Positions 1-64,000 of a stretch of 64,000 nt of DNA are shown here, in pieces. Positions within the stretch are counted from its first letter, which is position 1. Each line of letters begins with the position of its first letter. A program made the translations under genes and the position numbers. The DNA is taken from positions 6,696,001 to 6,760,000 of the forward strand of contig CM022679.1 of the NCBI GenBank assembly GCA_012295275.1, given 5' to 3'. The DNA comes from Chrysomallon squamiferum (lineage: Eukaryota > Animalia > Mollusca). The notes under the pieces were generated by a model. The model was not told the DNA's origin, ran no database searches, and saw nothing but the letters and a program-made list of their open reading frames with translations.

Positions 1-3000
1 TATAAACAGATTATATTAAATCTGCAGGTTTTCGATAAAGAATAGTCAATCATTAACATTTTTTTTTAATGTAAATGTTTTAGTGAATTTCATAGTATTT
101 TTATTTTCTGTTCATTTAAAAATTAAAATTGATATTATAAATAAAGATTGCTATATACATTCATATGTGTATAAGTAGGAAATTAATTTATTCATATTTT
201 ATTAGAAAGAAATTTTTTTCATTAATATTCTATTTAAATACTTTTTAATTGTTTATCCTTTCTTTTACTTTTTTTTTTTACACCATGGTTGTATGTATTC
301 ATTAAAGAAAAATAAAGATATCAGTTGTGTTTGTGTATATATATTTATAATGCAAATGATATCTTTAATTTTCTTTAATGGATATATATGTGTGTGTGTA
401 TGTGTGTGTATGTGTGTGTGTGTATTCGTCTATGTATGTATATATGTGCATATTTATGTGTGCTCATTCTGAGAACTGTACCTATAAATCTTCACTGATC
501 TGACTTTTGCAGTGGAATGTTCAGAAGGTACCTATAACACTGGTAGTAACACTTGTGAGCTGTGTCCAGTGGGGATGTACCAACAAAGTACTGGACAACG
601 ACTCTGTTTAAACTGTGACCCTGGTACAATCACATACATGGCAGGAAGTACTTCCAAATCACAGTGCTCAGGTAATGATCTGTTTATTTCAGTTTTTAGA
701 AAATATTTTATAGACACTGTAGAGATATAAAAAAAACAGTAATAGTAGTATTATAATTTATATTATAAAAATAACCATGAACAGTATTAAGTAAACATGT
801 AATAATATTGATAGTAATTATATTTTAAAAGTTTACTTTTATATTTAATTAAAATACTGTTTTCCATCTATTTTTATTTTTTTTAAATATAAATTATACA
901 AAATCTTATTAAATAATTTTCAAAAACAAAGACAAATTATATAAAAATTTTAGATGATGAGCTAAGAAATATGTATTTTGATTTCCTGATGTGTTAATTT
1001 TAGCTACTTGTCCACGTGGATCATACTCAGAAAACCAGCTACAGCCCTGTGCTCGCTGTCCTCTGAATACTTACTGGTTTAACACTACGTACTGTAAACC
1101 ATGTCCTGAAGATTCTATCACACGTCAGACTGGAGCAACTTCTATTTCTATGTGTCAAGGTAATAACTGTTTTGACAGTTAGAGATAGCTGCTATAAATA
1201 TTGCCTCTAATAACTTTAATTTTGTTGAAGAAAATGTTCCTAAATCATTTGTCCCCTATTTGTTTTTAAGATGCAGCATAAGAAATAAATTATCTTACAG
1301 CATTAGGTTGCATCTTCTTTTAATAAAAATGAAAGTAAATATAATAATATACTACAATGGAGAGATGATATGTCAAAGATTTAAAGAGAGTATGTAAATT
1401 GTTTTAACTCATAATATACAAAAAATTAAAATATTAAAAATTATATTCAAAATTGTATTCTAAGTGATATATATATATATCTGCCTAACATATTTATTTT
1501 TCTTTATGACTATATTACTAATTATTGCAACCAGTCATCAGTTTTATGAGGCTTTTGTTAAAACTTTTCTATCTTTGAAGCTAAATGTCCTGAAGGGAAA
1601 TACAATCGTAATGATGGACATGAACCATGTTTGTTGTGCCCAAGAAATTTTTATCAGGAGACAACTGGTCAAAAGTCTTGTACACGTTGTCCAGATAATG
1701 CTATAACAGCAACCAATGGTTCAACATCAGCTGACAATTGCACTCTGGGAGGTAAAACACTGTTTTTATTAAGTATTTATCAGTTCTTTTGGGTTGAGGA
1801 TGTACAAACATATTTGTGATTGAATCAGTTTCAGATATTTTGTAACTCTATCATAGGTTTACTTTACAATAATATTTTATGAAATTATATTAATATAAGA
1901 ATCTGTTAGGAATTCCTCAAACATTATATTTTAAACAGATATTAACATAACCATTTAGATGATAAACAATTGTTTATCTCTAGTTTATATTAACAAAAAT
2001 ATATTTTAAGTTGCAATCATAGTGAAAAGTAGTTAATTTAAGAATAGTTCTGTTTTTCATTAATTTCTCTTATTTAAAAAAATATGTATTTGTTTTACAG
2101 TTGCCTCTATCTGTTCAGCAAATGCATGCAGTGGACAAGGATCATGTATAGTAAAACATCAAAGTGCTGTTTGCACTTGCAATCTAGGTATTACCTCTGT
2201 TTATCATGTGTTTATAAATATATATATTAAAAGAAGATTTATACTTTGTGAAATAGAACTACTTCATGAAAATATATTCATTTATCAGTTATCTAATTCA
2301 GCAGAGGTAACTTATATAATATTATCTTTTTGGATTCATTACAGTTCATTATTTTATTTCTATTTGTTGTAGTATTTATACATGGTAAACAAAATGACCA
2401 TGCTTTTAAATTGTCCATGTTTCATTTTCTGTCATTGACAAACATCATTTTAATCTAACCCAAATGTATTGAAACATAAAGTTCTAGGCTTTTTTTTTAA
2501 TTTTAAACATTTCATTTTCTCATGAAAGTAGAGGATCCTGATATTATTACATTACACCAGTGTTATAATTAAATATAATGAAAAATTAAAGAGTTGAGTT
2601 TGTAATTTTGTTTTGAAAAGAAATGTGCATGACCACTGCATAAACATAATAACACAACAAAACTATTATTTGTTTTAGTAGTTTTATTTAAACTAAATAT
2701 AACAAGTTCATGTTTTATATTACACATATATCAGTATAATAAATGATTATAAAATCAAAATCATCAGAAGAGAGTCATATTTATAAAATAGATATGATAT
2801 ATTTTCATTAATTTCAGAAAAAGATGAACACATCTCATTTTTAATCATTTTTAACCTGTAAGCAAAGATATTAGTGTTGAATTCCAATTAGTATTCCATA
2901 TTGAAAGCTAATTAAAAAAAGAAATGATATTAATATTTAATATTTTAAGGTATTCCTTAACTAAATTAATGATATCTTTTTTACTTTTAACATATATATA

Positions 3001-4589
3001 TATATATAAGGAGAGTTATCAACCATCACTCCAGTAACCTGTTAGATATTATTCACATTATTAAGTAAATGTTTAACAATACAGAAATTTAAGTGATTGT
3101 ATTAAAAAGGTACATACAGTACTAAAACATTCCCAACTAAAACAAAATCCCTAACATCTAATATTTCATATAATGTGTATGACACTGGTTTCAGTAGATT
3201 ATACAATATTTTCAGTGTCATACTTGATCTTTTATTAGCGTTTTAAAAATTACAAGAATTGTTTCTGTTTTGCAGGTTACACAGGAGAGAAATGTGAAAA
3301 CGTGATTAATCAGTGTGATTCAGGTCCTTGTTTCAATGGTGGAACATGTGTTCAGAATGCCACCAGCTACTACTGTCAGTGTAAACAAGGTAATACAACC
3401 AAGAGGAAGCTCTGTCTTTGTTTTAACTCATCAGTCACCTAATAAGATTCAAAATGGATGTCTTATTTGTTTATTACAAATAACATTAGATGGTTATGTT
3501 CTTCCAGACTTTAATTGTACCTCATTTCTCTACTTGTTTTCATGATTAATGTTTTTTAAATCTGTCATTTATGTTCTTATGAGAAAAAACAGAAAACCTA
3601 AGCACCAGTGAATATTAATTTCAATCAGTTAATAACAAGGATTAGATTATTATGCAATGCTTTCTAAAGAAAATGGATGCATTGTGAACTCAGATCTGTT
3701 TAAAAATATGTTTTGTTTTATATTACACATGTTTATTGTAAATACAATGTTTAGGCACTCAGGGAGTTAACTGTGAAGTGGATATTGATGAATGTCCTTC
3801 AAATCCATGTAAAAATGGAGGAATGTGTCAGAATCAAATCAATGGATACAAATGTCACTGTTTTGCTGGATATGGTGGAGTAAAGTAAGTTAATCTGATT
3901 ATCTTGATTACTTCTGATGATGTTTATCTTATTTAAAGTGGTAAGTTACAATAATGAATTCTGTAAAATGCTGATATTCATTGAAAAATGATTTGATATT
4001 AGAATATGATGAAGAATGTATGAATGTTAAATGATTTCATCAGTATAAAACACCACAAATAAAAAATAACTCATTTCACAATAAATGTATGTAATCAGTA
4101 AAGACCAAGACACCCAAACTTATAAAATTATAAAATCACAACATACTTTATAAATAGAGTTCTATTTGTTTGTGTTTGTAAATTTCATCCAAAAATACCA
4201 TTCGTAAATTCAGTTGGGAAGCTTACAAATAGATCACAGTAAAACATGGTTTTAAGAAGTCAGTGTATTGTTATTATTAATTGAGATCAAATAAGAAGTA
4301 AATCAAGTATATGTATGTGGATATTCTAAAACTAAAGATAAATTATAACTGAAACAATAACTTTATGCAGCTTGTATATTTCCTTTTATATTTATCAATG
4401 CCAATAATAACAATTTAATTTGTGTGCACTTAACAAGTCATTTTTAAACCTTTGTTATTTTTACCTAATTTTTGTGTATAAAGTACAAAATCTTTAACAC
4501 AAAAACAAAAACAAAATATCATTTTATTCAATTTTTTTAAATTTTAATTCATAAACAGAGTTCAGTATTTTTTATTTCTTATTAGATAC

Positions 4590-4621
<32 letters not shown>

Positions 4622-5165
4622 CATAAAACATAAAAATATTATTTTTGAATTTTATTAATAAAATTAAATCAGTTTAATGAAACAATAAATATCTCATCAA
4701 CATGAGTAAAGTCGAGAAAAAAATTCTTTAATTTTGTAAAATAACATGAAATAAAGACTATTATTTTGTTTTAATTTATATGAATTAGAAACAAAAGCAA
4801 ACAGTTACAAATTAAACATGAATATAAATTGCATGTATGTATTCCATCTGATCTGTTTCCACTCAAGAATCCATGTTGTGTAAAACTAAAGTACTATTTT
4901 TTAAAAACAAGTGTTTTCAAAGATTCCTACTATTTTCAAAGTTTGTGGCAGTGATTGCTTTTTTAATAAATGATTTTTGGTCTATTATTAATCGGTGTTT
5001 AACTGGTGAGGAATATAATTACAGTCACTGTATCTAAATGTTTTTATTTTTTATTATTTTTTTTTTTAGTCAAGTACACATCCATAAAAATTATTCTTAT
5101 CTTATGCAGTTCTTAGAACTATCAGATTTTATTTGACATGTTATTAAGTTTTGTCCAGTAAAAAA
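1..5165 (+). repeat. Segmental tandem duplication, copy 1
   Basis: Exons and introns align with 57075-64000. Confidence 0.92.
513..1751 (+). CDS. Gene A: three GCC2/GCC3 (ephrin-receptor-like Cys-rich) repeat exons
   Basis: Exons 513-671, 1004-1159 and 1581-1751, all phase 1-1. CxxCPxGxYQ...GxxxCxxC...GSTSxSxC pattern, e.g. [21 protein letters not shown]. Confidence 0.92.
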
Positions 5166-5614
5166 AAAAAAAAGGCAGCCTATTTTAAATTTTGTATTTA
5201 ATAATCATACTCTTACTTAAATGTTTTCACCATACCTGACAGTTCAGTACATAATAAATAATTCTACATTAACCTCTATTAAAAATTTTGATAAAAAAAT
5301 TATTTTAAGTAACTCTTTCAAATTTTGATTGTCCTAATTTTCATAATGAGACATTCAGCCCAAAGTATTTACTCTGTGATGTTCTAATTTTTAATGTCGT
5401 GTATGGACTTAATACTTTTTTATTTCTCACTTTTATTTTATTATTATTATTGTTTTTTTTAAATATTTTTCTTTGTTTATTTCATTTCTGATTGCTCTTT
5501 CAGTTTTGTATTTTGTTCTGTTGTCTTTTAAATGACTTGTTTAAAATATCTCTGCAGTGTTATTTGTTTTTAGGGTAACAGAATAATTTACTATTTAAAA
5601 TAATTAATAGATGG

Positions 5615-5669
<55 letters not shown>

Positions 5670-8600
5670 ATTACATTATACAAATTCTTTTTGTTTCAAG
5701 TCTCAAACTTCTGATGAATGTATATTTCAATTAATTATAAATTAGGGTTATTTATGAAAAGTCTAAATAAAAAAACTGTATATTAATCAAAATTTAATGA
5801 TCTTTATAAAATTGTATTCTTTTCTATATAAGAAGTTAGTAGTTTTACATGGGAGAAGCAAATAAAATACCTGTTTAACATGTGATCATTTTAACTCAAT
5901 TTAAATTTTACAGTGACAACCACTAAACTATATATTTTATTTTGTACTAGAATTTCTTTTGATTAGAACAGTCTTTTAATGATTCGCAGTGAATATTTAC
6001 TTAAAAAAATAAATAAATAAATAAATAAAATGTGGGTTTAACCTGCATGTCTCATTATTTAGCAAAAAAATTAATTAAATTTTCAAAATATAACATGCTG
6101 AAAAGTAATATAAACGTTTGAAATGTTGAAAATTTATTATAATATGAAAAACATAATTAATAAGTGACCTTAAAAAAATAATTGAATTAATATCTCTGAG
6201 AAGTTAGAGATTTTAAAATAAAATATTTGTTTTCCAGAACTGATTCAAACAACGTAAATTAAAAAAAAGACTTTCACACAGTTTTGATATTTCAGTAACA
6301 TTTTACAAATACATTTATGAAACAGGATTGTTCTTAAATTACATTTTTTGTTTGTAACTTTTTTTTAGCTGTTCAATTGTTGAACCTGTCTGTACAACTC
6401 ATCCTTGCAAGAACGGTGCTACTTGTGTACCCTTGGGAAACATCCGCAGAAAATGTCTGTGTCAGGATGGTTACACTGCAGAAGACTGCTCACAGGAAAT
6501 AGGTGAATTTATTAGCCAACAATTTCAGCAAGAAAGAAAAAGCAACCAGTTCATTTTGTTGTAGTTATTTATCATTATCAGTTATTAAATTTAAAAAAAC
6601 AAAAATAATATTTTTCATAATACAGTTCTATAAATGAGCTTTTCTCACAGCTGGCATTATTACTATTTATAAATATTAAATACACAATATAACAAATTCA
6701 AAAAGAGTCTTGTAAAACAAATTTATTCGGTTTTCTCACAACAGATGACTGTGAATCAAATCCTTGTTATTATGGAGGCACGTGTAAAGATAAACATCTT
6801 GGTTTTGAATGTACTTGTCCATCTGGCTACACTGGACAGCGGTGTGAGAATCCTCCTCAGCAGTGTCTTGGTGTGCAGTGTGGACCTGGGCAGTGTGTGG
6901 CAGACCACATTCACAACACATACCAGTGTGTTTGCAATGCCGGAATGCTCTATGGTAAATTATTTATTTACTTTTTAATTTATTACTTTTTGTTTTAATT
7001 TCACTTTTGTATTTATTGCTATAATTTCAAAGTCAAGATAGAATTTTTCTCAAACTGATTAGTGTGTTTTGTAAAGTTTTCCAACAGATTAGATAGTAAT
7101 ATTCACAAATTTAGTGAATGAACATCCAATTTTGTTTTATTTTTTTATTTATTTTATTTTATTTATTTTTATTTATAATTATTTTTTTAATAATCATTAT
7201 TAAATGTTTTAAAAAACAATATACTAAGCATCTTCACTGTAAGGTCTTTTACCAAAATAGTTCTGATTTGGAGCACTCTGAATTTCTGGGATTTTTTCTT
7301 TTAAACCACTTTCAAATCAGTTTATAAATATTAACAGACTAAACCCTCTTTGATGAGGAAAGTTCCAGAGTCAGAATTGTTGGATGAATAACTTAGTCAC
7401 TGGTTGGTTGGTATTTTAGGTCTATTATTAACATGTGCAGGCACTAAATCTGATATTTCTGTATTTGTCAATTAAAATATAAAAAAAAATAATTAAATCA
7501 AACTGCTACTTATTAATTTTATATACATAATTTTTCAAATAATAAACAGGTTTTAATTGTTAAATTAAATATTATTAAATATTTATTTCCGTCTATCTGT
7601 TGAACTGATTTCTTTACCCATGAGATTTAGCAGAATATGTTAGTTTATGATATATTAAACTAATTTTCATGTATCAAACTTGGCTTTACTTGTCACTGAT
7701 TTTGTTTGATTTTCTCTATTCAACATCAGTTGGCTTAACTCATTATAATATTCTCTTTCTGAAAAAAGATATAAAATCATCATAAAACATGAAAGCAGCC
7801 AACAAAGTTACTGAGTTATTTAAACAAAAATATTATCGTTATTTAAATGGAAAATGTCATTGTGTAGAAAATGTTGTAATTCTGAGATAACTTTGATGAC
7901 AGTTTGTATTCAGAAAAGATTTAACATGAAAATGATAATAGATGGCAGCTTGTTACAGTTCTGTTGATTGGACAACTGTGCCACTTTCAGGAAGTAGCTA
8001 CTTTAGTGGATTATAATGTCAATTACATTTTAAAATCTGTTTCATTAAACCTTTAATTTTTTTCATGTGTTTCAGAAAACCTTTGAGAACAATTAAGTAG
8101 CAGAAACACCAGGGAATAAATAGATTAAAAACAAAATTAAATTATTATTATCAGTGTGTATTATAAAACAAATTATAATTGTTATCATTATTATTGTTAC
8201 TGTTATTGTGTTATTACAGATATACATTATATTTGTGCTTATATTAATTACAGAGTTATTCACTTTAAATGTTGCAGGAAAGTTCTGTCAGTATGACATA
8301 ATGGTTAAGAAGCAGATGACTTCATCATCAGTAACAAAGTCCTACAGTAACAAAACTGCCAAGGAATGTCTAAATATCTGTGAAGAAAAAGATGACTGCA
8401 AAGCTTTTACTTTCAACACTACAAGTAATGACTGTGAGTTACATGGACAAGCAACCACAAATCTGACTGACTCGGAAAGCACCAACTACTACATAAAAAC
8501 CTGTAAAGATCAGTCAGGTAATACAAAGGCTAATGTACTGTATATTTTTAATGCATTGTCAGTTTTATACACTAAACGAAAGGTTATTTTTATATCACAT

Positions 8601-11600
8601 ACTTGAATATATTAGCACATATTTGGTCTGTATTTATCATACACACAGATGGATATTTTAGAATTATTTTACAACACTGATTAAATCATATATATGGTAT
8701 GTTTTAGTTTTTCAGATGTATTGACCATTATGGTTTTTTGGGGTTTTTTTTTATTTCATCTGGAATTGTTTTCATCTTACATATTTGAAAATGATATTTA
8801 ATCTGATGTGTTACTATCATTTAAAATGGCATTTAGCTCAAGTATAAAATATTATACTGATTATATTTAAGAATAAACATTGGATAGAAAAAGTAAAAAA
8901 AATTCTGTTATGAAATCTTTCAACAGCTTTTATTACAAATGCATTGGGCATAAAAAAAAAAAACATACACATAAATCTAGAATTAAGCAGAAAGAATAAT
9001 ATTCACAAAAAATAATTGTAAAGTTGTCATTATAGCAATCTGGATTATTTTATTTCTGTAGATGATTTTTGGACTCCATGGTATAATACAAAGAAACCTA
9101 CAACTGATATAAATTCAAAAGATGAAGAAAATAATGACACTTTATTAGAGGTAAGTCATTATTTAGAATTTAATGCCAACATGAACATTTAAACATACTA
9201 TCAAAACATACTATACTAGGAAAAAAAGGAAGAGTAAATAATGGTTTGAATGCTTTTTGTTTTTGTACATTATTAATGACTTTGATAATATATAAATACA
9301 GTAATCATTAATGATTTTGTAACATATAAGAAATTTCAAATCACAATCAATAAATTTTAAAATTTTAATATAAAAAAAATTGTTAAATAAATAGAAACTT
9401 TACATAAAAAAGTGTTGTTTATCCTATTTTAGTAGACGTGTATGTATTTGTTTTTAACATAATTCTTTATTTACATGTTTTGTGGTTAATTAAAGTGTTT
9501 CTCTTGTAAATATCAGTATCACTGATGCAGAACTGAATCTGATATAGGAATAAAAATAATGAAAAAAGAGATGATGTACCCAAAATGAGTCAAGTCAGAT
9601 TTGTCTCTAGTCAGAGCAGAAATATTGCAGTTACAGAAAAATAATTGCACCAAACATTTCAATCCAAATTTATGGTAACAACATTTTTTATGAAATATTA
9701 TACATTTGTTAACCAGTAGATCATTTGTGATAATAACATTATTTATGAAATATTATACATTATCTAACCAGTAGTATGATTAGTTCAGTTCTAAGTGACA
9801 GTAGAAGTAACATTATTTATTACCACAGTTCAGTGGTTGTAAATGTGGTGCTACTTTCTGAAACTGTAATGACAAAGAAAAAATGTGTTATTTAACAATG
9901 TACTCAACACATTTGTAATCTTGTTGTGAATGATGTCATGCACATGTTTATATTCATACAATGACTGAGAGAGGAATTACACTGCTGTAACACAAAGGAC
10001 TATTATTTTTTCATTAAGCAGCAAGGGATATTTTATTTGCTCCTTTCCATATAAAAGTAATAAACTATTAAAGATGAAGGATGTCAGCTTTATCCTATCC
10101 CAGAATTGTATTTTAAATTTCTGCTTCAGGTTGGTATTGCGATATGTAAAGGAACTGATCCTGTTAATGTTGAGTGCAGAGATGTGACCAACAAACTGCC
10201 TCCAAACGAGACTATTACCTGCTCAGTGGCCACTGGACTGACTTGCAACAATAAAGATCAAACTGATAAACAGTGTGAAAATTATGAAATCCGTTTCAAA
10301 TGTGCTGTCAGTCAAGGTATGTAGAATCAGACAATCAGATTTGTATTAGATATATTTTTTGTAGTTATTATTATTATTATTTATTCAAAGTTAAATTATA
10401 TGGTTCAGTTATATGCTTTACTGAATTTATTGCAAAATTCTAAACAAAATCATTCTATTCATCCTTGAAATATGTCTTTAGTTAAAAAAATAATTAAAAA
10501 TTAAAAATTAAAAAAGGAAATTGTAATATTAACAGCTATTAAGTGTTAAAAAACAGTTTTTATATAACACAAAAGAAAATGATTGCATAACTAACATCTG
10601 TAGAATGGCAACTTTGGCCTAATAACTGTCTTTGGGCTTGTCTTAATGTTTTTTCATAAGCAGCAGAAAATATCTCTTAATAAAATTCCATTTATTTCAT
10701 TTAAAATTTGTTTCAGTATTCACTGAAAATACTTGCACTCAACCAGCTTACTGTCAAAGCAGTCCTTGCCAACATGGAACCTGTCAGGAAAAAGTTGATG
10801 GTTTCTCATGCTCATGTAACACAGGATACCAAGGCTCCCTGTGTCAACATGACATTGACTACTGTGCATCAAAACCCTGTCTAAATGGTGGAACTTGTGA
10901 AGACAGACTTTCTGACTATATTTGTAAATGTACTGATGGTTTTACTGGTATGTTACTAATAAATGTTAATAGTCTAATTTGTGAAAATTAAAATTCTTTC
11001 TCTATAAAATGACTGATTTCAAAAAATCAAGGGTAAATCAAGAAAAGATAATATTGTATAAAGCAAGAAAAACAAAAAAACAGGGGTGAAAAATTCTCAA
11101 AAACAGTCCAATATTTTTCTGTGACTAAGCCAAAACACACATATTTTCATGTTTAAGACCAAATTAAATGCTACTGAGCAATGAATTGTAAATTACTTTT
11201 GGAACTGGCCTTGCATTCCATTTTAAAACACAACATTATTATTATGACATATATTAACTTCTGGCCTGCTAAAGCAACAAACATTATCCAATTGTCCTGT
11301 AGATCTTGTAAAAATATTCATTGATTATTACCAAATTAATTGTGCCATTAACACAGATTTTTTTTTTTATCATGTAATATATACTAAATACTAATAATTT
11401 GTTAATCCGACAAATTATCCTCTTCTGATTTTAAACAAAAAATTAATTATTTTAAAACATGTTTGGGTAACAACAAATAAATCTTACCATGTCATAATAC
11501 TTTTAGGCACAAACTGTGAGATTAACATTGATGATTGCAAACCAAATCCTTGCAAGAATTCAGGAAAATGTCAAGATGGTATTAATGGCTATGAATGTGA

Positions 11601-14600
11601 CTGTCCAAAAAGCTGGACAGGTCAGAATTGTGAGGTATTATTTTATTAGAAAATTAGATTTATTTTCTAAAACTTCAGGTGTTCTTCAGTGTTTTTATTT
11701 TAAATTATTATATTTTAATGATAATTTTAATATTATTAAAGTTACATGAATTAGCTAATTGACTGGTTTTTTATTATTTCATTTTATCTTATTTAATTTT
11801 TTATGTCAGTATCTATCTATCTCTATTATCTATACATTAACAATAATATAATATATTTTTACACATGATTAATAGTTTTATAGAAAATGTCACTGAGAAT
11901 ATATTTTTAAAATTACAATTAATTCTCAGTTGCATTTACTTTTCATTTTTAAACACAGTAATTGATTTCCAAATTCTCATGTACTTTTACATTTCAGTAA
12001 TTTCTCTTTTCTAAGTATATATATAAATAAGAAATTAATCAATTTTTCTCAAGATTTACATTTATTTCTAACTATGAATAGTAGTGATATTAGAAAAAGT
12101 ATTTTAAATATAATACTATTGTTTTACTTCAGACTGATGTTGATGAATGTAGTCTCGGTGAACCATGTCTTCATGGTGGTCAGTGTAAAAATGTTCCAGG
12201 TACATACACATGTCAGTGTCCAGATGGATGGAAGAATCCGAAGTCTTGTAATGACATTGTAAAACTGTGTAATCCTGCAACCTGTAACAACAATGCAAAA
12301 TGTTTCAACCTATTTAATGATTTCTTCTGCAAGTACGTACTTAACAAGACTGTCTAAACAATGTTTGTCACTTGATAGAAATATAATACATTTATTATCA
12401 AAACTTGTAAATTTAATCAGATATAAAACAAAGTAATTTAACAGTTCATTAAAGATATGCTCATAATTATATTAGTTTAATTTAATTTTGGCTGTGGAAT
12501 TAATTATTTTCAAAATGTCACCCTGATTTCTGTAACTTGCTTACTTATTTTAAATTAAGATACTAAAAGTAGATATCACAGTTTTTTGCATTAGATTTCA
12601 TTTTGTTCCCATTACCATTTATTTGAATTTTGTTTTTATTTCAGGTGTAAAGCTAACACATATGGTAAAAAATGTGAAAGCAATCCTAGTATCTGTGCAA
12701 ATGCCAACCCTTGTCAACACATGAACTACTGCAATGAGACTGCAGGTACAGCCAGCTGCTACTGTACAGAAGGTTTGTAATTATTTACACTGTTTAATAT
12801 AATAATTGCATGTTTATTTTTTTTTATTAACCAGTTTGTTTTGTAATACAGCCATAATGTCTTTTATACTCATCCACATAACCATACATACATACAAACA
12901 CAAACATAGATTTAACAAACAAGAATTATAAAAATGTTTTTTTCAATTGAAAGATGCATTTTAACAAACAAGAATTATAATAATTTTGTATTTTAATAAA
13001 AAACACAACCATGTTAAGTAGAGTATTAACAGGATACAAACATTTGTGATTTTGTTTTCCAGATTTTGAAGGTGATGGGTGTGAGTTACGTGTTGACCAT
13101 TGTAAAAGTAACACATGTAAAAATGGTGCAAAATGTACCCAAACAGCAACCAATGACTACTCATGTGCCTGCACACCAGGTTTGTGAACAAAGATAAAAG
13201 TATGAGTCTAAAACATTTTGTCTGTAGGAATGTTAAACCTTTTAATTTGTTGTTTTTCATTATCAACATAACAAATCCAAATATGTATTTATATGAATAG
13301 ATCTAATGGTAATCACCTAACTTTTTTTTAATTATTATTAATATTTTTAATTTTAGTATTTTATTTAGAGTAGTTTTTGTAAGAAATTGATAATATATTT
13401 TTTACATATTGAGAAATGTAAAAAATGTTGGATCAATTTACATTTATCAGTCTACTGTTGAATTAGATGGAGTTCACATTTATTGTTTGAAGAATATTAA
13501 ATATTATTTCCATTTATTATAATGAATTTTATTTTAGAGAAAGGATGTTTATTTCTGGTATTTTTATTTCAGGTTATGATGGCAAGAACTGTGAAAATAA
13601 TGTTGACAACTGTGCTGGTGTATCATGCCCTGGTGGAAGTTGCATTGATGGTGTCAATGAATACTTTTGTAGATGTCCAGTTGGAAAAACTGGAGAGTCA
13701 TGTTCAAAAGGTTAAAATCACCAACGAAAATAATAATAATTATGAGAATTTGAAAATAATGATAAACAAAAACAAATTCTCATAGTAAAATAAATTTACT
13801 TGTTTTATTACAAAAGAGTTCTTTGACCAAAAAATCTGATATTTTCACTTAAAGCATAATATCAAATTACTACTACCTTATTATACTTTCTATACTAACA
13901 AATATGAATGGATCTAAACAGCAAGTAATTGTAAAATTTTATCTCTGAAAAGGTAATAATTATTAAACCCTTTTTGCTTCCTTTTCTTCTACAGATGTCA
14001 ACCAAAATTATGACTTACTGTTTGAGTTGCCACAAAAAACAAACATGGCATCATTACCATATCCAATTCCACTGAAAGTCACTCAGCTGACTATTAGCTT
14101 TTGGGTCAGGTTCTGGGAAAAAGATGGAAAAGGCACCTTTTTCAGCATGTTTTCTGAGGCGTGAGTTTTCGCTTTTAATTTCATTTTATTGCTATCAATT
14201 TTTAACACATATATATCTATTAAAGTCTTATTTATTATTTTATAACTAGTGAGAAAACCAAAGGAATGGTTTCAGCCTTATGGTTGTATCTGTGAATTTC
14301 ATTAAAGATTACAAAATAATGTTCATCCAACACTGACAAATAATGACAAAAACACACCTTTACATCATACTTTTAAAACAGTTTGTAGCACCGTAATGTG
14401 AATATTTATTATAAATGCTGACTTTTAAAATGTTGAACCAAAATGAACCAGACTCTTCATTTTCACTAAACATGTTATTTTGCCTATAAAAATTCTAACG
14501 ATTAAATTATATTTTTACCTGATTTAAGTTAATTTTCAGACAGTAAACAATATTTAAAATGAAATTTTAGATTGATTTTTTAAAATTAAAATTAATTAAA

Positions 14601-17600
14601 TATTTGAAGAAAATTATTCAAGTTATATATTTTTCTTAACCATTAATTTATCAAATTTATTTATGATTATTTTGACAGAAAACCAAATTCTTTGAGTGGA
14701 AAGAAAGAACTCCTGCGTGTTGATGAAAAAGGTCTCTACATTGACTTTAGTGGCAGTAATACCTTTTTTGATTTTCCATACTACAAATACAATGATGGAC
14801 GATGGAACAACATTATCATCAACTGGGACAGCACAACAGGAAAACTAAACTTCATAGTAAACAGTATTAACCGCAGTCCCATCAACAATTATGCAAAGGA
14901 TGTAACTCTTGATGAAAAGTAAGTGTGACATTAATTTATTAATACCACTGAATAGTTGATGGAGGACAAACAGAGAAATCATGACATAAGTAATTATTTT
15001 CTTCTATGGAGGAAATGAAACAGGAGCATTTTCCCCATTAATCTGTAATGTTGATAAGTAGCAGTGTTTGATCAGACTAGCTAAATCTTGAAAGAACTTT
15101 GTTTTTAAAATTGATTTAAAATTTAGTTTTCATCATTAAACAAGAAAGTTTAAAGATTATGAATATATATCAATAATTAAATGTGTAGAACTGTTAAGCA
15201 GATTCTATATGTTTTAAGTGTGTATGACTTGGAAATTAGACATAATGTTTGGAATGGAGAACAAAACAATTAATAAAAAATTGTGAAGAGTTTCAGAATT
15301 AGTCATTCATCTGAACAAGTCACTATTTTGTTTCAAGAGCTGTTTATTTTTATTTTATTTTAATTTAACAAATAATAAAATGGCTGTTTCACCTCAAGCA
15401 GACATAAACAAATTTTCCTGTATTACATTTTATAATTAAATAAATTTCAATTCCATTATTAATACAAAAAAAAAAAGAAAAGAACAGAGAATGTTTTTAA
15501 TTTATTTATTTATTTATATTTTGGATCTGAAATCATTAAAGTTTAGTGAAATAGTGCCAAGTATTATAGTTACAGGTTAATAGGAAAAAATTATTAATTA
15601 CCTTTAATTAGTCATCATAATCATTACAAAATGAAAAACAATAAATCACTGGGGATAAAACTGTTTTAATTTTTGATAACAAAATTACACTTGTTTTTTT
15701 TTATTATTATTATTATTTACTGTTATAAGCCAAGTTCCTGAAATTTCACTGAAAAGATCAAATATTGAATAAGGAACCTAAAGAGGAAAACAGTGTGTTA
15801 AAACTGAGATACTAAATGTACTTTATTTCTAAAACTGTTAAACTTTTTGAAGTTCTTTTTTATTTATCATCTTTCCTTACTTTATAGAGATAAATATTTC
15901 AGATTAATTTGTTCTTTTTTTGTATGACTAGACATATTTTTAAAACTTATTTCTCTGAGAAAATTTTGAGTTTTTAAAAAGATTTTAGAATTTTATAAAT
16001 TTTTAGACACAATTTTAAATATAATCTAATAGCTTAGTTCAATTATACACATTTTGTATTAAAATAAGCAGTAAGTAGCATCCATAATTTTGAGGTCATT
16101 TTCAGATGTCATATAACCAATGAATATAACATTAATTTCTTTGCAAATAAAGACATTTTAACTTGAAATAATGTTTAATATTATTATTTTCTATTTTCAG
16201 TGTGTGGCTTGTTTTAGGGAGCAAGTATGACCCAGCTACAGAAAAACCAGTAACTAATGAAGGATTCAACGGTTGGATAAGCCAACTAGTGATTTATAAT
16301 CGTGTCCTTGATTTCAGTACAGAAGTTCAGCAATCTCTAGACTTTCCCACAAAATTGTTTAAAGATTACATCTTTGTTTGGAATGAATTTGTACGTTCAG
16401 CTGGGGTAAAGATGATTATTCCTTCTACAGTTGAAAAGCCCTATGAATCCTGTCCACGAGGTTTTTCAGTAGCACCAGCCTGCAAACAAGCAAACCCACG
16501 TAAGATGACTAACATCTGAAAATCTATTCCTTATCATTGTGTGAAAGAAAACAACAACTGCTGCTGACTTTTTAAAATATGGTTAATTATTTTGATACAA
16601 ATATTGTGGTTGATTAAATAATTAATAATGCTCATGTTAATATAATAATTCTAGTGTACTTTAATTTTTTACATCAAAAATGAATTAATGTTTTAAATAG
16701 AATATTTCATTTTTACTTTTGATTTATCATATGTGACTATTTATAAAAGTATAATATTCTTTCCTTTTTTCAAAAATATTTTTGTTTTACATATAAAGTA
16801 ATAATTTAAATATTTATAGAAAAAATTATGGTTTTGCCAACATTTTGTCCATCTGATGTGAAGAAACTGGGAACTTCACGAATCACATATGTTACATGGA
16901 ATGAACCAAAGTTTGTTGGAGAAGCTAGTGTTGTCAAGAAGAGTTACAGCTCTGGTAAATATATTAACTTTTTTCACTCACTATTTTACAGTATTAAATA
17001 CTGATTAGCAACATAAACTAGCTAATCAAAGAACACCTAATAAAAATAACAACAGCATTGTAGTGTGTGTGTGTGTGTGTGGAATCAACTATTTGGTAAT
17101 CCACATTTTGTGGGCATGAAACGTACCATAATACAAAATGTTATATTTGATACATGTAGAAGAAATTTATATTTTAAAAATATTTTGTATTATATAGATT
17201 AATATTCAAAGTAGTTTTTTGCAGGTGATGCTTTCCTGTGGGGGAAATATCTTGTTGTGTATGTAGCTGAGAACAGTGCAGGAAACAAAGGACTTTGCAG
17301 CTTCAAAGTTTTTGTACAGTGTAAGTTTATTCTCTTCATATAACTGTCTGAATTTATTGAAAACACTTCTATCCAATGTTCTGTTTATAAAATAGTTTTG
17401 TCAGTTTCAGATAAATGATTAAACTGTTGAGAATATCATGTCTGAGCTTTCACAAACCGATTCAGAATATCTTTTTCTGAATACTGATGTTTAATGATAA
17501 TTTTAAAATAATAACACAGCTATCCAATAAAAGTAAAATTATATTAAATTTAATGTAAATTTAGTGATACTGAACATAAGCATCAAGAGATATACAATAT

Positions 17601-20600
17601 GTCATATTGTATTCAATTATTCATAGATCAAAATTGTCCAAAGCCTCCTGATCCATATCAGGGTATTGCATCATATGGCAATTCTCAGCAAAAATATTAC
17701 TATACCAGTATCATCTGCAATGATAACAAAGCTGTGGTGAGGCCAGTTCCAAATATATACACATGTGGTCATTTTGGCAGTTGGAACCCACCAAAAAAGT
17801 TTCTCCATTTTAGGCTGCCACCTTGTGGAGGTAAGTTCAAATTTATATTTTTGAATGAGTAAGAGTGTGTGTGGTCTGTGTATATATTAGTATAGATCTG
17901 TGTTTGTTTGTGAGTTTATATCCATTTTGACAGCAAACAGTAAATGTGTGTGTGTGCATGTGTGTGTGTGTGTGTTGTTTCATGTAACAATATACATTTT
18001 TATAGTTAGTTGACACTTTTTTGTTATGAAATTGTTTTCAGCTTTATAATTTTGGTGTAATATATTATTTAAGGAGGATTAAATGAAGAAATATGTAAAT
18101 TTTTTTTTTAAAATTTCTTTATATTTACAGTGAAAAAAATGAAAAGTTTCCAAACAGTGAAAATAAAGCTTGTTTACATTGTGGGAACATCAAACTGTGA
18201 AGGAGTTAAGACAATTCTGGAACAGGAAATTAGAACAAAAATCCTGCAGCTGAATAACAAATGGCCAAATCTTTGCCAAAGACAAACTGTGATGATGTGG
18301 TTGTTAGTATAAAATGTGGAACAAACCTCATCACAAGAAGGAGAAAAAGAGCTACCAATGATGTCATTACTTACATTACATTACCACAAGCAAAGTAAGT
18401 TGTTTAAGTTCTTTGCAAATATATGAACAGTTCATGCATTATACCAATTAAATATCAGGCTCATTCAATAAACTTTCACAATTCAGGAAATGTATTGGTA
18501 GGATAATTAAAAGCAGCTGATTTTTGATTTGCATGTATTTTGTACTATGTTGAGTAAAATATTATTGCTCCATTTTTAAAACCATGGATGCCAAATCTGT
18601 GCATATACAAATGAACATGTATAAATTAATGTATTCATTTGAAGTACTATAATGAAATAAATCTGTTTATGGATTTTCTGTTTGGTTTCAGTGTTCAATG
18701 TGACATCCACATCTGGAGAAACATTGCCTGCTACTGATGTGCTAAAACGTAGCATTTTCGCTGATAATGATTTTGACTTCAGTGTGAGTTTAGTTTTCGA
18801 TCCCTTCTTATTTCTCACTACAGTATAAGTTTTGTACATTTAAATTCAAGTGAAACCAAAGATGTATTTCTTAATTAAAATCTACATAAAACAACATTTT
18901 AATAAATAGTATATCGTTTTCTTTTTATTAAAATTTACAATTTTTAGGGGAAAAAAGTATATTAATAATTGATATTTCTAAAATAATTCTTAATTTAAAT
19001 TAATTGATTGATAACAAAAAATGAATCAATTGTTGATGTGTGTGTTATATGATTTTTTCACTGTTTTTATTTATTTACAAAATTTAAGCCCCTTGGTTAT
19101 CAACATTTACATGTATATAATCAAAATGTTTACAGAATTTAATTTCAAATGGCATTCCACTAAGTCAAGAAGTTGTTATCTCAGCGGACCTTGCTTGTCC
19201 ATCTGGTCAGGCTCTTGTTCAGCAAGAATGTGGTGAGTACTGTGATAAATTAATTGTTTGTTCTTCATAATCAAACATTTAAATATGTCCATATTTGTTT
19301 CAGATTATGATCACAGGATCAGAATTGCTAATGCTTTGTTCTGATGTCTTTGATTTTAATTACAAGTATAAAGCTTTCAGCATGTCAGAAAATTATATTT
19401 ATATTCAGATTAACCATTTTAGATGACTTTGATGAGTAAGGAAAACACAAGTAGTGATGTATCTTTGTGTAGAAAGGCAATGATTGCTCTAGCTAAGTAA
19501 ATTAAGAAGTATTCAGCTGATGCTGAAATCTGTCCAGTTCATGATTAGGGATAAAGTAACCTCTTATATTTAAAGTTAAACCACTGCAAATTATATATGT
19601 AATGTATAAATATTTTCAGTTGCCTCCCATTCCAAAAAAAAGCTAAGAAGTACAGATAGTGTTCAGAAAAAAAATATTAAAAAATAAAAACAACAGACAT
19701 AAGATATCTAAAAAATAAATTCTATCAAATTTATCACTTTATGAATTTTTTAAAAACTACATATTTTGTGGGCACATTATTTTTTATAAACCAAATAGAA
19801 TGATTTACTTTAATTTTATTGATTTTTAAAAATGTAATTGTTAAGATTGTATGGGTTAGAAAATGTAATGTAGGTAACAGTTCATTTTTTATTTTTCAGT
19901 GGAATGTGCACCAGGTACATTCTACAACAGTGTAACCAAGACCTGTGATGACTGTCCAGTAGGTCAGTATCAGACATCAGCTGGTCAGACATCTTGTACA
20001 TCATGTGATTCTGGAAAAACTACAGAGCTGCCAGGATCAAACACCAAAACTAACTGTAAAGGTATGAAAGCTTTAATTTTTTTCTTGTTTTGGGGTTATT
20101 TAAATCATGATCTACATATATTTAAAAACAAAATTAAATGAAAACATAAATTTTTGTTTATTACTATAATCTTTTTTTATCAAAGAATAAGTTTAAATGT
20201 AACAAAAGAAAAACATTAACAAAATTTTCATTTTTTCTAGTGTAATTTTATGACTAGAAACACAAAAATAATTGAATAACTTGAGTAATTGTAACACCTT
20301 TAATAAAAAGGTTGCAGTTGTTTTATTTATGAGAAAAATTTTATAATATTTATTTTAACATTTCTTTTTCAGCTTCATGCATGCCTGGAGAATATTTTGA
20401 CTATACTTCTGACAAATGTGAAAAATGTGATTATGGATTCTACCAAAGTTCACCAGGTCAGTTCTACTGTGAGCCATGTGTTGTGGAAAACACTACAAGG
20501 GCTCAAGGATCTACAAGAGAATCTGATTGTTATAGTATGTTTTATGAAATTTCTTAATTACTAATTTAAATTGTGTTTATTTTTCGTTTTCTTTTTTCTT

Positions 20601-23359
20601 TTTCTGCTAAAATTTAGAATTTATTTTTTTTAAATAATCTTTCATTTTAATTATAAAATTTAATGAAATATTAAAATTTTATAAATCTATCCACACATTA
20701 ATTTCTGAATAATATAAAAAATGTTTAGAGGACTGTCCACCAGGTAAAGAAATTTCTCAAGATGGATCATCTCAGCCCTGTCCTATTGGAAAGTACAGAA
20801 CAGTTCCCAAATTATCATTAGAAAACAAATCTCTAAATATGTGCTACATATTCCTAGTAATAAATATTATTCATATAAATACAAAGTGTATGTTATGGTA
20901 AGAAATTTCTTAAAGTCATTTAATGACAGATTATAATATTTCAGTGAGCTGTCCACCAGGAAAGGAATATGAAGGAGGAGCTTGTGTTCCTTGTAAAAAA
21001 GGTTTTTACAAAGAGGTTTCCATGGCAACTAAATGTACACAATGTCCACCAAACAAAACTACAGCAGAAGAAGGTTCGACACAGGCCTCTGACTGTAATC
21101 TTGGTAACTCTGTTAAATTCTTATTACCTTAGATGCAAAAGTTAATTACCTTTCATTTAATTTTGTAACTTTAAAGAGATTTTATTTTCTGTTAACAAGT
21201 TTTTGTATTTTACAATTATTTGTGATTATATTTCTGGGTATTTATATAAATGATTATTTAACATTTAACCAGTTCTGATTATAAGAAATACTACATCACT
21301 TAGAAAATATATAAATATATTCATGTAAAAAACTTTATATAACTTTTATACTCTTATAAAAATCTAAACTATCAAGTTTATTTTCATTATGGAAATATTA
21401 TTGTGAGTGAATGGTGTTAATATGCTTTTATTTGTTTTTTAATGTCAACTTTTGAAGAAAAAACAATTTATAAAATTTACCGGCATGGTGTTGTTTTTTT
21501 ACATTCCAAAGAAAAATGTTATGTTACTATTAAATAAAAATATGTAATGTTACTATTAAATAAAAAATGTAATTTCCATACTTAATAATTTTAACATTTT
21601 ATTAGCAAACTTTATCATTAGCAAAGACAGGTCAGTCAAGGTATCAAATAAAGCAATAACCTGCAAATACAATTACAAAATGTTTTAGGCTATTTCAGAA
21701 ATACCATTAAATTTGATATTTGTTATGATCATTGAGGAAAGTTATTTAACCTTGAGAAATATGAGTGTAAACAATAATAGTATAAAAAGTATTATTACTG
21801 AAAGTGCTAATACTTTTTTTGTTCTTATTTACATTGTTTTCAGTTGTGTTATTTATTGTTATTTTATTTTCAGATATTAAATCAGATGCACTCTCAGAAG
21901 AAATCATTTTTATTATTATTGGGAGTGTGTCTGGGATTGTTGTAACATCTTTCCTTGTTATAGGCATCATTTTACTGTTACGAAGGCAAGGTTGTTTAAT
22001 TTCTAAAATAGGTAAGACAATTGCTCAGTTAATTTACAATCTAAAATATTGAAGATCCTTATACTTTTTACTCTATTAATCTGTGTTTTAAAAGGAAACT
22101 GAGTGTAAACCATCATTGATACAAAAGCTGTAGGAAAGTAAAGTACAAATTTAGGGAAATGACCTGCTAAGTGAGATATACTAAAGGCCAGGAGACAGGA
22201 TAAAGCAGGATCAGAGACCACATGAAAAACAGTTTTAAAATGTCTGACAAGCAGCATTGTCAAAGAATGCAGACTTAATTTAATTTTTATTATCACTGCA
22301 TAATAATTTTAAACAATAGAAAATAGTAAGTGGTAACTTTATATTTTGATTCTTGAACTTATTTCAGTCATCCACTAAGCACTCTCAGGTAATGTGACAG
22401 TGATGCTGAAGAGAATATTACTGAGAATGTGTCCAAGTCACTGATTAATATACAGTAGTTTAGCATAGTATTATAACTCAGTGATACATTTATATTGGTA
22501 ATTTTATGCACGTTAATTTATAAATGTTTCATTTGAATACAGTTGGCTAGCTGCTTTATGATACAAAATGTTTAATTTTTTTTTTTTCAGATAAAAAGCA
22601 GGATGAAACATATTCGTAAGTGTATCTTGTTGTTTTTTGCTTTTTAATTCACAGTAAAGTTCGAAATGGATTAAATTTATCATCTTATTAATTAATTTTA
22701 TTTACTATTTTTAATTAATTAATTTTATATACAATTTTTGATTAATTTATTAATTTATTTATTTATTTATTTATTCATCACTGTTGTAGACATCTAGATG
22801 ATAGGAGGAGAGAGGAGGTTAGCAGTGGTATGTACAATGTCATTCATTCTATGAGTAATAATATTTTGTTTTTGTTTGTCACTTATGTTGCAGGTCTCTA
22901 TTACTTTAGGTAGCAATTAATTATTTTGAAAACATAATAAATTTTTGATCCCCAAAACTTAATTTCAAAATCTACCTTTAATAATGATTGTTATACTTTA
23001 AACAATAACTACAGTGAATATGTACTAAATCTGTACTAACTTGAATTAGTGACAGCATGTTAATACAATAATTTGGTACTGACACAAAAGTTTTACATTT
23101 CTTTGGTTTTAATGTTATGACTAATCAAAGTGTTTTACCATTTGATACAGAAACTCATAATGAAGCAGCATATGATAATTTGGAGCTTTATGAAGTTGCA
23201 AATGAAATTAACCTGAATAACAGTGATCAGGAATCCAGGCAGAGTGGTCAGCCTGAGTCAGACACACTTACAGAGCCAGATCATTCTTATGACAGCCTCC
23301 AGGAACGAAGAGAAAGACCATATGCGACATTGCAACCCTATGAAAATCTGGAAAACTGA
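513..23359 (+). CDS. Gene A: Uninflatable/SVEP1-like giant EGF/GCC/LamG/HYR type I membrane receptor, 3' portion (multi-exon, 5' end outside window; frame disruption near 18280)
   Basis: About 33 exons with canonical AG/GT sites and matching phases, ending in TGA at 23357-23359. Domain order GCCx3-EGFx~14 (with PAN+WxxW)-LamG-HYR-sushi-furin domain-GCC-TM-tail matches the Uninflatable-type architecture. Confidence 0.88.
2101..6954 (+). CDS. Gene A: EGF repeats 1-6
   Basis: Exons 2101-2187, 3276-3389, 3755-3884, 6369-6502 and 6745-6954. Notch-type EGF motifs such as [31 protein letters not shown]. Confidence 0.92.
5618..5666. repeat. (GT)n microsatellite
   Basis: Perfect dinucleotide run. 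Similar runs at ~25624-25666 (CA), 31028-31084 (GT) and 43436-43462 (GT). Confidence 0.95.
8278..8517 (+). CDS. Gene A: PAN/apple domain exon
   Basis: 240-nt phase 1-1 exon. Six Cys with the PAN core [18 protein letters not shown]...DCEL...YYIKTC. Confidence 0.88.
9062..10316 (+). CDS. Gene A: Mucin2-type WxxW domain (2 exons)
   Basis: Exons 9062-9150 ([10 protein letters not shown]...DEE) and 10130-10316 (...[23 protein letters not shown]). These are the WxxW and CxDYExRxxC hallmark motifs. Confidence 0.88.
9966..10050. repeat. Degenerate dispersed repeat (SINE-like) in gene A intron
   Basis: GAGAGAGGAATTACACTGCTG...AAGCAGCAAGGGATATTTTATTTGC resembles 26680-26750. Confidence 0.35.
10717..13710 (+). 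CDS. Gene A: EGF repeats 7-14
   Basis: Exons 10717-10947, 11507-11634, 12133-12332, 12645-12772, 13063-13179 and 13573-13710. Continuous frame; calcium-binding EGF motifs (DIDYC, NIDDC, DVDEC). Confidence 0.92.
13995..16499 (+). CDS. Gene A: laminin G / pentraxin-like domain
   Basis: Exons 13995-14160 (LTISFWVRF), 14679-14918 ([24 protein letters not shown]) and 16201-16499 (LVLG...[15 protein letters not shown]). Confidence 0.88.
16820..17830 (+). CDS. Gene A: HYR domain followed by a sushi-like domain
   Basis: Exons 16820-16954 (CPSDV...VTWNEPKF), 17225-17320 ([31 protein letters not shown]) and 17627-17830 ([10 protein letters not shown]...YTCGHFGSW...LPPCG). Confidence 0.86.
18131..19232 (+). 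CDS. Gene A: furin-site (RRRKR) SEA-like domain, reading frame disrupted
   Basis: Exons 18131-18394, 18692-18783 and 19136-19232. The entry frame hits TAA at 18310-18312; the alternative frame reads [26 protein letters not shown]. The SEA-like fold is inference. Confidence 0.7.
19900..21103 (+). CDS. Gene A: membrane-proximal GCC2/GCC3 repeats
   Basis: Exons 19900-20061, 20373-20534 and 20945-21103, all phase 1-1 with an intact Cys pattern. Confidence 0.9.
20729..20803 (+). pseudogene. Truncated GCC-repeat exon remnant
   Basis: After an AG acceptor it reads (K)[24 protein letters not shown], then becomes intron-like. One expected Cys is Ser (TCT) and there is no good donor site. Confidence 0.7.
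21874..22011 (+). CDS. Gene A: transmembrane exon
   Basis: [26 protein letters not shown] followed by stop-transfer RR. Acceptor ttttcAG, donor G|GTAAGA, phase 1-1. Confidence 0.88.
22591..23359 (+). CDS. Gene A: cytoplasmic tail exons with five YxxL motifs including an ITAM
   Basis: Exons 22591-22615, 22790-22827 and 23151-23359 join in frame: [38 protein letters not shown]...[34 protein letters not shown]. Confidence 0.82.
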
Positions 23360-23715
23360 TTATAATTTCACTGTTTTATGTTTGATATGTTGCATGTCTG
23401 TTTCACAATTATTCATTATTAACTTGACCTGACTGCTTTCGACTTTGACAGCTTTTGAAATTTACAAATGAGTTTTTATACCTTTTTTGATCTGAAAAAT
23501 TGACTTAGTGTATAAACTTAATTTCCTACTGACAAAACAAAACTGATTATATTGTGAAAATTTATGTTTACCCAGTTAATTACATTATCATCCTTGTTTA
23601 ATGTTTGTAAGTAGAATTCTTCCATTTCACATTGTATCCACTAATCCTTTTGTTCAAAATTAACACTCTTGTTTCTTGGCTATTATGACATACAAATATT
23701 TCTCACTAAAGGCTG

Positions 23716-23747
23716 AATAAATGTTTTTCTCATATGATAATAATAAA
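23716..23747 (+). terminator. Candidate polyadenylation signals of gene A
   Basis: AATAAA at 23716-23721 and 23742-23747, about 360-390 nt after the stop. Weak evidence in AT-rich DNA. Confidence 0.4.
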
Positions 23748-24109
23748 GTTACACACATTTAATTAATTTATACTGTAAGAAGTTGGAAGAAGCATTTTAT
23801 ACTCTGTGACTTAGAAATATATAGTTAACACTTTGATGTTAAATTTGTTTTTATACAGGTGTAATGTCAGACAGGCAAAATAAAAAATAAAAACTAAGTA
23901 AATTGTTATGAAAATTATGTAAATTTAAAGCTTTTCTTCTGAGACTGCAATAATTTGCCATTATTACGACATTTGTTTTATCAAAACTGACATTAAACAA
24001 ATACATTAGACAAATTCAAGGTAAAATATTGTTGATAACTAGAGAATATTTGAAAAATGTTATTATATCCGTAAAAGTAATATCAAAATATATTTCAATA
24101 CAACAGAAT

Positions 24110-25240
24110 GATCTTTAAGCTTGATGTAAAAGAAAGAAAAAAGTAATGTAATAATAAATATAAAACATATATGTATTATAAAATCAACAGAGTATACAGA
24201 AAAGAAGAACAAAATTTTTTTTTTTTAAAACGACACGTCAATTATTTATCTGAGTATTTTTACTTACATCTTTCCATAGTTGACTGTTTTTATATCGGTT
24301 ATAATTAGTGACATCAAGCAACCAAACATATACAAACAAATACATTTGTGTGCGTGTGTATGTCTGTGTACAGACCCATTTACGTCTATACATACAGGAA
24401 ACACTGGAACAGCACATTCCGAAATCAGAAGACAGACATAAATCTGAGAAGGATTTACCTTTGTTGCAGACGTTAGGAAAAGTATCGTAATAAAACACTT
24501 CATTAAAGTTATTCTTGTCGCAATATTGTTTTGCACAAAAAAAAAGGAATCTGAAAAATAGAGAGTTAATATCAGAAAAAACCATTTATAGATCACAACT
24601 GTACAAACTTCAGAAGACTGTACTGTTTTTCTAAACTATATTTTTTCTCAATAGCTTCTTGGTTGACATTTTTAATTGTAAATATTTTTTTTTTTTGATA
24701 TCCTTTATTGACTTGATTTTCTTAAATCGTATCCAGTAATCTTATTTATCTTCAAAGTAACTGTTTGTTCTGCAAAGTGTAATTTAAACATACAAAATAG
24801 CAAGCTCATCCTAGGCTAGGATATGTAGTAATATGCATCGCAATATATTTCCAGTTCTCTATACTTAAAACTACATTTAACATAATAAGCAATTATAATT
24901 CAAGCAATTATTTACAGTTTCAGAAAAAGCAATGTACAACAACAACAACCAGAATAATAATATATATGCTCAAATCTGTCTGTTTATCTATGAATTTGTT
25001 CACATGCAGATATTTTGTTTCACAATAGTTGGTTATTTGTATGCCTGTTATAACTATATCAAGGTCTTGATCATCGCTGCATCATTTCATTCATGGCGTG
25101 AGTCATACAGATTGTTCAGTGTAAAATATATAGTGCGGAATGAATTTTCTTTCTCTTTTCTTCTTCGCAGTTTTAAAAAAAAAAATGTTAATGTTTTTTA
25201 TGACCTATCAGTCTTTTATGTGTATTTATGTTGTTCCGTA
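24110..25240. repeat. Left arm of long diverged inverted repeat
   Basis: Reverse complement aligns by eye with 31885-33362, e.g. TTATTTATCTTCAAAGTAA / TTACTTTGAAGATAAATAA and ATTGTTCAGTGTAAAATATA / TATATTTTACACTGAACAAT. Confidence 0.85.
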
Positions 25241-25620
25241 TTTATAGTATAAAGGGGTATCACATCCATTGTAGCTACAGCTAAAGTGAAGGAATCGGCT
25301 ATTAGTAATTACACATTGTATTAAATGTAATTTATCCCCGGAGGTCAGTAGAAACAACAATCAAAGGAATATGAGCATGCTTATCTGTAAGGCCTTTATG
25401 TCAGCCTTCTGTTTCATACTGAAGTTCTCAGTCTACTTAACATATAAATAAATGCATGATTCCTCTTTACGTGTGACCCCATTGGAATTTCAGTGCAAAT
25501 CCTCTGACTCACTTTTATTGAATATGTTTTATGTACTGTTTTCTGTAAGGTTCTTGATGTAGTTAACATCATAAGTGAAGTTCAGTCTCTAATTCAACTT
25601 GTTATTACTGTTTGTCAAAA

Positions 25621-25667
<47 letters not shown>

Positions 25668-26067
25668 TCGTTTTTACTCATTTATTTCAGTCCAGTTGGA
25701 GCTGCATGTAATTTTATTTTCTGAAATCCTGTATTTGATCCTGGTTTATTTTTCATAAAAAGAAAAGTAAAAGAACAATAATGAAAATAACTGATGCAAA
25801 TAAAACTGGTAGTAATATTTTTTGATACTTAAATAGTGTTGAGAATTATTTTGCAATAAAAATCAAATCAGTTTGAGGTGGGTTTTTTTATGTATGCATA
25901 ATATTATGATAGTAGTTTTATTTAAGAAAATAATTAAAGTCATTTCCAATTCCACACAGATACAAAATAGAAAATTTTACGTCTTTAACAAACCACTAAA
26001 ATTACTGTTAAAGAGCTTTCCACTGGATACTGTGAGATGCTATATAGTCATGAGTTTATGCGTAAAC

Positions 26068-26358
26068 ATGGGAAGACCAGGAAGGTAAAGTGACATAAAA
26101 CCAAACCTAATACAATGAACAGCTCCTCACCCACAGATGTTCTGCACAAAGGGTTGAAAAGAGAAGACTTATACCAACCCAGTAGTCCGTGGCGAGAGTG
26201 TATCCTATTTCATTTATTAATAACAGTGTATTTTCTATAGTCACCTTACAGGGCAGACGACATGTCTGTGTTCAGTACGTTTGTGTGCATTTTTATATTC
26301 TGATCACCTGAAAACCTCCAGACATAATACATATTTGGATTATCTGTTTATTTCCAAG
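26068..26358 (+). CDS. Tentative 5' exons of gene C
   Basis: ATG at 26068 with donor AG|GTAAAG after 26084; exon 26241-26358 (ctatAG ... AAG|GTAAGT). The phases join in an open frame to exon 28215, but the peptide has no recognisable homology and could be UTR. Confidence 0.3.
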
Positions 26359-26453
26359 GTAAGTTTGAAATTATGATTTTTGTCTTCCTCTCTTTCTAAT
26401 GTTATGTTATTAAACAGATAACAATTTACCACACAGTGAAATGACCCTGCAGA

Positions 26454-26454
<1 letters not shown>

Positions 26455-26484
<30 letters not shown>

Positions 26485-26500
26485 TGTATGTATGTATGTA
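26455..26500. repeat. (TATG)n microsatellite
   Basis: Perfect tetranucleotide run. An (ATAG)n run is at ~27901-27945. Confidence 0.95.
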
Positions 26501-26679
26501 CTCTACACAGTATATTTACTGCCTTAAGCTCAATTCAGAAGAGTAAACAACATCTGACTGGGATATGAATCAGTGTGAATCAGTATAGATCAATACGGTA
26601 ATATCACCACTGTGTGCTGAATAAATACATGCTAATTTTAAGACAAGAACAGATGTTTACTTTTTTAAAATCTGATTAT

Positions 26680-26820
26680 ATCAGAGAAGAAACGCACTGC
26701 TGACCTACTCGTAATGATTAGCTGCAAGCAGTATTTTGTGTGCTTTCTTACAGACAGGGAAGTACATACCATAGAATTAAATAAGACACACATGGCAGAA
26801 TGGGAAATAAAGCATTCATA
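26680..26820. repeat. Degenerate dispersed repeat (SINE-like), related copy near 9966-10050
   Basis: Shared core GAGA(A/G)GAA..CACTGCTG...TTA(A)GC(T/A)GCAAG..G.TATTTT in both places. The SINE identity is recalled similarity to gastropod repeats and is not verified. Confidence 0.4.
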
Positions 26821-27288
26821 GCTTTATTGATTTAAGGCTTCATGCTTAAAGCTATTCCAGTTTATTTTCACATAAAAATAGCTTTATATTTGTGTTCTTT
26901 TAAAACGCAAATCAGGTGACTAATATTGACTGACCGAGCACAGTCTGTGTGTGTTACACCATACAGTGTTACAGATATAATATTGACCATGCACAAATAT
27001 ATAACTCGATATTGTTTTATCATTCAAAGGTTAGATTTGCGACATTAACCTGAGCAGAATAAAACTGACATATTAAGAGATTATCATGCTATTTCATTTA
27101 TGGTGCAAACATAAATGTTTAAAAAACAACAAAAAAAAACAACAACTAAAAGCTAAATGAAATTGACTGTTTAATCAACTCAGTGATCTCAAGAGAGAGA
27201 TTCGTGTGTTGATTTCCTTTTCAACAACAATGTATTGTTTATTTTTTAAATGAAAACAGTTATTTCAGTGGTGCTTTAAGATCTAAAC

Positions 27289-27432
27289 CAATCTCTGGCA
27301 ACTGCAGCCTACGGAGCTTTCTGAGTGGCCCACCATATTGTTCCATTTACACTTAAATCAGTACCTGCGGCCCGCCTGAGGATGAGCCATGTCTCATGTT
27401 GCCCGCTTCTCGAAAAAGGTTGCCCAGGCCTG
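27289..27432. mobile_element. hAT-type (Charlie-like) MITE, 144 bp
   Basis: Degenerate terminal inverted repeats CAATCTCTGGCAAC / GTTGCCCAGGCCTG, internal GCGGCCCGC motif, 8-bp target site duplication ATCTAAAC (27281-27288) / ATCTAAGC (27433-27440). Confidence 0.75.
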
Positions 27433-27900
27433 ATCTAAGCCACCAGTATAAAATCAAATTTAAGCTAACACATTAGTAACGATAGAAAAACCTCACAAAA
27501 TATTGGAACATCACACTGTCCTAATGCGTAAATTAGAATATATTGAATTCTGCTTTTGTTTTCGATACTTTTAAAACTAGTAATTCCTATAACTGACCTG
27601 ACTGAGAATGACTTAAATCTACATTCTGACTCATCACTGCAACTGGAGATCCTAATCTTCTAACTTCTACATTTATTCACAATCTTACACATTATCACAT
27701 TTCAAGTTCAGTTACATAATACTGCGTATGGTAGACAGTGAAGAATGTATACATCCAGAGAACAAAAATGTATCTGTAAAAGTATACTATAAATTTTGTT
27801 TTATCATCTTCAGTGACCTTAAGATTAGTATTTGCTAGGATTGTATTCTTGCACAGGATCGTGTCAAAGCTTATAAAGAAGAAGAAAAAAAAATATATAT

Positions 27901-27943
<43 letters not shown>

Positions 27944-28214
27944 TAGATATATAGCTGGCTTTGGTTTGAGTGAATGGTTTGGTCGTATTTTTTTAAAAGC
28001 TGATGTCAAAATATTTTGAAATATGAAATAAGATGGATTCACTAATAATAATTTACCACCAATTCTACAACAACATCAACATCAACAGCAGCAGGCAACA
28101 GTGATAATAATTTATAGCAGTAGTAACTTACAAAAACATAATAAAAACAAGCCTGCACTTAGATGTTATTAAAATGTACATTTATAAAACTTTTTTTTTT
28201 TTTTTCAATTTCAG

Positions 28215-28927
28215 GCATTACTTAGAAACAAGATTTCCTTTTGTTGTCGATTTGTGGGCACTGCACTCTTGCTACTTTTCTTTGGATTTGGTAAGAATAC
28301 ATTTACTACTTTTTATACGTGTATGTCTTTTTTGTTTGTGTGTGTATGGCGTTAAGCATGTGTGAAGTATGCAACAAATGGGTAGGAAGATAATGTGTAT
28401 GTGTGTGACTATGTCTGTATGTTTGTATGAATGAATCTATAATATCTAAAAATGCAGAGTTACATTAATGAAAAAAACGTAAGGAAAGTATTGTGTTTCT
28501 AGATAAAATATTGGGAAGTCTTCTCTATTTGAGTGATGTAATTATATTAAAGTAACATTATTTATATTTTGTTTATTTTTTTAAATTATTATTATTATAA
28601 TTATTACTGTTATTATTATTATTATTATTATGACGTCTTCTTTACTAAATTTTATAATTAATTAATTTATTTTATTTATTTGTTTAATTATTTATCAATT
28701 TACTTTCATTTTCTTTTTTAATTCAGATTTATATAATTTTTTTTTTTTTTTTTTTTTTTAATTTAAATAATTGAAAAAGTATATTTTCAATAATTAATCA
28801 ACATTTATTTTAAATTATTTATCTTTAATATATCTTATTTATAAATTTAACTTTAAAAATTTATATATTTGTTAATTTTAAAAAATGTATTATTCATTTA
28901 TATTTATTTTTTTCAATAAGTAAATTA

Positions 28928-28966
<39 letters not shown>

Positions 28967-29961
28967 GTTATTGTTGTTGTTGTTTTTGCACTGTTACTAT
29001 TATAGCTCTGTGTCCTGCAGGACAAGAGTTCGATTACCTGGACTCTCAGTGCAAGCAGTGTTCTATGAATTATTTCAAAAACGCTCAGTCACGTTTTTGT
29101 ACAAAATGTCCACAGGGACAGAAAACTGTTCAGCGGGGAAGTGCAGAATGTGTTCCATTACCAAGTATGATACTTCACTTTAATTACTACTGTTACTATT
29201 GTTACAAGTGTATTTTCTAATACAACCTAGCTAGAAAACAAGAAGTTTGAAAGAAAGACACATTGTAATTATCATGATATCATTCTGATTCTTGCTAGGT
29301 GGTGAAGTGATTCCACAGCTGGATTTAATGACATACAGAATCACGATGCAGTTCACAACAACGTCGTGTGACAGGCCGGAGTTGATGACAGATGCATTAC
29401 GAACTGAAGCACGACGTCAGATAAAACGTCTCAATTGCACATGGGAAGGAATATGTAACAATGTGGTCTGCGACAACGTGGACGTCAGTGATGCTGTAAC
29501 AGGATGTCAGTCTTCGGGTCGTCATCGCCGACAGACTCGGATTCCAATAAAAATGGATTTGATATTCACCTCTATTCCGTATGTGTTACTTTTCTCTGCT
29601 TTATTTATTCATTTATTTATTTTTATTATTATGTTTTGTTTAAGCCATCAAAAATAAAATTAATTAACAATTAGCTTGATTTAAAAGATATCATTAATAT
29701 TCTTTGATAATAATAATAACTGTTCTTATTATTAATAGTAAGAGTTGCAGTAGTTGTAGTAGTAGTTGTAACGGGCAGATTGCAGCTCAGTGTTAGAGCA
29801 CAAACCAGTCATTGCATTAGTTTCCCCTTTCAGGCTAGGCAATCAGTTTATCACGAATTTCAGATGTAATTTTATGCTTATGAATATGTGCATACAAAAA
29901 AATCCCTAACTAAACAAAAGATGCTAACCATTTTTTTTTTTTTAAATCATTCTGTATTTCC

Positions 29962-30001
<40 letters not shown>

Positions 30002-31047
30002 TGTAGACAAGAACTCAAGCTGAACACATCAACAGGTTCTGAAGAAAGTAGATCTACCAGAAATGTTCTCAGTGATTATTTTACTGACAAGACAGTTTTC
30101 AGTACTTTGGTTTGATTCTTTGTAACTGGTTTTTTATTTAATCAGTCTGTTAATTACATATTTTTTTAATTTATATATTTATTGGATTATTTCAGAGTAG
30201 CATATTTCATATACAATATTAAAGTAACTAACTTAATTTATTCACAACTCCACATATGATATGTAATGCATTTACATTGTTATTTTCATGCTTTCAGAAT
30301 ACTAAGGGATAAATATAATGCAATTGATCTACGGTGTAATAATTTTATACTTTCAGAGTGACACATATGGACTAAGTTATCAGTCAGTTTCAAATACAAA
30401 CATCACCATAGTATGTCGGCAGGCTGGATATGTCCTCACCAATACTATGTGTGGTAAGAACTTTACAGTAGTTTCAGACAACCAGTACTTATGCTCATTA
30501 GTCATGAAAAATACTGAATAAAATTTCAATAATTGTTCTAGAAATGGATTTTGTAATGTAATTTACTGAATACGTTTTCTTTCTGCCATTTACAATTATT
30601 ATCGTTATTGTTCTTCTAATTATTATAATATTAATATTATTACTATTACAGAGCCATGCCCCGTTGGAACGGCAGAAAATTCTGATAAATGTGTGGAATG
30701 TGAATATGGTTTCTACCAAGATAAAACGGGAATGACAGGATGCACAAAATGTCCAAAATATAAAGCAACTACAATTAGAGGAGCCACATCTATAAACTAT
30801 TGTTACCGTAAGTTGGTTACCTTTGTATTTGTCTTTCTTTAAACATTAAAAATTATGAATGGTACCTAAAGCCACAATTATTAGTATTATTATTTCAAAT
30901 TTATTTACTTTTTTTTAAAGTCAGTTCTCTTGAAAAATAAACAACGATCGAAACGTAATTAAAAAAAAAAGTATATTATTTTTTTTTTTCATTAAATAAA
31001 ATTACAGGTAACTCTAACTGGACAGAAATAAATAAGTAAAAAAACAA

Positions 31048-31085
<38 letters not shown>

Positions 31086-31170
31086 ATGTGCGCGCTTGTG
31101 GACTTACAGATAATGATATTTGTATTTTTTTGATTATTATATTTACTGACTTTCAGGGATAAATTGCTAA
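28215..31170 (+). CDS. Gene C: small protein, hydrophobic leader + GCC repeat + furin-site (RHRR) SEA-like domain + GCC repeat, no C-terminal TM
   Basis: Exons 28215-28290, 29006-29164, 29299-29578, 30007-30109, 30357-30453, 30652-30807 and 31157-31170 total 885 nt: 294 codons plus TAA, no internal stop. Start codon not securely located. Confidence 0.8.
29773..29800 (+). repeat. tRNA-derived SINE head remnant
   Basis: GGGCAGATTGCAGCTCAGTGTTAGAGCA resembles a Pol III A-box (TAGCTCAGTGGTAGAGC). No B-box or cloverleaf seen. Confidence 0.3.
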
Positions 31171-31884
31171 TGTGTAATTTCTAAAAGCAGTTCCCTTCAC
31201 TTTAGTTGTAGATACGCTGGACGAATAATGCCCCTATATGACTATTTAGTTAGTTTTAGTTTTATCTTTAACATCAATTTGTTTCTACAATCGTTTATAA
31301 TGCACCGTTTATAAATGGTATACGAAGTTGCGTATCTGCCTCTTTTTCTTCGACGCAAACTTGCATTATATGAATGGTGCCATAAAACTGGACATTTCTC
31401 TCAAAATATTCTTTCTGTTTTTTATAATGTAGAAAGAGAAAATGAAATGAACGAGGTACGCTACTGACAAAAACAGTTCTAGTAATAACATTTTTAATAC
31501 GTTTGTAATCCACTGAAAAAGTCCATAAAGAATGTGTCAATAATAAAAAATAATAATAATAATAATAATAACAATAATAATATTAATAATAATAAAAACA
31601 CACACACACACACACGTGCGTTGTCAGAACAAATTTAGCATTACGCCCATCTAAGTTGTGTATAAGTGGGTGGGGTTCAGGGAACATTTGTAAACTTGGG
31701 ACGCTGCTGAGGCCTTCTGAGCCATGTTTTCTATTTATTTTCTGAGGCATTTTTGTTTTTTACCAATATTAAATAAAAAGGAAGAGGATATTTTATTGAG
31801 CCTGTGTGTGTGTGTGTGTTTATATTTTTTGCCAAATCTGTTTATTTTAATTGCTGCTAAAATATGAATAATGAATTTAAAACC

Positions 31885-32010
31885 TATGGAACAAAATGCA
31901 AACTGTTGAAAGATGTGTAGGTCACAATAAACATTTAAACAAACACACACACACACACACACATATACATATATAAATAAACAATAACACAACAAAAAAA
32001 GCATAAGAAG

Positions 32011-32063
<53 letters not shown>

Positions 32064-33362
32064 CTTCGGCACTATATATTTTACACTGAACAATCTATAT
32101 GACTGGCGTCATGAATGAAATGATATAGGGATGATAAAGACAGTGATATAGTTATAGCAGGCTAACTGTCGAGAAACAAGACATATCTGCACGTGATCAA
32201 ACTCATAGATAAAGAGACAGATTTACGTATATATATATTATTGTTGTTGTTCTTATTGTTTTTGTACTTTTTGTTTTCTGAAACCGTAAATAATTGCTTG
32301 AATTATAATTGTAATGTTTAATGTCATTTTAGTAAAATGAAACTGGAAATATATTGCGGTCCATATTATTACAACTCCTAGCCTAGTATGAGCTCGCTGT
32401 TTTGTATATTTAAATTACGCTTTGCAGAACAAATAATTACTTTGAAGATAAATAAGATTATTTCATATGATTTAAGAAAATCGAGTAAATATTTACAATT
32501 AAAATAATTTACTTCCAAGAAGCTACTAAGAAAAAAATTACGCAGCTTACACTTACACTGCTTAACACGTAAACTTTTTTTCTCTCTTTCTTTGTAAAAC
32601 GTGTATGAAATAACAATATAATAACTTTATGTATTTGATCTACTGGCACAGGAGAGATTTTCTCAAAAATTATCTTCAATTTTGGAACCTTTAAAAAACA
32701 TTAAATATATTAATGTAACCATTTTAAGTTTTAATGCTGTGAAAGGGTTATGTAAGTTTACGGATCAAGTAGCAGGGCCCATTATAGATCAGTCGTATTC
32801 AGCAGTTAGCAGGATACATTTACAAGCTCTGTAAAATATAGTTTAGAAAAGCAGTGCAGTGTTCCGACGTTTGTAAAATTGTGATCTACAAATGTTTTGC
32901 GGATATTAACTCTATTTTTTCGGATTCCTTTATTTGCTGCAAGCAATATTGCTGCAAGAATGACTTTTGTGAAGTATTTTATTACGATACTTTTCCTAAT
33001 ATCTGCAACAAAGGTAAATCCTTCTCAAATTTATGTCTTCGGATTTCGGTATATATCTTAGAATGTCAGTGTTTGCTGTATATGTGTATTCGTAAATGGG
33101 TCTGTAAAAACACACACACACACACACACACATTCACACACACACAAATGAGTTAGTGTATGTGTGGTTGCTTGATATCAAGACAAAGACATATGGAGTG
33201 ATGTATGAAATATGGCCAGGAGTGTAACTGAGTATGCGTGTTTCTGATTTTATTTATATGTCTTTTTATCTTCTGTATATTCTGTTAGTTTTATAATACA
33301 TATATTTTTATATTTATTATACTATTACGTTTTTTCTTTCTTTTGCATCGAATTTACAGATC
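31885..33362. repeat. Right arm of long diverged inverted repeat (contains an extra ~295-bp insert)
   Basis: Inverted copy of 24110-25240. The chance ORFs 24238-24585(-) and 32854-33156(+) share EVFYYDTFPN(V/I)CNKGKSFS. Confidence 0.85.
32015..32060. repeat. (AG)n microsatellite
   Basis: Perfect run inside the right inverted-repeat arm, much shorter in the left arm. Confidence 0.95.
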
Positions 33363-34382
33363 TTTCTCATAATGTCTGCATAAGAATATAATAAATGGTA
33401 AAAAATGCGTGAAACACTTTTCCTTTTCAGGCCTTTTTCATCTTTCTATTACTGCGACATCTTAATTCTTACATGAAAATAAGCAACTAATATTTCATTT
33501 ATCCCCGACACACAACTTCCTGGTATACTCTAACATTATTAAAATATGTAGGTAAGTGAGATGTGAACCTCCGCAAACTAAATTAATTTACAAAAATACG
33601 AGAAAAAATAATAATGTCAGTTGATTTCTACTGTAACTAGAACATTTTAAAAGCAAAAATTTCAACACACACACAAACACACAATCAATTAGAAAGAAAG
33701 AATAACTAACAAATAATTATGTCTGGCTAATAGAAATATATTAAAATGTAACATCTTTAAAGTTCTGAAAATGATTGTCGAGCGTTTTGCTGTTTGAAAC
33801 TATTTGTATTTTACTCTTTGTTTGTAATGTTATATTACAATTAGACTACACTGTCGAGTTGTCAGCGAATATTCACCAAAACATATTATAGTTGGTAAAT
33901 GGTGCATGGAAAAAACAAACACAAAAAAAAAAAAATGTGTTCGTCCAAACGGTTAAGATTAAATTTCAGTTCGCGAAAAAAATAAAAATAAAATGCTGTT
34001 GTATTATTTAGTCACGCGTAACAGGTCTACCTGACTGAAAAGGTACAGGACACGAAGTAGCTCAGATTTTTCTCAATAGATAACCGATTGGCTGTTTCAG
34101 TCGACCTGTAAGTCAGAGGCACATTTATCATTTTTTTAATCTCTGAACGATTGCTTGTAAAAAAATCCTTTCTTGTAATTCCTTTGTTTGCGTCACAGAT
34201 TTTCTTCTTATTTAAATATATATTTATAATGACATATAACCATATTTTAAAATGCAGTGGTTTAAACAGATAGTGCTTTTCGTATTTCTGTTTGTTGTTT
34301 TCGGGTTACTTTTTTGCAACGATTTAATCAGAAAAAGTAATATCCATCTGATTTGATTAATATTTTACAAAATGTGCAGAAA

Positions 34383-36825
34383 ATGAAATTGATTTTAATC
34401 GTTTCCTTCTTCTTGAATTTCTGTAAAATTTTGGTATCAAAATCTGGAAAGTTTGTAAGAGATAATGGCGTATTTTGTTTGAAAATTATATTCTGAAATT
34501 AATATCTTTCACAGAATCAGAAAATAACAATAATAACAACGACAACAAAAATGGTAATTTCTTGAAAAAGGCAATTGTGTGAACCAGCAATTTTTTATCA
34601 TTGAAATCAGGAAAAAAGATCTAGTTATAGTTAGGAGTCAGTCTTTTATTTTCAAAACAGAAGATTATTTTTGAGAACTTAAGATATGCTGTTTAAAATT
34701 AAGAATCCTGATCCTGTATATATAATATTAAAAAGGAAAGATAAAAATATGTTTAATCATACTGCAATTAGGTATAATTTTAAGTTGAAAATATCTATTA
34801 CTCCCACAGCAATATACTTAGTTTCCGAGACGATAGACCTATGAGGCTATCTATGCACCCAGGCTCGTTACTAGATACATTGATAAAAGTCATTATTTTC
34901 ACTGACACCCTGGAAATTTAAGGAGTGATGGATAATAATGTGAAATAATAGTATAAAATATTTTTCATATATTAAATCAAATCTTTCTTTGAAAACATTT
35001 ACCATAAGAATACGTTTGACACATGTATAAAAAAAAACTTTAACTGTTATGAAAAAGCAATGATATGCTCAGAGACAAAATGCAAACAAAAAATTACGGC
35101 CCGGGAAGTAGATTAAAATTATAGTCATAAAATGAATTCTATGTCACTTGTTAGCTGCTGTTATAACTGTCAAAAGTTAACAACGAACTAGTTCTGTACC
35201 TCAATTATAAGCACTAAGAATTTGTTCACTGGTTATATAATTATATCTGTTTGTCTGTCGTCTTGTAATTTGTCTCTATATATGTCTTTGTTAATTTGTA
35301 TATTTAATACAACAAACTCCAATTTAAAAGTGGCATAATATTTTTATTCAAACTTTAATAACTCATTAACTGTTTCCATAATTTAGTTTCACAATTCATT
35401 TTCCCTTAGTTCTAGCAGCTAAAATGCAAAAGTTCTCTGATGTGATCAGAGTATTTCATATCTGTGCTATTGTGGCTGGTCAAATCGACTTTCAGAAATT
35501 CGAATACTGGCATCAGTAGTGCGGCACTTTCATTTTCCATGGTGTCAGTGCCAAAGTGGTTCCACATTTCTAGAATACATAGCCCTTCTATTCAGATGTT
35601 GGTGATCTAGTCCATCAGTAATGACCGTTTTCACCGTGGACTGATCGGCAGTTATGTTAACGTGAAGGTCCTCAACTTGTCCAGCACAATCATCGGAAGG
35701 GCTGACATTTTTTCACATCATCGTTCTTAGAATATTCTGACATTGTCCTACTTTTTGCTTATGACATATACACTTAGTGTAATGGAATAAACAGCCTCTC
35801 AAGTGCTAGGAAAATATCCACCACACACTTCCTTGGGTGCTAAAGAAAATGTCCCATCTGAAGATAATTAGCATCACCCAATACCTGCAGGATTTTGTCA
35901 GTCGTGAACAAGGTGCGGAATATGGTCTCTTCCGTCGATATGTGTCCGCTCATCTTTCAGGTTGATTTTCTGTCTTGTTTGTAGTAGTCGAGGAAACATT
36001 TTGTTGCATTGTCAGAATACTACCAACACTATAGGCACAGCATTGTGGATCTTCCGCAGTTTGGACATTTCATCACATTAAATCTTCGGAATTGTTATTG
36101 TCGTTGTTATTAGATTAATCAATTTATTAAAAACAATCAAATAACATTTAATAACACAGAGATTATTTAAATAAATCTATATATGTCTCTATCAATAAAG
36201 ATTTCTACTAATATATTAAGATTAGGTCTGCTATGTTCGTTTGTTTAGAAATATGCCAAGCAGATGTATTAAAATTGATTATATTATTCCATGTTCATGT
36301 TATCACATTTCATAATTCATAGTTGTATCAGTTACTCTTTTTTATTATTTTGAAGTATTTCATGTTTTATGCGCATGGAAAATAACTAAAAAGAGATGGT
36401 AAGAATTTATTCTTTGCAATTTAAATATTAACTAACTAGACATTAAATATGTTTGCCATGGAAATAAATCTTTTTCAAAATAGCTATATAAATTATTCCT
36501 GTAAAATATATTTTCAAAAGAAATCAAGAAAAATCCACTAATTAAAACTAAACACAGATACTTCCTTAAGAAAACTAAACCTACGATATAGAGACGTCAT
36601 TCTGTAAGTAATGAATTCATGTAAATACTCATAACTACAATATAAGACGGCTGTAATTATGAGGCCGATATAAAATTAATATAGGATTAGCCACTGGGCC
36701 TCTGCTAAATTGAAACTTTATTATATTATATTATATTATATTATATTATATTATATTATATTATATTATATTATATTGTTTTTTACAGACAGATGCTCTG
36801 ACAACAAATGTTGATTGTCAACCAG
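34383..36825 (+). CDS. Gene B: signal peptide exons
   Basis: ATG at 34383: [17 protein letters not shown](VSKSGKF), with a phase-0 donor after 34433 or 34454. Exon 36789-36825 reads [12 protein letters not shown]. Confidence 0.6.
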
Positions 36826-38774
36826 GTGAAGGTTTTTTTGTTTTTTATTTAAAAAAAATATATAATTAGACCTCTCAAATGATAGTAAAATATTCAGAAG
36901 TATTTTTCAATATTAGTAATTAGATAAAAGTCAACGAACTCCATTTTACATTCTAAATGTTCAGAAACGTCTCGAACACCATTGCAGATTTTTATTAATG
37001 CGTTCCTTGCCTTAATAGTACACTGAAATTATTTGTGTTTCAATTTGATTATAAAATTAAATAAATATAGGCAGACCTTTCTGTTGATCATACCTTCTGT
37101 TTTTGTTGTGATGGGAGAGATGTCTTCATGGGGAAAAGAAAGAAAAAGAAGACATGAATTCTAAGAATTGACAGAGGTGTCAAAAAAACAATACCGTCAT
37201 CTGAATCAGTTCAATATCATAAACCAAAAATATAAACGCACGGCTTTGCCCAGCGTGAATTTTTACATCAAAAGATAAAGAAATATTTTAATTATATATT
37301 TAGATAATAATGATTAAAAATATCTCAGTTTTAATTTTCATTCTTCACAAAATTTATTGTTTTACAGGCTGGACAAACATAGGAGTACAGTGTTACAGAC
37401 TCTTTACATCTTTATCACCATGGGAAAGTGCAGCAAAAGTATGCAAGAGGTAAGAAAGGAAATTGTTTTCTTTACCTCTGTGATCCTTTCGGGATATCTA
37501 TTTATATGAAATCTGTTTGATTTGCAAAAAATGAATTTGATTAATATGCCACAGAGCATGAATTTGATTAATATTACAAATTGAGAATTTCATTGCACTA
37601 TTTTCTAGACCTCCAAATTTAATAAAATCGTCTTTACTTTTTTTCTGAATATGATCAGATTTTTTTCTCAAATATATATACTGCATTTAATTATAATTTT
37701 TAATGTTTTTACTAATATAAATGAAATAGATTTTTAAATATAAAAAAAAAATTGAAAAATGGTAGCTGTATTGTGGTGTTCTTTTGTTGTAGTTTTTTAT
37801 TATTTGTTTTTTCTCTCTACTTTAGCTACGGATCTGAACTGGCAACAGTTACTGATTATTATGAAACTGAAGATGTTGGCAAGTTTGCTGACTCAAAAGG
37901 AAAGACTAAATTTTGGATTGGTAATTAAATTAACTATAACAGCTTATTCTGCTATTTCATCTGGAGTTCTGGAGGATATTGTAAATTTTATATATATCGG
38001 GTTTTTATCTCTCATTCACTAATATATACATGTCAAGTTGTTAATCATTAAACAGAAAAATACATTCACGAGTGTAAAACATAAAAAATGTGTGTCATTA
38101 TAATTTGTTTTGTGCTTTATTTGTTTATTGTTTTATTAATCTTGTAAATCTATAATTATATCAAACTATGGTTCCCAATCCGGATTTCCACCAAAATCAT
38201 AAAATTAAAATGTTTCTTTTGATACCTAATTAAATACATTTTTGGGTTTGTATCTTGAATTATCATTTTATTTTATTTATTTTATTTTATTTTATTTTAT
38301 TTTATTTTATTTTATTTTTATTTATTCATTATTGTTATTATTATTTCAGTACAGTCTTTTAAATTATTTTAGCTGTCATTTGTTTGGAGAATTTCTTGTT
38401 AATACATTTTTAATAAATTACTGTATTAAAGAGTTGCACAGAAAAGTCATCCTGTTTAATTTTGAAAATGGCTAAAGATTTGGGTTTTTTGAAACTGTAA
38501 CAAGTATTTTACTACTTTTTGTTTTAATAGGATTAATCAGAGTTCGTTATGATAGTAAGTGTTTATAAAATAGCTGCATGCAGATAACAAAATTGAAAAA
38601 ATTGAAAAAAATCTCAACAACAAACCATACACTACAAGTGTTGGATTTAGATTGTGATTCAGACAATAATTATAAAATATTTTCTCTTAAAATCTACAAT
38701 GTCACTAGTCATACAGATTCAAATAAAAAAGTATTTAATTTTAATTCTTTTTTAAATTATTATTAATGTTGTTG

Positions 38775-38806
<32 letters not shown>

Positions 38807-41800
38807 GATGTATGTGAAGATAAGATGTAGATAAATAGATTACTGAAATGAAAAAGAATTCATACTGCACAAAATGTATGATAACATATTTTGTATTCTC
38901 AGTCTTATTTATTTCTATCTTAACAAAGTAGAATTTGTAGTATAATAAGTAATCACTTGTTATAATATGTAACTATTTCATCATCAAATTATAGATATAG
39001 AATGCATTTATCAGTATTCAAACTCCATTTTAAATATACCAAAAACAGTTCTATATGGATCTGATTTTCATTATTTAGCAAGAAATCCAATATTTGTAAA
39101 AATTTAATTTTACACAATACTTATCCTGGTTATAAAAGATTATGATACTAAATATATAATTAAATTATTACTATGTTGGGTTGTTATTTCATTTTATTTA
39201 ATTTGGTGTTTTAGTTCTAATTAAAAAATCCAAAGTCTTCTTAAATTTATGATTACTGTATTTTGTGTTATAAAATGTTTCCATATATCTTTTGTGTTTG
39301 GTATAAAGATAGTGTTAACAAACATATACTAAATATTTTGTAACTTAAAAATGAAAATGATGAAACTTTTTTTAACAATTAGTCCTTCAATTGTTTTGAA
39401 ATAGGTAATAACCGTATTGGAGCTGATCCTGGTAATCCACAGGAAACATTTTGGAGCAATGGAGATAAAACAACTGTATTTGCTGGTTTCTGGAAGAACT
39501 TTCAACCAGACAGTAGCAAGAAACAAGAGTGTGTGTACATTGAAAAACAGGGTGTCACTTATAAGTGGTCATTTACACAGTGTGAAACCAAACTCAGTTA
39601 TCTCTGTCAAAGACATGCTTGTCCTGAAGGTACTTTGTCACTGAACATCTGCTATCTTTTTATATATTGTAATAATTTTATATAAAATAGTAACTTTAAA
39701 ATGTGGAAAGCAGTAGTTATAACTCAATACCTATTATATTTTTTGTTATAGTATGTCCACTAAATTGTCCTTAAATGTCTTTTGTACTTACTTTTTACTG
39801 ACTGTAAAATTTATCAAAATGAAGACAAATTATTTACACTTAAATAATTATTTGAAACTTGAATAGATATTTTGTAAATTCTGTATTATTGATTTAAATC
39901 ACGAAAATGTTCATACTGTAGGAAGTTTCCACTGTTCAAATACTCGCTGCATTAATAATAACTTGACATGTGACGGAGAGGATGACTGCGGAGATTCATC
40001 AGATGAACTTGACTGTCGTAAGTTTGTTTTCACTTCTTTTTTAATAACATCTTAGATAATGGTATTTCAAAATTTCATTTATGTTTATCTAAAATTTTAT
40101 ATGATTTTCACTCTTATAAACAACATATTAATTCTTTGTGTGTGAGTGTGACTGAGGGAATCAATTTGAAAGACTTATTGTTATTATTATAATGTTATTT
40201 GTTTACTGTAAAATTATTTAACTTTATGTATTATTTAGCTTCTAAATGTTCCTATGTGATAAAACAAGACACTGGCAGATTTGTTTCACCAAACTATCCC
40301 AACAATTACTCTGATTCAGTCAACTGTTTGTGGGTGATTGAAGTGCAGACTGGATCAAATGTTGTTTTGCAGGTTAGTAAACAGCTTTTCTTATTACTAA
40401 TGCTAATTAAATTCTTCTGAAAATCATACTGATCACATTCAGACATACAGAGTTAAAATTACATATGTTCAAATGAAATAGATACCATAATTTATTGTTT
40501 AAAAAAGTTCAGTAATATATTAATTATATATATATATATAAACACACAAAAAGAAAAAGCCAATAAAAATAAATAGATAAATCCACCAATATCAAACAAG
40601 TAATAGGCCATCTTCAAAAAGATAATACTGATTTGAAAATCCCATATATGTTTAAAAATATACAAAAAACAAATTAGGTCTGGAGCACAAAATGACTGAG
40701 GAACTAACTCGTTTTGTCACACTGACACACACAGAAAAAATCTTTGATTAATACTAATTATGATGTAATTAGCTGTTAGCTGAAATACAGGACATAAAGC
40801 TAAATGAAATCCTTGGTTATTAACAATTTATGATAAGGGGAAAATATTATTGTAAAAAATGTATTTAAAAAGAAATAAATCTGTATTGTTAGATTATATC
40901 TACTAAAGTTAAGAGATTATATTTTATTTATGCTTTGGTTTTGAAACAATTACTGAAATGCCAATCATTTTACATGGCTTTTTACCTACTGTGTTATTAA
41001 ATTGTATAAATTTCCTTTAAAAAAATGAATGAATTATTTGTAACACAGTGAGAAAATGCATTAAATATATGTGCCAGTTAAAATATATAAAATGTTATGT
41101 AAGAGAGAACAAGAAAAGAGTTTTGTGGACATTAGTTCTTTATTTTGTTTAAACATCTCAGTTCAGTAACATTGTTAATTATTGAAATAGATTTCCAGTT
41201 ATATGTTTTATCAGACATAATAATTGTCTTATTTCAGCTTTCCTTTTTCCATTTAAAAACAAATAAAGTATTAATTAAGATACTAACAAAATGTCATATC
41301 TTACTTAGTTAAAGTGTAATGAAATCTTTGTTTATTCACAGTTTAACAGTTTTGTCACAGAACAAAATGGTGACATTGTTGAAATTCTTGTTGGTGGCCA
41401 AACTGAATCCATGTCTCTTCTTGTCAAGAGACTATCGGGTAATCAGAATGGAAAAAATCTAAAATTTGTTAGTTCCAACAACTTCATGATTGTCAAGTTC
41501 ACGTCTGATGCCTCAGTTGGAGCAGCAGGTTTTAATGCATCATTTTCTTCCAGTAAGTAGAAATACTCAAAAAACACAAAGTAGGTTATTCTAATATTTA
41601 ACATTTTTATTTTATTTGTTTTGATTATTATTAGAAACATTTAATAAGAAATTGTAGAATGTAGTGTACAACACAAATTTGAATGAGTATTTTAACAGAA
41701 ATAGTTACAAAAAAACAAAAAAAAAAATATATCCATCTTTTTAGTATGTTAATTTCAATATTTTCCTGTATTTCTCAGCTGAAAATTGAGATGATTTTTT

Positions 41801-43432
41801 TGAATTCTCTACAGTTATGTTAAAAAAAAGGTTCTATGTAAATTCTTAAAACAAATCTTTATAAATTGTAAAACTCAGTCAACTCACTGAAACATGTTGA
41901 TAATTACAGGAAAGGCAAACTTTCCAGACTACAAACAACTTACAGCTAGAGAAGCACCACAGGAGATGACCTCACCATTTTATGACCAAGGCTGGAATTA
42001 TGTTGGCAGTCAGGACTATACCTGGATCATCACAGCTGAAAAGAAAACAAAGATTATAACTCTTGAGGTGAAAGAAAATTTATCTTTAAAATGCAGTAAA
42101 TACACTTACAGAACCTGACTGTGAATGTTGTCAGGCTTACTCTGCTGACCCTGCTTTGAGAAAATATTGAATTTTAAGTGTTTCATGCTGATGTTTTCAG
42201 ATCATTTCTTACCTTCATTCATTTTCTCGCTTTCGATCATCTTCAGTTTTGAAATTAGCATAGTATAACTATTTTTCTTGTTTTGATTTCAGTAACAAAT
42301 CTCTCATCTTGATTACTCGATGCTGATGATAAAATGTCTTGGAAAGAATCATTGAGCTAGAAATATTTTGTGTATTTTCCAGGTTATTGAAGTGGATCTA
42401 AAAAACAATGATGTTGTGCTTGTTCGTGATGGGGACACAGTGGTTGATAAACTGTTAGTAACTTTCAACAGTGACACAACAAATACACCATATATTTTTT
42501 CAACAAGGAACAAGATGTACATCACTATGCAAACTTGTAGTTACTGGACAGGAAAGGGCTTCAAATTCAATTATTTTCAAGGTATTTCATTTATTTCTGT
42601 GCAGTTGAAACGATTTTTCAGTATCTTTGATAGTTTGTTCTTCTTTAGGGTAAACAGGTCATATCACTAGATTAAAAATGATTTTAAAAATGATTTTTTC
42701 TTCAGATATTTCTACCATTAAAAGTTTGAGGAGATAGATATATACACTTTACATACAAAGAGAGAGGGAGAGAGTGAATGCCTCTGTTAAAAGTGATTTC
42801 TATTTTTAATTTCTTTATGTGAAATAACAATTATTTTCTATGAAAAGAAATTTAAAATTATTTTTCTCTGTATTTAGGATGTACTGCTACTCTTACTAAA
42901 GATTATGGAAATATCTTCTCTCCTGGATATGGCATTGCCAATTATGCAGATAATCAAAATGTACATGGAATATCAGCAGTGGAAAAGACTTGACATTCCT
43001 TGTTGAGGAATTTGACACCCAGGAAAATATGGATGTTCTTGAGGTAACTGATTATGATATCTGGAGAAAAAAGCTTCATTTGTCAGATTCAAAATAATAC
43101 AAGTATTCATATAATTTGTAAAGTCATTAAAATTTTACTCCCATGATTTTATAATTTATTTATTTACATCAAGTTAAGTAAATAACTACTACGTTTTTTG
43201 GTGGGGTTGACTGAAAAGATTAATGAAATGAATAAAAAATAAAACATGGCAGTGAAAGACTTTTTATTAAAATAAATAAATTAACAAGAATTCTCTGTAC
43301 TTGATTATATTAACACAAAAATTAAGTAAGATGTTTATTATAAACTTTCATCATGTTAAAATTTATCATCAGGAGTCTTCTTTGAATATGGTTTGTGTAT
43401 GTCTGTCTGTGTGTGTCTTCTCTATCCCTGTG

Positions 43433-43468
<36 letters not shown>

Positions 43469-46400
43469 GTGAATTAAGTCCATATACAGATAGTTAATGT
43501 TAAGTTAGACAAATAAATGTTTGGAAAAACATCAGTTTATTTTATTTCAGTCCTGGATTATAACAGTATTTGTTATTGAATGTCATTGTTTTATGAAAGT
43601 GTTATAGAGAATTTTAGAAATACAGTTTTAGCCTAAATTAACTGATTATAGATGCTGTCAAAAATATCTCTTTGTATGTTATATTTCTTAGTAGATAATA
43701 AATTATGGTATGTTGACTAGATGATATCAAGTTCTTTTACTTTCTCAAAATTTATAACCATTTATATCATAATGTTAACATAAGTACTGAATATTACATT
43801 TGGCAAGAAATCTATTAAATAAGAAAATGCACTTAAAATGTATGGATACTTTTTTATTAAATCTACAGGTAGCACATTTATTTTTATATTTTAGATTTTT
43901 TTCACTGCTCGGACACCTGGTGCCTCAAGAATAAAACTAGAAACTTTGTCTGGCAAAGACAGAAATTTTTAAGTCCTGTCAGAAAAAATGGCATCTTTGT
44001 CTTTGAATTTAAAACAGATGCTATTATTTCTAATAAAGGATTTTCTATCAAATATTCTAAAGGTAAATAAAGTTATTTTTGAAATGTTTTCATATTAATA
44101 AGTTTACATACATTTTTAAGCCACTTACATATAAAATGACTTTTTAAATCTTTGAAAATAGTTTTTCTTCTCACATATTGAAAATGTTAACTATTTTGAA
44201 TATTATTGAATAATCCTAATTACTTTTTATAATTTTTCAAATTTATTTTATGTTTATGTTTGTGTATATGTGTGTTTGTGTGAGCATATGCATATGCATA
44301 CGGTTACATATGTATCTGTTTATGTCTTAACTCAGTTGAGAAAGGGAGAAACAGGGAGGAATTGATTGTTAGATTTGGTAACTAAAATCATAAGCATAAC
44401 TTATCGAAGTCATGATTACATGAATGAATAAGTATAGTGAAAAGAATAAGCATTTTAACAATCTTTATAATTTTGTTATTTAATAGAAGTTTTTTGTTTT
44501 TTAAAGATTGCAAAAATCCAAATTTCAACAGTAAAACCATCCTGAATCCAGCTAATGCTAACTGGTGGTATGGTTCTAAATTTCAAGTTAGCTGTAAAGA
44601 AGGATATCAGTTTACTTCAAAAGAGTTCCAGGATTCATCAGTCAAAGATAGATTTGTCAGTCTGTCTGTTGTTGAGATGGAGTGTTTGTATGGTGGAGAG
44701 TGGAACACTCGCACTGTACCCAATTGTGAACGTAAGTTTTTATTGTATAAAATAAAATACTCTGTACATGAGAAAAATAATCACAAATTGGTTGGTGTAT
44801 TTAAGTCACATTATTCCACGTAATTACAAGTCTTTGTAAAACATTTACCAACATTTATTTTACACAGTTATCAAAATTATAGTCTTGGTTGAAACCATGA
44901 AGAGTTTTTTATATCATTTGATTTTGTAGATTGATTTTGATTTTAATCATAATAATCTGATCAGTAATAAAATTATTCATCTGGGAAGGTGTACTTTTCT
45001 ACTGTATATTATTATTATGAAAAAAATTAAAAGTAAACATATATTATTTAAACTTGTGCTGTAGACATTTAAATACAATCAAACTGTAGCTGTGTAACAA
45101 TGACAGGTGCAACATATTTGACACTCTTAGTAATTGTAAGATTCATGTTTTTTACTGACATGACCCTGAAATAATGTGAAAGTTGCAAATATTAAAGATT
45201 AAATTTTAATTCTAATTTTAATATTTGCATTTAAAGATTAAGAAATTTAATGAAGAGAATTTCTATCATGTCAATATATTTTTACCTGTTTCATGCCGTA
45301 TTATAGAAAGTAATTATTTTAACAGAATGACAAAGCATCATTATCACTGAGGTAGTTTTGGTATATTAAAAAAATTAAAAGACCCTTTGACAATGTTTTT
45401 AGCTGTGTTCTGTGGAAAAGCTCCCCCTGTAGAACACGCCTACATTGTCACCTCTTACCCAAAGGGAGCACAAAGTAGTGTTTATGGAGGAGTTGTTTCC
45501 TACAGCTGTTATCCTGGTTTTACCATGACTGGCAGTGCTAACATTACATGTCTAGCAAATGGAACATTCGAATCTCAACCAACATGCAGTGGTAAGTTTA
45601 ATCTAAATGTTAACAGAATCTTTAATTTACATAAATCCTGTATCTTATATTTTATTATTTTCTTTAATCTTTTGTGATCATTAGAATATTTATTTTGACC
45701 CTCTGTTGATTTGAATTTGAACAGATTATTAATACTTAATATTTTCATTTGTGTTTCTTATTTCTTTTTAAAACAATGTCATTGACAACAGTTTCAAAAT
45801 ATAGAAAGAAATCAGCATTCCTTAAGGCTTACAAAATCAAGGCCAGTCATTTCATAGATGAAATACAGGTAGCATGAAAACAAACTGCTATGTGGTCTGA
45901 ATTCACATTTTGTGCTGGTATTGCCACTGGTACTGATATAGTGCAGAGTTTTGTTTGATATCAATAGATTGAGAATGTAACAAATGTTTTGATGTGACTT
46001 GTGTTGTGTCAGAGTCAGGTATATGGAATTTCATGTTTAGGTTAAATTATATGAAAATAAACCAGCAAAACATGACAACTGACATACTTCAGGTTTTGTC
46101 ATCTTTAGCAATTAATTTCCTTAGAATGTATTTGTTTGTACATGGAAGATCATTATTTTTTCTGACTTTTTTCCTTAGGTCCAGGCACCTATTAAAGGAA
46201 TTAATTTAATATCTTATGTAAAAGTAAATTCTAATTATGAAGCCTTTCACTGATTTTTTTTTTAGTTGCATCCTGCCCATCATTACCTTCAACAGTACAG
46301 AATGGATACAAAAATATCACTGAAGGTGATGGTACTGCCTTTGGTTCCATTGTCAGATACTTTTGTAATGCAGGCTACCATGTGATAGGAATGGCCATTT

Positions 46401-49400
46401 TGTTTTGTGAGACTTCCAGCTCATGGTCTGCACCTCCACCAACCTGCAACAGTAAGTTTACCTGTTGTTTTAATAATGAACATAGTGAAAATCTTATTGA
46501 ACCATATTTTCTGTTTTCTTTCATCATCTTTCATCATCTTCTTTTTAATCAGAATATTCAAGTAAACTAATCTACATTATTGCAAATATTTTTTTTTTTT
46601 TTTTAATTTCTTATTTTAATCAAGTAAAAAACATTTTGGAATGTGTCCCAAACAAATAATTACATTTTAATCAAGTCACTGACAAGATATTGCTATGATA
46701 ATATGAATATATAATAAACTGTGAAGATTATCAAACATATCTAAGTTCCTTACAGTTTGTCATAACAATAATTGTAATAGATCCTGAATAAGAATTGGAA
46801 TAAAAGTTTGCTAAAATTTATCTGACATTATGATTTTTTTTTTTTCAGAAACAACTTGCACTCTTCCATCTATTAAAAATGGCTTCCTGGAAAATAATGA
46901 TATTGTTTACTATGAAGGTAAAACAACAGTTAAATGCAAACCTGGATATGAATTTTCACCTGGTGTCACCTCTCAGTCTCTGACCTGTCAGAGTAATCAA
47001 ACATTCACTCCATCTGTTGACAGCATTTCATGTAAAGGTAAATATGGTTTTGCATTTATCTTTTTATTTCATATGGGAGAAAAATTAAAAAACAAATACA
47101 TTGTCTGCATAATAAAGTAATACAAAATGAATTATTTATTTTATAAATATTTATCTGACAAATATTTCCTAAACATTCATGACTAACAGCTCAAATACAC
47201 TACATAAAGATGAATAAAACCTATGCCATTCTTGTTAAAAAATTTCTTATTTCTGTAATTATAAATGAATATTGTTTTGTAACAAGTGATATTGTTATTT
47301 TGAATCAGCTGAGTAATTAATGTTCTTGAGAAGTTCATTTCTTAAAGTGAACACTTAACTAAAACTCAATCACAAAAGTTCATCAATATTTCATTTTGTG
47401 AAAAATGTGTTGGTATAACAAAGTGAATTGCAAGTTATTTGTTTTTCTAGTACAAAACTTGTTTAAAAGTGGAATGATTTTATTATGTTGCTCCATATAT
47501 CAGTGAAAGCTTCTTTTTACATTATGAGTGAAAAAAGTTTATTTGTTTAATTATCAGAATAATTTATTTCCAGACATAGATGAATGTCCAGGTGATTGTA
47601 AACACAACTGTACAAATACAGATGGATCCTATTTTTGTTCCTGCAGGGATGGATACACTCTCAATCCAGACAACAAAACATGTGATGGTGATTATTTTTC
47701 TTTCATCTTTGTGTCTTCATCACAACACAGAGAAAAAGAACAGTTTAATAATTAGTTTTCTTTGGAAATAAATTCAGGAACAAACATTTTATTTTTGATG
47801 CTCATTCAATAGTCATCATTAAAAACAAATAATCATCACTCACATATCTCTAACATGAAATAATTGCTGCATATTTTCATACACACAAATTATCAAAAAC
47901 TCCAGCTTATTATCAGAATGTTTTTATTTTTTTTTTTTTATTTATTTTTTTTTTTATTAACATGTTATCTTAATACAATTAAATTACCAAATTTTACAGA
48001 GCAGAAGTTGCTTCCAACAGTATTAAATTTCTAGACTGCTTTCGGATTTAAAATAAAAAATCAATCAGTTGTTTTTTTTCTTTTTCTTTGTCTGTGTGTG
48101 TGTGTATTATAATTTTATAACTGATCAGTTGATATTTCTATAATTTTTATTTGAAATATTTAAAACATTATCTTGAATTCTATATCATTTTATCTTGATT
48201 GAATAGTTCAGTGGAGATTTCAGATATTTAATATTATTTATTTAGATTTAGAAACTTCAAAATAAAATATTAATATGCAATCTTTTACTATTAAAAATAA
48301 TCAGATGTCAAGACTGTTTATAAAGTTTAATATTTGTATCATAACATTCAGTTTTTTTTTCTTGTTTTGACAGATATTAATGAATGTGCTGTACAAAATG
48401 GTGGATGCAGCCAGATATGTAAAAATAAAGATGGAGGATATGAATGTTCTTGTTCAGCAGGATTCAGTCTTTTCACTGACAATGGCACAGAAAAGTATTA
48501 CATTCCATCCTCAGAAACTGGAATTCTTGCTGGAGATTTTTTTTACATTAATCATACTTGTGTTCGTAAGTATACATCACACACACACACACACACACAC
48601 ACATTAACATAATCACACAAACACACTAACATGCACATTCACAAACTCTCTCATACATATATACATTGCATCACATTATTTCCAAATTTATTTTATTTTA
48701 GCATAATTATTTGTAAATAAAAAACAAATCTTATTATTCTGAATAATTTAAAATTTGATTTTTTTTCATTAAAATAAAATCTTGATTTTAGGTAAATTAT
48801 GTCCACCTGTTCCAAATATTACCAATGGATATGCACTGTCAAAAAGACAGCAAAACAGATATGGTGACTTTGTTCAATTTGCCTGTAATATTGGTTACAT
48901 ATTGGAAGGCAATTCACCAATATCCTGTACAGACAGTGGTTCCTGGAGTTATAAATCTGGTTCTGAACCAAAATGTAAAGGTAAAGATTTTCATTAAATA
49001 ATATTAAAACAAATTAATATTTCAATTTTCTAATTGCTTTATTGTTATTATTATTTGTTAAAATTATTAGTTGTTGAAACAATCATCATCATCATTATTA
49101 TTATGTTGTAATGTTGTTTATAAGAAGTGTATTTCAGGCTGAGTGGGTGTGGTCATACATCTGCCTGGTTTCTTCTTTCTGTTAATCACATTTAACACTT
49201 GTTTTTTCTTCAGGTCTGAAATTGTTTGATTAGTTTATCTGAGTTTAGCCAGACATGGTTATAGTGTTTCATCTTTCTCTACATCAGTTTCTGCTTTCCA
49301 GATTGTTTTCTATATTCCTATTTTAACTTTTTATATTTCTTCAAATGCATGGATTTTATTTTAATTGTAATATTTAGTATTATTTTTACATTATTTATTT

Positions 49401-52400
49401 CTAACTTTAAATCATTAACAAAAAAATTTTGGACAGCTCAAAACAAAATTTCTTTTCCCTACATAACTAAATTTAACTCAAATATTTATCTGTAATATTA
49501 TGTTTATTTTAAAAAATCTAAAGTGCTATCATCAAAATTAGGATCAATTACACATTTTTTATTTAATTATTTTTGTCATTTTTTAAATTTATAATACAAC
49601 TTTGATTTGTTCTCTACATAGTAATTTTATTAATTATTTTATTTTCTCTTTTTATAAGTAGTATAATGTTAGTGTCCTGATTTTTTTTTTAATAATAATG
49701 TATGTAGTGTTTTTGTTCATTAATATCTTTTTAAGTCATGTATTCTTTTCATTTTGACTAATTGGCATATTTTCAGTCTGTCTAGCTCTGCAGTTTCTGT
49801 TTTATTAAATAGTATCATTGTTATCATCATAATATGTCAGGTTTTTCATGATTGTTTTTAAAATTATGCTCCAATAGTTTTTAATACTTCAATTTGATAT
49901 TAAAATTTTCTGTTTCATATTTTTATACTTTTCTTTTATTACACTGGAATAACAGAAAAATAAAATAGTTTATTGTGACCATGTGTTTTGAATCAAATAT
50001 AAAATTTTATTTCAACCGACTGATTTTTATTTCTTAACATAGTTAAATTCAAATTTGAAAAAAATTAATTCTTGACATATCTTACCATTGAAAATACTAC
50101 TACTACTACTAATAAAACAGGGCCTCAAAGATATTTTATTCAATATAAGTAAAAGTATGCAAAATAATCACATAATATTGTTTTATGTAAATTAAGCAGT
50201 TTATTTGTTTTTTTATAATGAACTTTGATGTTAATTTTCAAATTTAATTTTTTTATCTCTTGTTTTATAGCTGCAACATGTCCAGTTGAAACATTACCTC
50301 AAGGGTTAAAAACACCAGCTACTGTTAACCCTAAGACACCTGTGAACTACCTCAGCAATGTGACCCTGCAGTGCAATGTTCCTGGTAAAACTCCATTTGA
50401 GAGAATACGCAGATGTCTTTATTCACAACCAGATAACCAATACCGTCTGGATGGAGCACCCTATGAATGTGGAGGTATTAAAAATATGTTTCTTTACTTA
50501 AAATTATAGTCAACTTTTATTTGCAGCTTTTTCAAAACAAAGTTTCTTATTTTTATAATAAACAGTTCATACTGAAATGTCTTACTGAAAACAAAATACA
50601 TATTCACTTCATGCAAAAATGTGAGTAGATATTCTTTATCAAAAGTTAACTCTTTGGTAATCATTTTTTATAGATCATGCTAATGCCACAAGAATACCAA
50701 AATTTACTTCTATTTTGTATCTTTATCTATACACATATCTTTTGTATTTTATTTATTATACATTGTTAGTACTTAATAAATTTATCTTTTTGGACACATT
50801 GCTAAATTACTTTTTAGATGCTTAATTATTTCTAATAATAAAAAGATACTACAGCATTTTGAACAATACCTGCCATAGTAATATTTTATTGTTCCTGAAA
50901 TGCACTGCACACTGATATGTCTCAGACAGAAGGCAAGATTGTGATGACATTAATTAAACATTATACTGAGAGCTATTTCATAAACAAATATTTAACTCTT
51001 GTACTTGAAATTCTGACTGTTGCACTTGAAAGATTGGATGCTCACTTAGATATCAGCTAAAGTATACTTTAAAGGAAAAAATTAAAAAACAATAAAAATT
51101 ATTCAAAATGATCTAAGTTTAATATACACAGTGAGTTTTAAATTAATTCAGCTTATTTAAATAAGTTTTTTTTCTTCATGGTGTTGTTAGATGTTTTCCA
51201 TGTCCTATTTTTATTTACTGTGATAACATCTGGTGACATAAATTTAAAATTTTAAGATTATTTTTTATTTTTTGATAGTAATTGACTGTGGACAGCCTTC
51301 AGAAACACCGGGAGCCCAAATCCCCAATTTGTCAGTAACAACATTTAATACAACTTTCAACTTTGAGTGTAAAAACCTGTATAGAGTGAGTGGCCAGTCC
51401 CAGGATGGAAATACTGTAGTAAGATGTGGAGATGATGGATACTGGGGATTCAATACTTTGCAATGTTTAGGTATATTTATTTCTAGTTTTATCATTGTTA
51501 ACCTTAAAAGGAATTCTGAAGCATACAAGAGCCTTATATATTACAGTTGATCCATGTTCTCCTTTGTCACTGAAAGTAAAAACTGTACAATAAAAATGTT
51601 GTAATTTTATAAGTACTAAAAATATTCCATTACACTTTTTTATTTAGAGGTAGACATTTTGTGTACTTCATGCAGATCCCACCTATTATTTCCAAGCTGA
51701 AATGGTAATAATTATAATAAAATAACAAACAAACAGATAATTAAAAATATCTTAATTATTGCTTTAAAATATTTTTTTATATCTTTTGTCTCACAAAGTA
51801 CTGAATTTCACTGCTAGATGACTTTGTTAAAATATCAAGACAAACGGACTTACAACGTATTTTACAGTATCAGCTGTTTATATTTTGTGAGAATCACACA
51901 TTTAAAAAGAAATTATTGATAATATACTTTACTATGCAGTCACATTCAATTCATTCTAATTTCTAACTGTAGAGCAAACATGCACTGACCCAGGTCGACC
52001 ACCTGATGGTGACCAAGCCAATCAAACAGATCAGTACCAGAAATCAAGTGAAGTCTACTTCAACTGTTCAAGACCTGGATTTTCTCTTGTTGGTACAAAT
52101 CCTATCAAGTGTCAGATAAATAATGCAGGCAGTGGTTTGAACTGGTCTGCTCCTGTTCCAGAATGTAAAGGTCAGTTTAAATACATTTTTCTCTAGTAAT
52201 TAAATATCTCATTGATATATTAATGTTTTTATAAAATTAATAAACATTTCTATTATAATTATTACAGATACTACTATCAATGTAAACTTGAATATGAAAA
52301 TTAATTTCATATTATTATCACTAGAAAACAGTTTGACATACATGAGCTTTTGTTCAAAACAATTGTCTTTTAAAATGTTTTCATTTTATTTATTACAGAC

Positions 52401-55400
52401 ACAGAGAAGCCACTGTTAACAGATTGCGTGTCCACCAAATCTGTTTCACTGTATGTCAGGGCATCTGATGTTGTTTCTGTCCCACATGCAAAGGATAACG
52501 TCGGAATCAAATCATTTTCAGTTATACCTCAGTGGCCTTCCAAAGAATATATAATAACTGAAAATGTAACCTTCATTTTTATTGCTGAAGACTTTGCGGG
52601 AAATCAAGAGACTTGCACAACAAACATTATAATTAAAGGTTTGTGACACTTGGAATATTCGGTTATCTTTGTACCCATCTGATAATACAAAACATGGAAA
52701 ACAACAATTACAAACTAATTTTTGAAGAAAAAAAAAAGAAACCAAACACAACAAGTCATTATCATATTATTATTATTATTATGATTATTATTATTATTAT
52801 TATGAATGTTTTTATTATTATTATTATGAATGTTTTTATTATTATTATTATTATTATTAAACCAGATTAATAATTATGTATGATTTTTTTCAAATATACT
52901 CTTTATTTTTATCCACCAATTAGCAATCAAAAATTGTATATGATAAAAATGGTCCATGTATGTATTTTAATGTATAGTTCATTAAATTAAACCATAAAAT
53001 GTTTCTGCCTGACACACAGTTTTTACATGTTTTTGCCAATCTATATTAATAGAGCAAGTAATGAAATGTTGTGGAGGTTTTTTGTCTCATTATTTCTAGA
53101 TGAAATCAAGCCCACAATTCAGTGTCCAAAAGCAGAAATCAAGTGGATCTTCACTGACACTGAAAATATCACAGAAACTTTTCAAGGTTCTAAAGTAACT
53201 GTGTCTGATGACAGTGGTGTTAGTCCAGATGTCACATTCAATCCTCCATCTTTTTTTGCAAACCAGGATTCTGTTAACACTGTGTTTTCTGTACAAGCAA
53301 CAGCCACAGACAAAGCTGGAAACCAGAACATGTGTCAGTTTGAATATTTGATAAAAGGTAATGTTTTCAGGATATTTTCTATTTATTTATCTGATATGTA
53401 GATGTGAACATAGAGAAACTTGTCAAAAGGAGGAGATATATTAGCAGTGTATGTTTGACCACAAAAATATCTGAGATGATCAAATTCTCAAACAGAATTT
53501 TTAAAGTAGATTTCGACAGAAATAAAAGAATATTTTTAGTGTAAGTCACAATTTAATATGCTTAAATGTTGTAAATCTGGTATGGATGTGTTTGATTTTT
53601 TTTTACAAAAAATATACATTTTTAGCTCCAAAATTATGTCACATTGAAAACAAACATAATGATTCAATACGTTCATGGTCACTCTTTATAGTCAGATCAA
53701 CTATTATTTTGACAATTAAGACTCAACATTAGTGTTGAACAACAATTTTTAAAAAGTTGTTTATTTTTTACATGTTTATTTATATTTATTTACAGCACAG
53801 CATCTAATAAACTTATTTATAAATAATTTCTACATTGTTAAACATAAAAGTCCAAAAATAATGTCACAAAAGACAAAATGCTAATTGTTCATGGTTTAAA
53901 ATCCCAACTTTATATATTACTTTTGAGAATGAGTTGAGGTACTTGTAAAAATGAGTATATATTCATAACAAATAACAGTATTATACTTTGAACAACCAGT
54001 GTAATGTATATTAGTTTATTATGGAATATTACATCAATGTCAAAAAAGTAAGACAGACACACATATTTTTATTACTGATATGTTTTTTTAAACATCCCAT
54101 TTTTGTCTTAACATAAATTTGTGTGATAGAATAATATTTGAAAAGGGTAGTAGCTTTGCTTAAAATAAAATGTATGTGTAAGTTTACATGATGATAATTA
54201 TTACTTTACTTGTTAAAATTACAGCTGCTCCATGCTCTCCTCTGTCACTGGTCACTCCAGTTCATGGAAGTAAAACCTGTACAGCTAGATCTGGCAATGC
54301 TGGATACAACTGTACTCTCACCTGTGATTCAGGATTTGTGTTTTATGACCAGTCAACCACAACTGCTGCCCAGAATAGTTTGAATGTCCAGTGTGACAAG
54401 GGCAAACCATGGACTACAAACATACCTGCCTGTGTTAATGCTGGTAAGTAAAAATACAGTATACAACTGTGCATTATGTGATTCTATGTTTACTTGAAAT
54501 GTAATGATTACAATTTCAAGTCTTATCAACATATTAAAAGTTTAAAATAATACATATTTGCTGTAAAAGAATTAACAGTAATTTGTTTTATGTTGTCTAA
54601 GAATGGTTATACTACATAAATATCTTTTATCACTTTTTAATATAATAATTACTGTTCTTATGGATTATCTTTTCAGTCAAGACAACGGCAAACTTCTATC
54701 AAACGTTTGAAGTTCATTACACCTCCAGTGGCACAGTTCTTGATACCTGCAAGCAAGATTATGCAGAAGTTATCAAAAACAAATATGAAACTCAAAGTGT
54801 ATTTTCCACTATTACAAGTGCTTGCAGTAATGTTACTGATGCTACCATTTCCTCAGTGACAGTTGCTGAGCCAGACAATGACATAATAATTGATAATCAA
54901 AATAAAAAGGTATGTTTAATCTACATGTTCCAAATCTCAGAATTATTTAAGAGTAATCTCTACTTTCTGTTGTGTTTGTTTTGAATTTTGTCAGTTATCG
55001 AAATTAATTGCATGTTAAACAAGTTTCAATGTCAAAGTGAATAATAAGGTCATTATAATTGAAAATAAACAGTAAAAAAGATTTACTAAATTTGATCAAA
55101 TAAACCATTTAAATTTAAAAATACTTATTTAATAGCAGGAAAAGAACATTGTAATATTTTAAATTTTACTGAGAACTAATGTATTATTTGTTTTAATATA
55201 CTTTGTTTAATCTGTTTATATTATAATATATAATGCACATATTATTTTTAATTATTTACCTATATTAAGTAATTTTTTTATATTAATTACTTTAAACAGA
55301 TTCTTCCCAAAACTGATTTAGATCTTATATTAAGTAATTTTGATCAATCAGTTATTGCACTATTATGAGAAAAGTTGATCACAATAATTAACTTCAGAAC

Positions 55401-58400
55401 ATGTGATTGTTATATATAGAAGTTTGACACTAACCTTCATTTTCAGTTTATTTAGATGACTATAGCAAGTCATTTGGTATTTTATGAAGCTTGCACATTA
55501 ATCATTAATTTAAGATAGACAGCCAATTAGAAATAATATTTTTGTGATTTTTTTCTATTCAGATAAATCTATTTTTAGTACTAAATTTCTCATATTGGAA
55601 ACATATTGTCAGCAGAAAGTTCATGACTGTGATATAACTTGTAAATGAATGATGTTAAAAAAAGGATTTTTTTAAAATAACCTATAAATAAAATTTTATT
55701 TATTCTGCCTGAACTGTTTAAGTTTAAATTACCTTTAGACCATCTTTACCCTGATTGAGTTTGTTTTCAGATTTTAAATTATTTTTTAATTTTCTTTTAA
55801 TATACCTCAGAATATGATACAGTTTAGTAAGGTAATCATAATATTATAAAAAATATATAATAAAATGAAAAAATGTTATTATATTTATTTATGACAAATC
55901 ATAATTTAATCAGTTCTATACAAATCTAATTAAAGAAAAATAGAAAGATGTCACCATTGGTTTTAATAATGCTATTTCCAAGAATTTTTCCTTAAAGAAA
56001 AAAAATCAATCAGGTACATCAAAATAGTAACCAATTCTCATAAATGCAAAATAATAATAATTCAGAACATTTTTCTGAACAGTTTAAAATCTGAATATTG
56101 AATATTAATTGAATTGATGTATAGTGTCTACTATTCCCAGCTATAACCAGAAATAATTTAAAGAAGATATACTAAAAGATAAACAGCATGCTACATATTT
56201 TTATACTTTTCATCTGTTTAGACAAATTTGATAGAATTGAGTATAAATTTAATATACTTTTAAAAATTGCAGAAGATATAGTGCATAACTCCATTTATAG
56301 TGATTTACATGAATTGATTTGTAAATTAATTTTACATTATATGTAGTAAACAATTTCATTTGTCAATGATGAAAAGTAAAGAAATGTACTTATGGAAAAT
56401 GTTTTGTTTTACAGATGAAAATCAATTATACAATATCATTCACTTGGAGCAAAAAGTCATCACTAACAACTTGTGCAGGACTTCTGAAGACAGTTCTTGA
56501 AAGTACAGGAACCACACAGTCAAATGTAATGAATGGCACACTGAGTACAGTTACTGGTTGTCCTGCAATATATGTTGTTCAGCAAAACAATTCTAATGAT
56601 GATCCAGCAGCAGCACTGGAGGTTTCTAAGGAATATGTATGTCCCACCAACATGAAGAAAACAGTGTATAATAATTTACAGATGTGTTGTGAGTATTGAT
56701 AATTTTGAGGATCATTAAAAATATATCTAAATACAATTTCTTATAATTAAATATTATTAATAAAATGAACAAAAACTTTTCCTGACAAAATAGATGGACA
56801 TTTCTAAGAGAATCAAGACTGACAAAATCAGAGGGCATTACAATTCAACAATCCTTTATCCACCAGATTGGAAGACTAAACAAAGTGTCATAAATATTGA
56901 TGACTAAAGCTTGAAGTTAAAATCAGATTTTGCTCTCTCGTAGTTTTGTTTTCTTTTTGTTTTTTGTTTTTTATCATTATCAACTTCATGTAAATGTGAA
57001 ATGTCACAATGGAGTGCATATATGCCAATAAACATATAATTAGGATTTTTTGAGGATTTAGTGTTTGATACAGATATAAACAGATTATATTACATGTCTT
57101 AAATCTGCAGGTTTTCAATAAAGAATAGTCAATTGTTAACATTAACATTTATAATTCTGTAAATGTTTTAGTGCTCTGAATATTATAGTATTTTTTTTTT
57201 CTGTTCATTTAAAAATTAAAAAGTGTATTGATATTATAAATAAAGATTACTATATACATTCATATGTGTATAAGTGGGAAATTAATTTATTCATATTTTA
57301 TTAGAAAGACATTTTTTTCATTAATATTCCATAAATACTTTTTAATTGTTTATCCTTTCCTTTACTTTTTTTTTTTTTACATCTTGGATGTATGTATTCA
57401 TTAAAGAAAAATAAAGATATCAGTTGTGTGTGTGTATATATATATACAAATGATAGCTTTTTTTTTTTATTTAATGGATATATGAATGTGTATGTATGTA
57501 TATTTATGTGTATATGAATATGTACTCATTCTGAGAACTGTATCTAAAAATCTTCACTGATCTGACTTTTGCAGTGGAATGTCCAGAAGGTACCTATAAC
57601 AGTGGTAGTAACACCTGTGTACTATGTCCAGTGGGGATGTACCAACAAAGTACTGGACAACGACTCTGTTTAAACTGTGACCCTGGCACAAGCACATACA
57701 TGGCAGGAAGTACTTCCAAATCACAGTGCTCAGGTAATGATCTGTTTATTTCAGTTTTTAGAAAATATTTTATAGACACTGTATAGATATAAAAAAAACC
57801 CAGTAATAGTAGTATTATAATTTATATTATAAAAATAACCATGAACAGTATTAAGGAAACATGTAATCATATTGATAGTAATTATATTTTAAAAGTTTAC
57901 TTTTATATTTAATTAAAATACTGTTTTCCATTTATTTATTTTATTTTAAAATACTAATTATACAAAATGTTATCAAATAATTTTTGAAAACAAAAAGACA
58001 AATTATATAAAAATTTTTAGATGATGAGCTATGAAATATGTATTTTGATTCCCTGATGTGTTAATTTTAGCTACTTGTCCACGTGGATCATACTCAGAAA
58101 ACCAGCTACAGCCCTGTGCTCACTGTCCTCTGAATACTTACTGGTTTAACACTACATACTGTAAACCATGTCCTGCAGATTCGATCACTCGTCAGACTGG
58201 AGCAACTTCTATTTCTATGTGTCAAGGTAATAACTGTTTTCACAGTTAGAGATAGCTGCTATAAATATTGCCTCTAGTATCTTTCATTTTGTTGAAGAAA
58301 GTGTTCCTAAATCATTTGTATCCTATTTGTTTTTTAAGATGCAGCATAAGAAATAAATTGTCTTATAGCATTAGGTTGCATCTTCTTTTAATAAAAATGA

Positions 58401-58552
58401 AAGTAAATATAATAAAATAATACAATGAAGAGATGATATGTCACAGATTTAAAGAGAGTATGTAAATTATTTTAATTTATAATATACAAAAGTTTAAAAT
58501 ATTAAAAATTATATTCTAACAAAAAATTTATTTTGTCCATCATGTATTCTAA

Positions 58553-58607
<55 letters not shown>

Positions 58608-60534
58608 GCCTAATATCTTTATTTTTTTTTATGACTATATTACTTATGATCACAACTAGTCATCAGCTTTATGAGGCTTTTGTTACAACTTTTCTATCTT
58701 TGAAGCTAAATGTCCTGAAGGGAAATACAGTCGTAATGATGGACATGAACCATGTTTGTTGTGTCCAAAATATTTTTACCAGGAGACAACTGGCCAAAAG
58801 TCATGTATACGTTGTCCAGATAATGCTATAACAGCAACCACTGGTTCAACATCACCAGACAATTGCACTGTTGGAGGTAAAACACTATTTTTATTAAGTA
58901 TTTATCAGTTCTTTTGGGTTGAGGATGTACAAACATATTTGTGATTGAATCAGTTATAGATATTCAAAGGAATGTTATATTTCAATTTCAGATATTTTGT
59001 AACTCTATCATAGGTTTACTTTACAATAATGTTTTATGAAATTATATTAATATAAGAATCTGCTAGGAATTCCCCAAAAATTATATTTTAAAAAGATAGG
59101 CATTAATATAACCTTTTAGATGATAAACGTTTTATCTCTAGTTTATATTAACAAAAAGATATTTTAAGTTGCAATCATAGTGAATAGTAGTTAATTTAAG
59201 AATAGTTCTGTTTTTCATTAATTTCTCTTATTTGAAAAAATATGTATTTGTTTTACAGTTGCCTCAGTCTGTTCAACAAATGCATGCAGTGGACAAGGAT
59301 CATGTATAGTAAAACATCAAAGTGCTGTTTGTACCTGCAATCCAGGTATTACCTCTGTTTATCATGTGCTTAATTGAAGAAATAAACCAATATTAGGCTA
59401 TTTGTTATATATTCAGAATATTAAATGCATTTTAAGATTACTTTCAAAAAACATTGGCAACAAAATTTCTACAGATAATTTTGTTCAGCATTTAATATTC
59501 AGGATCTCTTTCTTTCTGTGATTTTTATCTTATTGCCAATTCAAGAATAAGTAAAGTTATTAAAACTTTATTTTGTTCTTTGCAAAAATAAAATATGATG
59601 AAGATCACAGTTGTAATGAAACATATATTGCCTAGATATCAAAATATATGGCACTGCTCTACCTTTCTTACAATGTTTGAAAAACCATAAATATTTAATT
59701 AATATATTGAGCTATATTAATAAGCATGTTTTTACAAATTAATAATTTTCAAATAAGAAATATATATATATCAAAAGAAATATTATACTTTGTCAAATAA
59801 AACTATTTCATGAGAACATATTGATTTATCAGTTATCTAACACAGCACAGAAAACTTATATAATATTATCTTTTTGGATACAATACAATTCATTATTTTA
59901 TTTTTGTTTGATATAGTATTTAGAGTGGTAAAGAAATGGACTGTGTTTTTAAATTGTTGATCTTTAATTTTTCTGTCATTGATAACCATTGTTACTGAAA
60001 TGTTTAGAAACAAAAGATTCGGGGCTTGTTATTTAATTTTAAACATTTTATTTTCTCCATAAACTTGAGGATCCTGATATAAGTACATAACAACTGTGTT
60101 ATAATTAAATATACTAAAAACTATTATAAAGATTGGAGTCTGTAATTTTGTTTTGAAAAGAATAACAATTAATGTGCTTGACCACTGGGCAAAAATAATA
60201 CAGAACAAAACTTGTATCTGTTTTAGTAATTATTTTATACTAAATATAACAAGTTCATGTCTTATATTACACATATGTCAGTATAATAAATGATTATAAA
60301 ATCAAAATCATCAGAAGAGGGTCATATTTACAAAATAGATATGATATATTTTCATTACGTTCAGAAAAAGATGAACACATCTCATTTTTAAATATTTTTA
60401 ACTTGTAAGCAAAGATATTAGTCTTGAATTCCAATTAGTATTCCATATTGAAAGCAAATTAAAAAAAGAAATGATATTAATATTTAATATTTTAAGTTAT
60501 TCTTTAAGTAAATTAATGATATTTTTTTCACTAT

Positions 60535-60571
<37 letters not shown>

Positions 60572-61899
60572 AGAGTTATCAAAATGTAACATTTTTTAGA
60601 TAGAGTTTATGGCATTTAATTAGTAGAAAAATGTCTTTCTTTTTTCTTTTCTTTTCATTTCTTCTTCTTTTTTTTTTTTTTTTTTTTTTTTGAATATTTA
60701 AATTTTACTTATTTGTTCAATACTCATTAAAATAATCATTCAGTTTTAAATCACTTCTGTGGAATATAAACATACTCATGCAGTATTTATTATTCAAAAT
60801 AGCCATGTGAAACAAACCATGTAAATTATAATTATACCTGACACAAACAGATATGTCATTCAGTGGAACATAATTTGTTCATGGCCTGAGTTTCAGTTTT
60901 ATTAAAAATCATTTCATGTTAATTAATTTTGTATTTTTCAGTCAACACTCCTGTAATCTGGTAAAGATTATTCACTTTATTAAGTAAATGTTTGATAATA
61001 AAGAAATTGATGTGATTGTATTAAAACAGCAAATACAATTTATGCATTAAAATGTTTCCAGCTAAATCAAAATCCCTAACATCTAATATTTCATATAATG
61101 TATATGACACTGGTTTCGGTAGATTATACAATATTTTCAGTGTCATACTTGATCTTTTACTAGCGTTTTAAAAATTACAAGAATTGTTTCTGTTTTGCAG
61201 GTTACACAGGTGAGAAATGTGAAAACATGATTAATCAGTGTGATTCAGGTCCTTGTTTCAATGGTGGAACATGTGTTCAGAATGCCACCAGCTACTACTG
61301 TCAGTGTAAACAAGGTAATATGATCAAGAGGAAGCTTTGTCTTTGTTTTAACTCATCAGTCACTTAATAAGATTCAAAATGATGGTCTTATTTGTTTATT
61401 ACAAATAACATCAGATGGTTATGTTCTTCCAGACTCATAATCTTTAATTGTATCTCATTTCTGTACTTGTTTTCATGATTAATGTCTTTTATAGCAAGGA
61501 AAAATCTGTCATTTATGTTCTTATGAGAAAAGAAAAAAAGTAAGCGTAAATGAATATTAATTTCAATCACTTAATAACAAGGATTAGATTATTTATGCAA
61601 TGGTTTCTAAATATAAAATAAAATGGATGGATTGTGAACTCAAATCTGTATAAAAATATTTATTACATTATATAGTTTGTAACATACAGAGATCATATCT
61701 TCTATGTTTAAGTTTTATATTACATATGTTTTATAATATACATATATGTATTGTAAATACAATGTTTAGGCACTCAGGGAGATAACTGTGAAGTGGATAT
61801 TGATGAATGTTCTTCAAATCCATGTGAAAATGGAGGAATGTGTCAGAATCAAATCAATGGATACAAATGTCACTGTTTTGCTGGATATGGTGGAGTAAA
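34383..61899 (+). CDS. Gene B: Uninflatable/SVEP1-like giant extracellular multidomain protein, 5' portion (continues beyond window; two frameshifts in CUB3)
   Basis: About 31 phase-compatible exons: signal peptide-CTL-LDLa-CUBx3-sushix4-EGFx2-sushix4-HYRx2-sushi-linker-GCCx3-EGF. The EGF with the long insert ([31 protein letters not shown]) is characteristic of Uninflatable-family proteins as recalled. Confidence 0.88.
35530..36070 (-). mobile_element. Degenerate Mutator-like (MULE) transposase fragment in gene B intron 1
   Basis: Minus-strand fragments in MULE order: [19 protein letters not shown] (~35840-35910), [10 protein letters not shown] (~35770-35796), [21 protein letters not shown] (~35550-35570). 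Stops, frameshifts and internal deletions present; GC content locally higher. Confidence 0.75.
36717..36777. repeat. (TTATA)n pentanucleotide microsatellite
   Basis: Perfect run just upstream of the acceptor at 36788. Confidence 0.95.
37368..39629 (+). CDS. Gene B: C-type lectin domain
   Basis: Exons 37368-37449, 37826-37920, micro-exon 38531-38554 and 39405-39629. Motifs [26 protein letters not shown], and the closing C..YLCQ. Confidence 0.9.
39922..40017 (+). CDS. Gene B: LDL-receptor class A repeat exon
   Basis: [30 protein letters not shown]. Confidence 0.93.
40239..42581 (+). CDS. Gene B: CUB domains 1 and 2
   Basis: Exons 40239-40372 ([12 protein letters not shown]...CLWVI), 41342-41552 ([21 protein letters not shown]), 41910-42067 and 42383-42581. 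Confidence 0.9.
42878..44062 (+). CDS. Gene B: CUB domain 3, both exons frameshifted
   Basis: Exon 42878-43043 needs +1 nt at ~42957 (NQ|KCTWNI). Exon 43895-44062 needs +1 nt at ~43955-43970 (TAA at 43970-43972; the other frame gives [14 protein letters not shown]). Confidence 0.75.
44507..48980 (+). CDS. Gene B: sushi/CCP x4, calcium-binding EGF x2, sushi
   Basis: Exons 44507-44731, 45403-45591, 46266-46451, 46849-47037, 47574-47687, 48374-48565 and 48792-48980, all phase 1-1. Confidence 0.92.
50271..56688 (+). CDS. Gene B: sushi-like x3, HYR x2, sushi-like and linker domain
   Basis: Exons 50271-50474, 51279-51470, 51973-52170, 52399-52638 ([11 protein letters not shown]), 53100-53357 ([13 protein letters not shown]), 54225-54443, 54677-54909 and 56415-56688. 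Confidence 0.88.
57575..61899 (+). CDS. Gene B: GCC2/3 x3 and EGF 1-3, direct paralogs of gene A exons 513-3884
   Basis: Exons 57575-57733, 58071-58226, 58706-58876, 59259-59345, 61201-61314 and 61770-61899. Lengths are identical to the gene A exons (159, 156, 171, 87, 114, 130 nt). Confidence 0.93.
58556..58605. repeat. (TA)n microsatellite, expanded relative to paralogous site ~1467-1480
   Basis: Direct comparison of the duplicated introns. Confidence 0.9.
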
Positions 61900-64000
61900 G
61901 TAAGTTAATCTGATTATCTTGATTACTTCTGATGATGTTTATCTTATTTAAAGTGGTAAGTTACAATAATGAATTCTGTAAAATGCTGATATTCAATGAA
62001 AAATGATTTGATATTAGAATACGATGAAGAATGTATGAATGTTAAATGATTTAATCAGCATAAAACACCACAAATAATAAATAACTCATTTCACAATAAA
62101 TGTATGTAATCAGTAAAGACCAAGACACCCAAACTGCTGGCCACATTAACTACAGTTAAAATAATAAAATCACAACAATACCTTTCATAAATTCAGTTGT
62201 GAAGCCTACAAATGGACAATTTCAATGAAACAGGGTCACAGAAAAATACAGATGTAATACATGGTTTTAAGGATTGGTTTCTGAAAAACAATATTTCTGT
62301 GGTGTGCATAACATATTTAGTTAATTGTTTTTTTTTTCTTAAGAAACAAAAGAAGATATAATTGTCATAAAAAAAATGGGTACAAAATTATTTCACAGTG
62401 TACAACAGACCTGTTTTGAAGAATTGCATGTTTTTATTTAATTACAAGTAGATATTGCTTAAGTCTTTTGAGTACACCAATTGAAATGTACTCCATCCTG
62501 AAGATGTGTGATACTGAATGTAAAAACATTTCTTTTATCCAGTTTTACTGTCTTTCAGTAATATATATATTTTTATTATTATTATTTTTTTAACAAAGTT
62601 TTAATACTTTAGTTTTCTGATGCCTTCAGTTGCCATAGTACACTGTATTTATTATTAAAATATTTTACCAAATTATTTTATGCAATTAAATATTTTTTAA
62701 ATGAATTTGAATGTGTTTAAGTAGCAAAATCTGCTAAATGGAAATATATATTATCTTGCATGTTTATTTTTTGTATTAAAGTGTTTTTATTCACACATTT
62801 AATCGATAACCACTGAGTTGACTGGAAAAATTAATCTAACTTTTCTAGTCTTGTTTATATTGTTAGATACAGTAATGATATATATCTGAATCAAGATTTA
62901 TTTTGTTTATGACATAGCAACACCCAAAACTTCAGTGAAAGGTAAAGTCAATAATTCTCATTTGACAACAAGCCTGATATTGAGCTTTTTTTTATATACA
63001 AGCTGTAAGATTTAAGTTTTGAATTTGTTAAGTTTCTGTCTAAGAATATGCATAACTTCTATAAATAACAAAAAATAGTTATCACATCATAAAGAGTTGG
63101 AAACATAAATTTTATTGTTATTATTAAGTGAGATCAAATAAGAAATAAATCAACTGTATGTACATGGATATTCTAAAACTAAAGATAAATTATAACTGAA
63201 ACAATAACTTTATGCAGCTTGTATATTTCCTTTTGTATTTATCAATGCCAATAATAACAATTTAATATGTGGTCACTTAACAAGTCATTTTTAAACCTTT
63301 GTTATTTTTACCTAATTTTTGTGTATAAAGTGCAAAATCTTTAACCCAAAACGTAAAAACAAACTATCATGTTATTCTATTTTTTTAATTTTATTTCATA
63401 AACAAATTGAGTTCATTATTTTTTTATTTCTTATTAGCTAATATATAATTATAAAAAATGAAAATATTACTTTTGAAGTTTATTAATAAAATTAAATTAG
63501 TTTAATGAAACAATAAATGTTTCATCAAAATGAGTAAAGTCAAGAAATGTTTTCTTTAATTTTGTAAAATAATATGAAACAAAGACTATTATTTTGTTTT
63601 AATTTAAATGAGTTAGAAACAAAAGCAAACAGTTACAAATTAAACATGAATATAAATTGCATGTATGTATTCCATGTGATCTGTTTCCACTCAAGAATCC
63701 ATCTTGTGTAAACCTAAAATGGTATTAATAAAAATGAAATAAAAATGTTTTCAAAAACTGCTATTATCTTCCAAGTTTGTGGCAGTGATTGCTTTTTTAA
63801 TAAATTATTTTTGGTCTGTCAATAATTGGTGTTTAATTGGTGTGGAAAATAATTACTAGTACCTAAATGTTTTATTTTTTATTTTTTATTTTGTTTTAGT
63901 CAAGTACATATCCATGAAAAATATTCTTAACTTATGCAGTTCTTATAACTATCAGATTTTATATGTCATAAGTTATTAACAGTTTTGTCCAGTTAAAAAA

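What the first reader, a model, noticed from the sequence alone, without database searches (positions are those of the whole stretch)
21874..23359. Uninflatable-like giant receptor ends in a full-consensus ITAM signalling tail
Seen in sequence: after the TM helix, three small exons build a ~100-aa tail with YSHL, YDNL, YDSL, YATL and YENL. Residues encoded at 23255-23332 ([26 protein letters not shown]) match the complete ITAM consensus D/E-x7-D/E-x2-YxxL-x7-YxxL, and YDN/YEN fit the Grb2-SH2 pYxN preference. Established: ITAMs recruit tandem-SH2 Syk/ZAP70/Shark kinases, as in the Draper-Shark phagocytic pathway; Drosophila Uninflatable is known as an apical-membrane and Notch-modulating protein rather than an ITAM receptor. 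Inference: a lectin/CUB/sushi/EGF ectodomain has been rewired into an activating immune, phagocytic or recognition receptor.
Basis: partly seen in the sequence, partly recalled or inferred. Interest (0 to 1): 0.85.

Follow-up and report, generated by a model that had tools for sequence, protein, structure and literature searches.

The report
Snail Uninflatable copy with ITAM tail
In a snail related to abalone, a duplicated copy of the giant cell-surface protein Uninflatable has lost its usual inner end and carries instead a tail with an immune-type activation motif (ITAM), spliced on in RNA, so it likely works as an on-switch receptor, although no signalling has been tested and this particular copy may be broken.

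Summary
Exons 21874-22011, 22591-22615, 22790-22827 and 23151-23359 have GT-AG ends and matching phases. They give a 100-aa tail in which 5 of 6 tyrosines are YxxL, with a strict ITAM at 23255-23332 (40 of 200,000 shuffles match). RNA contigs join the last GCC exon to the TM exon and the TM exon to the tail; one of the four joins was not seen. The ectodomain is a gastropod Uninflatable (Uif), sister to abalone Uif (99/98). The tail is not Uif's normal tail: 0 of 51 homologue tails carry an ITAM, and all 23 checked have EGF-type cysteines before the membrane, which this gene lacks. The same RNA runs hold a second form that carries on into the next GCC repeat, as ordinary Uif does. So this is a derived paralogue in a tandem cluster whose C-terminal end was replaced. 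ITAM receptors are already known in molluscs (oyster CgIgR-Syk); an ITAM on a Uif ectodomain was not found in print. Caveats: no functional test, one lineage only, two A-run indels in this copy's frame, and a broken GCC exon that could be an assembly join.

The parts
513..13710 (+). Gene 1 (its start lies upstream of the window): 17 exons for 3 GCC repeats, EGF repeats, a PAN domain, a Mucin2-WxxW domain and further EGF repeats
   Evidence: Pfam hits on sampled exons; collinear with Haliotis P0002 residues ~1556-2434; frames and splice sites checked
13995..17830 (+). Six exons for the LamG/pentraxin-like, HYR and sushi-like region, the part used for the tree
   Evidence: 52-53% identical to Haliotis Uif over 379 aa; sister to Haliotis at 99/98. 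Domain names come from the matching P0002 stretches; the five of these six exons scanned alone gave no Pfam hit
18131..18394 (+). Exon for a module with a furin-type basic site (RRKR; I call it SEA-like from recall). As assembled it has a -1 shift near 18278 and a compensating +1 at or near its 3' end, with a stop between them in the straight frame
   Evidence: the same RRKR site is in 8 of 10 homologues printed
18692..20534 (+). Two linker exons and GCC repeats 1 and 2 of the last block (19900-20061, 20373-20534)
   Evidence: best matches P0002 2962-3013 and 3015-3067; the join 20061>20373 is in RNA contigs of X1, X2 and X3
20729..20803 (+). Truncated GCC repeat 3: the 5' third only, with no usable donor. 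It marks the internal deletion or an assembly join, and must be skipped for the frame to hold
   Evidence: best match P0002 3070-3092; RNA contigs of X1, X2 and X3 leave the window sequence at 20803 and continue as an intact repeat
20945..21103 (+). Last GCC exon, equivalent to repeat 11 of the 16 in abalone Uif
   Evidence: 60% identical to P0002 3509-3560; joined to the TM exon in an X3 contig
21874..22011 (+). Short spacer without cysteine, a 24-aa uncharged transmembrane segment, and the start of the tail
   Evidence: joins 21103>21874 and 22011>22591 in X3
22591..22615 (+). 25-nt tail exon ending in the Y-S of YSHL
   Evidence: GT-AG and phase; its acceptor is used in RNA
22790..22827 (+). 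38-nt tail exon
   Evidence: GT-AG and phase; join to the last exon in an X3 contig of depth 5.5, reported as 22828>23152; the join 22615>22790 was not seen
23151..23359 (+). Last coding exon: YDNL, YEVA, ITAM, YENL, stop
   Evidence: covered by RNA contigs of X1, X2 and X3; the X2 contig 23201-23377 differs only at 23208 and 23247
23255..23332 (+). ITAM matching the strict consensus (YDSL-x7-YATL)
37358..61899 (+). Gene 2: tandem Uif paralogue (C-type lectin, LDLa-like, 3 CUB, sushi, EGF, HYR, GCC, EGF). It runs off the window, so its tail is unknown
   Evidence: 57075-64000 is 84-87% identical to 1-5166 including introns; dN/dS 0.31 over 271 shared codons

Best explanation
This is a duplicated snail Uninflatable gene whose usual C-terminal end has been replaced by a different membrane anchor and an ITAM-bearing tail that is spliced on in RNA, so the product likely signals as an activating receptor through a Syk-type kinase. 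Shown: Uif ancestry; loss of GCC repeats 12-16, the two membrane-proximal EGF domains and the normal tail; the new TM and tail exons; three of four splice joins; and an ordinary-type form in the same RNA runs. Inferred: the exons arrived by exon shuffling or unequal recombination in a tandem cluster; the N-terminal lectin/CUB/sushi half resembles the neighbour's; ligand binding clusters the receptor, a Src-family kinase phosphorylates YDSL and YATL, Syk or Shark docks through tandem SH2 domains, and YDN/YEN may recruit a Grb2-type adaptor (pYxN preference recalled); the output would be ERK activation or engulfment in haemocytes or epithelium. Also inferred: the indels in this copy are assembly errors or private to this copy.
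For: Motif enrichment 2e-4 and 3.5e-5 against shuffles. RNA joins 21103>21874 (depth 32.9, 43 letters on the short side), 22011>22591 (33.1, 25 letters) and 22827>23151 (5.5, 25 letters) occur in X3 and not in X4, X1 or X2. Tree: sister to Haliotis Uif inside a gastropod clade, 99/98 and 99/96. 0 of 51 homologue tails have an ITAM-like pair. 23 of 23 homologues have 5-12 cysteines between the last GCC and the TM; this gene has none. The tail does not score above its shuffles on a profile of 17 mollusc Uif TM+tail ends (46 of 500 shuffles reach it). Contigs in X1, X2 and X3 match the last GCC exon at about 87%, and in X2 the contig runs on into the next GCC repeat as in Haliotis (loose ends translated by eye). 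The TM is uncharged, with no ITIM or NPxY. Oyster CgIgR uses an ITAM to engage CgSyk (PMC6994640, passages).
Against: No biochemical or expression-by-tissue data. No relative of the tail was found outside these runs, so conservation of the tyrosines over time is untested. The join 22615>22790 and the skip 20534>20945 were not seen. All joins to the TM and tail come from single contigs of one run. As assembled, exon 18131-18394 holds a stop upstream of the TM. The libraries also hold intron sequence, so plain coverage is not proof of transcription. Pfam gives no ITAM family hit.
Confidence: 0.6

Rival explanations
1. The window's copy is a pseudogene or makes only a truncated, secreted product, while intact ITAM-tailed sister copies elsewhere supply the RNA.
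For: Two indels and a stop in exon 18131-18394; a truncated GCC exon with a Cys-to-Ser change at 20771 that no laid contig shares; TM and tail contigs differ from the window by 1-12%.
Against: All three indels found in about 10 kb of coding sequence across both genes lie at or next to short A or T runs, as long-read errors do (general knowledge). There is no nonsense substitution in gene 1's 33 exons, and dN/dS with gene 2 is 0.31. This rival changes the status of the copy, not the existence of the receptor type.
Confidence: 0.25
2. The link between the long Uif ectodomain and the GCC-TM-ITAM block is an assembly join or a recent local rearrangement at 20803; the ITAM block belongs to another, shorter receptor that captured one Uif GCC exon.
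For: The break falls in mid-exon; upstream exons are 97-98% identical to RNA contigs with an intact repeat 3, while the last GCC exon is only about 87% identical to the ordinary form; no listed contig bridges 20803; the locus is a tandem cluster.
Against: The exon spliced to the TM is a true Uif repeat 11, so the ITAM transcript is at least partly Uif-derived. Only 141 bp separate the broken exon from it, leaving no room for another gene start in this assembly. Tables 7 and 8 were cut (153 and 292 rows hidden), so the lack of a bridge is not informative.
Confidence: 0.15
3. The YxxL motifs serve endocytic or basolateral sorting (YxxPhi binding to AP adaptors) or single-SH2 adaptors, and the ITAM spacing is incidental.
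For: YxxL is also the sorting consensus (recalled); ordinary mollusc Uif tails keep tyrosine motifs of their own; fly Uif acts as a Notch antagonist (PMC3340373, passages).
Against: The strict acidic-flanked pair with a 7-residue spacer arises in 2e-4 of shuffles, and the tail is unrelated to the ordinary one.
Confidence: 0.15
4. The ITAM tail is an alternative last-exon set of the ordinary uif gene, like Draper-I versus Draper-II.
For: Both endings are present in the same RNA runs; Draper has such isoforms (PMC4503800, passages).
Against: The ordinary continuation (repeats 12-16, EGF, TM) is not between this gene and the next: P0002 hits only one generic GCC at 30657-30803. The two forms differ by about 13% in the shared exon, so they are different loci.
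Confidence: 0.03

Closest known systems
Uninflatable (Drosophila Uif; mollusc orthologues such as Haliotis asinina XP_067672504, Lottia ESP03827, Lymnaea CAL1527991)
   Same: Collinear ectodomain: GCC, EGF, LamG, HYR, sushi and the RRKR site in gene 1; C-type lectin, LDLa-like, 3 CUB, sushi and HYR in gene 2; single pass; nested among mollusc orthologues.
   Different: Only 3 whole GCC repeats in the last block against 16 in abalone; no membrane-proximal EGF pair; unrelated tail with an ITAM. Arthropod tails have one YxxL (YDRL); 15 of 16 mollusc-type tails have none and one has a single YxxI. The FA58C domains of fly Uif (PMC3340373) are absent from the mollusc type.
Oyster CgIgR-CgSyk-ERK pathway (PMC6994640)
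   Same: A mollusc single-pass receptor with an ITAM in its own tail; the paper's consensus D/ExxYxxL/Ix(6-12)YxxL/I is met here.
   Different: CgIgR has five Ig domains and tested bacterial binding and Syk interaction; here the ectodomain is a roughly 3,300-aa Uif type (estimated from P0002 numbering) and nothing is tested.
Draper/CED-1/MEGF10 with Src42A and Shark (PMC4503800)
   Same: An EGF-rich invertebrate receptor with a built-in ITAM signalling to a Syk-family kinase.
   Different: Different ectodomain family; Draper also has an NPxY motif, absent here.
Hydractinia Alr family (PMC9546547)
   Same: A clustered invertebrate receptor family with pseudogenes and diverse tails, some with ITAMs.
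   Different: Ig/Fn3 ectodomains and ITIM-bearing members; no ITIM partner was seen here, and gene 2's tail is outside the window.

Membership tests
Uninflatable family | Ectodomain collinear with Uif (EGF array, LamG, HYR, sushi, GCC) | tested here: met
Uninflatable family | Groups with Uif orthologues rather than SVEP1-like proteins | tested here: met
   sister to Haliotis 99/98; SVEP1-like rows fall outside at 100/97 (midpoint root)
Uninflatable family | N-terminal C-type lectin, LDLa and three CUB domains | not testable with these tools
   upstream of base 1 for gene 1; present in gene 2; no whole genome held
Ordinary (orthologous) mollusc Uif | Long terminal GCC block, EGF domains before the TM, conserved tail | tested here: not met
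   so it is a derived paralogue, not the ordinary orthologue
ITAM-bearing activating receptors | YxxL/I-x6-9-YxxL/I with upstream acidic residues, on the cytoplasmic side of a TM | tested here: met
   consensus as written in PMC6994640 and PMC9546547
ITAM-bearing activating receptors | Motif present in a spliced transcript with the TM | tested here: inconclusive
   3 of 4 joins seen, each in one contig of run X3; 22615>22790 not seen
ITAM-bearing activating receptors | Tyrosines phosphorylated and bound by Syk/ZAP70/Shark tandem SH2 | not testable with these tools
   needs a phosphopeptide assay
ITAM-bearing activating receptors | Motif conserved under selection among relatives | tested here: inconclusive
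   no outside homologue found; the motif is unchanged in one X2 contig; an X1 contig over 23213-23339 has 5 differences, 4 of them at unlisted places
Draper/CED-1/MEGF10 | EMI plus EGF-like ectodomain and NPxY motif (recalled; NPxY also in PMC4503800) | tested here: not met
   Uif-type ectodomain; no NPxY

The most novel reading that the evidence does not exclude
A snail lineage has expanded the epithelial/Notch-modulating gene uif into a polymorphic tandem family and grafted an ITAM cassette onto some copies, turning a conserved developmental surface protein into giant lectin/CUB/EGF recognition receptors for microbes, symbionts or self, paired with ordinary or decoy copies that share a near-identical ectodomain.
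Probability: 0.3. Interest if true: 0.75.

Novelty: new variant of a known kind. Interest (0 to 1): 0.52.

Why it matters
It is a traceable case of a new activating receptor built by swapping the inner end of an old developmental protein, with the donor repeat (GCC 11) and the lost parts identifiable and the ordinary form expressed alongside. That gives a natural comparison: a near-identical ectodomain with two different tails. It would extend invertebrate ITAM-Syk signalling, so far tied to Ig (CgIgR, Alr) and Draper-type ectodomains in the papers read, to the Uif family, and it makes the unknown Uif ligand testable with an ITAM reporter. The ITAM itself is not rare in invertebrate receptors, and the finding rests on one lineage without function, which caps its interest.

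Tried and rejected
No whole genome is held, so the genome-wide search for the tail could not be run. Tail homologue searches found nothing: longer proteins, 0 of 12 candidates at E<=10; near-length proteins, no candidate; JGI metagenomes, 0 of 135 pattern matches confirmed; Pfam, 0 families at E<=10; earlier scan findings by sequence, 0. ESM Atlas gave one unnamed 133-aa, mollusc-leaning cluster at 0.90 with a low recognition score and no named hit: a weak lead only. The one metagenome locus from the LamG exon (L001) is a 21-aa chance match in 59% GC DNA and was dropped. Shared DDR and YDN letters suggested descent from the ordinary tail, but the profile test did not support it (46 of 500 shuffles). 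Alternative splicing of the ordinary gene was rejected. No fold or complex prediction was run: phosphotyrosine cannot be modelled and no Syk sequence was in hand. PMC13712769 (Biomphalaria receptors; passages) has no mention of ITAM.

Full report
Observation. All have GT-AG ends, consistent phases and no internal stop. The tail is 100 aa with 6 tyrosines, five of them YxxL, and the strict ITAM is at 23255-23332. In 200,000 shuffles the strict pattern appeared 40 times and five YxxL/I motifs 7 times; the loose two-tyrosine core appeared in 1.1%. The TM segment has no charged residue. The tail has no ITIM, ITSM or NPxY, and two YxN sites. Pfam recognises nothing in the last exon.

Gene and neighbourhood. 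The window holds the 3' part of gene 1 (33 exons, 513-23359, 5,105 coding nt) and the 5' part of a tandem paralogue, gene 2 (37358 to at least 61899). Bases 1-5166 are 84-87% identical to 57075-64000, introns included. The six shared exons give dS 0.105, dN 0.032, ratio 0.31 over 271 codons.

Family. A search with the LamG-region exon found 27 proteins; the long ones are mollusc, best Haliotis asinina P0002. A search with P0002 residues 2250-3050 found 208 proteins, of which 120 were listed, including arthropod entries named uif. Gene 1 is collinear with P0002. A maximum-likelihood tree of 35 rows on the 379-aa LamG-HYR-sushi region places it sister to the two Haliotis proteins (99/98) within a gastropod-dominated clade (99/96); arthropod Uif and SVEP1-like rows lie outside. 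The host is therefore most likely a gastropod near abalone; this is inferred from the tree alone.

The tail is not the family's tail. I examined 57 of the 147 proteins fetched: the Uif-like ones covering at least 76% of the query region, plus long mollusc hits and cluster members from the first search. The Eys, Crumbs, Notch and most SVEP1-like partial hits were left out, and 88 hits were never listed. Of the 57, 51 have a C-terminal TM, and 0 of 51 have even a loose ITAM pair. Mollusc orthologues share a different tail, arthropods another with a single YDRL. In 23 of 23 homologues checked there are 5-12 cysteines (EGF domains) between the last GCC repeat and the TM; gene 1 has a short spacer with none. 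Its GCC exons match abalone repeats 1, 2, the first third of 3, and 11 of 16 (best blastp matches against P0002 and P0032, with the same order in P0003 and P0033 except repeat 2 in P0003). So relative to the ordinary gene it lacks most of repeats 3-10 and everything after repeat 11. A profile of 17 mollusc TM+tail ends scores the window's end no better than 46 of 500 tail shuffles: no detectable descent.

RNA. Four runs from two studies of one coded organism hold the stretch: three metatranscriptome libraries and one of unrecorded kind; all are contigs. Laid at 85% likeness on 19850-23900, X3 shows the joins 21103>21874, 22011>22591 and, with one differing letter, 22827>23151, each in one contig. 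The join 20061>20373 is in X1, X2 and X3. None of these joins is in X4. The join 22615>22790 and the skip 20534>20945 were not seen. An X2 contig covers 23201-23377 with two differences, both upstream of the ITAM (I>T and G>V). Other contigs match the last GCC exon at about 87%; read by eye, their loose ends continue upstream into repeat 10 and, in X2, downstream into repeat 12 as in Haliotis, which is the ordinary form. TM-exon contigs at about 90% identity, and up to five X4 contigs sharing a difference at 21964, suggest several copies or alleles of the cassette; depth is not a copy number. The RNA libraries also contain intron sequence, so only the joins count as evidence of transcription.

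Problems with this copy. Exon 18131-18394 has a -1 shift near 18278 and a +1 at or near its end, with a stop between. Gene 2 has a -1 shift near 42955. All lie at or beside short homopolymer runs and gene 1 has no nonsense substitution, which favours assembly error, but I could not lay reads there. The exon at 20729-20803 is truncated and must be skipped. RNA contigs leave the window sequence exactly there, and no listed contig bridges the point, so a misjoin is not excluded. Even then, the transcript joining a Uif repeat 11 to the new TM stands.

Mechanism. Most likely a uif duplicate acquired a foreign TM+tail cassette in the intron after repeat 11. By analogy with oyster CgIgR-CgSyk-ERK (PMC6994640, passages; Syk in molluscs also PMC13344425, passages) and Src42A-Draper-Shark (PMC4503800, passages), ligand-driven clustering would lead to phosphorylation of YDSL and YATL and docking of a tandem-SH2 kinase. 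Every step after the motif is inferred. Rivals are a dead copy beside live sisters, a captured exon with a misjoin, and sorting motifs.

Literature. Full-text searches found no paper with ITAM and uninflatable or uninflatable and mollus-; none with all five terms; and none with ITAM among the papers holding 5 of 6 domain terms. The library lacks most subscription papers, and no supplements were read. Fly Uif is described as a Notch antagonist with lectin, CUB, CCP, FA58C and HYR domains (PMC3340373, passages) and a short cytoplasmic domain (PMC12867482, passages). ITAM tails occur in 14 Hydractinia Alr models (PMC9546547, passages). Unchecked notes from this scan report ITAM-like tails on clam EGF receptors and on lectin receptors, which suggests such cassettes are common in molluscs and tempers the surprise.

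Verdict. A real, expressed, lineage-specific variant: a known ectodomain family joined to a known motif in a combination not found in the databases or papers searched. Function untested. Interest 0.52.

Noticed in passing
window 28990-30803 (+): Five orphan exons (GCC, a module with an RHRR basic site, two linkers, GCC) without a TM, only distantly like Uif (30-40%); a third, more divergent family member or a fragment.
   Followed up: partly
window 24105-25726 and 30987-33367: A long degenerate inverted repeat (73-88% identity) brackets the orphan exons; possibly an old DNA transposon carrying a gene fragment, or an inverted duplication.
   Followed up: partly
window 42877-43050 (+): Gene 2's third CUB exon has a one-base shift in an A run, like the shifts in gene 1; points to an indel-prone assembly or to a decaying cluster.
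   Followed up: partly
proteins P0002, P0003, P0011, P0033, P0039, P0043: Ordinary mollusc Uif tails share a conserved Y-x-N motif followed by a C-terminal D-P-A-V-Y-type end, unlike arthropod Uif tails; apparently unstudied.
   Followed up: no
proteins P0042, P0047, P0051, P0130: Littorina, Mizuhopecten and Owenia each have a second, divergent Uif-like paralogue with its own non-ITAM tail, so uif has duplicated several times in Lophotrochozoa.
   Followed up: partly
window 8278-10316 (+): A PAN domain and a Mucin2-WxxW domain sit inside the EGF array, also in the matching abalone region; they are not among the domains listed for fly Uif in PMC3340373.
   Followed up: no
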